NCBI GenBank assembly: GCA_015068285.1
Contig: SVKW01000001.1
Location: 134-64,133 of the forward strand
Reading direction: 5' to 3'
Source: Oscillospiraceae bacterium
GTDB taxonomy: Bacteria; Bacillota; Clostridia; Oscillospirales; Butyricicoccaceae
DNA length: 64,000 nucleotides
Shown here one piece after another: positions 1-64,000 of the stretch (positions are counted from its first letter, which is position 1; every line of letters starts with the position of its first letter). The translations under genes were made by a program, and so were the position numbers. The notes below the pieces were generated by a model. That model searched no databases. It saw only the letters and a program-made list of their open reading frames with translations, and had not been told where the DNA came from.

Positions 1-165
1 GACAACGAAATCCATCTTGCATTCCGCACAGACGATTTCGACGCTGCTTATGCAAAGCACAAGGAAATGGGCTGCATCTGCTTTGAAAATCCTAAGATGG
101 GCATTTACTTCATCAGCGACCCTGACGGCTACTGGCTCGAAGTTGTTCCTACAAGAAAGAAGTAA
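1..165 (+). CDS. VOC/glyoxalase-fold protein, C-terminal fragment (5' end outside window)
   Basis: Frame 1 is open from base 1 to TAA at 163-165. The translation ...GIYFISDPDGYWLEVVPTRKK resembles the C-terminus of glyoxalase I/VOC proteins. A hairpin terminator follows. Confidence 0.55.
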   Translation, partial: DNEIHLAFRTDDFDAAYAKHKEMGCICFENPKMGIYFISDPDGYWLEVVPTRKK

Positions 166-182
166 TTTTTATACATACAAAA

Positions 183-210
183 AGACCACCTTTGCGGGTG
201 GTCTTTTGAC
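183..210 (+). terminator. Rho-independent terminator
   Basis: Hairpin agaccacc-tttgcg-ggtggtct followed by TTTT. Confidence 0.6.
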
Positions 211-224
211 ATACAATATTAACT

Positions 225-719
225 ATGAACTTGCCAGTGAGAAAGCCTACAAGACTTAAATCATACGACTATTCCACTCCGGGAGCTTATTTTATAACGA
301 TTTGCGCAGCCGGAATGAAGAATTATTTCAGCAGAATAAATGTAGGGGAGGTGCTTGCCCCTCCCGAAAACATTCTTTCGGTTTATGGAAAAATTGTTGA
401 CAGGAATATAAAAGCTCTCCCCCAACGATATTCTCATATAACAGTGGACAAGTATGTTATAATGCCTAACCACATACATCTTATCCTGGTGTTAAAAACG
501 GGAGCAGCAAGCGGCTCCCCTACAATAATTGACGCAGTTCGTGCGTTAAAGTCATTGACTGTGCGTGAATGCAGGGAAAATGGTTTTACAGCCGAAAATC
601 TTTTTCAACGTTCATTCCACGACCATATAATCCGCAGTGAAAATGACTATAGAATGATATGGGAATATATTGATACCAATGTCATACGCTGGGAAAAGGA
701 CTGTTTTTATACTGAATAA
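225..719 (+). CDS. RAYT-like HUH/Y1 (IS200/IS605 TnpA-fold) transposase, apparently stand-alone
   Basis: 164-aa ORF with an HUH motif (VIMPNHIHLILV) and a C-terminal Tyr-containing helix (SENDYRMIWEYIDTNVIRW). No tnpB and no obvious IS ends. It is flanked only by ordinary terminators. Confidence 0.75.
   Translation: MNLPVRKPTRLKSYDYSTPGAYFITICAAGMKNYFSRINVGEVLAPPENILSVYGKIVDRNIKALPQRYSHITVDKYVIMPNHIHLILVLKTGAASGSPTIIDAVRALKSLTVRECRENGFTAENLFQRSFHDHIIRSENDYRMIWEYIDTNVIRWEKDCFYTE
499..524 (+). repeat. REP-like hairpin plus CTACA tail embedded in the RAYT-like CDS
   Basis: cgggagcagcaagcggctcccctaca (codons T92-T100, GAASGSPT) forms a 6-bp stem gggagc/gctccc. It is 26/26 identical to intergenic 49346-49371. 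Confidence 0.85.
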
Positions 720-725
720 CAAAAA

Positions 726-751
726 ATACCGCTCTTTCGAGCGGTATTTTT
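726..751. terminator. Bidirectional hairpin terminator between the RAYT-like gene and purL
   Basis: ataccgctc-tttc-gagcggtat with A-run and T-run flanks. Confidence 0.6.
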
Positions 752-762
752 ATGTTTACCTA

Positions 763-3700
763 TTATTTGTAGTAGTCTACAGCGCCCTTGAAGATGAGCT
801 GTTCCTGTGTATCAGGTACATTCTTATAGAGGTGGAGACCGTTACGTTCTGTGTGGCCCATCTTACCGAATACACGTCCGTCAGGAGATGTGATACCTTC
901 GATAGCCATTACAGAGTTGTTAGGATTGAACAGGATATCGCTTGTTGCGTTGCCGTTAAGGTCGACATACTGAGTTGCGATCTGGCCATTCTTGATGAGC
1001 TTCTTGAGCTCCTTCTCGTTTACGATGAAGCGGCCTTCACCGTGGGAGATAGCGATAGTATGGATGTCGCCGACATTAGTATGCATGAGCCATGGGGACT
1101 TGTTGGAAGCGATTCTTGTATGAACAAGGCGGGACTGATGTCTGCCGATTGTGTTGAATGTGAGTGTTGGGTTATTTTCGTTTGGCTCAACGATCTTGCC
1201 GTAAGGAACGAGACCGAGCTTTACGAGAGCCTGGAAGCCGTTGCAGATACCGCACATAAGACCGTCACGCTTACCCAAGAGAGCACGGATTTCCTTTGCA
1301 ACGCGTGGGTTTCTGAGGAGAGAAACGATGAACTTTGCAGAGCCGTCCGGTTCGTCACCGCCAGAGAAGCCGCCAGGAAGAGCCACGATATGGCTGTTCT
1401 TGATAGCTCTTGCAAGACGCTTTGCGCTTTCCTGAACTTCTTCAGGAGTTCTGTTTCTTACAACAAAGATCTCTGTCTTTGCACCGTACTTTTCAAATGC
1501 GCGGGCTGTATCGTATTCGCAGTTTGTGCCTGGGAATACAGGGATGAGAACGCTTGGCTGCGGAGCCTTGACAAGTGGAGAAAGAACCTTTTCAGCCTTG
1601 TAGGAAAGGTTTTCATAGATCTTGTTTTCTTCGCCGCCTGTTGTTGGGTATACAGGTTCAAGTGTTTCTGCCCAGAGCTTTTCAAGCTTTTCAATGGAAA
1701 GAATATTGCCGTGAACATAGATGTTGTAATCCTTAGTTGTCACACCGATCTTCTTGCCGAAGCGGAGAACGCCGTCTGTTTCAACTACGAATGCGCCGTA
1801 CTTCTTTTCAAAGAGCTCGTCCTGAGAAAGAGTATTTACAAGCTTTGCACCGATCTTGTTACCGAATGCCATCTTTGTGACAGCTTCTGCGATACCGCCT
1901 ACGCCGACTGCATAAGCAGAGAGGATGCGCTTATCTTCGATAGCCTTCTGCACATTCTTGAATGTCTTGACGAGGGATTCCTTATTGTAAAGGCCGTTTT
2001 CGTCCTTTTCAGGCTGGATAAGATAGAGGCTTGTGTCGTTTCTCTTGAATTCAGGAGAAATTACATTGTCAGCCTTAGTTGCGGAAGCAACGAAGGAGAT
2101 AAGTGTTGGCGGAACGTCGATGTCTTCGAAGGAGCCGGACATGGAGTCCTTACCGCCGATAGCGCCGAGACCGAGAGCGAGCTGAGCTTCAAAGCCGCCG
2201 AGGAGGGCTGCAAATGGCTTACCCCAACGCTTAGGGTCCTTACGGAGTCTTTCAAAGTATTCCTGGAAGGAGAGCCATGCATTCTTCATGTCGCCGCCTG
2301 CTGCGATCATCTTTGCAACGGAGGAAACAACTGCATAGTATGCGCCATAATATGGGCTCTGCTGTGCGAGGAATGGGTCATAGCCATAAGCCATGACGGA
2401 AGCTGTATTTGTATTGCCTTCACGGACAGGAATGAGGGCTGCCATAGCCTGAGCAGGTGTCATCTGGCGCTTGCCGCCGAATGGCATAAGCACTGTGCCT
2501 GCGCCGATAGTTGCGTCGAAGCGTTCAACAAGACCGCGCTGGGAAGCAACATTGAGGCTTGCCATCATATATTCCCATGCTTCGTCGAGTGGAGCATTTT
2601 CAACCTGCTGTGTGAGAGCGTCATTGAGGATTTCAACCTGAGCGTACTTTGTTGCGCCTGCGGAGTTGAGGAAGTCACGGGAGAGGTCAACGATCTTTTC
2701 ACCTTCGTGGAAGATTTCAAGACGGTTTGTATCTGTAACTTCTGCAACAACAACTGCAGAGAGGTTTTCCTTGTTTGCTTCCTTTACGAATCTTTCAGCG
2801 TCCTTAGCTGCTACAACAACAGCCATTCTTTCCTGAGATTCGGAGATAGCAAGTTCTGTGCCTGTGAGACCGTCGTACTTCTTTGGTACTACGTCGAGGT
2901 TAATCTTTAAGGAGTCAGCAAGCTCGCCGATAGCAACGGAAACACCGCCTGCGCCGAAGTCGTTGCAGCGCTTGATCATGCGTGTAACCTTGCCGTTGCG
3001 GAAGAGACGCTGGATCTTTCTTTCTTCAGGTGGATTACCCTTCTGAACTTCTGCGCCGCAGGATTCGAGAGATGTAACGTCGTGAGCCTTGGAGGAGCCG
3101 GAAGCACCGCCAACGCCGTCACGGCCTGTTGCGCCACCGAGGAGGATGACTACGTCGCCGCATTCAGGGCTCTTGCGGATAACATTCTTGGCTGGAGCAG
3201 CACCGATAACAGCGCCGACTTCCATACGCTTTGCTACGAAGCCATCGTGGTAAACTTCAGCAACATGGCCTGTTGCAAGACCAATCTGGTTGCCGTAGGA
3301 GCTGTAACCTGCAGCAGCTGTCTGGCAGATCTTGCTCTGTGGGAGCTTACCCTTGAGAGTGTCAGCTACAGGTGTGAGAGGATTGCCTGCACCTGTGAGA
3401 CGCATTGCCTGATATACATAGCTTCTGCCGGAGAGCGGGTCACGGATAGCGCCGCCGAGGCATGTTGCTGCGCCGCCGAATGGTTCGATTTCTGTTGGGT
3501 GGTTATGTGTTTCGTTCTTGAACATCATGAGCCACTTCTGCTTCTTGCCGTCTACATCAACGTTGATCTTTACGGAGCAAGCATTGATTTCTTCAGATTC
3601 GTCGAGGTTCTTCATGATGCCTGTTCTCTTGAGGTACTTTGCGCCCAGTGTTGCAAGGTCCATAAGAGTACATGGACGGTTCTTGTTAGGATAGAGCTGT

Positions 3701-4458
3701 TCCTTGATTTCGAGGTACTTATCATAGGAAGCCTTTACTGCTGCGTGCTCGATCTTGATTTCGTCGATCTGTGTCATAAATGTTGTATGACGGCAGTGGT
3801 CGGACCAATAAGTGTCGATCATCTTAAGCTCTGTAAGGCTTGGGTCACGCTTTTCTTCATTCTTGAAGTAGCTCTGGCAGAATGCTACGTCGTCTGTATC
3901 CATAGCAAGACCGTATTCCTTAATGAAGCCAGCGAACTTGTCCTCTGTCATATTGATAAAGCCTTCAATATATGGAGTCTTTTCAGGAACAGGCTGGATG
4001 TTTTCAAGTGTTTCAAACTTTTCAAGGGATGCTTCTCTCATTTCAACAGGGTTGATAATGTGAGCCTTGATGCGTGCAACTTCCTGTTCGGAAAGCTTAC
4101 CGTTAAGAACGATAACCTTTGCACAGCGGCAGATTGGACGAACGCCGCCTGTTACGAACTGGATACACTGCTGAGCGGAGTCTGCGCGCTGGTCAAACTG
4201 GCCAGGGAGGAACTCGATGCCGAAGATGATGCCTTCGTCGTTTACTTCGAAGCATACATCGTCGACCTGTGGCTCGGAGAAGACACTCTTGATTGTCTTC
4301 TGGAATGTTTCTTCGTCGATGCCTTCGACGTCATATCTGTTGTAGATTTTGATATCCTCAAGGTTTACGATACCGAGATTCTTTCTGATATCGTTAAGCA
4401 TTGAGCGCTCTTCATTGGCAAACTCAGCCTTTTTGGATACATAAACTCTAAATACCAT
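763..4458 (-). CDS. purL: Phosphoribosylformylglycinamidine (FGAM) synthase, single-chain form
   Basis: 1231-aa ORF with PurM-like repeats and a C-terminal class I glutamine amidotransferase (GICNGFQALVKLG ... SHGEGRF). Last gene of the pur operon. Confidence 0.95.
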   Translation of the reverse strand: MVFRVYVSKKAEFANEERSMLNDIRKNLGIVNLEDIKIYNRYDVEGIDEETFQKTIKSVFSEPQVDDVCFEVNDEGIIFGIEFLPGQFDQRADSAQQCIQFVTGGVRPICRCAKVIVLNGKLSEQEVARIKAHIINPVEMREASLEKFETLENIQPVPEKTPYIEGFINMTEDKFAGFIKEYGLAMDTDDVAFCQSYFKNEEKRDPSLTELKMIDTYWSDHCRHTTFMTQIDEIKIEHAAVKASYDKYLEIKEQLYPNKNRPCTLMDLATLGAKYLKRTGIMKNLDESEEINACSVKINVDVDGKKQKWLMMFKNETHNHPTEIEPFGGAATCLGGAIRDPLSGRSYVYQAMRLTGAGNPLTPVADTLKGKLPQSKICQTAAAGYSSYGNQIGLATGHVAEVYHDGFVAKRMEVGAVIGAAPAKNVIRKSPECGDVVILLGGATGRDGVGGASGSSKAHDVTSLESCGAEVQKGNPPEERKIQRLFRNGKVTRMIKRCNDFGAGGVSVAIGELADSLKINLDVVPKKYDGLTGTELAISESQERMAVVVAAKDAERFVKEANKENLSAVVVAEVTDTNRLEIFHEGEKIVDLSRDFLNSAGATKYAQVEILNDALTQQVENAPLDEAWEYMMASLNVASQRGLVERFDATIGAGTVLMPFGGKRQMTPAQAMAALIPVREGNTNTASVMAYGYDPFLAQQSPYYGAYYAVVSSVAKMIAAGGDMKNAWLSFQEYFERLRKDPKRWGKPFAALLGGFEAQLALGLGAIGGKDSMSGSFEDIDVPPTLISFVASATKADNVISPEFKRNDTSLYLIQPEKDENGLYNKESLVKTFKNVQKAIEDKRILSAYAVGVGGIAEAVTKMAFGNKIGAKLVNTLSQDELFEKKYGAFVVETDGVLRFGKKIGVTTKDYNIYVHGNILSIEKLEKLWAETLEPVYPTTGGEENKIYENLSYKAEKVLSPLVKAPQPSVLIPVFPGTNCEYDTARAFEKYGAKTEIFVVRNRTPEEVQESAKRLARAIKNSHIVALPGGFSGGDEPDGSAKFIVSLLRNPRVAKEIRALLGKRDGLMCGICNGFQALVKLGLVPYGKIVEPNENNPTLTFNTIGRHQSRLVHTRIASNKSPWLMHTNVGDIHTIAISHGEGRFIVNEKELKKLIKNGQIATQYVDLNGNATSDILFNPNNSVMAIEGITSPDGRVFGKMGHTERNGLHLYKNVPDTQEQLIFKGAVDYYK

Positions 4459-5716
4459 CTCTTTTTCCCCCTATATCCTTTCTATAGAAGCTTTTTTCAA
4501 AGGAAATTTTATCTATATTTTTATATACATGGTCCTGAGCAGACTGTAAATCTTCACCGATATATGTGAGACCGAGCACTCTGCCGCCGTTTGTATAATA
4601 CTTGCCGTCCTTCATTGTTGTGCCGCTGTGGAACACATAGAAGTCTTCGCACTGGCCCTTTTCATCGAGACCTTCAATAAGCTTATTCTTTTCATAGCTG
4701 CCAGGATAGCCGCCCGAAACCATCATAACGCATACGCAGGCGCCATCCTTTGTTTCGATTTCAACATCAGCCAGCTTTTCGTCGATGATAGCGTCCATGA
4801 TTGTGAGCAGATCTGTCTTGAGAAGGGACAGGCAGACCTGAGCTTCAGGGTCGCCGAAACGGCAGTTGTATTCGATGACCTTAGGACCTTCTTCTGTAAT
4901 GATAAGACCGAAGTAAAGCACGCCCTTGAATGTTCTGCCTTCCTTGTTCATGGCTTCCATTGTTGGAATCATGATTTCGCGGACTGCTCTTTCTTCAACT
5001 TCCTTTGTGTAAACAGGGTTTGGAGCGATAACGCCCATACCGCCTGTGTTGAGACCCTTGTCGCCGTCTAAAGCTCTCTTGTGGTCCTTTGCGGAAGTAA
5101 GAGGCTTAATGCACTTGCCGTCTGTGAAAGCGAGGACGGAAACCTCTGTGCCTGTCAGGAACTCTTCGACAACGATTTTGGAGCTGCTTGCGCCAAACAT
5201 ACCGTTATCGATCATTTCATGGATAGCAGACTTTGCTTCTTCAAGGTTTTCAGCGATGATAACGCCCTTGCCGAGAGCAAGACCGGAAGCCTTGATTACG
5301 ACAGGGAACTTGTTCATCTTTTCAACATATTCAATGGCTTTTGCGCTTTCTGTGAAGATTTCGTAAGCGGCTGTAGGAATGCCGTACTTCTTCATAAGAT
5401 CCTTGGCGAAAGCCTTGGAGCCTTCGATGATAGCCGCGTCCTTCTTAGGACCGAAAGCGCGGATACCTGCTTCTTCCATAGCGTCGACCATGCCGAGCAC
5501 CAATGGATCGTCTGGGGAAACTACGCAAAGGTCGATATTTTCCTTCTTGCAGAAATCGACCATGCCTTCTATATCTGTGGCTTTGATCGGCACATTTGTT
5601 GCGAGCGCTCCGATACCGCCGTTGCCAGGAGCGCAGAAGATTTCTCTGCCTTCGCCTGTAAGGCTTTTAATCGTAGCGTGCTCTCTGCCGCCGCCACCTA
5701 CTACCAAAATTTTCAT
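4448..5716 (-). CDS. purD: Phosphoribosylamine-glycine ligase
   Basis: MKILVVGGGGREHA... ATP-grasp GARS. The start was moved to the ATG at 5714-5716, which is preceded by GGAGG. Overlaps the purL start by 11 nt. Confidence 0.95.
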   Translation of the reverse strand: MKILVVGGGGREHATIKSLTGEGREIFCAPGNGGIGALATNVPIKATDIEGMVDFCKKENIDLCVVSPDDPLVLGMVDAMEEAGIRAFGPKKDAAIIEGSKAFAKDLMKKYGIPTAAYEIFTESAKAIEYVEKMNKFPVVIKASGLALGKGVIIAENLEEAKSAIHEMIDNGMFGASSSKIVVEEFLTGTEVSVLAFTDGKCIKPLTSAKDHKRALDGDKGLNTGGMGVIAPNPVYTKEVEERAVREIMIPTMEAMNKEGRTFKGVLYFGLIITEEGPKVIEYNCRFGDPEAQVCLSLLKTDLLTIMDAIIDEKLADVEIETKDGACVCVMMVSGGYPGSYEKNKLIEGLDEKGQCEDFYVFHSGTTMKDGKYYTNGGRVLGLTYIGEDLQSAQDHVYKNIDKISFEKSFYRKDIGGKRDGI

Positions 5717-5745
5717 TATTCCTCCGGAATGAGTGTGTTGTTCTC

Positions 5746-6291
5746 TCATATTTTTCTGATGTTCTGTCTTAAGCTCTGTATCATAAATGTAAATGACAGG
5801 CTGAAAAAGACCTCAAGCAGGCTTGTCACCATACCGATTTCTGTGAAAAACACGGCTGAAAGGGCGATATTCGCCCAGTTCCAGTAAAAATACCTGCGGT
5901 ATTTTGCCCTGTTTCCCTTCCGAAGCCTTATTATAATATGTGTCACGCACAAGTCAGCCATGACTGCCGCCATAAAGCAGCAGGCTGTGTGCAGCCACGC
6001 CATATTGGGCCATTTTTCAGGGAAATAGGGAAGGATTATCCCCGATATCAGCAGGAGTACTGCCGATATCAGGGTGAGTTTTTCAAATACAGTACCGATT
6101 GTGTGTTTTATTATGCTACCCAGGGAAACGCTTATGAAGCCTGCGAAAACCGTTCCCCATACAAGGAACAATTCACGCCGCCCCAATGCGTTGCCCAGCA
6201 CTGTGAAGTTGAGCTCTGTCATGCCGCTGCCCATTACAAAAAACAGAGTAAGGGCGGGAATTATCCCGTAGGCAAAAAGACAGGACAGCAT
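5746..6291 (-). CDS. Hypothetical multi-pass membrane protein embedded in the pur operon
   Basis: 181-aa ORF with several hydrophobic segments, tightly packed between purH and purD. No recognisable family. Confidence 0.55.
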   Translation of the reverse strand: MLSCLFAYGIIPALTLFFVMGSGMTELNFTVLGNALGRRELFLVWGTVFAGFISVSLGSIIKHTIGTVFEKLTLISAVLLLISGIILPYFPEKWPNMAWLHTACCFMAAVMADLCVTHIIIRLRKGNRAKYRRYFYWNWANIALSAVFFTEIGMVTSLLEVFFSLSFTFMIQSLRQNIRKI

Positions 6292-6297
6292 TTTATA

Positions 6298-7473
6298 TTA
6301 GTGGTGGAAAAGTCTGATGCCTGTGAAGGCCATTACCATATTGTACTTGTTGCAGACTTCGATAACATTGTCATCTCTTACAGAGCCGCCTGGTTCAGCA
6401 ATATACTGAACGCCTGTCTTGTATGCTCTTTCGATATTGTCGCCGAATGGGAAGAATGCATCGGAACCGAGGGAAACGCCCTTGAGAGTAGAAAGCCATG
6501 CCTTCTTTTCTTCCATTGTGAATACTTCCGGCTTTTCTTCAAAGAGATTCTGCCATGTGCCTTCACGGAGAACGTCATCGTGTTCTTCAGAGATGTAAAC
6601 ATCGATTGTGTTGTCTCTGTCAGCGCGGCCAAGGCCCTTCTTGAACTTGAGGTTAAGAACCTTTTCGTGCTGGCGGAGATACCAGTTGTCTGCCTTCTGG
6701 CCTGCAAGACGTGTGCAGTGGATTCTCGACTGCTGACCTGCGCCGATACCGATTGCCTGACCATCCTTTACATAGCATACAGAGTTGGACTGTGTATACT
6801 TGAGAGTGATGAGAGCAACAGCAAGGTCACGCTTTGCGTTGTCTGGAAGGTCCTTGTTTTCTGTTACGATATTATTGAAGAAATCCTTGTCGATCTTGAG
6901 CTCGTTTCTGCCCTGTTCGAATGTTACGCCGAAAACGTCCTTTGTTTCGATTGGAGCAGGAACATAGTTTGTATCGATCTTGATTACGTTGTAGCCGCCC
7001 TTCTTCTTTTCCTTGAGAATCTGGAGAGCTTCTTCTGTGAAGTCAGGAGCGATAACGCCGTCAGAAACTTCACGCTTGATGATGCGTGCTGTGCAAGCGT
7101 CGCAAGTATCGGAAAGAGCGATGAAATCGCCGAAAGAGGACATTCTGTCTGCGCCTCTTGCTCTTACATAAGCAGTAGCGATTGGTGTGAGCTCTTCGTT
7201 TGTTGGTGCAAAGTAGATCTGCTTTTCAACATCGTTGAGAGGAACTGCAACGGCTGCGCCTGCAGGAGAAACGTGCTTGAAGGATGTTGCAGCAGGAAGA
7301 CCTGTTGCGATCTTGAGTTCACGGACAAGCTGCCATGCGTTGAATGCATCGAGGAGGTTGATATAACCAGGTCTGCCGTTTAATACTGTGATTGGAAGTT
7401 CGCCTTCCTTCATAAAGATGCGGGATGGCTTCTGGTTAGGGTTACAACCATATTTAAGTTCAAGTTCTGTCAT
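6298..7473 (-). CDS. purH: AICAR formyltransferase (PurH formyltransferase domain only)
   Basis: 391 aa, MTELELKYGCNPNQ...KHVSPAGAAV... It matches the AICARFT half of PurH and lacks the MGS-like IMP cyclohydrolase domain. Confidence 0.9.
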   Translation of the reverse strand: MTELELKYGCNPNQKPSRIFMKEGELPITVLNGRPGYINLLDAFNAWQLVRELKIATGLPAATSFKHVSPAGAAVAVPLNDVEKQIYFAPTNEELTPIATAYVRARGADRMSSFGDFIALSDTCDACTARIIKREVSDGVIAPDFTEEALQILKEKKKGGYNVIKIDTNYVPAPIETKDVFGVTFEQGRNELKIDKDFFNNIVTENKDLPDNAKRDLAVALITLKYTQSNSVCYVKDGQAIGIGAGQQSRIHCTRLAGQKADNWYLRQHEKVLNLKFKKGLGRADRDNTIDVYISEEHDDVLREGTWQNLFEEKPEVFTMEEKKAWLSTLKGVSLGSDAFFPFGDNIERAYKTGVQYIAEPGGSVRDDNVIEVCNKYNMVMAFTGIRLFHH

Positions 7474-7488
7474 TTTTCTAACTCCCGA

Positions 7489-8193
7489 TTACTTATTTTT
7501 ATTGATGATTGTTGTCTTTTCGCTGCCGTCCTTGAGGGAGATATAGCGTACGAAAAGGGAAACCTTGTTGTCTTCGTTAAGGCTGTTCCACAGCATATTT
7601 GTAAAGCCTTCCATATCATCATTTACAGCAACCTTGCGTGGTTCGCCGACAAATGTTGGGATTGGGTTGCCGTCCTGCTCATAAGTGTGGATGATTCTGC
7701 CTTCACCATTGACCGGTGCCATATATTCATAGAAATATCTGAGGCACTGAGCGTCATTGCCTTCGTCGCTCTTGAGAATGCTCATCTTGAATGCGCCTGT
7801 CTTGTTGTCGACAACTGCGGAGATACGAGGTGTCCAGTTTGGTGGGTCCGGCTCGAATTCACGAGTGCGGAGAGCTTCTTCAAAGCTCTTGCCTTCCTTC
7901 ATGAAATCATAAACTGTATCTGTCTGGTCGCCGTTTGTAACGATTGTATGACCGTTGATTACGCGGACAGGGGCATAGATAACGAGGCTTGGGTCAGAAA
8001 GCTTGCTTTCATCAAATGCCTTTGTGCGGATGCCTTCTTCAAATGGAACGAAAACGCGGTTGCGGGAGTTTACGCTTCTGCCCATGATGAAGTAAGCGAG
8101 AACAATGTTTTCTTCTGTCTTGCCGACGAGAACACCGCGTCCCGGATATGTGTTATTCTTGAGATAATTTTCAAGGTTAATCATTTTTATCAT
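7489..8193 (-). CDS. IMP cyclohydrolase, PurO (archaeal-like) type
   Basis: 234 aa with NTYPGRGVLVG...FIMGRSVNSRNR, characteristic of the IMP_cyclohyd family. It supplies the function missing from the short PurH. Confidence 0.85.
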   Translation of the reverse strand: MIKMINLENYLKNNTYPGRGVLVGKTEENIVLAYFIMGRSVNSRNRVFVPFEEGIRTKAFDESKLSDPSLVIYAPVRVINGHTIVTNGDQTDTVYDFMKEGKSFEEALRTREFEPDPPNWTPRISAVVDNKTGAFKMSILKSDEGNDAQCLRYFYEYMAPVNGEGRIIHTYEQDGNPIPTFVGEPRKVAVNDDMEGFTNMLWNSLNEDNKVSLFVRYISLKDGSEKTTIINKNK

Positions 8194-8230
8194 TTCCTCT
8201 CTTGTTTTTTGTGGATCAATAAAGTTTCAT

Positions 8231-8423
8231 GCTGGGGCATTAAGGTGCCTGCGGCGCTATTTAATAAAACGCCCGTCGGGCTACACCTCATCCGTCAGCC
8301 TTACGGCTGCCACCTTCCCAAATGGGGTCCCCGGGCGGCCTGCCGTCTGGGGTATGAATCAAGGGGAAGGCTCTATCCCTCCGCCAATCTTTGATTGACA
8401 CCTCCCCTTACACAGGGGAGGCT
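8231..8423. repeat. REP/BIME-like hairpin mosaic inside the pur operon
   Basis: Modules: cattaaggtgcctgcggcgc, acacctcatcc+gtcagccttacggctg, ccttccc...ggggtccccgggcggcctgccgtctgggg...aggggaagg, and cctcccc-ttacaca-ggggagg. A near-copy of the composite lies at 20901-21046. Confidence 0.85.
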
Positions 8424-8429
8424 TGACCT

Positions 8430-9017
8430 TTACTGATTTGCAAGCTTATTGATGACTTCAGGGAGAATAATCCATTCTGCCTCTGTCATAACGCGCTTCT
8501 GGAGCACTTCAGGAGTGTCACCGTCTTCTACATACACAGCCTTCTGTGCCAATATTTCGCCGCCATCCACGATTTCATCGACATAGTGGACGGTTGCGCC
8601 TGTAACTTTTACACCCTTTTTGAGAGCTTCCTCATGGACTTTAAGACCGTAATAGCCTTCGCCGCAGAAGGATGGGATGAGTGAAGGGTGGATATTTATG
8701 ATTTTCTTTTCAAACGCTCTGATGAACTTTGGAGAAAGTACGCTGAGGAAGCCTGCAAGGACGACAAGACCGCAGCCTTCGGCATTGATAGCGTCTATCA
8801 TCGCCTGTTCAGCATCTTCCTTTGAAGCAAAGTCCTTCTTGCGGATAACGGCAGTTTTGATGCCGTGATTTTTAGCGCGTTCAAGAGCGTAAGCAGATGT
8901 TTTGTTTGCAATAACGAGGGCAACCTCGGCATTTTTGATCTTGCCCGAATCAATGGCATCTAAAATTGCCTGAAGGTTTGTGCCGCCGCCCGAAACGAGA
9001 ACAGCAAGTTTTAGCAT
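8430..9017 (-). CDS. purN: Phosphoribosylglycinamide formyltransferase
   Basis: MLKLAVLVSGGGTNLQAI... with the HPSLIP motif. Overlaps the purM end. Confidence 0.95.
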   Translation of the reverse strand: MLKLAVLVSGGGTNLQAILDAIDSGKIKNAEVALVIANKTSAYALERAKNHGIKTAVIRKKDFASKEDAEQAMIDAINAEGCGLVVLAGFLSVLSPKFIRAFEKKIINIHPSLIPSFCGEGYYGLKVHEEALKKGVKVTGATVHYVDEIVDGGEILAQKAVYVEDGDTPEVLQKRVMTEAEWIILPEVINKLANQ

Positions 9018-10042
9018 AATTCGATACCGTGTTCGCCGTCTTCTACATGGCCGATTACATAAGCATCTTCGCCGTTTGCCTTGAGAATTTCGAGAGCCTT
9101 TTCCACGTCTTCCTTAGCTACGATTGTGATCATACCAACGCCCATGTTGAATGTGGAGAACATATCAGGCATTGGGATGCCGCCGCGTTCTGCGATGAGC
9201 TTGAAGATTGGGAGAATGCGTACGGAATCCTGCTGGATAACAGCCTTCTTGCCCTTTGGAAGAGCTCTTGGAATGTTTTCATAGAAGCCGCCGCCTGTGA
9301 TGTGAGCGATGCTCTTAACCTTGATTTCATCGAGGAGAGCAAGAACTGGCTTTACATAAATCTTTGTAGGTGTGATGAGAGCTTCGCCAAGTGTCTTGCC
9401 GAGAGATTCTTCATACTTGTTGAGGTCTGCGTTTTCAACGTCAAATACCTTACGAACGAGGGAGAAGCCGTTGGAATGAACGCCGCTGGATGGGATAGCG
9501 ATAAGAACGTCGCCTGCGTTTACGTTATCGTTAGAGAGAATGTTCTTCTTGTCAACGATACCGACAGCAAAGCCTGCGAGGTCATATTCTTCTTCCTTCA
9601 TGAGACCAGGATGTTCAGCTGTTTCACCGCCGATGAGAGCGCAGCCTGCCTGTACACAGCCTTCTGCAACGCCAGAAACGAGAGCAGCTACCTTTTCAGG
9701 ATAGTTCTTGCCGATTGCGATGTAGTCGAGGAAGAAAAGTGGCTTTGCGCCGCCGCAGATAATGTCGTTTACGCACATAGCAACACAGTCGATGCCGAGA
9801 GTGTCATGCTTGTCCATAAGATAACCGAGCTTTACCTTTGTGCCGCAGCCGTCTGTGCCCGAAACGAGAACTGGTTCCTCATAGCCTGTCGGGAGAGCGA
9901 TGAGACCGCCGAAGCCGCCGAGACCGGAGAGAACGTGCTCTGTCATTGTGCGTGCAACGCTTGCCTTCATGAGTTCAACAGCCTTGTAGCCCGCTGTTAC
10001 GTCAACGCCCGCTGCCTTGTAGCTATCGCTGAAATTTTTCAT
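9011..10042 (-). CDS. purM: Phosphoribosylformylglycinamidine cyclo-ligase (AIR synthase)
   Basis: ...SGTDGCGTKVKL... PurM family. ATG at 10040-10042 preceded by AAAGGTGA; the track start at 10051 is a GTG. Confidence 0.95.
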   Translation of the reverse strand: MKNFSDSYKAAGVDVTAGYKAVELMKASVARTMTEHVLSGLGGFGGLIALPTGYEEPVLVSGTDGCGTKVKLGYLMDKHDTLGIDCVAMCVNDIICGGAKPLFFLDYIAIGKNYPEKVAALVSGVAEGCVQAGCALIGGETAEHPGLMKEEEYDLAGFAVGIVDKKNILSNDNVNAGDVLIAIPSSGVHSNGFSLVRKVFDVENADLNKYEESLGKTLGEALITPTKIYVKPVLALLDEIKVKSIAHITGGGFYENIPRALPKGKKAVIQQDSVRILPIFKLIAERGGIPMPDMFSTFNMGVGMITIVAKEDVEKALEILKANGEDAYVIGHVEDGEHGIELC

Positions 10043-10104
10043 AGTGATCACCTTTATAGTTAAATATTTTTGTTTTCCTGTAAGGGGAAGAATGTGTATT
10101 GTTC

Positions 10105-10213
10105 ACTTTTACCTCTCAGTCACACTTCGTGTGCCAGCTCTCCTGAAACAGGAGAGCCTTTTGCCTCTCCTTTTCCAAAGGAGAGGTGTCTGCCTTCCGG
10201 CAGACGGAGAGGT
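10105..10213. repeat. REP/BIME-like hairpin mosaic between purM and purF
   Basis: ttacctctcagtcac-acttcg-tgtgccagctctcc-tgaaaca-ggagag, compared with 49425-49470. Followed by cctctcc-ttttccaa-aggagagg and ctgcc-ttcc-ggcag. Confidence 0.8.
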
Positions 10214-10226
10214 TTGTTATAATATA

Positions 10227-11696
10227 TTAGATATCGAGCTTTTCGTCGAACTTATCCTTCATGTGAGCCTTTTCAACGCTGATAGGATATTCGCCTGTGA
10301 AGCAGCCGAGGCAGAAGCCCTTTGCCTTGCAGCCCTTGGCTACGCACTTTGCATCTTCGATATTGAGGAAGCCGAGAGAGTCAGCACCGATTGACTCACG
10401 CATTTCTTCCATAGACATACGGCAGGCAATAAGATTCTTCTTATTGTCGATATCTGTACCGAAGTAACATTCATTGATGAATGGAGGGGAGGAAAGGCGG
10501 AGATGGATTTCCTTTGCGCCTGCTTCTCTGAGAAGCTTTACGATACGGGCAGATGTTGTACCTCTTACAATAGAGTCATCAACGAGAACAACGCGCTTGC
10601 CTCTTACTGTGTCAGCGATTGGGTTAAGCTTGATCTTAACAGAGTTTTCACGCTGGGACTGGAGAGGCTGGATAAATGTTCTGCCTATGTATCTGTTCTT
10701 GAGAAGACCTACGCCGTAAGGGATGCCCGATTCTTCTGCATAACCCATAGCTGCATCAAGACCGGAGTCAGGAACACCGCAGACGATGTCAGCATCAACA
10801 GGGTGGGATTTTGCGAGGAAGCGGCCTGCCTGCTTTCTTGCTTCGTGAACGCTTGCGCCTTCGATTACAGAGTCAGGACGTGCAAAGTATACATATTCAA
10901 ATACGCAGAGACCGTCTGCAGGGCCGGAGCTCTTCTTGTATACCTTGAGTTCACCGTCTACAACTTCAACGATTTCGCCAGGCTCAACATCACGGAGGAA
11001 CTTTGCGCCGACAGAGTCGAGAGCGCAGGTTTCGGATGCGAATACATAGCCGCCCTTAAGTGTACCGATGCAGAGAGGACGGAAGCCGTGAGGGTCACGG
11101 GCTGCGATCATCTTTCTTGGGGACATGATAAGGAGGGAGTAGGAGCCTTCAAGCTTTTCCATAGCTCTTTCGATAGCTTCTTCGATAGAGGAAGCTGTGA
11201 GACGTTCCTTTGCGATGAGATAGGAGATAACTTCTGTGTCGTTTGTTGTGTGGAAAATAACGCCCTGATTTCTCAGTTCTTCACGGATCTCAACGCCGTT
11301 TACGAGATTACCGTTGTGAGCGAGAACGAGAGTACCTTTAGCGTGTCTTACAACGAGAGGCTGTGCGTTTACAGGGCTGGACTGTTCCTTCGGAGCATAT
11401 CTTACATGGCCGATAGCCATCTGGCCGAGAGGGAACTTTTCCATTACATCGAGTGTGAAAACTTCAGGAACAAGGCCGACATCCTTTACAGTTGTCATAA
11501 CACCGCGGTCGTTAACGCAGATACCGCAGGATTCCTGACCTCTGTGCTGGAGAGCATAAAGACCGAACTGAGTTTCACCTGCTACGTTGACGTCAGAGCC
11601 CGGCACTGTTGTGATGCCGAAAACACCGCACTCGTCATGGATGACGTCTTTTTCGAGTTCAAATTCTTCTTCTGTGAAAATATTGCTTGTAATCAT
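10227..11696 (-). CDS. purF: Amidophosphoribosyltransferase
   Basis: Propeptide then the CGVFGI Ntn nucleophile; PRTase motif VVLVDDSIVRGTT. ATG at 11694-11696 preceded by AGAAGG. Confidence 0.95.
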   Translation of the reverse strand: MITSNIFTEEEFELEKDVIHDECGVFGITTVPGSDVNVAGETQFGLYALQHRGQESCGICVNDRGVMTTVKDVGLVPEVFTLDVMEKFPLGQMAIGHVRYAPKEQSSPVNAQPLVVRHAKGTLVLAHNGNLVNGVEIREELRNQGVIFHTTNDTEVISYLIAKERLTASSIEEAIERAMEKLEGSYSLLIMSPRKMIAARDPHGFRPLCIGTLKGGYVFASETCALDSVGAKFLRDVEPGEIVEVVDGELKVYKKSSGPADGLCVFEYVYFARPDSVIEGASVHEARKQAGRFLAKSHPVDADIVCGVPDSGLDAAMGYAEESGIPYGVGLLKNRYIGRTFIQPLQSQRENSVKIKLNPIADTVRGKRVVLVDDSIVRGTTSARIVKLLREAGAKEIHLRLSSPPFINECYFGTDIDNKKNLIACRMSMEEMRESIGADSLGFLNIEDAKCVAKGCKAKGFCLGCFTGEYPISVEKAHMKDKFDEKLDI

Positions 11697-11754
11697 AATT
11701 ATACCTTCTTTCACATTTACGGATTTGTATATTTAATTTATTTTATTAACTTAT

Positions 11755-12453
11755 TTATTTGCCGATAAGGCGGTAATATGTTTCCTCTAAAATATCCACA
11801 TCATCAGTATTCCTTCTGAAACGGTCTTTATCCAGCTTTTCGCCCGTCTTGCTGTCCCAAAGACGGCAGCTTTCAGGAGAAATCTCGTCGGCAAGGAATA
11901 TATTTCCGTCCTCGTCCTTGCCAAATTCCAGCTTGCAGTCGACAAGTGTGATGCCGATATTTTCCATATAGCCGGAAAGAATCTCATTGACCCTGAGGGC
12001 TGTTTTTTCCATGTACTCCAGCTCGCTTTCCGAGCAGATAGCCATGGCCGCGATGTGGTATTTATTTACATAAGGGTCGCCCAGCCGTTCATCCTTATAG
12101 GAAAACTCAAGGATGGTGCGGCTCAGCTTTTTGCCCTCTGCAAAGCCGAAACGCTTGACCAGCGAGCCTGCCGCCACATTTCTTATGATTATTTCAATCG
12201 GGAAAATACGGAGCTTTCTTATAATCGTTTCGTTGTCGGATACTTCTCTTATATAATGTGTGGCAATGCCCTTTTCTTCCAGCAGACGCATAAAGTGATT
12301 TGTCACCTTATTATTTATCATACCCTCTGAATATCTGCGTTCAATGCCGAAAACAGGCACATCGTCCTTATATTCTATAAGATACTCACTCTCATTTTCC
12401 GTCTTGAATATCCTTTTATACTTTCCTTCGTAGATCTGACCGAGCTTATCCAT
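11755..12453 (-). CDS. purC: SAICAR synthetase
   Basis: 232-aa ORF in the PurC family, in operon context. Confidence 0.93.
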   Translation of the reverse strand: MDKLGQIYEGKYKRIFKTENESEYLIEYKDDVPVFGIERRYSEGMINNKVTNHFMRLLEEKGIATHYIREVSDNETIIRKLRIFPIEIIIRNVAAGSLVKRFGFAEGKKLSRTILEFSYKDERLGDPYVNKYHIAAMAICSESELEYMEKTALRVNEILSGYMENIGITLVDCKLEFGKDEDGNIFLADEISPESCRLWDSKTGEKLDKDRFRRNTDDVDILEETYYRLIGK

Positions 12454-12456
12454 AAT

Positions 12457-12954
12457 TTACTGAATACCTTCTGCCTGAAGCTTCTTGTCCTTTGCGATGA
12501 CAGTATTTGTCATGTCTTCCTTCATTGTGTCCAGCTTCTTTGCAAGATCTTCTTCGTAAACGCCGAGAATCTGTGCAGAGAGGATAGCTGCGTTTTCAGC
12601 GCCGTCGATAGCTACTGTAGCTACAGGAACGCCGGAAGGCATCTGAACTGTGGAAAGGAGAGCGTCAAGACCGTCAAGAGTAGAGGACTTGATCGGAACG
12701 CCGATGACAGGGAGTGTTGTGTGCGCCGCGAGAACGCCTGCAAGGTGAGCCGCCTTGCCTGCCGCTGCAACGATTGTACCGAAGCCGTTAGCCTTTGCAT
12801 TGGATGCAAAATCGCAGGCTTCCTTTGGTGTTCTGTGAGCAGACATGATTCTCATTTCCCATTCGATGCCAAAGGAGTCGAGCTTCTTTGCGCACTTCTT
12901 CATGATTTCGAGATCGCTGTCACTGCCCATTACGATAGCAACTTTTTTACCCAT
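12457..12954 (-). CDS. purE: N5-CAIR mutase
   Basis: MGKKVAIVMGSDSD... ATG at 12952-12954 preceded by GGAGG. Confidence 0.95.
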   Translation of the reverse strand: MGKKVAIVMGSDSDLEIMKKCAKKLDSFGIEWEMRIMSAHRTPKEACDFASNAKANGFGTIVAAAGKAAHLAGVLAAHTTLPVIGVPIKSSTLDGLDALLSTVQMPSGVPVATVAIDGAENAAILSAQILGVYEEDLAKKLDTMKEDMTNTVIAKDKKLQAEGIQ

Positions 12955-13040
12955 TTTGAACCTCCGTATATAATTGAAATTTTCTTCATAAAACACAGTT
13001 ACTTGTGAGCATTGCGCCCACAAGTAGCCGAGAAAAACAC

Positions 13041-14309
13041 TTATTTATTTTTCATAATATCGAGAATATACTTCTCTGTAAGCTCCATACCAGGAGAGGA
13101 GATATAAGCCATATTCTGCATTGTCTTTTCAGGTGTATTGCCCAGGATAGCGTGAACATTTTCAATGCTTACGCCCTTGAGAGCAAACTGAGCAGACTTG
13201 ATTGCAGAGCCGATACCTGCGAGAGCCTTCATGATACAGCCCGGGTTGCCGCCGTGGCAGATCATGCCGACAACGGAAGCCGCCATATTGTCGATAGTCT
13301 GGCAGAGCTGGTCAAAATTACCGCCGAGAAGGTGGCAGATAGCAACTGCAGAGCCTGTGCCGCCTGCAACTGCGCAGCCGCAGAGAGCGGAAAGCTTGCC
13401 GGAATAGGACTTGATATACATTGTTGTAAGGCAGGAAAGCATACCTGCACGCACGATTTCTTCATCTGTCTTGCCGAATGCCTTACCGATGGAGAATACA
13501 GGCATCATAGCGAGAATACCGTGAGAACCGGAGCCTGTAAGGCTCATTGCAGGCTTTGCAGCACCGGAAAGGCGAGCTTCGATAGCGCCGCAGGATGCGA
13601 TTTCAGCGTTCTTCTGCCAGTCGTCGGAAACTCTCTTGCCCGAGTTGTTTTCGATGAGGATCTTTGTCATTGGCACAACGTCCATTTCGATGCCTTCGTC
13701 AAGCAAGGCTGTGTCCATAAGGAATGCTTCCTGAAGGAACATCATTTCTTCGATAGGACCGTTCATGCAGTAGTCATATATTTCTCTGAAAGTATAGTTA
13801 TTTACGCAGTCATCAGCCGCTGCAGCCGCTGCAGCTTCTTCGTTATTCTGGAAGATAACTTCGCCGTCCTTCTTCATTTCAACGATGTTTGTATGGCTGT
13901 TCTTTACTGTGACTTCGCCGACGCCCTTGTCTGTTGTGACCTTGGCGTAGATATAGATCTTGGAATCAATGCCCGAAAGGTCTGTCTTTACCTTGCCGTC
14001 ATTGAGAAGCTGGCGAGCCATGACCATGTCTTCTTCCTTGATATCTTCGATAACGAGAAGACCCTTTGTGCTGTCGCCTGCTACTGCGCCGAGAGCTGCA
14101 GCAAAGTCCTTGCCCATATCAGGTGTGCCAGGGATAGGACATGTGAGAGCGTTTTTATAGATACCGGAGTTAAGACTCATTTCAACACTGAGGACCTTGC
14201 CCGGAACGATGTCTCTTGCTTTTGCACAAGCGTAGGCGATAGCGCCCGGTTCTGTGCAGCCGAAAGCCGGCTTGATGTCATTCTTAACGAAAAGCGCTAA
14301 GTTTTTCAT
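13041..14309 (-). CDS. UPF0597 / serine dehydratase alpha-like protein (L-cysteine desulfidase family)
   Basis: 422 aa with N-terminus ...KPAFGCTEPGAIAYA..., typical of this family. Confidence 0.8.
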   Translation of the reverse strand: MKNLALFVKNDIKPAFGCTEPGAIAYACAKARDIVPGKVLSVEMSLNSGIYKNALTCPIPGTPDMGKDFAAALGAVAGDSTKGLLVIEDIKEEDMVMARQLLNDGKVKTDLSGIDSKIYIYAKVTTDKGVGEVTVKNSHTNIVEMKKDGEVIFQNNEEAAAAAAADDCVNNYTFREIYDYCMNGPIEEMMFLQEAFLMDTALLDEGIEMDVVPMTKILIENNSGKRVSDDWQKNAEIASCGAIEARLSGAAKPAMSLTGSGSHGILAMMPVFSIGKAFGKTDEEIVRAGMLSCLTTMYIKSYSGKLSALCGCAVAGGTGSAVAICHLLGGNFDQLCQTIDNMAASVVGMICHGGNPGCIMKALAGIGSAIKSAQFALKGVSIENVHAILGNTPEKTMQNMAYISSPGMELTEKYILDIMKNK

Positions 14310-14581
14310 AACTTTACCCCACTTAAATTAAAAATATTTTTACCATTATATTATACATTAAAACTTTCCTGTTTTCAAGTCAAAAATAGCACTTTTTTGC
14401 AATTTTTTCGTCAAAAATGGCACCTATACGATTTTGGAGAACTTTCGGACGGCAGGTCTTCCGCCCTGTTTGTTCCAAAAAGTAAAGATGCATTGCTTTA
14501 CACCCTCCCATTTCATTTGTCAAGTAGAAAATTGCCCTGAAAATTTGTATATATTGCCATGCCTGTTTGTTGTCATTTCAC

Positions 14582-14610
14582 TTGACATTTTCATCATAAA
14601 CCTCTACAAT
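14582..14610 (+). promoter_or_regulatory. Sigma-A type promoter of nrdJ
   Basis: TTGACA (14582-14587), 17-nt spacer, TACAAT (14605-14610). Confidence 0.65.
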
Positions 14611-14682
14611 ATATAGTGCAGACAGGAAATGAAATTACAATATTTTGTTTTCGTTTCAGGCAAGAAACAATAGATATTGTGG
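14604..14682 (+). promoter_or_regulatory. Three phased NrdR boxes
   Basis: ctacaatatatagtgc (14604-14619), ttacaatattttgttt (14635-14650) and acaatagatattgtgg (14667-14682), compared with the consensus acaCwAtATaTwGtgt. Centres are 31 and 32 bp apart. Box 1 overlaps the -10 element. Confidence 0.7.
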
Positions 14683-14701
14683 CACGACAATTATTTAATC
14701 A

Positions 14702-14778
14702 GTGACGAAGTCACACCTTAATGCACCACAGGTGCAATTCATGAGCGTCAGCTCAATTCATGCCGTAAGGCAATTCAT
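14702..14778 (+). repeat. Tandem mini-hairpin array in the nrdJ 5' UTR
   Basis: gtgac-gaa-gtcac ACCTTAAT gcacc-aca-ggtgc AATTCAT gagc-gtca-gctc AATTCAT gcc-gtaa-ggc AATTCAT. Confidence 0.8.
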
Positions 14779-14836
14779 TCTGAAATATTAACTTATAGTT
14801 TTCACTTCACGACTCACACATACAAAAGGAGATATT

Positions 14837-17110
14837 ATGAACATTGGAAACAGCGGTCTTTCCGTTTTGAAAAAGCGTTATCTCATCAAGGACGAGCAGG
14901 GCAACCCAACTGAAAATGTCGAGGATATGTTCAACCGTGTTGCCGACACTATCGCTTCTGCCGATGAAAAATACGGCGGCGATGTGAAGGCATCATCAAA
15001 GACATTCTACGACATGATGACAGACATGGAGTTTTTGCCTAACTCCCCTACTCTTATGAATGCCGGCAGAATGCTCGGTCAGCTTTCAGCCTGCTTTGTG
15101 CTTCCTGTTGACGACAGCATGGAAGATATTTTTGAAGCTATCAAGAATGCCGCTCTTATCCATAAGTCGGGCGGCGGCACAGGCTTCTCTTTCACACGTC
15201 TCCGTCAGAAGGGTGCGCCTGTAAACTCCACAGGCGGTGTGGCATCCGGCCCTGTCACATTTATGAAGGTTTTCAACTCTGCAACCGAGGCTGTCAAGCA
15301 GGGCGGCACACGCAGAGGCGCAAATATGGGTATGCTCCAGATAGACCATCCTGACATTCTGGAATTCATCGACTGCAAGGCAGACGGAAGCGAAATCACA
15401 AACTTCAATATTTCTGTCGCAGTTACGGAAAAGTTTATGGAAGCGGCTCTCAGGGGCGAAAATTATGACCTTATCGACCCTCGCACAGGCGAAGCTGTAG
15501 CACAGCTCAATGCAAAGGAAGTATTTGACAAGATTGTCACAGCGGCTCACAACAACGGCGAGCCGGGCATCGTATTCATCGACCGCTTAAACCGCGACAA
15601 TGTTGTGCCGAATCAGGGCAAAATCGAGGCTACAAATCCTTGCGGCGAGCAGCCACTCCTCCCTTACGAAAGCTGTAATTTAGGCTCTATCAACCTTGTT
15701 GCAATGCTCAAGGAAACAGAAAAGGGCTTTGAAGTGGATTTCGAAAAGCTTGAACGCGTCACACGCAACGCTGTCCACTTCCTCGACAATGTAATCGACG
15801 TAAACAACTACCCTCTCCCTGCCATCGACAAGACTACAAAGGACACACGCAAAATCGGTCTCGGCGTAATGGGCTTTGCCGATATGCTTCTCATGCTCGG
15901 CATTCCGTACAATTCCGAAGAAGGCGTTATGATGGCTGAAAAGGTGATGGGCTTTATCAATAACACAGCCAAGGACGAAAGCCGCAGACTTGCCGAAGTA
16001 AGAGGTGCATTCCCTCTCTTTAATGAGAGCATTTATGCAGGCGGCAAGCCGATAAGAAACGGCACAGTTACAACTATCGCCCCGACAGGCACACTTTCCA
16101 TCATTGCAGGCGTTTCCTCCGGTGTTGAGCCTGTTTTCGCATACGTTTTCATCAGAAACGTTATGGACGGCACAGAGTTTATCGAGGTAAATCCTATTCT
16201 CAAGCGTACTCTTGAAAAGCGCGGACTTTATTCCGAAGCTCTTATGAAGAAGATTTCCGAAGAAGGCTCTCTCGCTCACATTGACGAGATTCCTGAGGAT
16301 ATCAAGCGTGTATTTGTCTCTGCTCACGATGTAAGCCCAATCTGGCACATCAGAATGCAGGCGGCTTTCCAGAATAATATTGACAACGCAGTCAGCAAGA
16401 CTGTAAACTTCCAGAGCACTGCCACAAAGGAAGATGTTCAGGAAGTGTATGAGCTGGCTTACAAGCTGGGCTGTAAAGGCGTTACAATTTACCGTGACGG
16501 CAGCCGTATGGGTCAGGTGCTCAATGTGGGCAAGGTCAACAACGGCAAGGAAGAAAACGCTGACGAATCTCTCGTTTACGGCCACATCATGCCTCGTCCT
16601 CGCCCAACTATCACACAGGGCTTTACCGAAAAGGTGAAAATCGGCTGCGGCAACCTTTACATCACAGTAAATTACGATGAAAACGGCATCTGCGAGGTCT
16701 TCACAAGCACAGGCAGACACGGCGGCTGTCCTTCCCAGTCGGAGGCTATCAGCCGACTGACTTCCATCGCTCTCCGCTCGGGCGTTGACATCAAGGAGAT
16801 TCTTGAGCAGCTCCGCGGCATTCGTTGTCCTTCCACAATCCGTCAGCAGGGTATGTGCGTAACAAGCTGTCCTGACGCCATTGCCAAGGCTATCGAAAAG
16901 GTTCTCAAAATGCAGGATTTCGGCAAGAAAACCGAGGTAAAGGCTGAAAAGCCTGCGCCTGCTCCAACACCTGCTCCTGTGCCAAAGCCACAGGCTAAAA
17001 TCGACGAGGACAAGCACAAGATGAAGTTCTGTCCTGAATGCGGCGCAAAAATCGAGCACGCAGGCGGCTGCGTAATCTGCCCTAACTGCGGCTATTCCAA
17101 ATGCGGATAA
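14837..17110 (+). CDS. nrdJ: Class II (adenosylcobalamin-dependent) ribonucleotide reductase
   Basis: 757 aa with the ...ATNPCGEQPL... thiyl-radical loop and a C-terminal zinc ribbon CPECG...CPNCG. RBS AAAGGAG. Confidence 0.92.
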   Translation: MNIGNSGLSVLKKRYLIKDEQGNPTENVEDMFNRVADTIASADEKYGGDVKASSKTFYDMMTDMEFLPNSPTLMNAGRMLGQLSACFVLPVDDSMEDIFEAIKNAALIHKSGGGTGFSFTRLRQKGAPVNSTGGVASGPVTFMKVFNSATEAVKQGGTRRGANMGMLQIDHPDILEFIDCKADGSEITNFNISVAVTEKFMEAALRGENYDLIDPRTGEAVAQLNAKEVFDKIVTAAHNNGEPGIVFIDRLNRDNVVPNQGKIEATNPCGEQPLLPYESCNLGSINLVAMLKETEKGFEVDFEKLERVTRNAVHFLDNVIDVNNYPLPAIDKTTKDTRKIGLGVMGFADMLLMLGIPYNSEEGVMMAEKVMGFINNTAKDESRRLAEVRGAFPLFNESIYAGGKPIRNGTVTTIAPTGTLSIIAGVSSGVEPVFAYVFIRNVMDGTEFIEVNPILKRTLEKRGLYSEALMKKISEEGSLAHIDEIPEDIKRVFVSAHDVSPIWHIRMQAAFQNNIDNAVSKTVNFQSTATKEDVQEVYELAYKLGCKGVTIYRDGSRMGQVLNVGKVNNGKEENADESLVYGHIMPRPRPTITQGFTEKVKIGCGNLYITVNYDENGICEVFTSTGRHGGCPSQSEAISRLTSIALRSGVDIKEILEQLRGIRCPSTIRQQGMCVTSCPDAIAKAIEKVLKMQDFGKKTEVKAEKPAPAPTPAPVPKPQAKIDEDKHKMKFCPECGAKIEHAGGCVICPNCGYSKCG

Positions 17111-17121
17111 GATATAGAAAA

Positions 17122-17149
17122 AGACTTGCCATAACGGCAAGTCTTTTTT
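17122..17149 (+). terminator. nrdJ terminator
   Basis: agacttgcc-ataa-cggcaagtct followed by TTTTT. Confidence 0.75.
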
Positions 17150-17153
17150 ACAC

Positions 17154-17221
17154 GGGACGTCGAGGGCGCCGTCCCCTACAAATAGTATTAAAAGTAGGGG
17201 CGGGTTTCCACGCCCGCCCGC
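17154..17221. repeat. Inverted doublet of GTAG-tailed hairpins (REPIN-like)
   Basis: gggacg-tcgagggcgc-cgtccc-CTACA (17154-17180), a 13-nt spacer, then GTAG-gggcggg-tttccac-gcccgccc (17194-17221) in the opposite orientation. Confidence 0.8.
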
Positions 17222-17336
17222 TTTTTCGACAATTATAAGTAATATCCGTTTGATATATTACCATTTGTAATCATAAATAAAAATATTTTACGAGTTTTGT
17301 CCCATTCCGGCACGGTGAATTGTCTTATATATAAAA

Positions 17337-17361
17337 GGGACATTCGTAAACGTCCCCTACA
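17337..17361. repeat. GTAG-tailed hairpin
   Basis: gggac-attcgtaaa-cgtccc-CTACA. Confidence 0.75.
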
Positions 17362-17402
17362 CAGACAACATAAAAGCCTCCACGATTTGTGGAGGCTTCG
17401 TT

Positions 17403-19241
17403 TTACTTCATTGCGTCTTTTCTTAAATAATATCTTACGATTCGGTTATCGTTAAGCATTTTTTCGGCTGTTCCGGATACCTCGGAAACCAGCTTGCCGT
17501 TTTCGACACGCTGACCTGATGTATGTGTCACAGGGAGGACTTCCTTCATTTCGTCAAGCATCTTATTATAGCTTGGGCCTTCCCAGCCGATGATGTCAAA
17601 CAGCTCGCTCATAAGATAGCACGGGCTGATTGGCTGACCTTCACCCTTGATTTCGCCATACTGAGCCTTCGCCGCATCATTCGCCCATATAATATATGGT
17701 GTGGAATAGTAATTGAAGAAGGCTTCATCGCTGTCGCCCAGAATATCCATTCCCATCTCCTTATAGACCGAATTGTCATCGCCGAGCCATGGATTATGGT
17801 CGCCGAAAAGCACCACGAAAATCGGCTCGTCGTCCTCGTTGAGAGTGTCGAGCATCTTTTTCAGCTCTTTCTGTGTATCCTTTACGCCGCCGAGGTAATT
17901 GTTGAGAATATCGCGGCTTGCATCCGAAATACCCTCGTTGAGAATGTGACCTTCGCCGTAATATGTCTTGCCGATTTCATAAGGGCCGTGATTCTGATAT
18001 GTCACGCTGAAATTGAAATAAGGCGCTTCGTCCTTATGCTTTTCGTAATTTGCGATAATATCAGGGAAAAGCACGCTGTCAGGGGCAACATTGTTGTCAT
18101 AAATGTCCTTGAAATGATTTTCTGTAAAGAAATAACGGTCAAAACCGAGATTTTTATTGATGTTAAGGCGGTTATAGAACCATTCGTAGCCTGGGTGCGC
18201 GCCCTCTGTGATGTAGCCGTTGTCACGGAGATAGTGGACATAGGACCATGACGGTGTTCTGAATGAGCCGAGAGAGGACATACCTGTCATAAAGCATCTT
18301 TCGGTGTCGATAGTGCCGCCTGCGAAAATATTCGTCACCAGCTCACCGCTGTAATTTTCAGCTTTGAGATCGTGCCAGACTTCATAGACCGAAGGCTCGA
18401 TTTCAAGGCTTTCAAACTTGCTTAAATCGTTGAAGGCTTCCAGCATAATGCCGATGATATTAGGCTTTTTGTCCTCAGGAATTGTATCATCAGGATAATT
18501 TGCAAGGATCGCCTTTGCGTTTTCCTCGCTGTAGCCCTCAGGGGCAGGGTCACGCATCTTTGTAATGCTGTTGAAGAATGGATAGACAAAGCCGCGGGAG
18601 ACATATCGCTGAGTGTCCGACCATATATTTATAAGGTCGTTGTTGGCAGTATTGAGGTAGACTGTATCGCTGAGATAATATTTCGGGAAGAAGGCAAAAG
18701 CAAGGGCAAGCATAAGAATCACGCTGACGATTCTTGTTTTAAGCGCCTTCATTCTGCCCGGGCAGATGAAATATAAAACCACAGTGCCCAAAATGATACA
18801 AGCGAAAAATACCACAAGACGAGGGGCAAAATTAAGGGTGTCACCGCCGCCGGTTATATTGAAAACCTCGCTGACAAGCTTGAGGTCCTCAAAATAGAAT
18901 GGGTCATTTCTCATGGACAGCTTATAATAGTTGACCATCGTGCCGATGAAAATGACAGCAGACGGCACCAGAAAACTTATCCACGCCCTGCCGATAAGAA
19001 GATAGGCAAAAAGGGTGATGAAAATCACAGGCGCTATGTTGAGAATTGCGATAAGGGGATTTTTAAAGTAGCTTACAAGCATAGGCATACCGAAATTTGC
19101 CACAGAAAGCGCCATTGAAAGCACGCCGACACAAGCAGCGGCGCATATCATCATTACAATATGATATGCCCACAAAATGCCGGCTTTGCCCTTGTTTTGC
19201 TCAGGGTCAAGGGCCTTGATTTTCAGATTTTTAAGTTTCAT
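17403..19241 (-). CDS. LtaS-like sulfatase-family transferase (membrane anchored)
   Basis: N-terminal multi-TM region plus an extracellular alkaline-phosphatase/sulfatase-like domain. ATG at 19239-19241 preceded by GGAGATGA. Confidence 0.8.
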   Translation of the reverse strand: MKLKNLKIKALDPEQNKGKAGILWAYHIVMMICAAACVGVLSMALSVANFGMPMLVSYFKNPLIAILNIAPVIFITLFAYLLIGRAWISFLVPSAVIFIGTMVNYYKLSMRNDPFYFEDLKLVSEVFNITGGGDTLNFAPRLVVFFACIILGTVVLYFICPGRMKALKTRIVSVILMLALAFAFFPKYYLSDTVYLNTANNDLINIWSDTQRYVSRGFVYPFFNSITKMRDPAPEGYSEENAKAILANYPDDTIPEDKKPNIIGIMLEAFNDLSKFESLEIEPSVYEVWHDLKAENYSGELVTNIFAGGTIDTERCFMTGMSSLGSFRTPSWSYVHYLRDNGYITEGAHPGYEWFYNRLNINKNLGFDRYFFTENHFKDIYDNNVAPDSVLFPDIIANYEKHKDEAPYFNFSVTYQNHGPYEIGKTYYGEGHILNEGISDASRDILNNYLGGVKDTQKELKKMLDTLNEDDEPIFVVLFGDHNPWLGDDNSVYKEMGMDILGDSDEAFFNYYSTPYIIWANDAAKAQYGEIKGEGQPISPCYLMSELFDIIGWEGPSYNKMLDEMKEVLPVTHTSGQRVENGKLVSEVSGTAEKMLNDNRIVRYYLRKDAMK

Positions 19242-19350
19242 TTTATTATCATCTCCGTTTAATGTAAAAATACGCATAATTACCATTATAATAAATAATA
19301 CCATAAACCGACAGTTTTTTCAATACGAAAGCTTTTGCAAGTCATTCTGA

Positions 19351-19379
19351 TTGACAGAAACGCCGACAGGTGCTACCAT
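19351..19379 (+). promoter_or_regulatory. Putative promoter of the GNAT gene
   Basis: TTGACA, 17-nt spacer, TACCAT. It leaves a leader of about 165 nt. Confidence 0.45.
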
Positions 19380-19551
19380 ATATACATAATTACATTTAAG
19401 GAGATTGCTGTTTGAGAAAAAACAACACCTTGGAGATTGTTGCATAGCCGGGAGGCTTTGTAATAATTATTCCGCACAAGCCTCCCGTTGCAGACGATAA
19501 AATAATCTTATGCACGTTGTCGGTCAACAACTATCAGGAGGAAAAATAAAG

Positions 19552-20175
19552 ATGAAAAATGACTATATTATCCGTCAGGAAAGAAAAGAAGACTATCGTG
19601 AAGTTGAAAACCTCGTCCGTGAGGCTTTCTGGAATACATTCCGCCCGGGCTGCTCGGAGCATTATCTTTTGCACATTCTCAGAGATAATGCAGATTTCAT
19701 AGAGGAGCTTGATTTTGTTATGGAAAAGGACGGCAGAATCATCGGCCAGAATGTTTTCGTCAAGGCGAATATAAAGGCTGATGACGGCAGGAATATTCCC
19801 GTGCTTACCATGGGGCCAATTTCCATTGCGCCCGATATGCAGAAGAAGGGCTATGGTAAGATTCTGCTCGATTATTGCCTCAAAAAGGCAGCGGCGCTGG
19901 GCTATGGGGCAGTATGTATTGAAGGCAATATCGGCTTCTACGGCAAAAGCGGTTTTGGCTATTCCCACGATTTCGGCATCAGCTATCACGGTATGCCTAA
20001 AGGCGAAAAGGTGCCGTTTTTCCTTTGCAAGGAGTTTGTTAAAGGCTATCTTGACGGTATAACAGGAGAATATGCTCCGCCCGAATGCTATTTTGTAAGC
20101 GACAGCGAAGTGGATGAGTTTGACAAGGGCTTCCCGCCTAAGGAAAAGCTCAGACTTCCGGGGCAGATTTTCTAA
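19552..20175 (+). CDS. GNAT family N-acetyltransferase
   Basis: MKNDYIIRQERKEDYREVENL... with the acetyl-CoA motif QKKGYGKILL. ATG preceded by AGGAGG. Confidence 0.85.
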   Translation: MKNDYIIRQERKEDYREVENLVREAFWNTFRPGCSEHYLLHILRDNADFIEELDFVMEKDGRIIGQNVFVKANIKADDGRNIPVLTMGPISIAPDMQKKGYGKILLDYCLKKAAALGYGAVCIEGNIGFYGKSGFGYSHDFGISYHGMPKGEKVPFFLCKEFVKGYLDGITGEYAPPECYFVSDSEVDEFDKGFPPKEKLRLPGQIF

Positions 20176-20185
20176 TTAACAGAGA

Positions 20186-20217
20186 ACAGGCATGGCGCAA
20201 AGCTGTGCCTGTTTTTT
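20186..20217 (+). terminator. Terminator after the GNAT gene
   Basis: acaggca...tgcctgt followed by TTTTTT. Confidence 0.6.
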
Positions 20218-20329
20218 ATGTAAAATTTAAGTTTTATCTTTACTATTTGGCGATAAGATGATATTATATTTATATATGCGATGAAAATATGTGCGGCATA
20301 TACACACTTTCTTCATTATGAGAATGGTT

Positions 20330-20380
20330 ACACCTCATCCACCATCTTCGATGGTCCCCCTTCTCCTGCTGGAGAAGGCT
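20330..20380. repeat. Two-hairpin mosaic element (type B)
   Basis: acacctcatcc-accat-cttcg-atggt-cccccttctcc-tgct-ggagaaggct. Confidence 0.85.
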
Positions 20381-20414
20381 AAGACAAAAATATAATTTTA
20401 AGGAGAAATATAAA

Positions 20415-20885
20415 ATGGCAAATCCAATCGTAAAGATGCACATTCAGGATATGGGCGTTATCGAAATCGAGCTTTACCCTGAAATCGCACCTATTTCTGT
20501 TGAAAACTTCCTCAAGCTCTGCAAGAGCGGCTTCTATAACGGCACATTCTTCCACCGTGTTATCCGCAACTTTGTTATTCAGGGCGGCGACCCAACAGGT
20601 ACAGGCATGGGCGGTCCGGGCTGGAATATCAAGGGAGAATTTGCTTCCAACGGCGTAAAGAATGACCTCAAGCACACACGCGGCGTGCTTTCCATGGCTC
20701 GCGCAGGTCATCCTGACTCTGCAGGCAGCCAGTTCTTCATCATGCACGATGATGCTCCGCACCTTGACGGCGATTACGCTGCTTTCGGCAAGGTTACAAG
20801 CGGCATGGATGTTGTAGACTCCATCGTTTCCGCTTACTATGTCGGTATGCGCGGCACTATCGAAAAGGTAGACGTAGAGGAATAA
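20415..20885 (+). CDS. ppiB: Cyclophilin-type peptidyl-prolyl isomerase
   Basis: FHRVIRNFVIQGGDPTGTGMGG... cyclophilin signature. Confidence 0.93.
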   Translation: MANPIVKMHIQDMGVIEIELYPEIAPISVENFLKLCKSGFYNGTFFHRVIRNFVIQGGDPTGTGMGGPGWNIKGEFASNGVKNDLKHTRGVLSMARAGHPDSAGSQFFIMHDDAPHLDGDYAAFGKVTSGMDVVDSIVSAYYVGMRGTIEKVDVEE

Positions 20886-20900
20886 TTTTAATAGTTAATT

Positions 20901-21046
20901 GTCCCTTCGGGACATTAAGGTGCCTGCGGCACTATCTGTTAAACGGTCTGCGACCTACACCTCATCCACCACCAAAGGTGGTCCCCCTTCCCGAATGAGG
21001 TCCCCAACAAGCCTGCTTGCTGGGGTGTGAATCAAGGGGAAGGCTC
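20901..21046. repeat. REP/BIME-like mosaic, near-copy of 8231-8372
   Basis: gtccc-ttcg-gggac, cattaaggtgcctgcggcac, acacctcatcc-accacc-aaa-ggtggt-ccccttccc, and a nested ccccaacaagc-ctg-cttgctgggg closed by aggggaagg. Confidence 0.85.
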
Positions 21047-21091
21047 TGAAATTGTTTATTTTTCAATTACATATTATAAAGGATTACAACA

Positions 21092-22417
21092 ATGGACACC
21101 CGATTACAAAAATTGATTTTTGAAAATCCCGCTGTTTTTAAAGTTTCAAAAGGCGAAGAAACTCTCTGGCTCAATCCGCTCAAAGAGCCTTTTGAGCTTA
21201 TCAGGGACGAACTCTCCGTTACAAAGGAGCAGATTGCCGATGCAAGCGAGCGTCTTGACCGCTTCGCGCCTTTCATCGAGGAGGCTTTCCCTGAAACAAA
21301 GGAAAGTGACGGCATTATCGAATCTCCGCTGCGCGAAATCGAAAATATGAAGGAGCTTCTCTCCCAGAAATTTTCCATCGAAATCGCAGGCAGACTGCTT
21401 CTCAAAATGGACTCCGACCTTCCTATCGCAGGCTCTGTCAAGGCGAGAGGCGGCATTTATGAAGTGCTTTACTACACAGAAAAGCTGGCTCTTGAAAACG
21501 GCATCATCACAGAGGATGATAACTACAGAGAGCTTGTAAATCACAAGGATTTCTTCAATAAATACGCTATCCACGTTGGCTCGACAGGCAATCTCGGTCT
21601 TTCCATCGGCATTATGTCGGCTGTTATCGGCTACCGCGTAACTGTTCATATGTCACGCGAGGCAAAGCAGTGGAAGAAGGATAAGCTTCGCTCCTTTGGG
21701 GTAAATGTTGTTGAATACGACGGCGACTTTACAGAAGCTGTAGCCAAGGGCAGAGCGCTCTCCGACACAGACCCTATGAGCTATTTTGTCGACGACGAAA
21801 ACTCCATCAATCTTTTCATGGGCTATGCTGTTGCGGCAGAGCGTCTTGAAAGACAGCTTTCCGATATGGACATCACAATCGATGAAGATCATCCGCTCTT
21901 TGTCTATCTTCCATGCGGCGTAGGAGGCGCTCCGGGCGGCATTACATTTGGTCTCAAGCACATTTTCGGCGACAATGTACACTGCTTCTTCGTTGAGCCT
22001 ACAAACTGTCCGTCAATGCTTCTCGGTATGGCATCGGGGCTCCACAACGATGTTTCGGTTTACGATATCGGTCTCTCCGGCATCACTCACGCTGACGGTC
22101 TTGCTGTCGGCAGGCCATCAAAGCTTGTTGGCAAGCTGATGGAAAAGTTGCTTTCGGGCGTTTTCACCATTGACGATTACAGACTTTACGATTTTCTCCG
22201 CGACCTGGACAAGAGCGAAGGCATTTTCATCGAGCCTTCCGCCTGCGCGGCATTCAAGGGTGTGCTCGGTCTTGAAGAATATCTTGACGGCAGAGCTTAT
22301 GTTGAGGACAATGAGCTGACCGAGCTTATGGACAATGCTGTGCATATCGCATGGGCAACAGGCGGCGCGCTTGTACCAAGCAAGGAACGCGGCGAGTTTA
22401 TGGAAACTTATTTGTAG
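21092..22417 (+). CDS. dsdA: D-serine ammonia-lyase
   Basis: 441 aa, PLP fold-type II, with GSVKARGG (PLP lysine) and a typical DsdA N-terminus ...ETLWLNP... Confidence 0.88.
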   Translation: MDTRLQKLIFENPAVFKVSKGEETLWLNPLKEPFELIRDELSVTKEQIADASERLDRFAPFIEEAFPETKESDGIIESPLREIENMKELLSQKFSIEIAGRLLLKMDSDLPIAGSVKARGGIYEVLYYTEKLALENGIITEDDNYRELVNHKDFFNKYAIHVGSTGNLGLSIGIMSAVIGYRVTVHMSREAKQWKKDKLRSFGVNVVEYDGDFTEAVAKGRALSDTDPMSYFVDDENSINLFMGYAVAAERLERQLSDMDITIDEDHPLFVYLPCGVGGAPGGITFGLKHIFGDNVHCFFVEPTNCPSMLLGMASGLHNDVSVYDIGLSGITHADGLAVGRPSKLVGKLMEKLLSGVFTIDDYRLYDFLRDLDKSEGIFIEPSACAAFKGVLGLEEYLDGRAYVEDNELTELMDNAVHIAWATGGALVPSKERGEFMETYL

Positions 22418-22465
22418 TATGTAAAAGTTCTCTCCCTCAAAGGAAACCAAGAAAATTTTATGGTA

Positions 22466-22685
22466 ATCTTGCGATTTAATCGAAGTTTCCCCCAGAAATG
22501 TAACCCACCCCAGTCTGTCGATATGTGAGGAACGAACACACAAGGAGTCCAGAGTGCTCTCTGGTCCCGTGATCAAACTGCGTGGACCAGTTTGGGCATT
22601 TTGCTTCTTTTGTGCAAGCATAAAGAAGTCGTCGAAGACGCCCCACGCCTTGCGCGTGGCGGGGAAGTTTGATTTAAGCAAAGAT
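22466..22685. ncRNA. Candidate structured RNA (or MITE) of about 220 nt, unassigned
   Basis: 22466-22492 pairs with 22661-22685 (about 24 bp including G-U pairs, three small bulges). This encloses local hairpins at 22549-22564, 22561-22590, 22604-22628, 22630-22640 and 22643-22659. No credible ORF. Confidence 0.3.
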
Positions 22686-22706
22686 TGAAATTATGCACAG
22701 TGATTT

Positions 22707-22763
22707 ACAACAACCCCTCCACCATTCTGCCGAATGGTCCCCCTCCCCTTGCACAGGGGAGGC
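22707..22763. repeat. Two-hairpin mosaic element (type B)
   Basis: acaacccctcc-accat-tctgccga-atggt-ccccctcccc-ttgcaca-ggggaggc. Confidence 0.85.
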
Positions 22764-22816
22764 AGGGTAGTTCTTCTCAATATAACATTATAAAATAATA
22801 TAAAGGAGTGTTTAAA

Positions 22817-23587
22817 ATGCCTGAGATCAGCCTCAATATGCTGCTCATTTTATGTCCGCTCATCTTCCTCTCCTGCTTTGTCGATGCAGTTGCAGGCGGC
22901 GGCGGTGTTATCTCCCTTCCGGCATACCTTTTCATCGGTCTGCCATCCCACTATGCTCTGGCGAGTAACAAATTCTCCGCTTTCGTCGGCGGTATTTCGG
23001 CAACGCTCAAGTACATCACAAGCGGTAAAATCAACTTCTCCGCTGCCATCTGGTCGGCTGTCGGCGCTCTCATCGGCGCAAGCATCGGCTCCGGCTTTGC
23101 CCTTTTCATCGCGTCCGAAACTCTCAAGACAATCATGCTCATCGCTCTGCCTATCGTTGCGGTTTTCCTCGTCTGGCAGAAGGACAAGATGATTTCTCCA
23201 AAGCCTGTTGAACGCACAAATATTCAGAAAATCGTCATCAGCTTCCTTATCGGTCTCGGCATGGGCATCTATGACGGTCTTATCGGCCCGGGCACAGGCA
23301 CATTCATGATTATGCTTTTCTCTGCCCTCCTCGGCTACGATTTGCTGACATCAAGCGGCTGTGCAAAGCTTTCTAATCTTGCAAGTAACATGGCGAGCGT
23401 TGTAATCTTCCTTTTCAGCGGCAAAATCGTATATATTCTTGCAATTCCTGCCGCTGTCTGCGGCGCATTGGGCGCATATTTCGGCGCAAAGTACGCAATC
23501 AAGGGCGGCAGCAAAAAGGTGCAGTACTTCATGTTCGTCGTGCTCATCATGCTGTTCGTAAAGTTCGCATTCGACCTTTTTGCATAA
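22817..23587 (+). CDS. TauE/SafE (TSUP) family anion exporter
   Basis: Multi-TM protein with ...DAVAGGGGVISLPAYLF... The ATG at 22817 follows AAAGGAG; the track start at 22808 is a GTG. Confidence 0.85.
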   Translation: MPEISLNMLLILCPLIFLSCFVDAVAGGGGVISLPAYLFIGLPSHYALASNKFSAFVGGISATLKYITSGKINFSAAIWSAVGALIGASIGSGFALFIASETLKTIMLIALPIVAVFLVWQKDKMISPKPVERTNIQKIVISFLIGLGMGIYDGLIGPGTGTFMIMLFSALLGYDLLTSSGCAKLSNLASNMASVVIFLFSGKIVYILAIPAAVCGALGAYFGAKYAIKGGSKKVQYFMFVVLIMLFVKFAFDLFA

Positions 23588-23600
23588 GAATAAAAAATTA

Positions 23601-23630
23601 AGACTTCCCGAAAACGGGAAGTCTTTTTTT
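23601..23630 (+). terminator. Terminator after the TSUP gene
   Basis: agacttcccg-aaaa-cgggaagtct followed by TTTTTTT. Confidence 0.8.
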
Positions 23631-23765
23631 ATGTAACAAATTCTGAGCAAAAACAGGTGCGTTTCTGCTCACAAAATGACTCTTGAATTGGTTATATTTT
23701 TATGCTAATATGAAATCAAACAAATGAAGAACTCGCATTAAAATATATTTGTGAAAGGTATTTTG

Positions 23766-24350
23766 ATGAAAAAAACAATAATAAGTATTATTATATTATG
23801 TGTTGTATTTTTTGCTTTTCTATATATGAATAGGGGATATTATATAAATGAACCTTATGATTACTCTATAGGATTAGCTGTTCCAAATAAAGTTGCTAAA
23901 AGAATGACAACATTAGCTTTGCTAGAAACTTTCTTATCCTATCCAGAACCACTTCTTTATACCTCAAGTCAGTTCGTAAATGATTATATAGATACTTTAA
24001 AAAAGTTCGATAATTATGGATTAAATGAACTTATGAGTAGAGAGGATATAGTAGATGCTTTATTAGTTAAGTATAACGAATTAGAAGTGTATACTGGCGA
24101 ATATCACGAATTAGATGGAAGTTACAAGCAAAAGTTAACTGAATATGATGCATATAGATTTATGTGGATAGAGTTTTTAGCATCACAACTGAATTTGGAA
24201 GAAAATTCAGAACTTGTTAGTGCTATAAAGAGCAAGCATATATTATTTTATGATAATAATGGTAATAGGCGTGAACCATATTATCCATGGTACGAGTTTG
24301 CTTTGCAAAACCAAGAACATCAAGATTTTTTACAACATTTTTCACGGTGA
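23766..24350 (+). CDS. Hypothetical membrane-anchored/secreted protein, short paralog (AT-rich islet)
   Basis: N-terminal hydrophobic anchor MKKTIISIIILCVVFFAFLY. It shares a helical domain with the next ORF (MTTLALLETFLSYP vs MTTGALLETYLTHP, 10/14). Confidence 0.7.
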   Translation: MKKTIISIIILCVVFFAFLYMNRGYYINEPYDYSIGLAVPNKVAKRMTTLALLETFLSYPEPLLYTSSQFVNDYIDTLKKFDNYGLNELMSREDIVDALLVKYNELEVYTGEYHELDGSYKQKLTEYDAYRFMWIEFLASQLNLEENSELVSAIKSKHILFYDNNGNRREPYYPWYEFALQNQEHQDFLQHFSR

Positions 24351-24413
24351 AAGGAGTGATTATAGTTAATTTTATCGTTCGTGCACATAGACTAATTTTA
24401 TTAGGAGGTATTT

Positions 24414-25559
24414 ATGAAGAAATTATTATCACTAGTATTGTTGTGTTCTTTCACACTCTCTGTAAGTGCATTAGGAAGCATTGATACGCTTGAGCCTATA
24501 ACTATGTATACCATAGACGAGCCATATCAATATCCAATTGTCCCGAGTATGGATGAATGGGCAGAATTCAATAGTAATATTGATATGATAAATGCTTGTA
24601 TGGTCCCGCAGAGTATAGTTCAACATATGACGACAGGTGCATTATTAGAAACCTACTTAACCCATCCGTTAATTTCTAATATTTTCGCATATGACAATTA
24701 TAGCGAAGCCTTTGAAATTATGAAGAATTATTATGGATTTGGTCTTGATGAGTTAATGCAAAGAGCAGATCTTGCAGAAGTTGTTTTGACTAGATACAAT
24801 GAGATTGATGTGTTTGAAGAAGAGATGAATACAACATTAAGTATTGATGAACAGCTTGAAATCTACGAAACACAAATAAATGATTCATTTACTATGATGT
24901 ATATTGAAACATTAGCTGCAAATATGGACTATGACGAAAATAATCTTAGTCATATCGCACTTCAATCTGCAATTGAGGAAAAAACAAATGATAAAATTGC
25001 AAATATTGAATTTTATGGTGCTACTGCAACCTGTTATTATGATTCTTTGCCGTCAGATTCTGCAGTAGATCCTATGGTTTATTTGGTTGCAGTTACAACA
25101 CCTAAAGGAAATTTAGTAGATGCAGAAAAAAGAGAATTATACGAAGAATGGCCTGCCGCAAGCCTTCTAGCAGTTATGGAACGACATGAAAACTGTTATC
25201 GAAATGCAACTAGAGAACTTCCTGCTACCATCCTTTATAATTGCCATTCATATGCTTGGCATAGTCAAGCTGAAGGTAATGATATTACAATTTGGGATCC
25301 AAGTAGATATATGACAGATGGAAGTTATACTCAAATTGCTACTCCGAGAAGAAATGCGAGAATATATTATGATGCTCCAGTTAACAACAACAATGAAGGA
25401 GGAGTCCATTCTGGTATCGTAACAGCACTTAATCCTACAAGAGTTACATCTAAATGGGGTAACGGCGGATTATATACACATGAATATATGCATTGTCCAT
25501 ATGTTCACCCAGGAAATGCTAGCCAATATCAAGGAACAATCACGTATTGGTATCGCTAA
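24414..25559 (+). CDS. Secreted protein: shared N-terminal domain plus C-terminal predicted Cys-His (papain/CHAP-like) hydrolase domain
   Basis: Signal peptide MKKLLSLVLLCSFTLSVSA. The C-terminal region has YNCHSYAW (candidate nucleophile) and GGVHSGIV (candidate His). RBS AGGAGG. Confidence 0.7.
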   Translation: MKKLLSLVLLCSFTLSVSALGSIDTLEPITMYTIDEPYQYPIVPSMDEWAEFNSNIDMINACMVPQSIVQHMTTGALLETYLTHPLISNIFAYDNYSEAFEIMKNYYGFGLDELMQRADLAEVVLTRYNEIDVFEEEMNTTLSIDEQLEIYETQINDSFTMMYIETLAANMDYDENNLSHIALQSAIEEKTNDKIANIEFYGATATCYYDSLPSDSAVDPMVYLVAVTTPKGNLVDAEKRELYEEWPAASLLAVMERHENCYRNATRELPATILYNCHSYAWHSQAEGNDITIWDPSRYMTDGSYTQIATPRRNARIYYDAPVNNNNEGGVHSGIVTALNPTRVTSKWGNGGLYTHEYMHCPYVHPGNASQYQGTITYWYR

Positions 25560-25574
25560 ATGAGAGGTATTACT

Positions 25575-25778
25575 ATGAAAAGAATAATCGCAACGATATG
25601 TCTGCTTAGCGTACTGTTTACAATGTTTGCAGGTTTCAGCTTTGCAGCACAAAAACACCCAGACGACTGCACCTGTGAAAAGTGCGTCGTCTGCGTGAAA
25701 GACAAAGGTCTTGAATGTCACTGCCCGGCTTGCACAGTTGAGCCGAACTGGGGCTTGGGTGGAGGCAATGAGCCTTAA
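25575..25778 (+). CDS. Small secreted Cys-rich peptide (67 aa)
   Basis: MKRIIATICLLSVLFTMFAGFSFA signal peptide, then AQKHPDDCTCEKCVVCVKDKGLECHCPACTVEPNWGLGGGNEP (7 Cys, a CxCxxC motif twice). ATG at 25575 preceded by GAGAGG. Confidence 0.6.
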   Translation: MKRIIATICLLSVLFTMFAGFSFAAQKHPDDCTCEKCVVCVKDKGLECHCPACTVEPNWGLGGGNEP

Positions 25779-26690
25779 TTACAACTCAATCCCAAACAAT
25801 TCCAAAGCATCTTTACGGATAATCGCATCATATTCTTTACGATCAGTTATTCTGCATAAGTCGAGGGCATCCTTGAGCACAAGGGTGCCTTCTTCTTTTC
25901 TTTTTATGGCGCAGAGACCATAACCTTTATTTACGAGCAACTCGATAAGGCGAGTCAGACGGTTGACACGCATATGACGCTCGATGGCTTCGTCGGCTAT
26001 TTCATAACATTCCTTATAATAATCCAATCTGCCGAGAGCGCGCGAAAGATTATACTGGAACATGATAAGAAAGCGCGATATTTCCTCATCGCTGTCCACA
26101 TCCGGTCTGTTCTTAATATTTTCAACCAGCTTGCGGAAAATTTTTATTACCATTTCATAATCATCTTCTTCTGAATATGTATTGGCAAGCATACTGAGAA
26201 CATTGTATTCATCGCGGCTGAGGTGCATTTTCTCTATCGTATCAACAGAAAAATCCAGATGAACAAGGCTGATGGCATCGTTCAATATCTTTCTTGAGTT
26301 TTCTATATCCTTTTCAACATGCAGAGCATACACAGCCTGAGCACGCATTATCTGCTGCTCAAAATATTTGTTGTCGTCTGTATGCTGTCTGCTTTCTTCA
26401 ACGAGAGCAGGAAGCTTTTCAAACTCCCCTATGCGGATAGCATCTGCAATTTTATCGTGCAGAAGCATCTGCATATACTCATTGTAGGTCGGCTGGTTGA
26501 TATAGTAGCTGACAGGCAGGTCAAGCCTTGTCAGCAGGGCTTCTGCTATAAAGCGTGACGGCTTATGTCTGCCGTTTTCAATGCGGGAAAGAGTCTGGCG
26601 GGAGCAGATACCTTTGCATAAATCGTCTTGCGACATATCAAGCTCTCTGCGGCGGTCGATTATTATTTTTCCGAAATATGTGTTGTCCAT
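25779..26690 (-). CDS. XRE-HTH plus helical-repeat regulator, RRNPP (Rgg/PlcR)-like
   Basis: The N-terminal HTH (MSQDDLCKGICSRQTLSRIENGRHKPS) is followed by about 230 aa of helical, TPR-like sequence. Length (303 aa) and architecture fit peptide-sensing regulators. Confidence 0.7.
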   Translation of the reverse strand: MDNTYFGKIIIDRRRELDMSQDDLCKGICSRQTLSRIENGRHKPSRFIAEALLTRLDLPVSYYINQPTYNEYMQMLLHDKIADAIRIGEFEKLPALVEESRQHTDDNKYFEQQIMRAQAVYALHVEKDIENSRKILNDAISLVHLDFSVDTIEKMHLSRDEYNVLSMLANTYSEEDDYEMVIKIFRKLVENIKNRPDVDSDEEISRFLIMFQYNLSRALGRLDYYKECYEIADEAIERHMRVNRLTRLIELLVNKGYGLCAIKRKEEGTLVLKDALDLCRITDRKEYDAIIRKDALELFGIEL

Positions 26691-26765
26691 AGTTTGTCCC
26701 CCTTTCGTGGGTTATATCATTATTATAGCACAAAAGAAGATTTATTACAATTATCAGCTCAACTG

Positions 26766-26869
26766 ACAACCCCTCCACCATTCTGCGAATGGTCCCCCTC
26801 CCCGATAATGGGGTCCCCGGCAAGCCTGCTTGTTGGGGTGAAATCACAAGGGAGGCTAAGGGGAGGGCG
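26766..26869. repeat. Type B mosaic with nested hairpin
   Basis: acaacccctcc-accat-tctgcga-atggt-ccccctcccc ... ggggtccccggcaagc-ctgc-ttgttgggg ... gggaggct. Confidence 0.85.
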
Positions 26870-26995
26870 TAATATTTTGTAAATTTTTTTCATTTTTTCT
26901 CTTTTCATTTTCTCTATAATGTGATATACTTATTATGTTTCTATATGTTCATTTTTACATAGGGAACAATTTGGTTAAAAGAGAGGTATAAACCT

Positions 26996-28516
26996 ATGTC
27001 TAATGGGGGTAACAATGTCTCCGAGGCTGTAGTTGAAAAGAAGGGCGTTTCCGCCGTTGACTTTTTCTGTATCGGTTTCGGCGCTATCGTAGGTGTAGGA
27101 TGGGCGGTTTCCATCAACGGATGGATGACAAGCTGCGGCGGTCCTATTCCTGCAGCTCTGGGCTATCTTGCAGCTCTTATTCTTATGATTCCTGTAGCGC
27201 TCTGCTACTGTGAACTTGTTCCTATGCTTCCTGTCGCTGGCGGCGGTATGGCTTTCACATATCGCGCATTCAATGACGTGGTTGCAATTATAGACGGCTG
27301 GGCCACCTTTGGTGCCTTTGTCGCCATTATTCCGTGGGAAGCTATTCAGATCACTGACGTTTTAGGTTATCTCATCCCGAATATCAAGTCGGGCGAGCCA
27401 CTCTATAACGTAATGGGCTCTGATATCTATCTCATTTCCATCATTCTCGGCGTGTTCTTCTCGCTCATGCTCTTTGCTCTCAATATGCGTGGTCTTGAAG
27501 CTGCTGCCAAGGTACAGAAAGTTCTCTGCTTCGTTCTCGTAGGCTCGGCTATCATCGGCGCTGTTGCTTCCCTTATCGGCGGCTCCATGGATAACCTCCA
27601 GCCGATGTACGATGTATCCAATCCAAACATTTACGGCGAAGGCCTCAAGAAGGTTTCCCACAGCGGTATGATCGGTGGTATTCTTTCCATCCTTGCTTCC
27701 GCTCCGTTCTTCCTTGCAGGTTTTGAAACAATTCCACAGGGTGTTGAAGAAGCAGGCGGCGACGTTTCTTCTGTTGGTAAGACAGTTGTTCTCTCCGTTG
27801 TTCTCGCTTGTGTATTCTACGCATTCCTTCTCTTCGCATTCGGTACTTCATGGCCATGGCAGGAATTCGCCCTTATGGACGCTCCGGCCGCATCGACCAT
27901 GTTCAAGTCGCTCTATCCTGCTGAAATGTTCGGTCTCGGCATTTCCTTCGGTGAAATCCTTTACTGGTTCATCACAGTCGGCGCTATCGCTGGTCTTTTC
28001 ACAACATGGAACGGCTTCTTCATGGCTTCTGCTACAATGCTTATGAGTATGTCCCGTGGTAAGATTCTCCCTGAAGTATTCTCTCATCAGGACAAGCACG
28101 GCATTCCTGTTCCAGGTCTTCTCGTCTGCCTTGGTCTTTCCATCGCAGGTCCTTTCATGGGCTCCAATCTCGTTGACTCGCTGACTTGCTTCTCCTCCGC
28201 AGGCTTTATTCTTTCCTGGTGCCTCAACTCCTGGTCTCTTGTACGTCTCCGCTACACAGAGCCAGACCTCAAGCGCCCATATAGAATCCCCGGCGGTCTT
28301 GTAACAGGCTACTTTGCTGGATTTATCACAACACTCATTATGGTTCTTATGTTCATCCCAATGAGCCCATTCTTCATCGGCGACCTCGCTGTTAAGATGT
28401 TCTTCGCATGGATGGCAGTCGGTATGGTTCTTTACTTCTCCTGCTACGGCAGACGTAAGGGTCTCACACTTGAAGAAAAGCGCGCTGACATCTTCGCTAA
28501 GATGAACGAGAAGTAG
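26996..28516 (+). CDS. APC-family amino acid permease
   Basis: 506-aa polytopic membrane protein with an APC-like N-terminus ...DFFCIGFGAIVGVGW... Confidence 0.85.
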   Translation: MSNGGNNVSEAVVEKKGVSAVDFFCIGFGAIVGVGWAVSINGWMTSCGGPIPAALGYLAALILMIPVALCYCELVPMLPVAGGGMAFTYRAFNDVVAIIDGWATFGAFVAIIPWEAIQITDVLGYLIPNIKSGEPLYNVMGSDIYLISIILGVFFSLMLFALNMRGLEAAAKVQKVLCFVLVGSAIIGAVASLIGGSMDNLQPMYDVSNPNIYGEGLKKVSHSGMIGGILSILASAPFFLAGFETIPQGVEEAGGDVSSVGKTVVLSVVLACVFYAFLLFAFGTSWPWQEFALMDAPAASTMFKSLYPAEMFGLGISFGEILYWFITVGAIAGLFTTWNGFFMASATMLMSMSRGKILPEVFSHQDKHGIPVPGLLVCLGLSIAGPFMGSNLVDSLTCFSSAGFILSWCLNSWSLVRLRYTEPDLKRPYRIPGGLVTGYFAGFITTLIMVLMFIPMSPFFIGDLAVKMFFAWMAVGMVLYFSCYGRRKGLTLEEKRADIFAKMNEK

Positions 28517-28544
28517 GGCAATCGCCTGACAAATCAAAATAATA

Positions 28545-28574
28545 AGTGCCTGTCTGTTTCGGCAGGCACTTTTA
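28545..28574 (+). terminator. Terminator after the permease
   Basis: agtgcctg-tctgtttcgg-caggcact followed by TTTT. Confidence 0.65.
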
Positions 28575-28597
28575 CAATTTATCTACGGAGTATAATT

Positions 28598-29002
28598 ATG
28601 GATAACAAAGCAGTTTTAACCGAAATCGTCCCGACAAATGCCATATTGATGGAGCTTTTCACATACGCTCTTTTCAGTCTTGTGCTGATTTTGCTGATGG
28701 ACTGGTATGCGGCGAAGAAAATCGGCGGCAGGGACAAGATGGGCTATAAGGTGCTCAGTATGCCGCGGCATATTTCCCTCTATCTCATCTATGGCTTCAC
28801 ATTGGTGATTGCTCTGCTTTGTATGTATACCGATTTTACTGTGACACGCGGCACCCTTTCCTATTTCGGTATTCCCTATTTTATGGGGCTGACATATTAT
28901 CTTATGCAGATGCTCAGACGTGTAAAATCCGAAACAAAAGGCGGAAATCAGCCGCAAACAGCAGTTAAAAATACTCCAAAAAAGAAAAAGAAGAAGAAAT
29001 AA
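28598..29002 (+). CDS. Hypothetical small membrane protein with a poly-Lys tail
   Basis: 134 aa with three or four hydrophobic segments and the C-terminus ...TPKKKKKKK. GGAG RBS. Confidence 0.5.
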   Translation: MDNKAVLTEIVPTNAILMELFTYALFSLVLILLMDWYAAKKIGGRDKMGYKVLSMPRHISLYLIYGFTLVIALLCMYTDFTVTRGTLSYFGIPYFMGLTYYLMQMLRRVKSETKGGNQPQTAVKNTPKKKKKKK

Positions 29003-29116
29003 AGCTTTTTCTTGGCAGGTCGTCATAAATGCCGTCCCCTACAGTATAAGTATGAATAAAAAATTAAAGCCACTCGTCTGAGTGGCTTTTGTTATATATG
29101 CAGTGTGGTTTTATAA

Positions 29117-29167
29117 GGACTGATGCCCGCATCAGTCCACGGGACGTCGAGGGCGCCGTCCCCTACA
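29117..29167. repeat. Hairpin modules including a GTAG-tailed hairpin
   Basis: ggactgatg-cccg-catcagtcc, then gggacg-tcgagggcgc-cgtccc-CTACA, which is identical to 17154-17180. Confidence 0.85.
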
Positions 29168-29193
29168 TTGGCATCTGCAAATCGAAATGGTCG

Positions 29194-30036
29194 CTACTTC
29201 AATACGCTCTGGATTGCGATGCAGCCCGGGCCGCCCTGTGTGATGAATGCAGGAGTGAGAAGCACGATTTCGATTTCTGTATTTGGGAAGTGCTTCATAA
29301 GCTCAGCCTTTGCGATTTCAGCGCGCTTCATATTATCTGCGTGGCTGATTGTGATGAGATAATTTTCATCTGTGCCGTCCTTCCTGAGCTCAGGAATGAT
29401 GATGTCATTGAGCGCCTTCTGGAAGTTACGCACGAGGCCTGCCTTGATAAGGCGTGTGCAGTCTTCATTAAGTGTCATAACAGGCACAAGCTTGAGGGCG
29501 CCGCCGATGTAAGAAGCGAGAGGAGCAAGGCGTCCGCCGCGGCGGAGGAAGTCGAAGTCCTCAGGAATGAGGAAGGAAAGACCGTTTTCGATGCACTTGT
29601 TGACAGCGGCGATGATTTCGTCCTTTGTGCAGCCGTCTTCAACCATCTTCTGAGCCTTCTGCACCATATATTTATGAGGACCGCAGAGAGTCTTTGAATT
29701 GATAACTGTTATATTTTCTTTATTTTTGGACATTTCAGCGGCAGAGCAAGCCGACTGATATGTGCCGGAAAGACCGTGAGCCATTGCGATGTTGATAATA
29801 TCGTCATTTTTGTCAGCCGCGTCAAAGAGGGCGAGAATATCGCCGATTGCAGGCTGGGAGCTTGTTGGGATATGACCTTCACGGACGATATTTATAAAGT
29901 CCATAGAGCTGATTTCGTCCAGCTCCTTATATGTTGCACCGTTTACTGTAACAGTGAGGGGCGCGACCTGAAAACCCTTCTTTACAGCGTCAGCACTTGC
30001 TGTGAGAGTTGATGTATCAGCTATGATTTTAATCAT
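29194..30036 (-). CDS. DegV-family fatty-acid-binding protein
   Basis: MIKIIADTSTL...PTSSQPAIGD... DegV signature. ATG at 30034-30036 after AAAGAGGA. Confidence 0.88.
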   Translation of the reverse strand: MIKIIADTSTLTASADAVKKGFQVAPLTVTVNGATYKELDEISSMDFINIVREGHIPTSSQPAIGDILALFDAADKNDDIINIAMAHGLSGTYQSACSAAEMSKNKENITVINSKTLCGPHKYMVQKAQKMVEDGCTKDEIIAAVNKCIENGLSFLIPEDFDFLRRGGRLAPLASYIGGALKLVPVMTLNEDCTRLIKAGLVRNFQKALNDIIIPELRKDGTDENYLITISHADNMKRAEIAKAELMKHFPNTEIEIVLLTPAFITQGGPGCIAIQSVLK

Positions 30037-30315
30037 GGAAAAATCCTCTTTCAATATAATTAAGGCATACTGCCACTATAATCTATTACTGATAATATCA
30101 TATTATGTCGTATTTTGCAACTGTTTTTTCAGATTTTAACATATAATTTTCAATATTAGATGTAAAAATGTAACACAACATATTTTCTGTCCAAAAATAA
30201 AACGGCCGTTTGCAGTAAAACGACCGTTTTTTGCGTATTATAATATTACACGATAAATCTTATATGATTCCTGCAACCTTATAAACTCGAACAAAGCCTG
30301 CTTTGTTCGATATGC

Positions 30316-31686
30316 TTACAGCGCTTCCCTCTTGAAAATCTTCTTCTTTCTGAAGTATGTGGATGACATAAGGAAGCGGCAGACGATATCGATTGACATG
30401 GAAATCCATACATAATGGATTGTTGTGCCAGGAACGAGATATGTAAATACATAAGTGAGCACAACTCTGATGCCCCAGAGACAGATAACGGAGATATACA
30501 TAGGTGGCTTTGTGAGGCCTGCGCCCTTGAGCGCGCCTGTGATAACGCCGTGGAGATTCTGTGGGATGAGAGTACATGCTGTGATGATGAGGTAAATCGA
30601 GCCGAGGTCGATGATTTCCTGAGATGGTGTGAGAATGCCCATGAGGAACTTTCTGAATACCACCATAATCACCATAACTGTTGTTGTGATAATCGCCATG
30701 TACTTTGCAATGCGCTTGAAGTATTTGTGGCCGCTTTCAAGGTCTTTCGCGCCGAAGCAGCGACCGACAAGGGATGTTGTTGCGATACCGAAGCCCATTG
30801 TAGGCATATATGAGATACTTTCTGCCTGCATAGCAAGCTGATGAGATGCATAAGGAATATCGCCGTAGCTGATGATAGGCTTCATCATAGCGAGAGAGCC
30901 GAGCTGCCATACCATATTTTCAAATGCCGATGGAAGGCTGATTTTGTAGAGGTACTTGAGCTGAGCCACTGTGTTGGATACCGACTTTGTAAGCTCGCGG
31001 AACATATTTGTTATAATCTGCTTTTTGAGCATTATACCGATGCACAATACACACATAAGTACCTGTGAGATGACTGTTGCCCAGGCTGCGCCGTAAAGAC
31101 CGAAAGCAGGAACGCCGAAGCCGCCGAAAATGAGAAGGTAGCCAAGACCGATGTTTACGATGTTGTAGATGACCGAAACTGTCATCGGAGTCTTTGCGTC
31201 GCCGAAGCCCTGAAGCACGCTGGCATTACACAGCATAACTGTCCAGAACGGGAGACCGATGCAGATTATGCGCATATAGTCGATCGACTGCACCATTGTT
31301 TCCTCACTGCCGCCGAAGAATCTTACGATAGGCTCAGCAAAGAGCGCAATAAGACCTGAGAAGAAAACAACTATGCAGATAAGCGAAAGCATACCGACTA
31401 TTGAGGTTATCTTGAGATTTTCTGTCTTTTTCGCGCCTACATCACGGGCAACGCAGACTGTGATACCTACGCCCATACCCTTGACGAAAGACCACAGGAG
31501 CTGTGTCATACGCTGACCGATACCGACAGCATTGACAGCAAGCACGTCAACACGGCCAAGAAAGGCCATAAGCACTGTCGAGGAGATCATCTGCAGAATG
31601 CCCTCGATGGATACAGGAATTATCATTGACAGCACATTTTTTCTTATTTCGCTGTCGGATACTATTTCCCTTGGTTTAGTTTCCAT
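30316..31686 (-). CDS. MATE-family efflux transporter
   Basis: About 456-aa, 12-TM protein with MATE-like repeats. ATG at 31684-31686 after GGAGGG. Confidence 0.85.
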   Translation of the reverse strand: METKPREIVSDSEIRKNVLSMIIPVSIEGILQMISSTVLMAFLGRVDVLAVNAVGIGQRMTQLLWSFVKGMGVGITVCVARDVGAKKTENLKITSIVGMLSLICIVVFFSGLIALFAEPIVRFFGGSEETMVQSIDYMRIICIGLPFWTVMLCNASVLQGFGDAKTPMTVSVIYNIVNIGLGYLLIFGGFGVPAFGLYGAAWATVISQVLMCVLCIGIMLKKQIITNMFRELTKSVSNTVAQLKYLYKISLPSAFENMVWQLGSLAMMKPIISYGDIPYASHQLAMQAESISYMPTMGFGIATTSLVGRCFGAKDLESGHKYFKRIAKYMAIITTTVMVIMVVFRKFLMGILTPSQEIIDLGSIYLIITACTLIPQNLHGVITGALKGAGLTKPPMYISVICLWGIRVVLTYVFTYLVPGTTIHYVWISMSIDIVCRFLMSSTYFRKKKIFKREAL

Positions 31687-31821
31687 AAAACCCTCCATAA
31701 ATTTTTATTTGGTTATATTGTACCAAATTACAGCACATTTTGCAATAGGAATGTAATATAATATTTTATACAGATTTAATAAACGACAGCTCACACCTGC
31801 TGTCTGCGCGGAGCGACTGTA

Positions 31822-32604
31822 ATGACCATAATTTACATAGATATTCTGTATATAATCAACAGCATTACGACATACATACTGCTCGACATATCGTCAAAGC
31901 TTTCGGGGGCATTTTTAAGGCGGAAATGCCATATCGTGGCATCGCTTTTGTCGGGGCTTATGGGAGTTATCGCCTTTTTCGCCCCATCGGGGGTGTTTAT
32001 CGGCATTTTTACAAGGATTTTTATATGTATCACTATAGTCTCGGCGGCTTTCAAGCCGGACATACACGATTTACTGCGGCTTTGCGGCATATTTTTCATC
32101 ACAAGCCTGTGTATGGGCGGCATTGTGATGCTCCTTTCCATGGGCAGCGTTTCGGCAAACGGGCTGATATATTTTAATATGACAGGGGCAAAATTATTCA
32201 CGGGATTTTTCATCGGCTACATAGTTTTTAACACCATAATGGGGCGGCGGGCAATGGCAAAGGAGAGCAAAATCGTAACTGTCGAGGCGTTTTTCGGGGA
32301 AAAATGCCTTAAATTTTCCGCTATGGCAGATACGGGAAATCTTCTGCGTGAGCCTGTGACAGGAATGTCCGTGATTCTTGTTTCGCCTGAAATACTGGAC
32401 GAAAACGAAATAAAAAGCCGCTGTTATCCTGTGCCTATGGGCACGGCAAGCGACAATTTCAGCCTTATTTATGCTTATAAGCCTGATATACTTATGATAA
32501 ACGGCAAAAGGAGGGATGAGTATATGGTGGGTAAATCGGCATGCGCCATAAGAGGAGTCGGGCAGACACGGGGAATTATAGGAGGTAATGTATGGGATTT
32601 ATAG
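31822..32604 (+). CDS. spoIIGA: Sigma-E processing aspartic protease SpoIIGA
   Basis: An N-terminal membrane domain plus ...MADTGNLLREPVTGMSVILV (DTGN active site). Immediately upstream of and overlapping sigE. Confidence 0.88.
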   Translation: MTIIYIDILYIINSITTYILLDISSKLSGAFLRRKCHIVASLLSGLMGVIAFFAPSGVFIGIFTRIFICITIVSAAFKPDIHDLLRLCGIFFITSLCMGGIVMLLSMGSVSANGLIYFNMTGAKLFTGFFIGYIVFNTIMGRRAMAKESKIVTVEAFFGEKCLKFSAMADTGNLLREPVTGMSVILVSPEILDENEIKSRCYPVPMGTASDNFSLIYAYKPDILMINGKRRDEYMVGKSACAIRGVGQTRGIIGGNVWDL

Positions 32605-33296
32605 AAAAGATTTTAAAATTGCTGAAGCGATTTTTCAACAGCGAGGATGGGGTATATTACATTGGCGGAAGCGAAAGCCTGCCTCCGCCCCTTTCGCCCG
32701 ACGAGGAGGCGAGGTACATAAGCGTTTATGACGGCACTCAGGAGGACATAAGGCAGATTTTAATTGAGCATAATCTCCGCCTTGTGGTGTATATTGCCCG
32801 AAAATTTGAAAGCACGGGCATCAATCTTGAAGACCTGATTTCGATAGGTACGATAGGACTTATCAAGGCTGTCAACACATATCGAAGCGATAAAAACACA
32901 AAACTTGCCACCTATGCATCGCGGTGTATTGAAAATGAGATTTTAATGTACCTCCGCAGGACGAGCAACTCACGGACAGAAATTTCGATAGACGAGCCGC
33001 TGACGACAGACGGCGAAGGGGGCGAGCTTTCACTTTCCGATGTGCTTGGCACCGAGCCTGACAGCGTAAGCCGCCCTCTTGAGGATATGACCGACAGGGA
33101 AATTCTCCATGCTTCTCTTGAAACCCTCTCTCCCCGCGAGCGTGAGATAATCTGTATGCGATATGGGCTTGACGGCAGTGACGGGCTGACGCAGAAGGAG
33201 GTTGCCGAAAAGCTGGGCATAAGCCAGTCGTATATCTCCCGCCTTGAAAAGAAAATCATCACACGCCTGCGCAGGGATATGCAGAAGGTGATGTAG
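32592..33296 (+). CDS. sigE: Sporulation sigma factor SigE (pro-sigma-E)
   Basis: ...YYIGGSESLPPPLSPDEE... pro-sequence junction with sigma-70 regions 2-4. Confidence 0.92.
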   Translation: MGFIEKILKLLKRFFNSEDGVYYIGGSESLPPPLSPDEEARYISVYDGTQEDIRQILIEHNLRLVVYIARKFESTGINLEDLISIGTIGLIKAVNTYRSDKNTKLATYASRCIENEILMYLRRTSNSRTEISIDEPLTTDGEGGELSLSDVLGTEPDSVSRPLEDMTDREILHASLETLSPREREIICMRYGLDGSDGLTQKEVAEKLGISQSYISRLEKKIITRLRRDMQKVM

Positions 33297-33524
33297 TATA
33301 GCTCCCTTCGGTCGCAGTTAAATCGCCTTCGGCAATGAAATTACTATCGTAGTGAAATATTCGCCCTGTGAATGCTAAAGTGCCTGCGGCGCATTGAATA
33401 GGCGGAATGTCGAGGGCGCCATTCCCTACAGAATACTTCATCGGTCAGCTTTGCTGACACCTTCCCAAATGTGGTATGAAACCCGCCCTTACAATATAAA
33501 AGCCACTCGATTTGAGTGGCTTTT
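33297..33524. repeat. Array of short hairpins separated by AT-rich 7-8-mers, with a GTAG-tailed hairpin and a terminator-like hairpin
   Basis: Contains gcc-ttcg-ggc, acta-tcg-tagt, gtgcc-tgc-ggcgc, ggaatg-tcgagggcgc-cattcc-CTACA (33404-33430), gtcagc-tttg-ctgac and aaagccactcgatttgagtggctttt. Confidence 0.85.
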
Positions 33525-33527
33525 GGT

Positions 33528-33914
33528 TTATTCTGCATCTTTAAAGGTTGGAGTGAACTTTTCACCGCATTTCTGGCAGGTTTGTGTGCCTAAAAATCCG
33601 TCGGCAGGCGAAATTGAAATCTTGTGAGTATCCATCGACTTGTTGCAGTAAGGGCATTTGATTATGATATTCCATTTATCCATCAGGTGCAGATAAATTC
33701 CGTAGAAAATCGCGGTCAGTATGCCGCCGACAGCCAGCATGAAATAGTAAAATCCATTGCCGATATTGCTCATTTTTCTGCCGCCGATATTGATTCCGAA
33801 ATCGCCGACACCGGTTGCAATCAGGAGCACCATACATACGATGTATATGGTGAAAAGAGTCTGGACAATATTGCTTTTGTGCTCGATTTCCTTTAACGTG
33901 TAACGTCTTTTCAT
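33528..33914 (-). CDS. Hypothetical membrane protein with a C-terminal zinc-ribbon
   Basis: Two or three TM segments, then CPYCNKS...CQKCGEKF. ATG at 33912-33914 after AGGAGG. Confidence 0.55.
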   Translation of the reverse strand: MKRRYTLKEIEHKSNIVQTLFTIYIVCMVLLIATGVGDFGINIGGRKMSNIGNGFYYFMLAVGGILTAIFYGIYLHLMDKWNIIIKCPYCNKSMDTHKISISPADGFLGTQTCQKCGEKFTPTFKDAE

Positions 33915-33994
33915 ACTGCACCTCCTGTTATTTAATGTTTTCATTATACATTATAAACACACATAAGTCAAGATTTATATATATGTATAAAAAA

Positions 33995-34205
33995 GCCTTC
34001 CCCTTGAGGGTAGTGAAACGGCGACCGCGGTGTTGAATTACAGCCCGGTGGGCTGTAAGACCCGCGGCGTGACCGAGCCGCAGCGAGACAGGTGTCAGCG
34101 AAGCTGACGGATGAGGTGTAGCCGCGTGGCGGCGTTTATTTAATATGACTTCGTCACCACCTCATCAGCCTCGGTAAACTCGGCAGCTTCCCCTCAAGGG
34201 GAAGC
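33995..34205. repeat. REP/BIME-like mosaic (reverse orientation relative to most copies)
   Basis: Contains aggtgtcagcgaagctgacggatgaggtgt, the reverse complement of the acacctcatcc+hairpin module. Also has nested hairpins (acagccc-ggt-gggctgt) and a terminal cttcccc-tcaa-ggggaag. Confidence 0.85.
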
Positions 34206-34220
34206 CGCAAAGAGCATATT

Positions 34221-34364
34221 TTACTTTTTCTTTCCGCAGTTGCAGGCATTAGGGCAGCCTGCGCAGCCGCCTTCGCACACGCCGTTTTTCTTGATGTGCT
34301 TTACAGCGCGAATCATCAGCAGCGCGATTATGCCGACCACGAGAATATTTGCAAAAAGTTCCAT
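34221..34364 (-). CDS. FeoB-associated Cys-rich membrane protein (47 aa; absent from the ORF track)
   Basis: Hand translation: MELFANILVVGIIALLMIRAVKHIKKNGVCEGGCAGCPNACNCGKKK. The ATG overlaps the feoB stop (TAATG). Confidence 0.8.
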   Translation of the reverse strand: MELFANILVVGIIALLMIRAVKHIKKNGVCEGGCAGCPNACNCGKKK

Positions 34365-36343
34365 TAGAAGAATACCTTTCCCACATTATACATGATAAAT
34401 GTGACGATATATGCGAAAATTGTCTGGTATGTAAGGGCGAAAACCGCGATTTTGCCCTTGCCGATTTCACGCTTGATTGCGCCGAGAGCGCCGATACACG
34501 GAGCGCACAGCAGGTTGAAAATCAGGAAGCAATAAGCGGAAAGCGGTGTGAAAGCCTGCTGGAGATTTGCCCAGATTTCCATGCCGTCTTCAGCAACTTC
34601 GGCTGTGCCGTAGAGAACGCCGAATGTGCCGACGATGTTTTCCTTTGCGGCAAGACCTGTCAGGGTTGCAACGGAAGCTTCCCATGTGCCGAATCCGAGA
34701 GGCTTGAACACTGGAGCAATAACTGAGCCGATGTCAGCAAGCATGGATTCGTTGCTGTCCACCATTTCAAATGCAAAGTTGAAGTTGCTCAGCAGCCAGA
34801 TTACGATGCAGGCAACGAAAATTACAGTACCTGCCTTGACAGCAAACGAGCGGACGCGCTCCCATGTGTGTTTGAAAACATTGCTTGCCTTTGGCATATG
34901 ATATGCAGGAAGTTCCATGATAAACGGCGCTTCTTCCGACTTGAAAGGCTTTGTTTTCTTGAGAATAAGACCGGAAATGAGGATAGCCACGATGCCGATG
35001 AAGTAGGCAGAAGGAGCCACCCAGCTTGCGCCGCCGAACATTGCGCCCGAAATCATTGCGATTACAGGGAGTTTAGCCGAGCAAGGCATAAATGATGTTG
35101 TGATAACTGTCATTTTACGGTCGGATTCGCTTTCGATAGTACGGGAAGCCATAATGCCCGGGACAGAACAGCCTGTGCCGATGAGAATCGGAATGAAGCT
35201 CTTGCCCGAAAGTCCGAATTTTCTGAAAATCTTATCGAGCAAAAATGCAATTCGAGCCATATAGCCGCTGTCTTCAAGGAGAGAGAGCAGGAAGAACAGG
35301 AGGGCGAGCTGAGGCAGGAAGCCGAGTACAGCGCCCACACCGCCGATAACACCGTCTGTGATAAGGGCGATGAGCCATTCGCTTGTGCCGATGGATGCCA
35401 GCAGATTCTGTGCGCCCGGAATGATGATTTCGCCGATGAGAACATCATTCACCCAGTCGGTGGCGATAGTGCCGATAGTTGTGACAGAGATATAATATAC
35501 GCAGAACATGACGAAGGCAAAAATCGGCAGAGCCAGATATTTGTTCATCAGTATCTTATCAGGGTTGAAAGTCTTTTTCACGCCGCACTTGTGGCAGGTT
35601 TTCATCGACTTTTCGATGTATTCATAGCGCTCTGTTGCGAAAATACTTTCGATATCGTCATCGAAAATGCCTTCAAGCTCCTTGCGTACTCTTTCGGCAG
35701 TTTCCAGAGTTTCTTTGGAAACCTCAATTCCGAGGCGCTGGTCATTTTCCAGCAGACGAACTGCGTAATAACGCTTGTAGTTCAGGTCACCAAGTGTGTT
35801 TTCCAGCTCGTTTACATGCTCCTCGATGTGGTGGTCGAAAATAAGGCGCTTCTGCGGCTCAGTTCCCTTGACAGAGTAGACCTTGTTGAGCAAATCTGTA
35901 AAACCTTCGCTTCTCAGTGCGGAAATCTCAACGAAAGGACAGCCGTAAGCTTCCTCGAGAGACTTAATGCAGATGAAAGTGCCCTGCTTTCGCACAACGT
36001 CCATCATATTGAGAGCCACAACGACAGGAATGCCTATCTCGCGGAGCTGTGTTGTGAGATAGAGATTTCTTTCAAGATTTGTTGCATCGACGATGTTGAT
36101 GATGACATCAGGATGCTCGTTGATGAGATAATTGCGGGCAACGATTTCCTCGTTTGTGTATGGCGAAAGGGAGTAAATGCCCGGAAGGTCGGTCAGCGTA
36201 ATGCTCTTGTCGGCAAGCAGCTTGCCCTCCTTCTTTTCAACAGTAACGCCCGGCCAGTTGCCGACGTACTGATTTGAGCCGGTCAGCCCGTTGAACAGAG
36301 TGGTTTTACCGCTGTTCGGGTTACCTGCGAGTGCTATCTTCAT
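34364..36343 (-). CDS. feoB: Ferrous iron transporter FeoB
   Basis: N-terminal G domain MKIALAGNPNSGKTTLFN plus the polytopic permease domain. Confidence 0.95.
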   Translation of the reverse strand: MKIALAGNPNSGKTTLFNGLTGSNQYVGNWPGVTVEKKEGKLLADKSITLTDLPGIYSLSPYTNEEIVARNYLINEHPDVIINIVDATNLERNLYLTTQLREIGIPVVVALNMMDVVRKQGTFICIKSLEEAYGCPFVEISALRSEGFTDLLNKVYSVKGTEPQKRLIFDHHIEEHVNELENTLGDLNYKRYYAVRLLENDQRLGIEVSKETLETAERVRKELEGIFDDDIESIFATERYEYIEKSMKTCHKCGVKKTFNPDKILMNKYLALPIFAFVMFCVYYISVTTIGTIATDWVNDVLIGEIIIPGAQNLLASIGTSEWLIALITDGVIGGVGAVLGFLPQLALLFFLLSLLEDSGYMARIAFLLDKIFRKFGLSGKSFIPILIGTGCSVPGIMASRTIESESDRKMTVITTSFMPCSAKLPVIAMISGAMFGGASWVAPSAYFIGIVAILISGLILKKTKPFKSEEAPFIMELPAYHMPKASNVFKHTWERVRSFAVKAGTVIFVACIVIWLLSNFNFAFEMVDSNESMLADIGSVIAPVFKPLGFGTWEASVATLTGLAAKENIVGTFGVLYGTAEVAEDGMEIWANLQQAFTPLSAYCFLIFNLLCAPCIGALGAIKREIGKGKIAVFALTYQTIFAYIVTFIMYNVGKVFF

Positions 36344-36354
36344 GGCTTTTCCTC

Positions 36355-36579
36355 CTATACAACTTCAATAAATTCGGCGTCAGCCTTGCGGATGCTCAGG
36401 CTGTAGCCACGGAGACGAAGCTCCATAGGGTCGCCCAGCGGCGCCATGCGTTCGATGTAAACATTAGTGCCCTTTGTCAGCCCCATATCCATAATGCGTC
36501 TGCGGACAGCGCCTTCGCCGCCAAGCTTTGTAACGCGTACTGTCTGACCAGGCTTGATTTTATCCAGAGTGTTTGTCAT
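36355..36579 (-). CDS. feoA: FeoA
   Basis: 74-aa SH3-like FeoA (...VRVTKLGGEG...RRRIMDMGL...). Confidence 0.92.
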   Translation of the reverse strand: MTNTLDKIKPGQTVRVTKLGGEGAVRRRIMDMGLTKGTNVYIERMAPLGDPMELRLRGYSLSIRKADAEFIEVV

Positions 36580-36597
36580 AATTAAAACCTCCCGAAA

Positions 36598-36646
36598 GTT
36601 AGGATTTCCTAACCTATGTTTTAAAAATTAGTTAGCTCTTGCTAAC
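36598..36646. promoter_or_regulatory. Two palindromic operators in the feoA leader
   Basis: GTTAGGA-tt-TCCTAAC (36598-36613) and GTTAGC-tctt-GCTAAC (36631-36646). Extra CTAAC/GTTAG half-sites flank the -35 element. Confidence 0.6.
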
Positions 36647-36652
36647 AACTAT

Positions 36653-36681
36653 AGTTTACCATAACTAACTCAATATGTCAA
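36653..36681 (-). promoter_or_regulatory. feoA promoter
   Basis: On the minus strand: TTGACA, 17-nt spacer, TAAACT. Confidence 0.55.
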
Positions 36682-36708
36682 TAGACAGTTAGTGTAAATT
36701 TACCAATA

Positions 36709-36832
36709 TTACCACGCAGTATGATTTGTGCTATAATTATAGTACACTTCCCTCTGTGCCTCCGCTGTATAAGGAGAGAGAAGCAAACTGCAGGGTGCGG
36801 CATCTTCGGCACACCGTGAGATGGTGTGTTTT
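36709..36832 (+). ncRNA. Candidate small RNA divergent from feoA (promoter to terminator)
   Basis: TTACCA, 17-nt spacer, extended TGcTATAAT (36732-36737). Then a 5' hairpin with a CCUCC loop, and cacacc-gtgagat-ggtgtg followed by TTTT (36810-36832). Confidence 0.3.
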
Positions 36833-36880
36833 ATGTCAGTGTGCGTGTCAATATGATTTAAATGAACATATGGTTATATT

Positions 36881-37026
36881 ACAACCCCTCCACCGCTGAC
36901 CGCGGTCCCCCTCCCCGATAATGAGGTCCCCGACAAGCCTGCTTGTTGGGGTGTGAATCACAGGTAGGCTGAATTCTCTCCCTCCGTCATCGCAAAGCGA
37001 TGCCACCTCCCTCGTCAGAGGGAGGC
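36881..37026. repeat. Two adjacent type B mosaics
   Basis: acaacccctcc-accgc-tga-ccgcggt-ccccctcccc ... nested ccccgacaagc-ctgc-ttgttgggg, then ctccctccgtca-tcgc-aaa-gcga-tgccacctccc-tcgtcaga-gggaggc. Confidence 0.85.
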
Positions 37027-37120
37027 AAGAGGTGTGGGTGCAGCGCCGTAAAAAGTTATTGAAATATCCTCTGCATTGTATTATAATAAATGTATATGCA
37101 AAACAAAGAGAGGTAATTTT

Positions 37121-38056
37121 ATGAAAAAAGGCGCGTTTTACATTGCGTTCGCCACGCTGGTTTTCAGCACCATGGAGATCGCGCTCAAGTTTGTTTCGGG
37201 GCAGTTTGACCCTATTCAGATGACATTTTCCCGCTTTTTCGTCGGCGGACTTGTCCTTTTGCCTGTGGCACTCAAGAAAATTAAGGAGAAGGGCGTTAAA
37301 ATCGACAAATCCTCCTTCCTTTATTTCGCAATGCTGGGCTTTTTCGGCATTTTTCTTTTCGGCACATTCTATCAGCTTTCAATTTCACGCATACAGTCCT
37401 CTGTTGTCGCTGTAACATTCAGCAGCAACCCTGTTTTCGTAACTCTGCTCGCCTATCTTATCCTGCGTGAGCCTATCTCGAAAAACCAGGTGGCAGGCCT
37501 GATTTTTGACATTATCGGTATTCTTATCATTATAAATCCGTTCAACACACAGCTCGATGCCCTCGGCATTGTTTTCGTCCTTTTAGCCACATTCTTCTTC
37601 TCCCTTTACGCTGTATTGGGCAAGAGAGAGACCAAGAAATACGGCGGTCTTGTCGTGACTTGCTTCGGCTTCCTTATCGGCGCTGTTGAAATGATGATTG
37701 TTTCGGCACTCGGCAATATTCCTGCCATTGCAGAGCTTTTCACAAGCATCGGACTTGAAAAGTTTGCAAATGTGCCTTTCCTTGCAGGCTATACAGCTTC
37801 AAATCTGCCAATTATGCTTTACGCATACATCGGCGTTACAGGTCTCGGCTTCTGCGCATACTTCCTTTCGATGGAAAAGACTTCTGCGGCGGAGACATCA
37901 CTGGTATTCTTCTTCAAGCCGGCCCTCGCCCCTGTGCTTGCCCTTCTGATTCTCGGTGAGCCGATTCCGTTCAATATGTTCATCGGTATCCTGCTCATTC
38001 TCGCAGGCTCCATGGTTTCAATTTATCCGAATCTTAAAAAAGCGCTGAAAAAATAG
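37121..38056 (+). CDS. EamA/DMT-family transporter
   Basis: 10-TM protein with duplicated EamA-like halves. ATG at 37121 after AGAGAGG. Confidence 0.85.
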   Translation: MKKGAFYIAFATLVFSTMEIALKFVSGQFDPIQMTFSRFFVGGLVLLPVALKKIKEKGVKIDKSSFLYFAMLGFFGIFLFGTFYQLSISRIQSSVVAVTFSSNPVFVTLLAYLILREPISKNQVAGLIFDIIGILIIINPFNTQLDALGIVFVLLATFFFSLYAVLGKRETKKYGGLVVTCFGFLIGAVEMMIVSALGNIPAIAELFTSIGLEKFANVPFLAGYTASNLPIMLYAYIGVTGLGFCAYFLSMEKTSAAETSLVFFFKPALAPVLALLILGEPIPFNMFIGILLILAGSMVSIYPNLKKALKK

Positions 38057-38070
38057 TAAAATAATGAAAG

Positions 38071-38096
38071 GCTCTCCATTCCGGAGAGCCTTTTTT
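38071..38096 (+). terminator. Terminator after the EamA gene
   Basis: ggctctcc-attc-cggagagcc followed by TTTTTT. Confidence 0.75.
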
Positions 38097-38099
38097 ACT

Positions 38100-38125
38100 G
38101 GCGGGCATGGAAACCCGCCCCTGCA
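38100..38125. repeat. Hairpin with a CTGCA tail (variant of the GTAG-tailed class)
   Basis: ggcggg-catggaaa-cccgcc-CCTGCA. Compare 17194-17221 in the opposite orientation. Confidence 0.7.
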
Positions 38126-38180
38126 ATAATCCCTTGTTTAATGCGAACTGTATCAAAAAAGACCTCCGTCCGGAGGTCTT

Positions 38181-38315
38181 TTATTTTTTGTCTGTACGAT
38201 ATAAAATATAGTCTACCGTTGTCTTATGAAAATCAGCAAGCTTTACCAATATTTCAGTAGGAATATCCAATTCACCGCGTTCATAGTTGCTATAAACTCG
38301 CTGACTGCATTTTAC
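38181..38315 (-). pseudogene. 5'-truncated XRE-family HTH gene remnant
   Basis: The open frame encodes only ...KCSQRVYSNYERGELDIPTEILVKLADFHKTTVDYILYRTDKK*. There is no start codon, and an in-frame stop lies at 38316-38318. A type B repeat sits immediately upstream. Confidence 0.6.
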
Positions 38316-38336
38316 TTATATTCTACATATTTTTCC

Positions 38337-38398
38337 TACCCCTCCACCATTCTACGAATGGTCCCCCTCCCCTCGCAAGGGGAGGCTGGGGGGTGGGA
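38337..38398. repeat. Type B mosaic element
   Basis: tacccctcc-accat-tctacga-atggt-ccccctcccc-tcgcaa-ggggaggc. Confidence 0.85.
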
Positions 38399-38477
38399 AA
38401 ACTTTTAGCGGTTTTTCCGCTAAAATTCACTTTTCTTATTTTATTATGATATAATTACAATAAAAAGAGGTGAAATT

Positions 38478-38771
38478 ATGACTATACTTGATGATTTTTT
38501 CGACGGCAACATCAACCCGGCAGAAAAATATATAAAGCCGGGAAGCGAATATCACTCCGTCACTTGTGAACTGACCGCAAGCATTGAAGCGCTGATGCCC
38601 TTTCTCAATAAAGAAGCCCGTATGATTTACGACAGAATCGAAGACCTCATGGCGAAACAAGGATATATCTCCGAAAAAGAGCGTTTCATCGAGGGTTTCT
38701 GTCTCGGCGCCCGGATAATCCTCGAAATTATGGCATATAAAAACTCCCCGTGGATTTCACGGGGAGAATAA
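38478..38771 (+). CDS. Small hypothetical protein (DUF6809-like, by recollection)
   Basis: 97 aa, MTILDDFFDGNINPAEKY... RBS AGAGGTGA. Divergent from the XRE remnant. Confidence 0.55.
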   Translation: MTILDDFFDGNINPAEKYIKPGSEYHSVTCELTASIEALMPFLNKEARMIYDRIEDLMAKQGYISEKERFIEGFCLGARIILEIMAYKNSPWISRGE

Positions 38772-38781
38772 TTCTTACATA

Positions 38782-40266
38782 TTAAATAATAACTGCGGCT
38801 GCGAGGAGTATTGCTATCACGATGCCCAATATCAGCAAAAATTTCCAGATGTGCTTGACGAATCTGTCGTAAGGAATTCTGCCCAATGTGAGGGCGCCCA
38901 TAAGCACGCCGCTTGTCGGTGTGATAAGATTTACAAGACCGCTTGCCGACTGGAATGCTGTAACCGCAATGTCGCGTCCGACGCCGACAAAGTCAGAAAG
39001 CGGAGCGATAATAGGCATTGAAAGTGTTGCAAGACCGCTGGACGACGGCACGAAGAATGAAAGCGGAATATAGAAAATAAAGGTTAAAATCGCATAAGCC
39101 ACATCGGAGATACCGCTGAGAAGCACTTCGCCCATGTGAAGCACGGAAGCTGTCATGCCGCCTGCGTTCATTACAACTGTGATACCGCGGGAAATGCCGA
39201 TGATGAGGACGACAGAGAACAAATCCTTTGCGCCCGATACGAATGTATCAAAGAAGTGCTGCTCGCCCTTGCCGATGATGATGCCTGTGATAATTGCGCA
39301 GGTGAGGAAGAGCATTGAAAGCTCGGCAAACCACCAGTCGCCAAGCGGCACCATGTGGCCCAAAATATTGCCGATTACAGGCAGACCCGTGAGGAAGCTG
39401 TGGGCATCTTCAAAAATCGTGATGCCGAATTTGCCCGACCACGGCACGATGCCGAGGACCATAATGACGAAGGACAGGGCGAAAATCGAAAGAATAAGCT
39501 TGTGCTGGCGTGTGAGCTGTGCATTTTCCGAAACATTGGAGGAATATGCCATAAAATGCTTTTCATTTTCGGCTTTCTGGTCATAGACTATCGACTTTTT
39601 AGGGTCTTTCTTGACCTTTTTTGCGTAATTCATAACGAAAATGCTGCCGAGAACAACGCAGATAACGAGAATTATAAGGCGAAGCACAAGACCGTCACCG
39701 ATGGAGATATCGGCAAAGCCTGATGCGATACCTGTTGCGAATGGGTTTACTGTCGAGCCCAGTGTGCCGAGGCCTGCGCCGAGGGCAACAACATAGACAC
39801 CGACAACAGAGTCATAGCCCATTGCGATGAAAACAGGAATGAGAATGAGGTAAAACGCCATGGTTTCTTCCCACATACCGAATGTTGTGCCGCCGAGGGC
39901 AAAAAGGCACATAAGCACAGGAATGAGCAGATGCTCCTTTCCGCGCAGCTTGCGGATAACCGACTTGATGCCGACATCAATAGCGCCCGACGACATTACG
40001 ACAGCGATATAGCCACCCATGACGAGGATGTATGTGGAGATATCAATGGCTTCCATAAAGCCCTGAATCGGTGCGATGAGCACATCCCATATACCCTGCG
40101 GATTTTTTTCAGCCGCTGTATATGTGCCGGCTATCGGCTGGAGCTTTTCAGCTTCGGGATCCACATATTCATAGGTGCCTGCCGGGACAATCCATGTGAG
40201 AATTGCCACAAGAGCTATTATTGCGAAAAGTGTTGTGTAGCTCGATGGCATTCTGAGTTTTTTCAT
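38782..40266 (-). CDS. YfcC-family (DcuC/ArcD-like) anaerobic carrier
   Basis: 494 aa, MKKLRMPSSYTTLFAIIALVAILTWIVPAG..., typical of the YfcC family. Confidence 0.85.
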   Translation of the reverse strand: MKKLRMPSSYTTLFAIIALVAILTWIVPAGTYEYVDPEAEKLQPIAGTYTAAEKNPQGIWDVLIAPIQGFMEAIDISTYILVMGGYIAVVMSSGAIDVGIKSVIRKLRGKEHLLIPVLMCLFALGGTTFGMWEETMAFYLILIPVFIAMGYDSVVGVYVVALGAGLGTLGSTVNPFATGIASGFADISIGDGLVLRLIILVICVVLGSIFVMNYAKKVKKDPKKSIVYDQKAENEKHFMAYSSNVSENAQLTRQHKLILSIFALSFVIMVLGIVPWSGKFGITIFEDAHSFLTGLPVIGNILGHMVPLGDWWFAELSMLFLTCAIITGIIIGKGEQHFFDTFVSGAKDLFSVVLIIGISRGITVVMNAGGMTASVLHMGEVLLSGISDVAYAILTFIFYIPLSFFVPSSSGLATLSMPIIAPLSDFVGVGRDIAVTAFQSASGLVNLITPTSGVLMGALTLGRIPYDRFVKHIWKFLLILGIVIAILLAAAVII

Positions 40267-40395
40267 TGGCGTTACCTCCTTGAGGGGGAAATTTTCATAG
40301 TATAATTATACTATAATCAAAGCGCAAATTTCAACAAAAATTCGGTTACAAATGAAAAAAATATGCCGTGTCCGCGCAGTTTGCGCAATTTACAA

Positions 40396-40857
40396 AGCCT
40401 TCCCCTCGAGGGGAAGGCTTTATTCGGGCCGTCGGGGACGCCGGTCCCTACACGGCTTCTGCAAACCGATGGAAAGATTCTTCGCATTCGCTCAGAATGA
40501 CAGATAGTTTTAAGCCTCCCCTTGTTAAGGGGAGGTGCTGAACGCAGTGAAGCGGAGGGGTGTAGGGCGTAGCCCGTCTATTTAATCCACAACCCCTCCA
40601 CCATCGTTCCGATGGTCCCCCTCCCCTTGTTAAGGGGAGGCTAAGTGAGATTGGTTGTAGGGGCGAGCATTGCTCGTCCGGAATATTATTTCACAACCCC
40701 TCCGACGGCTAACGCCGCCACCTCCCCTTGCACAGGGGAGGCTAACAGGTTTGCAACCGCACTTTTTCACTATCGACCGGCGAGAGCAAGCCCCCGCCCT
40801 ACAGTGCCACCTCATCCACCATCTACGATGGTCCCCCTTCCCCTCAAGGGGAAGGCT
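40396..40857. repeat. Mosaic of about 0.46 kb made only of hairpin modules
   Basis: In order: ccttcccc-tcga-ggggaagg; gggccg-tcggggacgc-cggtcc-CTACA; gattcttcgcattcgctcagaatgaca; cctcccc-ttgttaa-ggggagg; a type B element; GTAG-gggcgagca-t-tgctcgtcc; a type B variant; ggcgagagcaagcccccgcc-CTACA; a type B element. Confidence 0.9.
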
Positions 40858-40862
40858 TAATT

Positions 40863-41921
40863 TTACCCTACCATGCGTTTCATGGCGTCATAGTTGAATG
40901 AATGGAGCAGGGCGGTTTCTCTTGTGATTTTGCCCTGTTTCCACAGCTCGACAAGGCTTGAATCCATGGTTTTCATGCCCTGCGCCATACCTGAATACAT
41001 TATCGACTCAAGCTGATGCATTTTCGACTCTCTTATGAGATTTTTAACGGCATTTGTTGCCGTCATTATTTCAAAGGCAGGCACTCGTCCGCCCTCTTTG
41101 CCCTGCACAAGCTGCTGGGAAACGACAGCCTGAAGCACCATTGAAAGCTGGACGCGCACCTGTGTCTGCTGTCCCGGCGGAAAGGCATCTATTATTCTGT
41201 CGATGGCATTTGCCGCCCCCAATGTATGAAGGGTGGACAGCACAAGATGCCCTGTTTCTGCCGCTGTGATGGCGATATTTATCGTTTCGGCATCACGCAT
41301 TTCGCCTATGAAAATCACATCGGGCGACTGGCGAAGGGCAGATTTCAGCCCTGTCACATAATCTTTCGTATCAATGGAGATTTCTCTCTGGCTGACGATG
41401 CACCTGTTGTGCCTGTGCAGAAACTCGATAGGGTCCTCAAGTGTCATCACATGGCCCTCACGGGTGCTGTTTATGCGGTCGATAAGGCAGGCGAGAGTTG
41501 TGCTTTTGCCTGAGCCTGCAGGACCTGTCACAAGGACAAGTCCGCCTTTTTTGCGGCTTAAATCCATTACCGTTTCGGGAATGCCCAGCTTTTTATAATC
41601 GGGCAGGTTAAAATGCACGACACGCATTATAACGGCAAGGGAGCCCCGCTGTTTATATAAATTGACGCGGAAACGCCCCTCGCCGGGGAGAGAAAAGGAA
41701 AAATCATCGTCCCCTTCCTCGATATGCCGTGCCATTTCGCCCCTTTTTGCAAGGGCATAAATGCCCTCAACATAGCTCAGGGTGTGTTCCGGCTTTAAAA
41801 TTTCATTGCCCTGCCTGACAAGGCTGCCATTCATTTTGAAGCCGACAGGGCAGCCCGCCACAAGAAAGATGTCGGAGGCATTTTTAGCTATTGCGCTTTT
41901 GAGGATTTCTTCAAGGGTCAT
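40863..41921 (-). CDS. PilT/ComGA-like secretion ATPase
   Basis: Walker A GPAGSGKST, Walker B DVIFIGEMRD, His box GHLVLSTLHT. The ATG at 41919-41921 lies 1 nt after the upstream stop. An alternative TTG start is at 41945. Confidence 0.88.
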   Translation of the reverse strand: MTLEEILKSAIAKNASDIFLVAGCPVGFKMNGSLVRQGNEILKPEHTLSYVEGIYALAKRGEMARHIEEGDDDFSFSLPGEGRFRVNLYKQRGSLAVIMRVVHFNLPDYKKLGIPETVMDLSRKKGGLVLVTGPAGSGKSTTLACLIDRINSTREGHVMTLEDPIEFLHRHNRCIVSQREISIDTKDYVTGLKSALRQSPDVIFIGEMRDAETINIAITAAETGHLVLSTLHTLGAANAIDRIIDAFPPGQQTQVRVQLSMVLQAVVSQQLVQGKEGGRVPAFEIMTATNAVKNLIRESKMHQLESIMYSGMAQGMKTMDSSLVELWKQGKITRETALLHSFNYDAMKRMVG

Positions 41922-41922
41922 C

Positions 41923-42273
41923 TTATTTTCCGTCCCATAATTCAAGGATATTGCCGCCGTATTCGCCGTTTTGGTTGGGAATAAGGCGGTATTTTTCTAT
42001 TTCAAGCTTATTGTTTTCATTTTTTGCGCTGACATGGAGCGTCATGCTTTCGCCTTCGATTTCAAACTGGACTTTTTCGCCCTCATTCAGCTTTGCAAGC
42101 CGCTCCTGCGCCATCATATCGAGGGAATAATACTCGATAACGGCATTTTCCGCACGATTTGTCAGGGCGAGGTCGGCGTTTGCTGTCGAAAGGGCAAGAG
42201 ATGCAAGAGATGCCAGCATAATCACGGCAAAGGCTGTAAAGATGAGCGCCGCGCCGACGGGGGATTTTTTCAT
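41923..42273 (-). CDS. Small membrane-anchored protein (pseudopilin-like position)
   Basis: MKKSPVGAALIFTAFAVIMLASLASLAL... ATG after GGGAGG. ATGA overlap with the upstream ORF. Confidence 0.6.
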   Translation of the reverse strand: MKKSPVGAALIFTAFAVIMLASLASLALSTANADLALTNRAENAVIEYYSLDMMAQERLAKLNEGEKVQFEIEGESMTLHVSAKNENNKLEIEKYRLIPNQNGEYGGNILELWDGK

Positions 42274-42638
42274 CGGAGCGCCCTCCCGAATTCTATGGCG
42301 CACAGCTTTTCCGAGCCTGCTCTGAGGAATGGATAGGGGGCTGTTTTTTCGCAGGAGACCTTGGCTTCATAGAAGCTGTTTTTAATATTTCCTGTGATTT
42401 TCAGCACAAAAGCCGCCTTGTTTTCATCACATTCCTGCCAGTTTTCGTCGAAATATTGGGTAAAATCGCCTGTTTCAGCCTTTTCGATGGCATTCTGCGC
42501 TTTATATATGGCGTTGGTTTTGTCGGAGGACAAAACTGCGGTGTACCGCGCCGAGAGGAATATCCCCAGCGTGACCACGCCTGCAAATGCCAGTATCACT
42601 ATTGAAATTATCATTTCAAGCAGAGGAGCTTTTTGCAT
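42270..42638 (-). CDS. Pseudopilin-like protein
   Basis: MQKAPLLEMIISIVILAFAGVV: a short charged leader, then a hydrophobic helix with Glu at the position expected for prepilins, but no canonical G-F-T-L. Confidence 0.6.
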   Translation of the reverse strand: MQKAPLLEMIISIVILAFAGVVTLGIFLSARYTAVLSSDKTNAIYKAQNAIEKAETGDFTQYFDENWQECDENKAAFVLKITGNIKNSFYEAKVSCEKTAPYPFLRAGSEKLCAIEFGRALR

Positions 42639-42642
42639 TTTT

Positions 42643-43068
42643 TCACCTGTTTTTCGCAAAAATAAGGGGATAAACCCGATTATTTATGCCGATATTTATA
42701 TAAATCCTATGATTTTCTTCTGTCACTTCAAGGCTTTCCGCCGCGGCTATCTCATAGCCGTAATCGGGCTGAAACTCGGCATCTTCCTCGCCGAAATATT
42801 CCATAATCGCGCCGTTAAAATAATAAATACGGCTTATAAAGCCGTCTTCATCTGTAATTATCTGTCCGTTTTCCGCCGAAACCCTGTCCGATTGGCGGAT
42901 TTTTGTGGAAATATAGGAGAGCGCTGTGCGTGTCATGTGATTTTCTTCCATATCGGCGGCGATATTTTCATATACCGAGGCGGCTGTCGCTGTCAGCGCA
43001 AGGGTAAAGAGGGCAAATATCAGGCACAAGGTCAGGAAGAAAAGGCTTTGCAGGCTGTTTCTATTCAT
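42643..43068 (-). CDS. Small membrane-anchored protein of the pilus-like locus
   Basis: 141 aa with N-terminal hydrophobic helix SLFFLTLCLIFALFTLALTA. Overlaps its neighbours. Confidence 0.6.
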   Translation of the reverse strand: MNRNSLQSLFFLTLCLIFALFTLALTATAASVYENIAADMEENHMTRTALSYISTKIRQSDRVSAENGQIITDEDGFISRIYYFNGAIMEYFGEEDAEFQPDYGYEIAAAESLEVTEENHRIYINIGINNRVYPLIFAKNR

Positions 43069-43345
43069 GGGGAATCACCGTAATTTCAGGCAGAATATTG
43101 GAGGCAAAGGCATCATAAATGACGGTGTATCTGCCTTCGTCCACCATCAGCCCGTAATTTTCCTTGAGATATTCTATGTTGGCAGGGTAAAAGCCCTCGA
43201 TGGCATAGCAGGCGACCGCGCTTTTGTGTATGGCTTTTTCGAGATTTTCAAGCCGCTCGACTTCGAGCCTTTCATCGGCGGTATTCAGCAGTATTCCGAC
43301 TGTAATGATAAGAATTGCCGTAAAAATCAATGTTTTTCTGCTCAT
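43061..43345 (-). CDS. Small membrane-anchored protein of the pilus-like locus
   Basis: 94 aa with an N-terminal TM segment LIFTAILIITVGILL. Confidence 0.55.
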   Translation of the reverse strand: MSRKTLIFTAILIITVGILLNTADERLEVERLENLEKAIHKSAVACYAIEGFYPANIEYLKENYGLMVDEGRYTVIYDAFASNILPEITVIPHE

Positions 43346-43348
43346 TTT

Positions 43349-44395
43349 CTAACCTATTGCCGCCATAGCGCCTGTCAGCGGAAGGAGGACCGAAACTAAA
43401 ATCATGCCGACGATGAGGGCGATTATTCCCACAAGCGCAGGCTCGACAGCGTTTATAAATGCGGTTACGCTGTCTTCAAGCTCGTCTGTGTAGATGCCCG
43501 AAAGCTTTTTCATCGCCTCGTCGAGATTGCCCGTCTGCATTCCGACGGCCGCCATTCGCGTAAACATCAGGGGGAATGCCTCGGTTTTTTCCAAAAATTC
43601 GCCGAAGCTTATGCCGCTTGCCAGATCTGCGCGTAGGCTGTTTAATTTTTCCCCGACCGCCTTGTTTCCCATGATTTCAGCCGACATTGCCACCGCTTCA
43701 TCGAGGCAGGAGCCTGACGATAGGGCGAGGCTCATTGCCGATGAAAAGCGTACTGCTGAGCTTTTTAATGCTATATCCCTGATAAAAGGCAGTTTTACTG
43801 CAATTTTTTCAAGCTTCAACCTGCCTTTTTCGGTTTTTGAATATAAAATTACTGATATTGCGGCAAAAAATACGGCAATTATTATTCCAAAGGCGAAAAA
43901 GCCTGCCCCTTTGCCGAAATCCAGCATTGCCTGCGCCGCAGACGAAACTGTGCCGCCAAGCTGGCTGAATATTCGCCCGAACATGGGCAGGATTCTGAAC
44001 ACCAGCAGGGACACCACCAGCGACATTATGAAAAATAACGCCATGGGGTACATAACCGCCTGTTTCATGCCTGCTCTTATGCGTTTTTCCTTGTCATAAT
44101 GGCATGAAAGGGCGAGAAGCACCTCCTCAAGCCGTCCCGAAGCCTCGCCGAGAGCCACCATATTGCAGGCATATTCGGGAAAACAGCCTGCGTTGCGAAG
44201 GCTTTTTTCAAGGGTATTCTGTTTTTCAATGCTTTCGCCCACAAGGGCAAAGGCTCTTTGCAGTTTTTTGTTTTTCATATCGCTCATACCATCGGAAAAG
44301 AGGGCATACAGAGGCACACCTGCTCTGAGCAGGTATGCCGTCTGCAAACAAAAAAGGGAGATTTCTTCCTCGGTGAGCTGATTTTTATTCTTCAT
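43349..44395 (-). CDS. GspF/PilC-family platform protein
   Basis: Duplicated T2SS-F domains. ATG at 44393-44395 after GAGGAT. Confidence 0.85.
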   Translation of the reverse strand: MKNKNQLTEEEISLFCLQTAYLLRAGVPLYALFSDGMSDMKNKKLQRAFALVGESIEKQNTLEKSLRNAGCFPEYACNMVALGEASGRLEEVLLALSCHYDKEKRIRAGMKQAVMYPMALFFIMSLVVSLLVFRILPMFGRIFSQLGGTVSSAAQAMLDFGKGAGFFAFGIIIAVFFAAISVILYSKTEKGRLKLEKIAVKLPFIRDIALKSSAVRFSSAMSLALSSGSCLDEAVAMSAEIMGNKAVGEKLNSLRADLASGISFGEFLEKTEAFPLMFTRMAAVGMQTGNLDEAMKKLSGIYTDELEDSVTAFINAVEPALVGIIALIVGMILVSVLLPLTGAMAAIG

Positions 44396-44502
44396 TTTAT
44401 CCTCGATATTCCCCCTGCACATTGCCCCTTTCCCTGTATGGCGGAAAGGAAAAACCATAGCTCGGAAAGGGGCTTGTGCATCTTTATCGGTTAGTTTTTA
44501 CC

Positions 44503-45354
44503 CTAATATACGTATTTTATGCTGTAATTTGCTTTATTTGAGATGAATTTTGCTATGTAATCGCTGTTTTTAGCCGACGAAGTAAATGTGGGGTCCATTG
44601 TCGTCCAGCTTTCGCCGTCAAAATAGAGCTTGCCTGTTTTCACCCAGCCGATATCCTCGATATAGACCTCATTCCATGCGTGATAGCCGTTGCTCGGGGC
44701 AACATAGCCTGTCACAAGCTTTGTGGGAATGCCCAGAGAGCGTGTCATTGCCGCCATAACCGCCGCATAGTCAAAGCATATCCCCATCTTATTGGCAACC
44801 ACCATATCCACATCGGGAAGATAGCCGCTTTTGACAGTTTTCGCCTTCTGATGGTCATATTTCATGGCATTCGTCACATAACCATAGACGATATCCACCT
44901 TTTCCAGGTCGGTTTCGGCATCTTTTGTGATTTCGCGGGCTGTTTTTATAACATTGGACTCGTCTGTATAGTTTACATACTGGCTGCTGCGGAGAAAGGG
45001 CGAATGTGGGTTTTCCAGCTTCACATCGACATAAAACGTATTGAGCACGCTGTATTTTGTGCCTGTGATGTTGCGCAGGACACGCAGCTTATACTGCCCG
45101 TCACCCATCTGCAAAGGATAAACCTCGCTTTCGCCGTTATTTTTAAGGTCGTATGTATAACGCTCGCCGTCCTTCTCCGCCATCACCTTGATGCGCTTAT
45201 CTCCGCCGCCCGTATAGCAGGCGGAAAAATAGCCGTCCTTTGCCCCTGCGGCATCAATAGTGGCGCCGTTTGCAGTTTTCGATGTATCTGCGGCGCATAC
45301 AGCCGTGGTCACAGCAAGGCCGAGCGCCAGAATCAATGATATTATCCGTTTCAT
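44503..45354 (-). CDS. Secreted transglutaminase-like cysteine protease-fold protein
   Basis: Signal peptide MKRIISLILALGLAVTTAVCA. Core GICFDYAAVMAAM...GYHAWNEVY (Cys-His-Asp/Asn transglutaminase core). Confidence 0.8.
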   Translation of the reverse strand: MKRIISLILALGLAVTTAVCAADTSKTANGATIDAAGAKDGYFSACYTGGGDKRIKVMAEKDGERYTYDLKNNGESEVYPLQMGDGQYKLRVLRNITGTKYSVLNTFYVDVKLENPHSPFLRSSQYVNYTDESNVIKTAREITKDAETDLEKVDIVYGYVTNAMKYDHQKAKTVKSGYLPDVDMVVANKMGICFDYAAVMAAMTRSLGIPTKLVTGYVAPSNGYHAWNEVYIEDIGWVKTGKLYFDGESWTTMDPTFTSSAKNSDYIAKFISNKANYSIKYVY

Positions 45355-45394
45355 ATCGTACTCCTTTATATAATTATGGTGGGATTGTGCAAAT

Positions 45395-45595
45395 GGGGTG
45401 GAAAGATCCTTCGCTTCGATCAGGATGACAGGCTTTTTTCTTGCCTCCCTCTGACGAGGGAGGGGGACAACGAAGTGGTGGAAGGAGAGAAACCTATCTA
45501 ATCCGTCGGAGACACCGAAACTGTCAACTGTCCACTATCAACTTTCAACTGATGATATCAGGGGTGGAAATTCTTCACATTCGTTCAGAATGACA
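45395..45595. repeat. REP/BIME-like mosaic; contains a 76-nt unit repeated at 47703-47778
   Basis: gatccttcgcttcgatcaggatgaca, then 45442-45517 tgcctccctctgacgagggagggggacaacgaagtggtggaaggagagaaacctatctaatccgtcggagacaccg. Next come aactgtcaactgtccactatcaactttcaact and a second attcttcacattcgttcagaatgaca. Confidence 0.9.
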
Positions 45596-45619
45596 TTGCC
45601 GAAAGGCTTCTGTTTTTCC

Positions 45620-45666
45620 CCATAAAAAATAAGCTGTGACTATATTATAGCAAAATAGTCACAGCT
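45620..45666 (-). terminator. Terminator of the regulator cassette
   Basis: On the minus strand: agctgtgacta-ttttgctataata-tagtcacagct followed by TATTTTTTAT. Confidence 0.7.
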
Positions 45667-45719
45667 CGTCAAGTATTTTAGTCACAAATTATTATTTTAT
45701 GACTTTTATTTAATTTTAT

Positions 45720-46184
45720 TTATGACTTCCACGATGCCAGTTCATCGGTTTCCGAGGCTTCGCCCATAAGCTTCATAAGCTCAAGCTCGCTTCTGAAACG
45801 CTGGGTGACACCCTTTTCGACCCACTGCACAGTGCCCTGCCATGTGGCATTCTGCCTGAACTGCACCTGTACGATAAATGTCGCCTTATCCCCCTTTGGC
45901 TCAGGCTGGGACGCTATCTTCTTTTCTTCCATAAATGCCATCCTCTTTTCGTCATTATTCCTTTTCACGCCGAAAAATGAGCGTATTTCATGTGATGCCT
46001 GCGGAAAATTGCAGTAATCAAACACATTTTCAAGTATTTTCACGAAATCTGCCATGCACGAAACAGCATAGCCCTGCTTTTCCATACCTATATAAAGTCT
46101 GCCCTTAAAATCATAATTTTCCACGCCGTCAAGGCAGAAAACCGAGCGCACAGCCGCGCTGGTGTACTGTGGCTTTTTCACCAT
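45720..46184 (-). CDS. Hypothetical protein, partner of the SARP-like regulator
   Basis: 154 aa with the C-terminal segment ATFIVQVQFRQNATWQGTVQWVEKGVTQRFRSELELMKLM. GGAGGG RBS, 11 nt after the regulator stop. Confidence 0.6.
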   Translation of the reverse strand: MVKKPQYTSAAVRSVFCLDGVENYDFKGRLYIGMEKQGYAVSCMADFVKILENVFDYCNFPQASHEIRSFFGVKRNNDEKRMAFMEEKKIASQPEPKGDKATFIVQVQFRQNATWQGTVQWVEKGVTQRFRSELELMKLMGEASETDELASWKS

Positions 46185-46195
46185 AACACGCCCTC

Positions 46196-47395
46196 CTACA
46201 CAGCAGGCTCTATCGGCGTGACCTTACATTCAAGCGCCACAACACTGCCTCTGTAAACCTCGCTGAAGGCTTTGCGGATACGCTTTACGATAATATCGCT
46301 GTTTTCGTAAGTCACTGTCGGCAGCATTACGATATACTGTGACGGGCTGTAGCGTGAAACCACATCGCCTCGTCTGAGACTGCCCACAAGCACATCTCTG
46401 AGAATGTCCATCATCTGCTCGTTTTTATCCTGCGGCAGGCTTCCGCCCGAAACCGAGGAAACTGTAAACAGCGCAACGAAAATCGACTGTCCGCTTCTCT
46501 CAAGCATTCTTGCTTCTCTGCGGTATACATTCCTGAAAACCTCATATTCGCAGAAAAATGCGCCGCGAATGCCGTTTTCCCCTGCTTTTTCACGCAAATC
46601 GTCCTTGATGTTGAGAATATCGGCTTCGATTGCCTTTACACCCTTGACGATTTCATTGTAAATGGCGCGAAGCTCCTCCGAAGGGATAACGCCAAGCTCG
46701 CTGTAGAAAAGGTCGTTGACATATTCATAATATGCCATAGCCTCCTTTTTCCTGTCCATAGCAAAGAGGGCGCGCATTTTTGAGATGTGACAGCTTTCAA
46801 CAAATGGGTCTATTTTCGCCGCCTTTGTGGCGACAAGGTCGATTTCTTCAAATCTGCCCTCTTTTCTCAACAGCTCACAGCATTTTTCCACGCTGTCGAA
46901 GAAAATGTCCTTGTATTTTACAGCCATCGGCACCGCCCACTTTTCATAGACGCAGTTTTCAAGGAAATCGCCGTTATAAATATCAATGACCTTGCCGTAA
47001 TTTTCGGCTGTCGGCTCATTTTCAGCCTGAGCGTAGGCATTTTCCAGAAGCTCGGTGTCGATAATACACTCGATTTCGTCATTCCAGCGGCAGATGCCTC
47101 GCTTATTGATGATATATTCGCCGTTTTCACCTCTGCCGACAGTATCGAGCAGACCGCGCAGGCGGTATACAAGATTTTTCAGGGCATTATTCGGGTTGTC
47201 AATACCGTCCTCCCAGAGAATCTCCACAAGCTCCTCTGTTGTGACATCGCGGTGACGGTTTGCCAGCAGGTATTTGAGCAGCAGCCAGACCTGCTTTGTA
47301 CGGCTTTTTTCGTCGGTAAGCACATTTCCGTCATACTCCATGGAAAAGGCGCCCAGCATATTTATTTTTATAGGTTGTCTTCTGATTTCTGCCAT
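46196..47395 (-). CDS. SARP-type wHTH plus BTAD regulator with a C-terminal degenerate GGDEF domain
   Basis: N-terminus INMLGAFSMEYDGNVL...LLKYLLANRHRDVTTEELVEILW...LVYRLRGLL (OmpR/SARP wHTH) and a BTAD-like helical region. The C-terminus has ...SLRRGDVVSRYSPSQYIVMLP..., aligning with RxxD-x5-GGDEF. Confidence 0.7.
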   Translation of the reverse strand: MAEIRRQPIKINMLGAFSMEYDGNVLTDEKSRTKQVWLLLKYLLANRHRDVTTEELVEILWEDGIDNPNNALKNLVYRLRGLLDTVGRGENGEYIINKRGICRWNDEIECIIDTELLENAYAQAENEPTAENYGKVIDIYNGDFLENCVYEKWAVPMAVKYKDIFFDSVEKCCELLRKEGRFEEIDLVATKAAKIDPFVESCHISKMRALFAMDRKKEAMAYYEYVNDLFYSELGVIPSEELRAIYNEIVKGVKAIEADILNIKDDLREKAGENGIRGAFFCEYEVFRNVYRREARMLERSGQSIFVALFTVSSVSGGSLPQDKNEQMMDILRDVLVGSLRRGDVVSRYSPSQYIVMLPTVTYENSDIIVKRIRKAFSEVYRGSVVALECKVTPIEPAV

Positions 47396-47439
47396 AAGAC
47401 CTCCATCTGGTCACAAGTTTTTTATGTGCCCTAATTATA

Positions 47440-47496
47440 TCACAGAAAAACCACAAAATCAACTGCGTTTTTCGATTTTGTGACTTTTTCTTGTGA
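47440..47496. promoter_or_regulatory. Imperfect 21-23-nt inverted repeat built from TCACA-type heptads upstream of the regulator
   Basis: TCACAGAAAAACCACAAAATC, 13 nt, GATTTTGTGACTTTTTCTTGTGA. A further TCACAAG lies at 47411-47417. Confidence 0.5.
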
Positions 47497-47530
47497 CCGT
47501 TTTGGAGAAGCGGTGTGATAAATCATATTT

Positions 47531-47952
47531 AGTAAGGCGGAATGTCGAGGGCGCCATTCCCTACAAATAATCCGTGAAACCACTTCGCAGAGGCTGATGC
47601 CCACATCAGCCCGCAGGACGTTGACAAGCACCGTTCCCTGCATGGGATTGTATAAAAGGGAAAGAGATTCTTCACTTCGTTCAGAATGACAGAAAGTTTT
47701 CCTGCCTCCCTCTGACGAGGGAGGGGGACCACGAAGTGGTGGAAGGAGAGAAACCTATCCAATCCGTCGGAGACACCGCACCTCTTCACTTTTACGCGGC
47801 GAGAGCAAGCCCCCGCCCTACAGGACACCTCATCCGTCAGCTTCGCTGACACCTTCCCAAATGGGGTCCCCGACAAGCCTGCTTGTTGGGGTGTGAATCA
47901 AGGGGAAGGCAGAAATAAGATTGTTCGCAGGGGGCGGGCATTGCTCGTCTGC
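47531..47952. repeat. Mosaic of about 0.42 kb made of hairpin modules
   Basis: ggaatg-tcgagggcgc-cattcc-CTACA (47539-47565); ggctgatg-ccca-catcagcc; ggacg-ttgacaagcac-cgttcc-CTGCA; attcttcacttcgttcagaatgaca; the 76-nt unit at 47703-47778; ggcgagagcaagcccccgcc-CTACA; a long type B element; gggcgggcattgctcgtctgc. Confidence 0.9.
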
Positions 47953-47976
47953 TGAGGGATATTGTTATGACAAAAC

Positions 47977-48002
47977 AAAAGCACCTCGGATGAGGTGCTT
48001 TT
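47977..48002 (-). terminator. Terminator of the amidohydrolase gene; exact 26-nt copy at 55805-55830
   Basis: aaaagcacctc-ggat-gaggtgctttt. Confidence 0.75.
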
Positions 48003-48015
48003 AGTTTTACTCTTA

Positions 48016-49281
48016 TTATTCGTAATCGTCGATGATGGAATGCGGAATGCTTTCCTTGCCCTCCTTCATAACGAAGGAGCAATCGAGCAGAGCCTTATCG
48101 TCTGTGAGCAAATCACGCTTCCAGCCTGCAATATCGGCATATTTGCCGGGCTCGATAGTGCCAATCTTATCGGCAAGACCGAGAATTTCAGCATTGACCG
48201 CTGTTGCCGCCCTGAGTGTGCGGAATGGGTCCATGCCGTTGCGAAGCCATGCGGAATATTCTCTGCCGCACTCGTAATTCTGGTAGCCTACAACAAGGTC
48301 TGTGCCATAGCCCAGACGAATCTTGCTGTTTTTGAGGATTTCGCGGCTGTTTACAAGATTTTCTCTGTAATGACGGAGCTTTTTCTGGAATTCAGGGGAT
48401 TTCTGCGCCAGTTTTTCCTCATCGAGAAGAACGATTTCATCGTAAGGGCAGAATGTAGGCACAACATAGACATCCTTTTCTTCGAGAAGGCGTGCCGTTT
48501 CCTCATTGATGAGGGAAGCGTGCTCGATGCCGTCGATACCCATATTTGCAAGGGTTGTGCACAGGTCTGTTGTATAGGCGTGAGCTGTTACTGTTGTGTG
48601 GAGGGAATGTGCTGTGTCGATGATGGCTTTCAGCTCATCGTCGGAAAGCTGCTTGTCCTCAGGGGAGTCATTAGGTGTGAAGAATCCGCCTGTAGCCATG
48701 ATTTTGATATAATCAGCGCCTATCTTAACTTCGTGACGGACTGCATCGCGGAAAAACTCAGCGCCAGAGCCCATTGTTGGGTACTGTGTTTCCATAAAGC
48801 GTGAAAGGGCAGGATTTGTGGCGATTTTCTGTGTGGAGTCGCCGTGAGAGCCGGGCGCACAGATAAAGTGGGGAGCGGCAATCATACGTGAGCCTTCGAT
48901 ATAGCCCATATCAATAGCGCGCTTTACATCGAGGGAATAGTCCTCTCTGAACCAGCCGATGTGGCGGATAGTTGTGAAGCCGCCTGCAAGAGCCTTTCTT
49001 GCACATTCAGCCGCTGCGAGAGCGCGCATACCGTCGGAATAGAAGATTGCGTCCTTGTCTATCTCGCGCCAGTCGAAATAGCTGGCATGGACATGGGCAT
49101 CTATCATGCCCGGTGTGACTGTAAGGTGTGAAAGGTCGATGATTTTGCAGTTTTCAGGGGTTTCGAGATTTTCGCCCACTGCTTCGATGTATTTATCCCT
49201 GATGAGGATTTCCTTGTTAAGCTGAAGCTCGTCACGGATGCCGTCATAGAGCTTGCCGCAGATGATTTTTATATATGACAT
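48016..49281 (-). CDS. Metal-dependent amidohydrolase
   Basis: 421 aa with ...TPGMIDAHVHAS... (HxH metal site) and TIM-barrel amidohydrolase family features. Confidence 0.85.
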   Translation of the reverse strand: MSYIKIICGKLYDGIRDELQLNKEILIRDKYIEAVGENLETPENCKIIDLSHLTVTPGMIDAHVHASYFDWREIDKDAIFYSDGMRALAAAECARKALAGGFTTIRHIGWFREDYSLDVKRAIDMGYIEGSRMIAAPHFICAPGSHGDSTQKIATNPALSRFMETQYPTMGSGAEFFRDAVRHEVKIGADYIKIMATGGFFTPNDSPEDKQLSDDELKAIIDTAHSLHTTVTAHAYTTDLCTTLANMGIDGIEHASLINEETARLLEEKDVYVVPTFCPYDEIVLLDEEKLAQKSPEFQKKLRHYRENLVNSREILKNSKIRLGYGTDLVVGYQNYECGREYSAWLRNGMDPFRTLRAATAVNAEILGLADKIGTIEPGKYADIAGWKRDLLTDDKALLDCSFVMKEGKESIPHSIIDDYE

Positions 49282-49345
49282 GGTTTTTCCTTTCTTTTTG
49301 AATTTGGTGCGATATTTAATTGCAAGCAGGGATTTTATCTGTCTG

Positions 49346-49652
49346 CGGGAGCAGCAAGCGGCTCCCCTACAGATTTTAATAAATGTGGTATGCCTGAGGT
49401 GAGGATTAAATAAGGATTTACCTCTCCGTCACGCAGCAGCGTGCCACCTCTCCTGAAACAGGAGAGGCAAGTGAGATAGTACTAACCACAGGAGATCCTT
49501 CACTGCGTTCAGGATGACATATAGAGTTGTAGCGGGAGCAGCAAGCGGTCCCCCTACGGATTTTGATAAATGTGGTATGGATTAAATAAGGCGGAATGTC
49601 GAGGACGCCATTCCCTACAAAATCCCCCTTGCCTCCCTCGTCGGAGGGAGGC
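49346..49652. repeat. REP/BIME-like mosaic with an internal direct repeat of about 60 nt
   Basis: gggagc-agcaagcg-gctccc-CTACAgattttaataaatgtggtatg...gattaaataagg (from 49347) is repeated from 49534. Also ttacctctccgtcac-gcagca-gcgtgccacctctcc-tgaaaca-ggagagg, gatccttcactgcgttcaggatgaca, ggaatg-tcgaggacgc-cattcc-CTACA and cctccc-tcgtcgga-gggagg. Confidence 0.9.
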
Positions 49653-49724
49653 GAGAAATGATTATATGTAGTCCACAAGACAACAAAAGGACAGCGTTTT
49701 GATACGCTGTCCTCATGGTTTATC

Positions 49725-50285
49725 TTATTTTACGATTTCCTTCTTGTACTTTGCCTTGCCGTCTCTGAAAATGTTGCCGCCGTGGCAGTCGATAGCGCAG
49801 ATGAGAGGCATATCCTTAACTGTGAACTTCTTTACAGATTCGCAGCCGAGATCGTGATATGCTACAACTTCCAGTTCCTTAACTGCTTCAGCAACGACAG
49901 CCGCTGCACCGCCGATAGCGCAGAAGTATACAGAGCCGTTTCTGATGATAGCATCGACAGTAGCCTGATTTCTTTCGCCCTTACCGATCATTGCGCCGAG
50001 ACCGAGGTCGAGAAGGCGTGGGGAGAATGGGTCCATACGGCTCGATGTTGTAGGACCGCAGGAGCCGACCACTTCGCCAGGCTTTGCTTCTGTTGGACCT
50101 GCATAGTAAATGATAGAGCCGTCGATAGGATATGGAGTCTGCTCGCCGTTGTCAAGAGCTGCCATAATGCGCTTGTGAGCCGCGTCACGGGATGTGTAGA
50201 TTGTACCTGTAAGCTCGATAGCGTCGCCTGCCTTGAGAGTCTTTGCTGCTTCTTTGATGTCCGCTGTGTTTATCTTGATAGCCAT
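49725..50285 (-). CDS. Fe-S hydro-lyase beta subunit (class I fumarate hydratase / tartrate dehydratase beta type)
   Basis: 186 aa, ...GTIYTSRDAAHKR...YYAGPT...GPTTSSRMD... TAATG overlap with the upstream ORF. Confidence 0.85.
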   Translation of the reverse strand: MAIKINTADIKEAAKTLKAGDAIELTGTIYTSRDAAHKRIMAALDNGEQTPYPIDGSIIYYAGPTEAKPGEVVGSCGPTTSSRMDPFSPRLLDLGLGAMIGKGERNQATVDAIIRNGSVYFCAIGGAAAVVAEAVKELEVVAYHDLGCESVKKFTVKDMPLICAIDCHGGNIFRDGKAKYKKEIVK

Positions 50286-51049
50286 TAGATCTTATCTCCT
50301 ATTCTTTTTACTCTTTCTAATATATCTTTAATTGATATTTTTTTACTTTCGTTTTCCCTTGTTTCCTCTGCTCTGACAGAATTTGCAAGGTCATTAAAGT
50401 CTGTGGCAAGACCGTTTATCTTGTCCTTTAAGCTTTCCCAGACTTCTTCTGTGTTTTCCTCGATCTTCATTGCGGGAACAACAACAGTTTTTGTTTTTAT
50501 CTGCGCCTCAAGCTGGGCATTTCTCGCTCTGAGCGCTTCGATCTCAGCCTGATAGGAGCTGACGTCGATTTTACCGATGCTCTTTTCACGCTCAAGGGCA
50601 AGGGCAAGGACTTTATTTTCATTTTCAAGCCCTTCGATTTTCTCGTTTACCGATTTTTCTTTATTTATGTAGTCGTTGAGCTGAGCCTTGATGCTCTTGA
50701 TGCTTTCAAAAAGCTCATTCTTCTCATTCTGAAGCTTTTCATTTGATTCACCCAGCGCCTTGTTTTCGTTATTCAGGTCTTCAAGCTCAAGGGCAAGGCT
50801 TTCCTTTTCGTTTTTCAAAGCCTCAACCGTATCTGTCAGCGAATTGACAGATTCCTGAAGCTCGGCTTTCGCCGTTTCAACGGCGTTGTCACGCTCGTTT
50901 ATAAGCTTTTCGTTTTCCTCCTGAAGCTGGGTGTACTTTTCCTTTTCTTCCTCAAGAGCCGCCTTCTGCTTATCGACAAGATTATCAATATAAGCGATGA
51001 CCTGCTCCTTGCTGAAGCCCATCAGGGATTTTTTAAAAATCTTTCCCAA
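50285..51049 (-). CDS. Coiled-coil protein with a DivIVA-like N-terminus
   Basis: N-terminus ...FKKSLMGFSKEQVIAYIDNL..., then about 200 aa of heptad-rich E/K/L/N sequence. TTG start directly after the upstream stop. Confidence 0.65.
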   Translation of the reverse strand: MGKIFKKSLMGFSKEQVIAYIDNLVDKQKAALEEEKEKYTQLQEENEKLINERDNAVETAKAELQESVNSLTDTVEALKNEKESLALELEDLNNENKALGESNEKLQNEKNELFESIKSIKAQLNDYINKEKSVNEKIEGLENENKVLALALEREKSIGKIDVSSYQAEIEALRARNAQLEAQIKTKTVVVPAMKIEENTEEVWESLKDKINGLATDFNDLANSVRAEETRENESKKISIKDILERVKRIGDKI

Positions 51050-51385
51050 CTATATCACCTCATGCTTTCTGAGAATAGCCAGCACTTCTTCCTCGCTTTT
51101 TATGCCTACAGAGCGTGTTTTTTCCACACCGTTTACATAGAGGGCGATGCAGGGAATGCTGATGATGTTGCTTTTTGCGGCAGCCAGCGGAGCCGAATCG
51201 ATGTCTACGCCGTACACCTTGACATTATCATAATACTGATGACCGATATTTTCAAGCCCCCACATCATATTTTTGCTGTTTTCGTCCCACTTTGCCATAA
51301 AAAACATAATGAGTGGACGCTTTTCATTCTGAATTATATAATTGAAATCGTCATTTGTCAGCATTTCAAGCCGTTTGTTATCCAT
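51050..51385 (-). CDS. Thioredoxin-fold protein lacking the CxxC motif
   Basis: 111 aa with thioredoxin-like topology cues (..IMFFMAKWDENSKNM.. where WCGPC is expected; ..IPCIALY..). Confidence 0.6.
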   Translation of the reverse strand: MDNKRLEMLTNDDFNYIIQNEKRPLIMFFMAKWDENSKNMMWGLENIGHQYYDNVKVYGVDIDSAPLAAAKSNIISIPCIALYVNGVEKTRSVGIKSEEEVLAILRKHEVI

Positions 51386-51570
51386 AGCGCGCTCCTTAAA
51401 ACTATGTCATTATATTATTATTTATATGTATACCCCATCCCGTATACTTATGCGCATAGAATTATCATTATATCTTATTCCATTATAACACATACTTGCA
51501 GAAAAACCAATGTTTTTTTCTTTACAAGAGGAAAAATTTTTGATATTATAATAAAGGTAAGTGGATTGTG

Positions 51571-51737
51571 CCCGGCTTCCTCTGACGAGGGGGCGAATCC
51601 TGTTTAATCTGTCGAGCCCCGCCCTTACATTATATGCGGTACGTCGGCAAGCGCCGTACCCTACAGAGATTGTGCGTATTTTCGGACCGTCGGGGACGCC
51701 GGTCCCTACAACTGTCAACTCTCAATTTTCAACTCAA
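51571..51737. repeat. REP/BIME-like mosaic abutting the tRNA
   Basis: ggtacg-tcggcaagcgc-cgtacc-CTACA (51638-51665), ggaccg-tcggggacgc-cggtcc-CTACA (51684-51710), and aactgtcaactctcaattttcaactcaat. Compare 45516-45552. Confidence 0.88.
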
Positions 51738-51742
51738 TATAT

Positions 51743-51819
51743 GTCTCCGTAGCTCAGCTGGATAGAGCGTCAGACTCCGACTCTGAAGGCCGTGCGTTCG
51801 AATCGCATCGGGGATGCCA
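51743..51819 (+). tRNA. tRNA-Arg (anticodon CCG), CCA encoded
   Basis: Hand-folded cloverleaf. Acceptor gtctccg/cggggat, D arm gctc-agctggata-gagc. Anticodon arm tcaga-ctCCGac-tctga, T arm gtgcg-ttcgaat-cgcat. Ends in discriminator G plus CCA. Confidence 0.88.
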
Positions 51820-51822
51820 AAA

Positions 51823-51849
51823 ACCCATTTCGTATGAAATGGGTTTTTT
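51823..51849 (+). terminator. Terminator after the tRNA
   Basis: acccattt-cgtatg-aaatgggt followed by TTTTT. Confidence 0.7.
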
Positions 51850-51950
51850 CTATAAAACCCCCGCTGTTTTATTGAGATTTGTAATATATTGTTGAATAGC
51901 CCCTTTTTCCGTGCTACAATGACCGAAGAAACGCTGTTTTTTGCCGGCTG

Positions 51951-51963
51951 CAACCATTGGTTG
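51951..51963. promoter_or_regulatory. CAACC-N3-GGTTG palindrome overlapping a TTGACA, upstream of XRE-TM paralog A
   Basis: caaccattggttgaca, 120 nt upstream of the ATG. The same arrangement lies 124 nt upstream of paralog B. Confidence 0.5.
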
Positions 51964-52070
51964 ACATATTTCAAGGTTCAGTTGGTAGCTTTTTTTCTGC
52001 ATTTTTTATAAAATCAAGTAGTAATCGGACGGGCAAACATCATCTGTCTTTCCGATGAAAGGTCATTCTT

Positions 52071-53321
52071 ATGAATATACATCTTAAAATACAGGAGCTC
52101 CGCAAGAAGGCAGGACTTTCTCAGGAGGGTTTTGCCGAGCGGCTTGGCGTTTCCCGTCAGGCTGTTTCCAAGTGGGAATCGGGCGCAAGCACTCCTGACA
52201 TTGAAAAAATAATCGCCATTTCCAAAATCTTTGAAATCTCTCTTTCCGAGCTTCTGACGGGCGAAAAGGAGGAGGCGCCTCTCTCCGCTGAGGCTCCGGC
52301 AGAAATCGCTGTAAACGATGAAAAATACGAGGAGCTTTTGCAGGACCATCTCCTGCAGATAGATGAGATGCTCAAAAAGGGAAAGAAAAAGCGTCTTATA
52401 TGGGGCATTGCCATTATTCTTGTTGTGGTCATTGTGATTTTCGGATATCTGATCCATCACAACAATGAGCTTCACGCTCTTGAAGCCAACATCAAAACAC
52501 TGCAAAGCGATATGTCCGGCATTGCCAATATACGCACCGACATAAACCACCAGATTTATTCCATCCGTCAGGAAATTTCCGACACCTTAAAGAAGGAATA
52601 CGGCATGGTAAGCGATTTTGACATCGAATACCGCGATATGAGTTTCCCTGACCGCACAGTTGTGCTTGATATTTACGCTTCACCAAGGCTGTGGAATAAC
52701 GGGGACAGAATAAGCTTTATCATCGAATCTGACGGAGAAAGGCTGACTGTCGACGGCATTTATGAAGACGGCACCGCGACGGCAACCGTTACTGTGCCGC
52801 TCACCGACAACATTCAGGTTTCCGCCTGCATTATAAGCGGCGGCACTACCGTGCAGGAAAGGCTTGACGACATTCGCTCGCTTCTCAGCCTTCATCTTTT
52901 AGATGTTGACGGACACGGCTCAATAAGCTCGACTTACACCGAAGGCAGCGACAGTTTTACCCTTGATGGCTCTGTCTCGGTTTTTGTAAGCACCAAGCTT
53001 TACGATGAAAACAAGTCGGCAAAATCCCAGATAAAATCCCTCACTCTTGAGTTTATCGAAAACGGAAAGGCAACTCAGACTGTCGATATGCTTGAGCTTA
53101 AGCCCGACTTCAATGCCGCCGAAATGTGCAATTTCAACTATTCGGTGGATACCATTGAGCGGCCGCTCAAAGCGGGGGACACCTATGAATTTGTTGTCAC
53201 CCTCACCGACCTTAACAATGTGACATACCGCGGTGTGTTGGAGCGCATTGAAATAGGCGATAATCTCACCATCGAGCACGATAAGTCATATTACGGCAGT
53301 TTTGAGGCAATTCTGCCATAA
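52071..53321 (+). CDS. Membrane-tethered XRE-HTH one-component regulator, paralog A
   Basis: N-terminal HTH (LSQEGFAERLGVSRQAVSKWESG), one TM segment (LIWGIAIILVVVIVIFGYLI), then an extracytoplasmic beta-rich domain of about 290 aa with no recognised family. Confidence 0.75.
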   Translation: MNIHLKIQELRKKAGLSQEGFAERLGVSRQAVSKWESGASTPDIEKIIAISKIFEISLSELLTGEKEEAPLSAEAPAEIAVNDEKYEELLQDHLLQIDEMLKKGKKKRLIWGIAIILVVVIVIFGYLIHHNNELHALEANIKTLQSDMSGIANIRTDINHQIYSIRQEISDTLKKEYGMVSDFDIEYRDMSFPDRTVVLDIYASPRLWNNGDRISFIIESDGERLTVDGIYEDGTATATVTVPLTDNIQVSACIISGGTTVQERLDDIRSLLSLHLLDVDGHGSISSTYTEGSDSFTLDGSVSVFVSTKLYDENKSAKSQIKSLTLEFIENGKATQTVDMLELKPDFNAAEMCNFNYSVDTIERPLKAGDTYEFVVTLTDLNNVTYRGVLERIEIGDNLTIEHDKSYYGSFEAILP

Positions 53322-53447
53322 AATACGGAACATACGGTTTCTCTCAACAGCGGATATCCCCGATAACAGCCATCGGGGATTTATCCCATTTTTAACCTGT
53401 GTTTCATTAAATACATTAAATAATATACATATTTCGGAGGCATCATT

Positions 53448-53831
53448 ATGAAACAGAAAATCACATCTATCGGTACACTCATTGTAGGTCTTCTTCTCGC
53501 TGTTGGTCCGCAGTTTATCTTCAAGCCATGCCCGACAACAGAAAAGTTCATGAAGTGTTTCTGGAGCTGTAAGGCTCTCATCGTTGTCGGCGCTGTAGTT
53601 GCAATTATCGCACTTCTTCAGCTTATGGCAAAGGAAAAGGAAAGCAAGAAGCTTCTCTCGGTAGCCGCTCTCGCTCTTCTCGTTTCCGCAATTCTCATTC
53701 CAACAGTCATCATCGGCGGATGTGCAAAGCCTGAAATGGCTTGTAAGATGCTCACATTCCCTGTGACACATTCCCTCTCCGTTATCGGCATCGTGCTTCA
53801 GGGCATCGGTCTTGTAGGCAAAAACAAGTAA
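53448..53831 (+). CDS. Small 4-TM Cys-containing membrane protein (DUF4418-like, by recollection)
   Basis: 127 aa with ...FKPCPTTEKFMKCFWSCKA... and ...GGCAKPEMACKM... RBS GGAGG. Confidence 0.6.
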   Translation: MKQKITSIGTLIVGLLLAVGPQFIFKPCPTTEKFMKCFWSCKALIVVGAVVAIIALLQLMAKEKESKKLLSVAALALLVSAILIPTVIIGGCAKPEMACKMLTFPVTHSLSVIGIVLQGIGLVGKNK

Positions 53832-53919
53832 ACAACGCGCTTTTCGGGTATTTTCGGTTGCTAAATCGGGAATACCCATACTGCGTTTATGAAAATATAA
53901 AATATCAAAGGAATTAAAA

Positions 53920-55131
53920 ATGATTACCCAGACTATTGCGCTTAAAAATCTCGGCCGCAGACCTGTCCGTACATGGTGCATGATTTTCTTTGTTTTCATG
54001 CTGGCGGCTTCGCTTTTCCTCAGCTCTGTCCTTGTCGACAGTATGGAAAGCACAATCGAAAAGACAACAAACCGAATGGGCGCCGATGTTATCGTTGTGC
54101 CTAAGGAATTTGAACGGGAAATGGCAGATTCTCTCTTTCTCGGCGAGCTTTGCAACTTCACATTTGACAAGAAGTGGGTTGAAAACATCTCAGCCGTTGA
54201 AGGCGTTGCAAAGGCTTCACCTCAGCTTTATATGGAAACTCTCGATGCAGCCTGCTGTGCCGCACCTGTTCAGCTTGTGGCTTATGACCCTGAAACAGAC
54301 TTTATCATCACTTCCTGGCTTGAGGACGAAAATATCCCTGCGCCAAAGAAGGGCGAAGTTATCGTAGGCTCTCTTGTAACTGCTGATGCAGAAGGCGGCG
54401 ACGGCATTCTTCTCTTCAATACATTATTCCCTGTTATAGCTCATCTTGAAAAGACAGACACAAACTACGATACCTGCGTATTTATGACATACGAAACTGC
54501 TCAGGAAATCATGAGCAGTGAAAAGTGGTATGAAACATTCCGCGAAGAGCCTGTTACAGACGAGCTTGCTTCGACAGTCATGATCAGAATTGAAAACGGT
54601 GTGGACAAGAAGGATGTTGCCCGCAACATCAACTTCAAGATGGACAAGGAATCCCCTGTTTCCGCTTACACAACAAACACAATCATGAGCGAGGCTATGG
54701 ACGCTTCCGAAAGCATGAAGGGCTATACATCTGTTCTCATCACACTTCTTCTCGTTCTCGTAATCGTTGCTCTCGTATGCGTATTCACAATTACAATCAA
54801 TGAAAGAACAAAGGAATTCGGTATTCTCTCCTCTCTCGGCGCTTCTATAGGCAAGCTCTGCCAGATCGTCCTCGGCGAAGGCTTTATTATCGGCTTCACA
54901 GGCGGTCTTATCGGCTGCGCAGTTTCGGCTGTTGTTCTTATAATCTTCAAAGGCACTCTCACAGTCCTTCTTGAGCTTCCAAGACTCAATACAGGCTTTG
55001 GCTATCTTATGATGCTGGGCGCAAAGTGCCTCGGCATCGCTCTCATCGTTTCTGTTCTGGCTTCCCTTTATTCGGCATGGAAGGTCAGCCGCAGCGAGCT
55101 TCACACACTTATCAAAGGGGAGGAATTGTAA
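53920..55131 (+). CDS. FtsX/MacB-type ABC transporter permease
   Basis: N-terminus ALKNLGRRPVRT, a large periplasmic-type loop and a C-terminal FtsX 3-TM bundle. Confidence 0.85.
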   Translation: MITQTIALKNLGRRPVRTWCMIFFVFMLAASLFLSSVLVDSMESTIEKTTNRMGADVIVVPKEFEREMADSLFLGELCNFTFDKKWVENISAVEGVAKASPQLYMETLDAACCAAPVQLVAYDPETDFIITSWLEDENIPAPKKGEVIVGSLVTADAEGGDGILLFNTLFPVIAHLEKTDTNYDTCVFMTYETAQEIMSSEKWYETFREEPVTDELASTVMIRIENGVDKKDVARNINFKMDKESPVSAYTTNTIMSEAMDASESMKGYTSVLITLLLVLVIVALVCVFTITINERTKEFGILSSLGASIGKLCQIVLGEGFIIGFTGGLIGCAVSAVVLIIFKGTLTVLLELPRLNTGFGYLMMLGAKCLGIALIVSVLASLYSAWKVSRSELHTLIKGEEL

Positions 55132-55793
55132 TGCTTATCACAAAACAGCTCACAAAGACATTTTCCCGCCAGAAGAATGACTTTGACGCAGTTCACGAAG
55201 TGGATTTTGAAATAAAGCCGGGCGATTTCTGCGTGCTTACAGGTCCTTCCGGCTGCGGCAAGAGTACATTCTTCCATATGATATGCGGCATCACAAAGCC
55301 TGATTCGGGCGAGATTCTCTTTGACGGTCAGAACATCGAAAAGGACAGCGCTCAGAAATGGGCAGCCCGCAGAGCAACTGACATCAGCTATGTTCTTCAG
55401 GGCGACAGCCTGCTTGCCAACTTCACAGTTCTTGAAAACATCTGTCTGCCGCATCAGCTTTCCTCAAAGTCTGTCGATCTTAAAGATAAGGCTCTCGAAA
55501 TCCTCCGCGAATTTGGCCTTGAAAATATGGCTGACGAATACCCTGCAAATCTTTCGGGCGGTGAACGCAGACGTGTTGCCATTGCCCGCGCATTTGTACA
55601 CGAGCCTAAGCTTGTTGTAGCCGACGAGCCTACAAGTGACCTGGACGAGGAAAACACAAAAATCATCCTTGACTATTTCACACGCCAGGCAAAAAACGGC
55701 AAGGCTATTCTCATCAGTACCCATGACCTTTCCTTTATCAACGATGAAATGAAGCATTATGTGATGAAAAAGGGCGTTATGTCAAAAGTCTAA
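55131..55793 (+). CDS. ABC transporter ATP-binding protein
   Basis: Walker A GPSGCGKST, signature LSGGERRR, Walker B LVVADEPTSDLD. The ATG overlaps the permease stop (TAATG). Confidence 0.92.
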   Translation: MLITKQLTKTFSRQKNDFDAVHEVDFEIKPGDFCVLTGPSGCGKSTFFHMICGITKPDSGEILFDGQNIEKDSAQKWAARRATDISYVLQGDSLLANFTVLENICLPHQLSSKSVDLKDKALEILREFGLENMADEYPANLSGGERRRVAIARAFVHEPKLVVADEPTSDLDEENTKIILDYFTRQAKNGKAILISTHDLSFINDEMKHYVMKKGVMSKV

Positions 55794-55804
55794 AATGCAA
55801 TTTT

Positions 55805-55830
55805 AAAAGCACCTCGGATGAGGTGCTTTT
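55805..55830 (+). terminator. Terminator after the ABC operon (exact copy of 47977-48002)
   Basis: aaaagcacctc-ggat-gaggtgctttt followed by TT. Confidence 0.75.
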
Positions 55831-55881
55831 TTATTGTAAAACGGGGCAAAATATGCTAAAATTAAGAAAAAACCCCCTCCG

Positions 55882-55894
55882 CAACCTGAGGTTG
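55882..55894. promoter_or_regulatory. CAACC-N3-GGTTG palindrome upstream of XRE-TM paralog B
   Basis: caacctgaggttgaca. The downstream agttggt and taaaatc blocks are also conserved with the paralog A upstream region. Confidence 0.5.
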
Positions 55895-56005
55895 ACAAAA
55901 ATCGAGCGGAAGTTGGTGGTATTTTCGCCGATTTTTCACTAAAATCGAATCATAATAAATAAGGTTGTGCACACCTCACCATGTCCCAAGGAGGTAACTT
56001 TATCT

Positions 56006-57268
56006 ATGAATATTCATCTTAAAATACAGGAGCTTCGCAAGAATGCAGGGCTTTCTCAGGAGGCTCTTGCCGAGCAGCTTGGCGTTTCCCGTCAGGCGGT
56101 TTCCAAATGGGAGTCGGGCATAAATATTCCCGACATCGACAAGATTATCGCCATTTCAAAAATCTTCGGCGTTTCCCTTTCCGAGCTCCTTACAGGCGAA
56201 AAGGAGAATGTTTCGGTTGCCGCTGAAACTCCTGTCCCCGACGAAAAATATGAGGAGCTTTTGCAGCAGCATCTTATGCAGGTCGATGCCATGCTCAAAG
56301 AATCGGGCAGAAAAAAGCGCTCAGGCTGGAGCATTGCTTTCCGAATTATTGCGGCGGTCGTCATCTGCTATCTGGTGCTTTTCTATGTCGATAAGCTTCA
56401 GCGTATGGAAAACAATATAAATAATCTCCAGAGCAATGTGGGCAACATCCGCACCGACATAAATCATCAGATTTATTCGATTCAGAAGGAGATTTCCGAA
56501 AGCTTAAAGAAGGAATACGGTCTTATCAGCGACTACACTCTCGATTACCGCGATATGGATTTCCCTCGCCGCACGGTTGTGCTCGATATTTCGGCTTCGC
56601 CGAGACTCTGGAATGAGGGCGACAGCATGGCTTTTATTGTTGAGGCCGACGGCGAGCAGCTTTCCTGCGAGGGAGTTTACAACAACGGCACGGTTTATGC
56701 CGAGATTGAGGTACCTCTCTCGGACAATATTCAGGTTTCGGCGCTTATCACCAACGGCGGCACTGTCAAGCAGGAGAAAATCGACGAGCTTCATGAGCTT
56801 CTCAGTATGCATCTACTTGAAGTGAACGGTCACGGCTCGATTCGCTCGTCACGCGTACTTGGTGATGACCAGCTGACTATGTCGGGCGATATTACTGTTT
56901 ATGCTCACAGTAGGCTTTATGACGAAAGTCAGCCTGTTTTGTCGCGCATAAAGTCGGCAACTTTTGAGCTTATCGAAAACGGCAAGACAACTCAGACTGT
57001 CGATTTGCTGGCGGAAAGTATGAAAAACCGCCCTTATGACAGTCCTATCGACAATGTCCGTGCCGATTTTGATTATACTGTAGGCACTATCGAGCGCACC
57101 ATGAAGGCGGGTGACACTTTTGATTATGTCGTGACGATTGTCGACAACAACGATGTCACTTATAAGGGTATTCTCGAAAGCATTATGGTGACAGACGACC
57201 TCTCTGTCGAGCACAACAAGCGCGACTACGGCGACTTTGAAGTAACTCTGCCTGATAAGGTTGAGTAA
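56006..57268 (+). CDS. Membrane-tethered XRE-HTH one-component regulator, paralog B
   Basis: Same architecture as 52071-53321. The first 67 residues are 57/67 identical by hand alignment. ATG at 56006. Confidence 0.75.
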   Translation: MNIHLKIQELRKNAGLSQEALAEQLGVSRQAVSKWESGINIPDIDKIIAISKIFGVSLSELLTGEKENVSVAAETPVPDEKYEELLQQHLMQVDAMLKESGRKKRSGWSIAFRIIAAVVICYLVLFYVDKLQRMENNINNLQSNVGNIRTDINHQIYSIQKEISESLKKEYGLISDYTLDYRDMDFPRRTVVLDISASPRLWNEGDSMAFIVEADGEQLSCEGVYNNGTVYAEIEVPLSDNIQVSALITNGGTVKQEKIDELHELLSMHLLEVNGHGSIRSSRVLGDDQLTMSGDITVYAHSRLYDESQPVLSRIKSATFELIENGKTTQTVDLLAESMKNRPYDSPIDNVRADFDYTVGTIERTMKAGDTFDYVVTIVDNNDVTYKGILESIMVTDDLSVEHNKRDYGDFEVTLPDKVE

Positions 57269-57275
57269 ATTATAT

Positions 57276-57305
57276 GAAAAAGCACCCATCCGGGTGCTTT
57301 TTATT
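57276..57305 (+). terminator. Terminator after paralog B
   Basis: agcaccc-atcc-gggtgct followed by TTTTT. Confidence 0.7.
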
Positions 57306-57321
57306 TTGCGTTTGATTTTGT

Positions 57322-57596
57322 GGGAGGGCATACCCAAGGGTACTAGCTTCGCGTCGCGAGACCCTCCCCTACGGATATTGACCACGAAAGAGCAGTTGTA
57401 GGGGCGGTTGCTTTCCGCTCCTGTGAAATATCCCCCCTGTCCTGCGGACATCCCCCCTTTAGGCAAGGGGGGCTATTAAAGAGGTGTCTCCGACGGATTA
57501 AATGGGAGTCACTCCCTCAGTCAGCCTTACGGCTGCCAGCTCCCTCGTCTGAGGGAGCCAAGCGTCTTGTACGTAGGGGCGAGCATTGCTCGTCTG
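57322..57596. repeat. REP/BIME-like mosaic
   Basis: gggaggg...ccctccc-CTACG; GTAG-gggcgg-ttgctttc-cgctcc (57398-57422); cccccc-tttaggca-agggggg. Then ggtgtctccgacggattaaatggg plus ctccctcagtcagcc-ttac-ggctgccagctccc-tcgtctga-gggagc, and GTAG-gggcgagca-t-tgctcgtc (57573-57596). Confidence 0.88.
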
Positions 57597-57601
57597 CTTT
57601 T

Positions 57602-60163
57602 TTACGCCAGTATGATTTCCTTTAGTTTCAGCAGGTTATTGCCGTTGATATTGAGGAAAAACGGGGTGTTTGCAGGGATTCCGCCGTCATAAGTGCCGCA
57701 GTATTCGAGAAACTCCGCTGCCGACGATGTTTCATAGAACAAATCGGCGTCAGGCTCTGTAAACTGACGATTCCAGTCGACAAACTCGAAAACCGCGCCC
57801 GAAACCTTGAGTGAAATGCTTTCCTCAGTTTCGTTGTGGATATAATAGCCGCTCGGCAGGTCAAGTGCAGGTTCGAGCTCCAGCTCGGCAATGCGCTCGG
57901 TGTCGTCTGTTGTGATATACTCCACAGGGTCGACAACCATTGTGCTGCCGTCAAAGCTCTTTATCAACGCAGGGGTAAAACCACCCATATTTTCGGTAAT
58001 ATCAAGCAGAAGCTCTGCCCAAGGAATGTATTTGTTAATATAGTCCCTGCCTCTGCTCTGTTCAATATTTCTGGCATGAGCCTTTAATTCAGCATACCAC
58101 TCCGCGCCGCTTACATATTCTATCTGCGGAGTTTCATAAGTGACCTGTTTCACTATGTCGTCACAAACGCGGGCTATCACTTCCGCTTTAAGTCCAAAGC
58201 CAAAAACATTGGCTTCAAAGCCGCGAAAAGCATAACTTAAAGTATACTTATTCATAGATAATAACTGTTCGTATTCATCTTTGTGAGCTGAGATATACTT
58301 TTCCGTGCTTGAATGTTCAAGCGGCTCAGAAATTATAGTATTGAAAAGTCTGTCGATATTTTCGTCAGATGTGGTATCAAGGCTTTGCGGCGGCTGAAGC
58401 ATCATAATGTGTGTCAGAGGATATGACCTTTGAATTTCACCTGTATTATAGTCTACAATACTGTATGTCATATCTGCCCTGCACATGAAAATGCTTTCTG
58501 TTTTGCTGAGATAGCTTGCGTCGCTTCCGCCGCCTCCTGTTACCTTAAGCAACGAGTAATTTGTTCCATTTATATAAAGTCCTGCACCTATATCGCTGAA
58601 CCTCTTATTATCAGGATTATAATTGAAATAAGCACTCACACCATGAACTACATCCACTTCACCCGCAGTAGTGTTTATGGTTTCAAGAAGATATTCTGTC
58701 TGTATCCATTCTTTTTCAGAAGAAAAATATGTATTTTTAACTGTATCTTCTCTGATAAAGCCGACATTTTCCTTAAAATAGGCAATAATTCCGCCCCAAT
58801 CATCATTTTTATACATATCGTATGTATCGCCAAGGAACTTGTCGGTAATATTCTCTCCATCTTTATCGAAAACATTTTTCCTGCCGTTTCTGTAAAAATC
58901 ATTGAGAACATTTTTCAGCAAATCATAGGCTCCGTAGCTATCGCTCGCTTCGCTCAGCGGAAGCGTCGTAACTATCTTGTGGCTTGTATTATCAGCGTAA
59001 CGGTTTCCTTTAAGACTGTCAATAATATTTTCCATCAGTCCATCCGTGCCCGATTCCTTGATAATATCATGATACTTATTTATTTCATAATCGGTCAGCT
59101 GATGAGGATTCATGGCATAAGTGTATATATCACCGCTTATACCGTTATACTGCACCGCATATTTATTGAGCACATCGGCAACTGTCTGATATTTTTCTTC
59201 TGTGGTGCCCTTTTCAACGCCCGAAAAGCCTATCACAATGCATAAAACTGCGATAACGGCAACAACAGCCACAGCCCAGATGACATTCTTACGCTTATTT
59301 GCGATAGCCGTAATGCGCTCCTTCATCTCTTTTGCGCCGCCCGAAATCGTAGCCGCCATAGACAGGCGGTTATGAGGGCGGTTTTTCGCCATTTCGATGA
59401 GAGTAACGCCATAGTCTCTGCTGCCGTTTTCCCCCAGTATTTCAAGTGCAAGCTCATCGCAGGCAAGCTCGCCGTCACGCTTGGCTGTGAAAAAGCTGAG
59501 CCAGACGAGAGGATTCCACCACCACATTACGACACACACCATGCCGAGGAAGTTCCAGAGGTTGTCCCAATGGCGGTAGTGGCACATTTCGTGGGTGATG
59601 ACATTATTTATATGGCGCTCGTCACAGGCGGCTTCTGTCAGGTAAATCGCAGGCTTAATAACGCCGAAAAGGCATGGCGTTGTCAGCACATTTGTCTTAT
59701 AGACGGGCAGATTATGTGAGGTTTCAAGCTTTACTCTGTCCTTTTTAAGCCTTGTGTAAAGGCTTATATTTACATAGCTAAACCAGAGGGCAAGGACGCC
59801 TGCTCCTGCGATATGTACGATACTGAACACCTTCGCCCAGTCGATATTTTTCTCCACAGGCTGTGGGGAAACGGGCTGTGGCGGTGTTATATTTTCGATA
59901 GTCGGAACTTGGGAAATCTCCGGATTTTCCGCTGTTATCGGCGGATAATAGGTTTCTCTGTCTGCCGTTTCGCCGATGTCATGGCTTATCGGCAGAGGGA
60001 TTTCTATGCCAAGGTCAAAAATCGGCATTGGCATAAGCAGGCGCACCAGCACAATTAGCCACAGGGCGTAAATAAATCTGCGGCTTGTGCCTCTGGCGAA
60101 AAGAGCGCGGATGATAAAGACCGCGATTATGAGAAATGATGAGCCGAGGAAGTTTGTGAGCAT
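57602..60163 (-). CDS. BlaR1/MecR1-like M56 peptidase signal transducer with a large uncharacterised extracellular domain
   Basis: An N-terminal TM region with HEMCHYRHWDN (HExxH), then about 550 aa lacking penicillin-binding motifs on inspection. Confidence 0.8.
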   Translation of the reverse strand: MLTNFLGSSFLIIAVFIIRALFARGTSRRFIYALWLIVLVRLLMPMPIFDLGIEIPLPISHDIGETADRETYYPPITAENPEISQVPTIENITPPQPVSPQPVEKNIDWAKVFSIVHIAGAGVLALWFSYVNISLYTRLKKDRVKLETSHNLPVYKTNVLTTPCLFGVIKPAIYLTEAACDERHINNVITHEMCHYRHWDNLWNFLGMVCVVMWWWNPLVWLSFFTAKRDGELACDELALEILGENGSRDYGVTLIEMAKNRPHNRLSMAATISGGAKEMKERITAIANKRKNVIWAVAVVAVIAVLCIVIGFSGVEKGTTEEKYQTVADVLNKYAVQYNGISGDIYTYAMNPHQLTDYEINKYHDIIKESGTDGLMENIIDSLKGNRYADNTSHKIVTTLPLSEASDSYGAYDLLKNVLNDFYRNGRKNVFDKDGENITDKFLGDTYDMYKNDDWGGIIAYFKENVGFIREDTVKNTYFSSEKEWIQTEYLLETINTTAGEVDVVHGVSAYFNYNPDNKRFSDIGAGLYINGTNYSLLKVTGGGGSDASYLSKTESIFMCRADMTYSIVDYNTGEIQRSYPLTHIMMLQPPQSLDTTSDENIDRLFNTIISEPLEHSSTEKYISAHKDEYEQLLSMNKYTLSYAFRGFEANVFGFGLKAEVIARVCDDIVKQVTYETPQIEYVSGAEWYAELKAHARNIEQSRGRDYINKYIPWAELLLDITENMGGFTPALIKSFDGSTMVVDPVEYITTDDTERIAELELEPALDLPSGYYIHNETEESISLKVSGAVFEFVDWNRQFTEPDADLFYETSSAAEFLEYCGTYDGGIPANTPFFLNINGNNLLKLKEIILA

Positions 60164-60166
60164 AGT

Positions 60167-60544
60167 TTACTCCTTTCTCATGCTGTCGAGGATGGCGTAA
60201 AGCTCGTCGATATCCTCCTTTTTGAGACCGCCTGCCCCTGCCATGCTCGATATCATCATGCCGACAGAGCCATCGTAGACCTTGTTTAAAAAGTGACCTG
60301 TTTCCTGCATTTCTGCGTCATTTTTCGTTAAAATCGGGTAGAAAAACTTGTTTCTGCCCTTGTTTTCGGCGCGTACTGCGCCTTTCTCAGCCATTCGGCT
60401 GAGCATTGTGGAAACTGTGCCCTTCGTCCATTTTGTTTCGTCAAAAAGGATTTCGACCAGCTCTGTAAGGCTTTGAGGGGCGTTTTCCCACAGCTTCTGC
60501 ATGATTTTCCATTCGCCGTCCGAGAGGATTGGGTGGTTATTCAT
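60167..60544 (-). CDS. BlaI/MecI/CopY-family repressor
   Basis: 125-aa winged-helix protein: ...EWKIMQKLWENAPQSLTELVEIL...KGTVSTMLSRMAEKG... Confidence 0.88.
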   Translation of the reverse strand: MNNHPILSDGEWKIMQKLWENAPQSLTELVEILFDETKWTKGTVSTMLSRMAEKGAVRAENKGRNKFFYPILTKNDAEMQETGHFLNKVYDGSVGMMISSMAGAGGLKKEDIDELYAILDSMRKE

Positions 60545-60562
60545 AAATCAGACTCCTTTCAG

Positions 60563-60622
60563 GTTGACACTTGTCGACTTGTGTTTGATTTCACTATATC
60601 ACAAAGGTAGACATTTGTCAAC
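60563..60622 (-). promoter_or_regulatory. blaI-like promoter with two GACA-N2-TGTC operators
   Basis: On the minus strand: TTGACA, 17-nt spacer, TATAGT. Operators gttGACActTGTCgac (60563-60578) and gtaGACAttTGTCaac (60607-60622); the second overlaps the -35 element. Confidence 0.6.
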
Positions 60623-60671
60623 TATGAATTTGGACAAAATTAAACCCCTGATTTTCTCAGGGGTTTTGCTA

Positions 60672-61844
60672 TTATATAACCAAAATTTCTTTCTGCACAG
60701 GGCCGTAGACCGCGAGCTTTTTATCCTTTGTGATGTGGACATCATATTCAAGGCGGACACCGATTTTTTCAGTATAGATTCCCGGCTCGACAGAAAACAT
60801 CGTGCACGGAAGAAGTGTGCGGACATCGTGAGTTTCAAAATCGTCGAGATTTGCGCCGATGCCGTGACATTCGTGGCCGATGTTGTGGCCTGTGCGGTGC
60901 ATAAGATACTTATCCACGCCCTTTTCGGCGAAAAATGCCTGCAGACGGGCATCCACATCACAGCCGCGAATCGGCTTGTTTTCATCGAGATGAGTCTGTA
61001 TCATATCCCATGCAAGCTGACGGGCTTCGTTGACCATATCGAATATGCGCTGATACTCAGGGTCGATTTCCGCGCCCACATTCATGCACCACGAAACATC
61101 GTAATAGACGGCATTTTCATCGGGAAGTCTGCCAGAAATGTCGATAATAATTCGGCTGCCCTCTTTTATCTGGTAAGAGCCATGCTCCTCAGGCTCATAG
61201 CCCGGGTCGCTTGCATGGTCGTCCACGCCGAAAAACGGAGGGTCCATGTGGATTGGCTCATTGGCGATAAGCTCATTCATCTTCTGAAGCATCATCCATT
61301 CGTCGATGTATTCACCCTTGTCGACGCTTTCTCTTATCCACTTAAAGGTGTTGTCGAGGATGCGGTGAATGATAGCGCCAGCCTGACGATGGCTTTCTAT
61401 CTGCTCATCGGTAAGCACTGCGCCGAAATACTGCATAAGGTCGGCCGAGCAAATAAGCTCGACACCGAAGGATTTTATGTACTCGACAAGACCGCCGTCC
61501 ATTGTGGAAACTGTGGGCACATTGCCGTCTGGCGAATACTGGCAGGCGATTTTCATGCCCGGTTTAAACACCTGTGAAAGCACATTTTTCTGCCCTTTTA
61601 TGCCTGTGTAGAGCAGTTTTTCCCCCGGAAGATGGTCCAAAAGCAGAGGCTCGATTGCCGAAAGGATTTTCTTTGGCTCGCCCTGCTTTGGTATGAAATA
61701 GAAAAGTCTGCGTGTGCAAGCTCTGCCGCGAAGGGCGAGAAAATCCTTGGTTATATGGTCGTGACCGTGATAATCTGTGAAAAGCCAGCCGTCAAGGTTG
61801 TACTCGGCGAGAAGCTGCTGTATTTTTGCGATTTTTTCTGTCAT
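60672..61844 (-). CDS. M24-family Xaa-Pro aminopeptidase
   Basis: ...HRTGHNIGHECHGIG... and ...FSVEPGIY... pita-bread fold metal ligands. ATG at 61842-61844 after AGGTGG. Confidence 0.85.
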   Translation of the reverse strand: MTEKIAKIQQLLAEYNLDGWLFTDYHGHDHITKDFLALRGRACTRRLFYFIPKQGEPKKILSAIEPLLLDHLPGEKLLYTGIKGQKNVLSQVFKPGMKIACQYSPDGNVPTVSTMDGGLVEYIKSFGVELICSADLMQYFGAVLTDEQIESHRQAGAIIHRILDNTFKWIRESVDKGEYIDEWMMLQKMNELIANEPIHMDPPFFGVDDHASDPGYEPEEHGSYQIKEGSRIIIDISGRLPDENAVYYDVSWCMNVGAEIDPEYQRIFDMVNEARQLAWDMIQTHLDENKPIRGCDVDARLQAFFAEKGVDKYLMHRTGHNIGHECHGIGANLDDFETHDVRTLLPCTMFSVEPGIYTEKIGVRLEYDVHITKDKKLAVYGPVQKEILVI

Positions 61845-61853
61845 AATTGCCAC

Positions 61854-62417
61854 CTATTTCTTAATAATTCGGTGATAGGCATTCTTCACAGGCTTATAAA
61901 GCAGGGCAATGCCCACAACTGTGAAGGCTGAATTGATGAATGTTGCAGGAATTGCCGTAAGCTCGGCAATGAAAGCGGCGCCGAGAGAGCTGCCCATGAT
62001 TGTAAGCTCGATGGTATTCCATACAAGGTCGAGAACTGTGTTGGCGATGCCGTAAATCACCGAGCAGATGATGGCGTAAATGTATTCCTTTTTGCTGTCG
62101 CCGTCTGCCTTTTTGCAGAGGGCAAGGAAGATATAGCCGACGAGAAGGCACTTGATGACTGTGCAGCAGAATACGTTTGGAATTGCGTGTATATAGCCGT
62201 TCATAACGTCAAAAATCACATAGCCGATAACGCCTGCGATGGCGGCACGGACAGGACCGAGGCACACTATTGCAAGCATAACGAAAATGTGTCCGAAATG
62301 TACGAATGGAGTGCCCACAGCGGCAGGCAACGGGATTCGGAATGCCTGAATGCCCATAAATATGATTGCTGCAAAAAGAGCTGTTGCGGCGATGGATTTT
62401 GTATTTGTCTGTTTCAT
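61854..62417 (-). CDS. ECF-transporter S (substrate-capture) component, specificity unknown
   Basis: 187-aa, 6-TM protein, MKQTNTKSIAATALFAAIIFMGIQAFRIPLP... Confidence 0.7.
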   Translation of the reverse strand: MKQTNTKSIAATALFAAIIFMGIQAFRIPLPAAVGTPFVHFGHIFVMLAIVCLGPVRAAIAGVIGYVIFDVMNGYIHAIPNVFCCTVIKCLLVGYIFLALCKKADGDSKKEYIYAIICSVIYGIANTVLDLVWNTIELTIMGSSLGAAFIAELTAIPATFINSAFTVVGIALLYKPVKNAYHRIIKK

Positions 62418-62528
62418 AGATTCGCTCCTTTTTGGTGGTATGATTTAATTATAGCCCTAAACTGATACCTTTTAAAGTGGCAGTTTTGAGGTTTTTGTGG
62501 GTGTCAGTTTGTTTGGAAGCAAAGTAAA

Positions 62529-62570
62529 AAGCCGTCTGCAAGGGGGAATGCAAACGGCTTTTTTGCAGCT
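62529..62570. terminator. Bidirectional terminator downstream of clpB
   Basis: aaaaagccgtctgca-agggggaa-tgcaaacggctttttt. Confidence 0.7.
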
Positions 62571-62650
62571 TACGCTGCTTTGTATCAGGAGGACCGGGTG
62601 TCCGACCGCCTGCCAGCCTGTTGGCTGGGGAGTGTTTGAGAAAGGAAAGC

Positions 62651-64000
62651 TTAGTTGGATTTTACGGCGAGGGCATCGTTTTCGACGACAACTTCGATAT
62701 GGCTGCCGTCTGTGACTGTGCCTTCGATGATTTTTCTGCCGATGAGGGTTTCGAGGTTGCTCTGGATATATCTCTTGAGTGGACGAGCGCCGTAAATCGG
62801 GTCGTAGGCATTGTCGCAGATGTAATTTTTCGCCTCGTCGGAGAGGGAAATTGTCATCTGTCTGCCTTCAAGACGCTTACGCAGGCGGTTTACAAGGAGG
62901 TCGATAATCTGGTAAATCTCGCTCTTTGCCAGCGGCTTATAGAAGACGATTTCGTCCAGTCTGTTGAGGAATTCAGGCTTGAAGGAGCGCTTAAGAAGGG
63001 CTGTCATCTGCTCTCTTGTTTCCTCTTTTATCTCACCGTTTTCGCCGATACCGGAGAGAAGATATTCCGAGCCCAAGTTAGATGTCAATATGATAATTGT
63101 ATTCTTGAAATCGACCGTCTTACCCTTGGAATCTGTGATTCTGCCGTCGTCAAGCACCTGAAGAAGTGTGTTGAAAACGTCCGGATGCGCCTTTTCTATC
63201 TCATCGAAAAGCACGACGGAATAAGGCTTTGTGCGGACGGCTTCTGTAAGCTGACCGCCCTCTTCATAGCCCACATAGCCCGGAGGAGCGCCGATGAGAC
63301 GGGATACAGAAAACTTCTCCATATACTCCGACATATCGATGCGGACTATCGAGTTTTCATCGTCGAAAAGCTGCTCGGCAAGAGCCTTTGCAAGCTCGGT
63401 TTTGCCCACGCCTGTCGGACCTAAAAACAGGAAGGAGCCAATCGGGCGGTTAGGGTCGCCGATGCCTGCGCGGGAGCGGATTATGGCTTCTGTAACCTTA
63501 TTTACCGCCTCATCCTGACCGATTACACGGCTGTGAAGGGCTTTATCCAGATTCAGAAGCTTGTCGCGCTCAGATTCAACAAGGCGTGTGACAGGGATGC
63601 CTGTCCAGCGGCCGATGATTTTTGCAATCTCCTCCTCGGTGACATGGTCGCGGAGGATGGATGGGGAGGATGTGTCCTGAGCTTCGGACAGCTTTTTCAT
63701 AAGCTCAGGCAGCTTGCCGTATTTGAGTTCAGCCAGCTTTGTAAGGTCATATTCACGCTCAAGGCGCTCGATTTCAGCGTTGACAGCCTCGATTTCCTCC
63801 TTGATTTTGTGGACAGAGCCGATATTCGCCTTTTCATTGTCCCATTTTGCCTTCATTTCGGCATATTCTTCACGGAGGGAAGCCAGTTCTTTGCGTGTAT
63901 GCTCAAGATTCTGGATGGAAACGGCATCGGTTTCACGCTTGAGCGCCGCTTCTTCGATTTCATACTGCATGATTTTGCGGGAGATTTCGTCAAGCTCACC
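62651..64000 (-). CDS. clpB: ClpB chaperone, C-terminal part (gene continues beyond the window)
   Basis: Coiled-coil M-domain, NBD2 Walker A FLGPTGVGKTELAK, and sensor ...GARPLKRYIQ... The frame is open to the window edge. Confidence 0.93.
   Translation of the reverse strand, partial: GELDEISRKIMQYEIEEAALKRETDAVSIQNLEHTRKELASLREEYAEMKAKWDNEKANIGSVHKIKEEIEAVNAEIERLEREYDLTKLAELKYGKLPELMKKLSEAQDTSSPSILRDHVTEEEIAKIIGRWTGIPVTRLVESERDKLLNLDKALHSRVIGQDEAVNKVTEAIIRSRAGIGDPNRPIGSFLFLGPTGVGKTELAKALAEQLFDDENSIVRIDMSEYMEKFSVSRLIGAPPGYVGYEEGGQLTEAVRTKPYSVVLFDEIEKAHPDVFNTLLQVLDDGRITDSKGKTVDFKNTIIILTSNLGSEYLLSGIGENGEIKEETREQMTALLKRSFKPEFLNRLDEIVFYKPLAKSEIYQIIDLLVNRLRKRLEGRQMTISLSDEAKNYICDNAYDPIYGARPLKRYIQSNLETLIGRKIIEGTVTDGSHIEVVVENDALAVKSN

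What the first reader, a model, noticed from the sequence alone, without database searches (positions are those of the whole stretch)
45720..47395. SARP/BTAD regulator fused to a catalytically dead GGDEF domain that keeps the RxxD I-site, with a small unknown partner
- The 399-aa protein begins with an OmpR/SARP winged helix (LGAFSMEYDGNVL...ELVEILW...LVYRLRGLL) and a BTAD-like helical region.
- It ends in a domain that aligns with GGDEF cyclases: ...SLRRGDVVSRYSPSQYIVMLP...
- GGDEF itself is replaced by SPSQY, and the upstream metal-binding Asp region is also lost (FVALFTVSS).
- The allosteric I-site pattern RxxD, exactly five residues before the signature (RRGD-VVSRY-SPSQY), is intact.
- This is the hallmark of GGDEF domains repurposed as c-di-GMP receptors. 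It would make the protein a c-di-GMP-responsive SARP-type transcription factor.
- The gene is followed 11 nt later by a 154-aa protein of no recognised family (C-terminal ...FIVQVQFRQNATWQGTVQWVEKG...FRSELELMKLM) and one shared terminator.
Basis: inference. Interest (0 to 1): 0.65.

Follow-up and report, generated by a model that had tools for sequence, protein, structure and literature searches.

The report
SARP regulator with dead GGDEF sensor
A gut Clostridia bacterium encodes a transcription factor whose tail is a broken c-di-GMP-making enzyme domain that has lost catalysis but keeps every c-di-GMP-binding residue, and together with a small unknown protein it sits in front of pilus and adhesin genes in hundreds of species, so it is a likely undescribed switch for surface attachment.

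Summary
On the minus strand, 46196-47395 encodes a 399-aa protein and 45720-46184, 11 nt further on, a 154-aa protein.

**Regulator.** It has a SARP winged helix, a BTAD domain, and a shortened, catalytically dead GGDEF fold.
- Profile E-value against diguanylate cyclases of known structure: 2.4e-9.
- The AlphaFold model (pLDDT 91.5) matches EmbR/AfsR, then GGDEF domains.
- The profile alignment places RRGD on the I-site RxxD and SPSQY on GGDEF.
- In 119 homologues, R341, D344, R300 and Q353 are invariant, and R372 (the PleD R390 position) is Arg in 115.

**Partner.**
- It belongs to an unnamed family of about 3000 sequence clusters.
- It has two beta-beta-beta-alpha repeats and a near-invariant FRQNATWQG block.
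- No Pfam, PDB or fold match was found.
- It adjoins the regulator in 48 of 78 informative partner loci, and in 5 of 7 regulator loci.

**Context.** The pair heads a transglutaminase plus type IV pilus-like operon here. Elsewhere it heads giant adhesins or sortases.

**Reading.** Most likely it is a c-di-GMP-sensing regulator of surface structures. Ligand binding, the direction of control and the partner's role are inferred, not shown. I rate it a new variant of known kinds.

The parts
46196..47395 (-). Gene for the 399-aa SARP-BTAD-degenerate GGDEF regulator
   Evidence: ORF. Pfam Trans_reg_C and BTAD. AF2 pLDDT 91.5. Foldseek EmbR 4e-12 and AfsR 7e-12, then GGDEF cyclases.
47060..47371 (-). 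OmpR/SARP winged-helix DNA-binding domain (aa 9-112)
   Evidence: Pfam PF00486 at aa 33-101, E 3.9e-9. AfsR alignment. Secondary structure of the model.
46640..47059 (-). BTAD helical domain (aa 113-252)
   Evidence: Pfam PF03704, E 8.6e-18. Helices 113-252 in the model.
46214..46558 (-). Degenerate, C-terminally truncated GGDEF (palm) domain, aa 280-394, with the layout alpha-beta-alpha-beta-beta-alpha-beta
   Evidence: Profile against PDB cyclases, 2.4e-9. Foldseek DosC/TM GGDEF domains at rmsd 2.7-3.8 A over 120-137 columns. 29 of 30 members hit PF00990.
46364..46375 (-). RRGD (aa 341-344), the I-site RxxD motif
   Evidence: Aligned on RRSD of TM1788. The 4urq I-site mutant differs at the residue aligned with R341. 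R341 and D344 are invariant in 119 of 119. Coordinates checked.
46334..46348 (-). SPSQY (aa 350-354), which replaces GGDEF. The family signature is S-x-[ST]-Q-[YF].
   Evidence: Aligned on GGDEF of TM1788. Q353 is invariant in 119 of 119 and S350 occurs in 113 of 119.
46280..46282 (-). R372, 31 residues after the I-site Arg. This is the position of PleD R390 and DgcR R237 (third residue of the primary I-site).
   Evidence: Arg in 115 of 119, Lys in 4. Spacing compared with PleD R359/R390 and DgcR R206/R237 as given in PMC7288161 and PMC8041772. The equivalence is inferred from the ungapped alignment.
45720..46184 (-). Gene for the 154-aa partner protein: two beta-beta-beta-alpha repeats, an FPQ..RSF linker motif, and an FRQNATWQG block
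   Evidence: ORF. Family alignment. AF2 model. Internal repeat by hhalign, E 3.8e-5. 3009 cluster representatives. Adjacency to the regulator.
47410..47497 (-). Promoter region of the regulator gene. Direct repeats GTCACAA at 47497-47491 and 47484-47478; -35 TTGATT at 47462-47457; TG-extended -10 TATAAT at 47439-47434; TGTGAC at 47415-47410 in the leader.
   Evidence: Promoter scan, 10 of 12 matches plus TG. These blocks are conserved in L001 and L002 while the flanks are not. Coordinates checked.
45620..45703 (-). Promoter/operator and hairpin between the partner gene and the target operon. GTCATAA at 45703-45697 and TTGTGAC at 45687-45681; -35 TTGACG at 45672-45667; 12-bp perfect palindrome at 45666-45655 and 45643-45632 spanning the -10 TATAAT at 45649-45644; T-run at 45629-45624.
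   Evidence: Promoter scan, 11 of 12 matches plus TG. Conserved in L001 and L002, partly in L003. RNA hairpin z -6.4. 3 of the 9 AGTCACA sites in the window lie here.
44503..45354 (-). First gene of the presumed target operon: a transglutaminase-like lipoprotein
   Evidence: Pfam Transglut_core, 6.8e-26. Homologues lie next to the cassette in 23 loci.
40863..44458 (-). Type IV pilus/Com-like genes: T2SS-F platform (43349-44458), four small pilin-like genes (43061-43345, 42643-43068 with DUF4860, 42270-42659, 41923-42303), and T2SS-E ATPase (40863-41945)
   Evidence: Pfam. The same cluster lies beside the cassette in 21 of 87 loci, including L087, where it directly follows a 36%-identical regulator.

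Best explanation
This is a two-gene regulatory cassette for cell-surface structures in gut Clostridia.

**The regulator.** The 399-aa protein is a SARP-type DNA-binding factor (winged helix plus BTAD). Its C-terminal sensor is a GGDEF domain that can no longer make c-di-GMP.
- GGDEF has become SxSQY.
- The beta1 metal-binding Asp has become Thr.
- The guanine-binding loop and the last helix-strand are missing.
- The complete product-inhibition site survives: R341-x-x-D344, R372, and R300 at the secondary-site position.

**Proposed mechanism (inferred).** Intercalated c-di-GMP dimers bind this site and cross-link two sensor domains, as they do in diguanylate cyclases. This would set the oligomeric state and DNA binding of the factor at paired GTCACA/TGTGAC boxes that flank its own promoter and the promoter of the adjacent operon (transglutaminase plus type IV pilus-like genes). 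Surface-appendage expression would then follow c-di-GMP level.

**The partner (inferred).** The 154-aa protein is translationally coupled to the regulator and mildly acidic. It has a conserved linear motif in a flexible linker. It most likely acts as a protein-binding co-regulator or antagonist of the factor, not as a DNA binder.

**Shown versus inferred.**
- Shown: the domain folds, the motif register, family-wide conservation, gene linkage, the conserved neighbourhood, and the conserved cis-elements in close relatives.
- Inferred: ligand identity, cross-linking, which protein binds the boxes, the sign of regulation, and the partner's role.
For: **Fold.**
- The AF2 model has pLDDT 91.5.
- Foldseek gives EmbR 4e-12 and AfsR 7e-12, then more than 40 GGDEF structures at E 1e-7 to 3e-4.

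**Register.** The family profile hits TM1788 cyclase at 2.4e-9. LRRGDVvsRYSatQY aligns on RRSDVVARYGGDEF. The I-site mutant entry 4urq differs at the residue aligned with R341.

**Conservation in 119 homologues of 32-87% identity.**
- R341, D344, R300 and Q353: 119 of 119.
- R372: 115 of 119.
- PleD uses R359, D362, R390 and R313. DgcR uses R206, D209 and R237, with the same +31 spacing.

**Architecture.** The domain subfamily was found only together with BTAD.

**Linkage.**
- The partner lies directly after the regulator in 46 of 78 informative partner loci. One more is divergent and one is a fused ORF.
- The partner is adjacent in 5 of 7 regulator-anchored loci, in two orientations.

**Targets.**
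- The pilus-like cluster lies beside the cassette in 21 of 87 loci, in three layouts.
- The next gene is a signal-peptide protein of >=700 aa in 32 of 80 loci. Examples carry VWA, MucBP or PA14 domains or are sortases.
- One relative is followed by a GGDEF-EAL enzyme.

**Cis-elements.** They are conserved against diverged flanks.
Against: - No binding data exist. I-site conservation is necessary but not sufficient.
- Q353, S350, T311 and C282 on the former active-site face are as conserved as the I-site. The I-site model does not explain them.
- No c-di-GMP enzyme, PilZ protein or riboswitch was seen in the parts of the 64-kb window that were checked.
- Only 1 of 87 loci has a canonical GGDEF gene nearby.
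- Whether these genomes make c-di-GMP could not be checked.
- Both promoters are near-consensus, which is unlike classical SARP-activated promoters.
- The box spacings (13 and 23 nt) are not the 11/22 nt typical of SARPs.
- No box motif is shared across the whole family.
- The equivalence of R300 to PleD R313 rests on position only. PMC8041772 notes that such secondary-site arginines are not strictly homologous.
Confidence: 0.5

Rival explanations
1. The dead GGDEF domain is a protein-interaction or dimerisation module with no nucleotide ligand. It docks the small partner, for example the partner's conserved FPQ..RSF linker motif in the vestigial active-site groove. The partner carries the signal.
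For: - The two genes are tightly linked in several orientations.
- Invariant Q353 and conserved S350, T311 and C282 lie on the former catalytic face.
- The partner has an invariant short motif (P61, R68, F70) in a segment predicted to be disordered.
- The partner is mildly acidic, with median pI 5.85.
- There is a precedent of a small activator bound to a GGDEF protein: SiaC-SiaD, 7e6g, among the fold hits.
Against: - It does not explain why exactly the residues aligned with the c-di-GMP-contacting I-site positions (R341, D344, R372, R300) are the invariant ones.
- Regulators without an adjacent partner (L082, L087) keep them too.
- Partners often occur with no regulator within 8 kb (24 of 78 loci).
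Confidence: 0.25
2. The retained arginine/aspartate site binds a different nucleotide: (p)ppGpp, GTP, cGAMP or c-di-AMP, not c-di-GMP.
For: - GGDEF-fold domains are known to bind other nucleotides. A PleD structure with ppGpp, 9g85, is among the fold hits.
- There is a weak PADLOC match to an oligonucleotide cyclase.
- There is no local c-di-GMP gene context in most loci.
Against: - The conserved residues match the c-di-GMP I-site set specifically.
- The substrate-site residues needed for GTP binding are missing: the beta1 Asp, the guanine-binding loop, and the last helix carrying the phosphate-binding Lys/Arg.
Confidence: 0.12
3. The small protein is the main regulator of the surface loci, for example a locus-specific anti-regulator or transcription-processivity factor encoded as the first gene of giant adhesin operons. 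Its pairing with the SARP factor is secondary.
For: - In 24 of 78 partner loci no SARP gene lies within 8 kb, yet the partner is typically followed within 10-90 nt by a 1200-2600-aa secreted protein.
- In L055, L071 and L076 it is the last gene after the pilus ATPase.
- The family is very large, with 3009 clusters.
- Tandem paralogues occur within loci.
Against: - It has no recognisable DNA-, RNA- or RNAP-binding fold.
- Its pI is neutral to acidic.
- The majority of loci still pair it with the SARP factor.
- This reading does not exclude the c-di-GMP model for the regulator.
Confidence: 0.2

Closest known systems
SARP regulators with a C-terminal sensor domain: EmbR of Mycobacterium tuberculosis (wHTH-BTAD-FHA) and AfsR of Streptomyces (wHTH-BTAD-NB-ARC-TPR)
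   Same: The N-terminal winged helix plus BTAD has the same fold (Foldseek 4e-12 and 7e-12; sequence 1.7e-5). The design is the same: a SARP core followed by a signal-receiving domain.
   Different: - The sensor is a degenerate GGDEF domain, not an FHA or NB-ARC domain.
- The hosts are Clostridia, not Actinobacteria.
- The neighbours are pili and adhesins, not antibiotic or cell-wall genes.
- The promoters here are near-consensus and carry palindromic as well as direct boxes.
Degenerate-GGDEF I-site c-di-GMP receptors: PelD (P. aeruginosa), PopA (Caulobacter), YdaK (B. subtilis), PssE (Listeria). Named from my own knowledge.
   Same: Catalytic motif lost and RxxD kept. The output is surface or matrix production. 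YdaK and PssE show that the principle works in Firmicutes.
   Different: - Those receptors are membrane or localisation factors that act post-translationally. None is fused to a DNA-binding domain.
- The domain here is also truncated after beta4 and has its own invariant S-x-[ST]-Q-[YF] signature.
Diguanylate cyclases with product inhibition (PleD, DgcR, TM1788, WspR)
   Same: GGDEF fold. I-site residues are in the same register and spacing. The proposed cross-linking of two domains by dimeric c-di-GMP is borrowed from them.
   Different: No catalytic residues remain. The cross-link would control a transcription factor, not switch off an enzyme.
PucR/CdaR-type regulators with a GGDEF-like domain (Pfam PF17853 GGDEF_2)
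   Same: Transcription factors that carry a non-catalytic GGDEF-like domain of unknown ligand.
   Different: - They have a different DNA-binding domain (HTH_30) and domain order.
- Only 1 of 30 C-domains here touches PF17853, and weakly (0.039), whereas 29 of 30 hit PF00990.
GSU1771 of Geobacter sulfurreducens, a SARP-family regulator of biofilm and pili (PMC10599522)
   Same: A SARP-type factor outside Actinobacteria that controls biofilm and electron-transfer genes, and pilin genes (own knowledge).
   Different: Its sensor is a receiver domain, not a GGDEF-like domain. No small partner is described.
c-di-GMP-binding transcription factors (FleQ, VpsT, BldD, MrkH, Clp). Named from my own knowledge.
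   Same: The proposed logic is the same: c-di-GMP level sets transcription of adhesion or motility genes.
   Different: None uses a GGDEF I-site as the sensing module, and none is a SARP.

Membership tests
SARP (Streptomyces antibiotic regulatory protein) family | N-terminal OmpR-type winged-helix DNA-binding domain | tested here: met
   PF00486 E 3.9e-9, above cut-off. Aligns with AfsR and EmbR.
SARP (Streptomyces antibiotic regulatory protein) family | Bacterial transcriptional activator domain (BTAD) directly after the winged helix | tested here: met
   PF03704 E 8.6e-18. Foldseek TM-score (by target) 0.68-0.71 to AfsR chains over about 258 columns.
SARP (Streptomyces antibiotic regulatory protein) family | Binds direct heptamer repeats with 11-nt phasing at the -35 region and activates transcription | tested here: inconclusive
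   Direct GTCACAA repeats exist upstream of its own -35, but at 13-nt phasing. The target promoter has boxes at 23-nt spacing plus palindromes, and both promoters are near-consensus. Binding was not tested.
GGDEF domain (Pfam PF00990) | Scores above Pfam's gathering threshold | tested here: not met
   14.8 bits (full protein) or 17.0 bits (isolated domain) against a cut-off of 23.8. Some homologues carry a precomputed PF00990 hit, and the best member reaches E 4.8e-9.
GGDEF domain (Pfam PF00990) | GGDEF/palm fold | tested here: met
   Foldseek gives rmsd 2.7-3.8 A over 120-137 columns to DosC, TM and V. cholerae GGDEF domains. The core is present, but the last helix-strand is absent.
Active diguanylate cyclase | GG[DE]EF signature, beta1 metal-binding Asp and GTP-binding residues | tested here: not met
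   The signature is SPSQY. No member of 119 has E or D at the fourth position; all have Q. T311 stands in place of the Asp, the guanine loop is replaced by a variable loop, and the C-terminal helix is absent.
I-site c-di-GMP receptor (degenerate GGDEF type) | RxxD five residues before the signature, conserved in the family | tested here: met
   Register confirmed against TM1788 and its I-site mutant. Conserved in 119 of 119.
I-site c-di-GMP receptor (degenerate GGDEF type) | Additional I-site arginine(s) (PleD R390 / PelD R402 position; secondary-site Arg) | tested here: met
   R372 at +31 is Arg in 115 of 119. R300 before beta1 is invariant in 119 of 119. The positions were compared with PleD and DgcR numbers from PMC7288161 and PMC8041772. 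The equivalence of R300 is positional only.
I-site c-di-GMP receptor (degenerate GGDEF type) | Binds c-di-GMP, and binding is lost in RxxD mutants | not testable with these tools
   Needs a biochemical assay.
PilZ domain (considered for the partner) | RxxxR and [DN]xSxxG motifs on a six-stranded beta-barrel | tested here: not met
   NATWQG resembles [DN]xSxxG only superficially. There is no RxxxR motif, no Pfam PilZ hit, and no PilZ structure among the Foldseek matches listed.

The most novel reading that the evidence does not exclude
The SARP-dead-GGDEF factor and the small two-repeat protein would form a previously unrecognised c-di-GMP-gated regulator/anti-regulator pair. This pair would be the main protein-based switch for pili and giant adhesins across gut Clostridia.
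- The small protein would be a new fold and family of about 3000 clusters.
- Because it is encoded at the head of many separate adhesin loci, it would act in trans on the SARP factors of other loci, so that a cell displays one surface structure at a time. This would be analogous to UpxY/UpxZ or PapB-type cross-talk.
Probability: 0.15. Interest if true: 0.85.

Novelty: new variant of a known kind. Interest (0 to 1): 0.64.

Why it matters
- In Clostridia, transcription control by c-di-GMP is known almost entirely through riboswitches, and protein receptors are scarce (own knowledge).
- A SARP factor that reuses the cyclase feedback site as its sensor would be a new class of c-di-GMP effector and a new output for the I-site.
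- The cassette sits in front of type IV pilus-like operons, sortases and giant VWA/MucBP adhesins. It occurs in Oscillospiraceae, Lachnospiraceae, Christensenellales and Peptococcaceae. It is therefore a concrete handle on how abundant gut commensals decide to attach.
- It also assigns a first context to an unnamed family of about 3000 protein clusters.

Tried and rejected
- **Locus search from the regulator side.** The search for related loci with the regulator alignment (A1) and with its C-domain alignment (A3) failed because no stretch was conserved enough. The forward co-occurrence test therefore rests on only seven look-ups.
- **Partner identity.** All of these gave nothing: Pfam, NCBIfam, PHROGs and PADLOC; PDB by sequence and by profile (only designed repeat proteins, which are spurious); Foldseek against PDB and BFVD (best E 0.11 and 0.006 with TM about 0.25). 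A PilZ reading was considered and rejected.
- **Shared operator motif.** A family-wide search gave only AT-rich hexamers, so the GTCACA boxes are clade-specific.
- **c-di-GMP enzymes near the cassette.** A profile search found none. A GG[DE]EF regex found one real case, L084, in 87 loci.
- **Riboswitches.** Rfam found only a tRNA in the window.
- **Rosetta-stone fusion.** L045 has a 605-aa ORF that joins both proteins through a 50-aa junction of poor sequence. This is probably a lost stop, so I did not count it as evidence.
- **Other architectures for the domain subfamily.** The search returned only fragments, with BTAD wherever an N-terminus was present.
- **Transcript evidence.** Only faecal and gut DNA metagenomes hold the sequence.
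- **Literature.** No paper combines SARP/BTAD with a degenerate GGDEF domain or mentions the NATWQG motif.
- **Defence-system reading.** Rejected.
Full report
**1. Observation**

Both ORFs are present as described.
- The 399-aa ORF is at 46196-47395 and the 154-aa ORF at 45720-46184, both on the minus strand.
- They are 11 nt apart. The first gene's TAG stop lies inside a TAGGAGG ribosome-binding site for the second, an arrangement consistent with translational coupling.

**2. The regulator's N-terminal two thirds**

- Pfam finds Trans_reg_C (aa 33-101, 3.9e-9) and BTAD (aa 122-249, 8.6e-18).
- NCBIfam and PDB sequence searches give AfsR and EmbR.
- An AlphaFold2 model built on 69 homologues has mean pLDDT 91.5.
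- Its best Foldseek matches are EmbR (4e-12) and AfsR in its transcription-initiation complex (7e-12; TM-score by target 0.68-0.71).
- The SARP assignment is therefore firm.

**3. The C-terminal domain is a GGDEF fold, dead and truncated**

- The single sequence scores only 14.8 bits against PF00990, below the cut-off of 23.8.
- A 30-member profile of the C-domain hits solved diguanylate cyclases at 2.4e-9 (TM1788), 3.2e-8 (SiaD) and 4.7e-7 (DgcR).
- 29 of 30 members touch PF00990 at E<=0.1.
- After the SARP hits, Foldseek lists more than 40 GGDEF structures. Rmsd is 2.7-3.8 A over 120-137 columns for isolated domains.
- The model's layout is helix 284-301, strand 305-314, helix 322-339, hairpin 345-350/353-359, helix 363-380, strand 386-394. 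This is the palm core. The protein ends where a canonical domain continues with a last helix and strand.
- In the profile alignment, family T311 stands on the beta1 metal-binding Asp (VFVLFVD in TM1788). The FKxxND..GH..GD stretch is replaced by a short variable loop.
- No member of 119 has an acidic residue at the catalytic position of GGDEF; all have Gln. Cyclase activity can be excluded.

**4. The inhibitory site is intact and is the most conserved feature**

- The profile alignment places LRRGDVvsRYSatQY on RRSDVVARYGGDEF of TM1788.
- The deposited I-site mutant of that enzyme (4urq) differs from the wild type at the residue aligned with R341.
- Across 119 homologues sharing 32-87% identity with the query, conservation is:
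  - R341, D344, R300 and Q353: 119 of 119
  - R372: Arg in 115, Lys in 4
  - L340, S350, R296, C282, F287 and Y291: nearly invariant
- PleD's I-site is R359, D362 and R390, plus R313 from the neighbouring domain (PMC7288161). DgcR uses R206, D209 and R237, plus an arginine on the helix before beta1 (PMC8041772).
- The +31 spacing from the RxxD arginine to the third arginine is the same here (341 to 372).
- R300 sits just before beta1, like PleD R313. This last equivalence is positional only.
- RxxD is not needed for the GGDEF fold; many active cyclases lack it (own knowledge). Its invariance in a family that has let the catalytic residues go therefore argues for a retained ligand site.

**5. 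Family**

- The first search returned 148 homologues, of which the 120 listed are nearly all 390-420 aa. They come from Oscillospiraceae, Lachnospiraceae, Syntrophomonadaceae and other Clostridia, and none has a functional name.
- A search with the C-domain profile alone found only fragments, which carry BTAD wherever an N-terminus is present. No other architecture appeared.
- The window itself comes from a faecal metagenome organism. Its nearest relative is an Oscillospiraceae MAG (L002): the partner is 79% identical and the upstream neighbour 96% identical.

**6. The partner**

- The 154-aa protein matches nothing in Pfam, NCBIfam, PADLOC or PDB, by sequence or by profile. Its only PHROG match is at chance level (E 0.2).
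- Its family is large. 3009 representatives of 50%-identity clusters score E<=1e-3 and 335 score E<=1e-30. Nearly all are 140-180 aa, and some are 280-300 aa with duplicated matches.
- The alignment shows a near-invariant block, KATFIVQVQFRQNATWQGTIxWxExxKTQxFRSxLELxKLMDxA, and an FPQ..RSF motif.
- The AlphaFold model (pLDDT 71) shows two beta-beta-beta-alpha units, at aa 12-57 and 101-144. A low-confidence linker carrying FPQ..RSF joins them.
- A profile-profile comparison aligns the two halves in register over 45 columns (E 3.8e-5), which indicates an internal duplication.
- Foldseek finds no significant match in PDB or BFVD.
- The family is neutral to acidic: median pI is 5.85, and 73% of members are below 7. 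This argues against a general nucleic-acid binder.

**7. Linkage of the two genes**

- *Reverse test.* Scanning species-representative genomes for RQNATWQG gave 386 loci encoding a relative, of which 80 were kept. Of the 78 informative loci:
  - in 46 the SARP-GGDEF gene lies directly upstream on the same strand (median gap 168 nt)
  - in 1 it is divergent and adjacent
  - in 1 it is joined in one ORF (probably a lost stop)
  - in 6 it is elsewhere within 8 kb
  - in 24 it is absent
- *Forward test.* Of seven regulator homologues on long contigs, five have the partner adjacent: three downstream and two divergent upstream.
- The association is strong, holds in more than one orientation, and is not obligatory.

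**8. What the cassette sits next to**

In the window the next genes on the same strand are:
- a transglutaminase-like lipoprotein
- a T2SS-F platform protein
- four small pilin-like proteins, one with DUF4860
- a 360-aa T2SS-E ATPase

Together these form a compact type IV pilus/Com-like operon.

Homologues of this cluster lie beside the cassette in 21 of 87 loci, in three layouts:
- downstream of the partner
- divergent from the regulator
- between the regulator and the partner (L055, L071, L076)

In L087 a 36%-identical regulator is followed directly by the same operon, with no partner.

Elsewhere:
- The gene after the partner is a signal-peptide protein of 700-2600 aa in 32 of 80 loci.
- Sampled examples carry VWA, MucBP, PA14, Flg_new or DUF7601/DUF5979 domains. 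Others are sortases or an S26 signal peptidase.
- 58 of 87 loci contain at least one of these features.
- One relative is followed by a GGDEF-EAL enzyme.

The pair is therefore a regulator cassette of surface-appendage loci.

**9. Cis-elements**

- *Regulator promoter.*
  - Two direct GTCACAA repeats (47497-47478) lie upstream of TTGATT-17-TGTGATATAAT.
  - A TGTGAC box lies in the leader.
  - All are conserved in L001 and L002, while the flanks have diverged.
- *Target promoter.*
  - Between the partner gene and the pilus operon lies a near-consensus promoter: TTGACG, 17 nt, then a TG-extended TATAAT.
  - GTCATAA/TTGTGAC lies upstream of it.
  - A perfect 12-bp palindrome (AGCTGTGACTAT/ATAGTCACAGCT) spans the -10 and is followed by a T-run.
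  - As RNA the palindrome is a strong hairpin (z -6.4), so it can terminate the regulator transcript. As DNA it is an operator-like site over the core promoter.
- *Scope and implication.*
  - No hexamer is enriched family-wide, so the boxes are clade-specific.
  - Strong core promoters with boxes over the -10 suggest repression or anti-repression, not classical SARP activation.

**10. Mechanism**

The best-supported reading has four steps.
1. The dead GGDEF domain is a c-di-GMP sensor that uses the retained feedback site.
2. By analogy with cyclases, dimeric c-di-GMP would bridge the primary site of one domain (R341, D344, R372) and R300 of another.
3. This would set the oligomeric state of the SARP factor, and so its occupancy of paired boxes.
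4. The partner would modulate the factor by protein contact.

Steps 1-4 are inference. The anatomy, conservation, linkage and context are shown.

Two observations remain unexplained:
- the invariant Gln and the Ser/Thr residues on the old catalytic face
- the many stand-alone partners before giant adhesin genes

These keep the rival readings alive: a partner-docking domain, another nucleotide, or a partner-centred regulation.

**11. Comparison and novelty**

- The protein is a member of the SARP family. Its C-terminus has the GGDEF fold, but it fails the Pfam cut-off and all the catalytic criteria.
- It resembles EmbR in design (a SARP core plus a sensor). It resembles PelD, PopA, YdaK and PssE in principle (dead GGDEF, live I-site).
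- I found no description of this fusion or of the partner family.
- I rate it a new variant of known kinds, attached to an uncharacterised protein family.

Noticed in passing
window 45404-45529, 47665-47790, 47527-47567, 49581-49621, 49345-49392, 49532-49579: Mosaic intergenic repeat elements (MITE/REP-like): a 126-nt unit in two copies (87% identical), and 41-nt and 48-nt units in two copies each. One 126-nt copy is inserted in the leader between the target promoter and the transglutaminase gene. It is absent at that place in the close relatives L001 and L002.
   Followed up: partly
L084 7209-10232: In a relative from a Eubacteriales MAG, the regulator-partner pair is followed by a 1007-aa protein with intact GGEEF and EAL domains. 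This is the only direct genomic link to c-di-GMP metabolism among the 87 loci.
   Followed up: partly
L045 6645-8462: A single 605-aa ORF covers both the regulator and the partner, joined by about 50 residues that look like translated intergenic DNA. It is probably a lost stop codon or an assembly error, not a true fusion.
   Followed up: partly
L017, L033, L041, L024, L052, L069, L070, L079, L086; proteins P0163, P0172 and others: The partner family occurs as tandem or flanking paralogues within single loci, for example one copy before and one after the regulator. It also occurs as 280-300-aa proteins with the whole unit duplicated.
   Followed up: no
L055, L071, L076 (regulator about 1300-2500, partner about 7965-8444): An alternative layout: the regulator first, then the whole transglutaminase and type IV pilus-like operon, then the partner as the last gene right after the T2SS-E ATPase. 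This hints that the partner may also act on the pilus machinery.
   Followed up: no
window 52071-53321 and 55967-57268 (+): Two paralogous proteins of about 420 aa with XRE-type HTH domains and nearly identical N-termini lie 4 kb apart, with an FtsX/MacB-type permease gene between them. Their function is unknown.
   Followed up: no
window 25779-26690 (-), 57602-60544 (-): An RNPP-family (peptide-sensing) HTH regulator at 25779-26690. At 57602-60163, a BlaR1-type M56 sensor gene, followed at 60167-60544 by a small gene that may encode a BlaI-like repressor (not scanned).
   Followed up: no
window 44503-45354 (-) and homologues in 23 loci: A transglutaminase-like lipoprotein is consistently the first gene of this type IV pilus-like operon, and is duplicated in L087. 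This is an unusual and unexplained component for such a cluster.
   Followed up: partly
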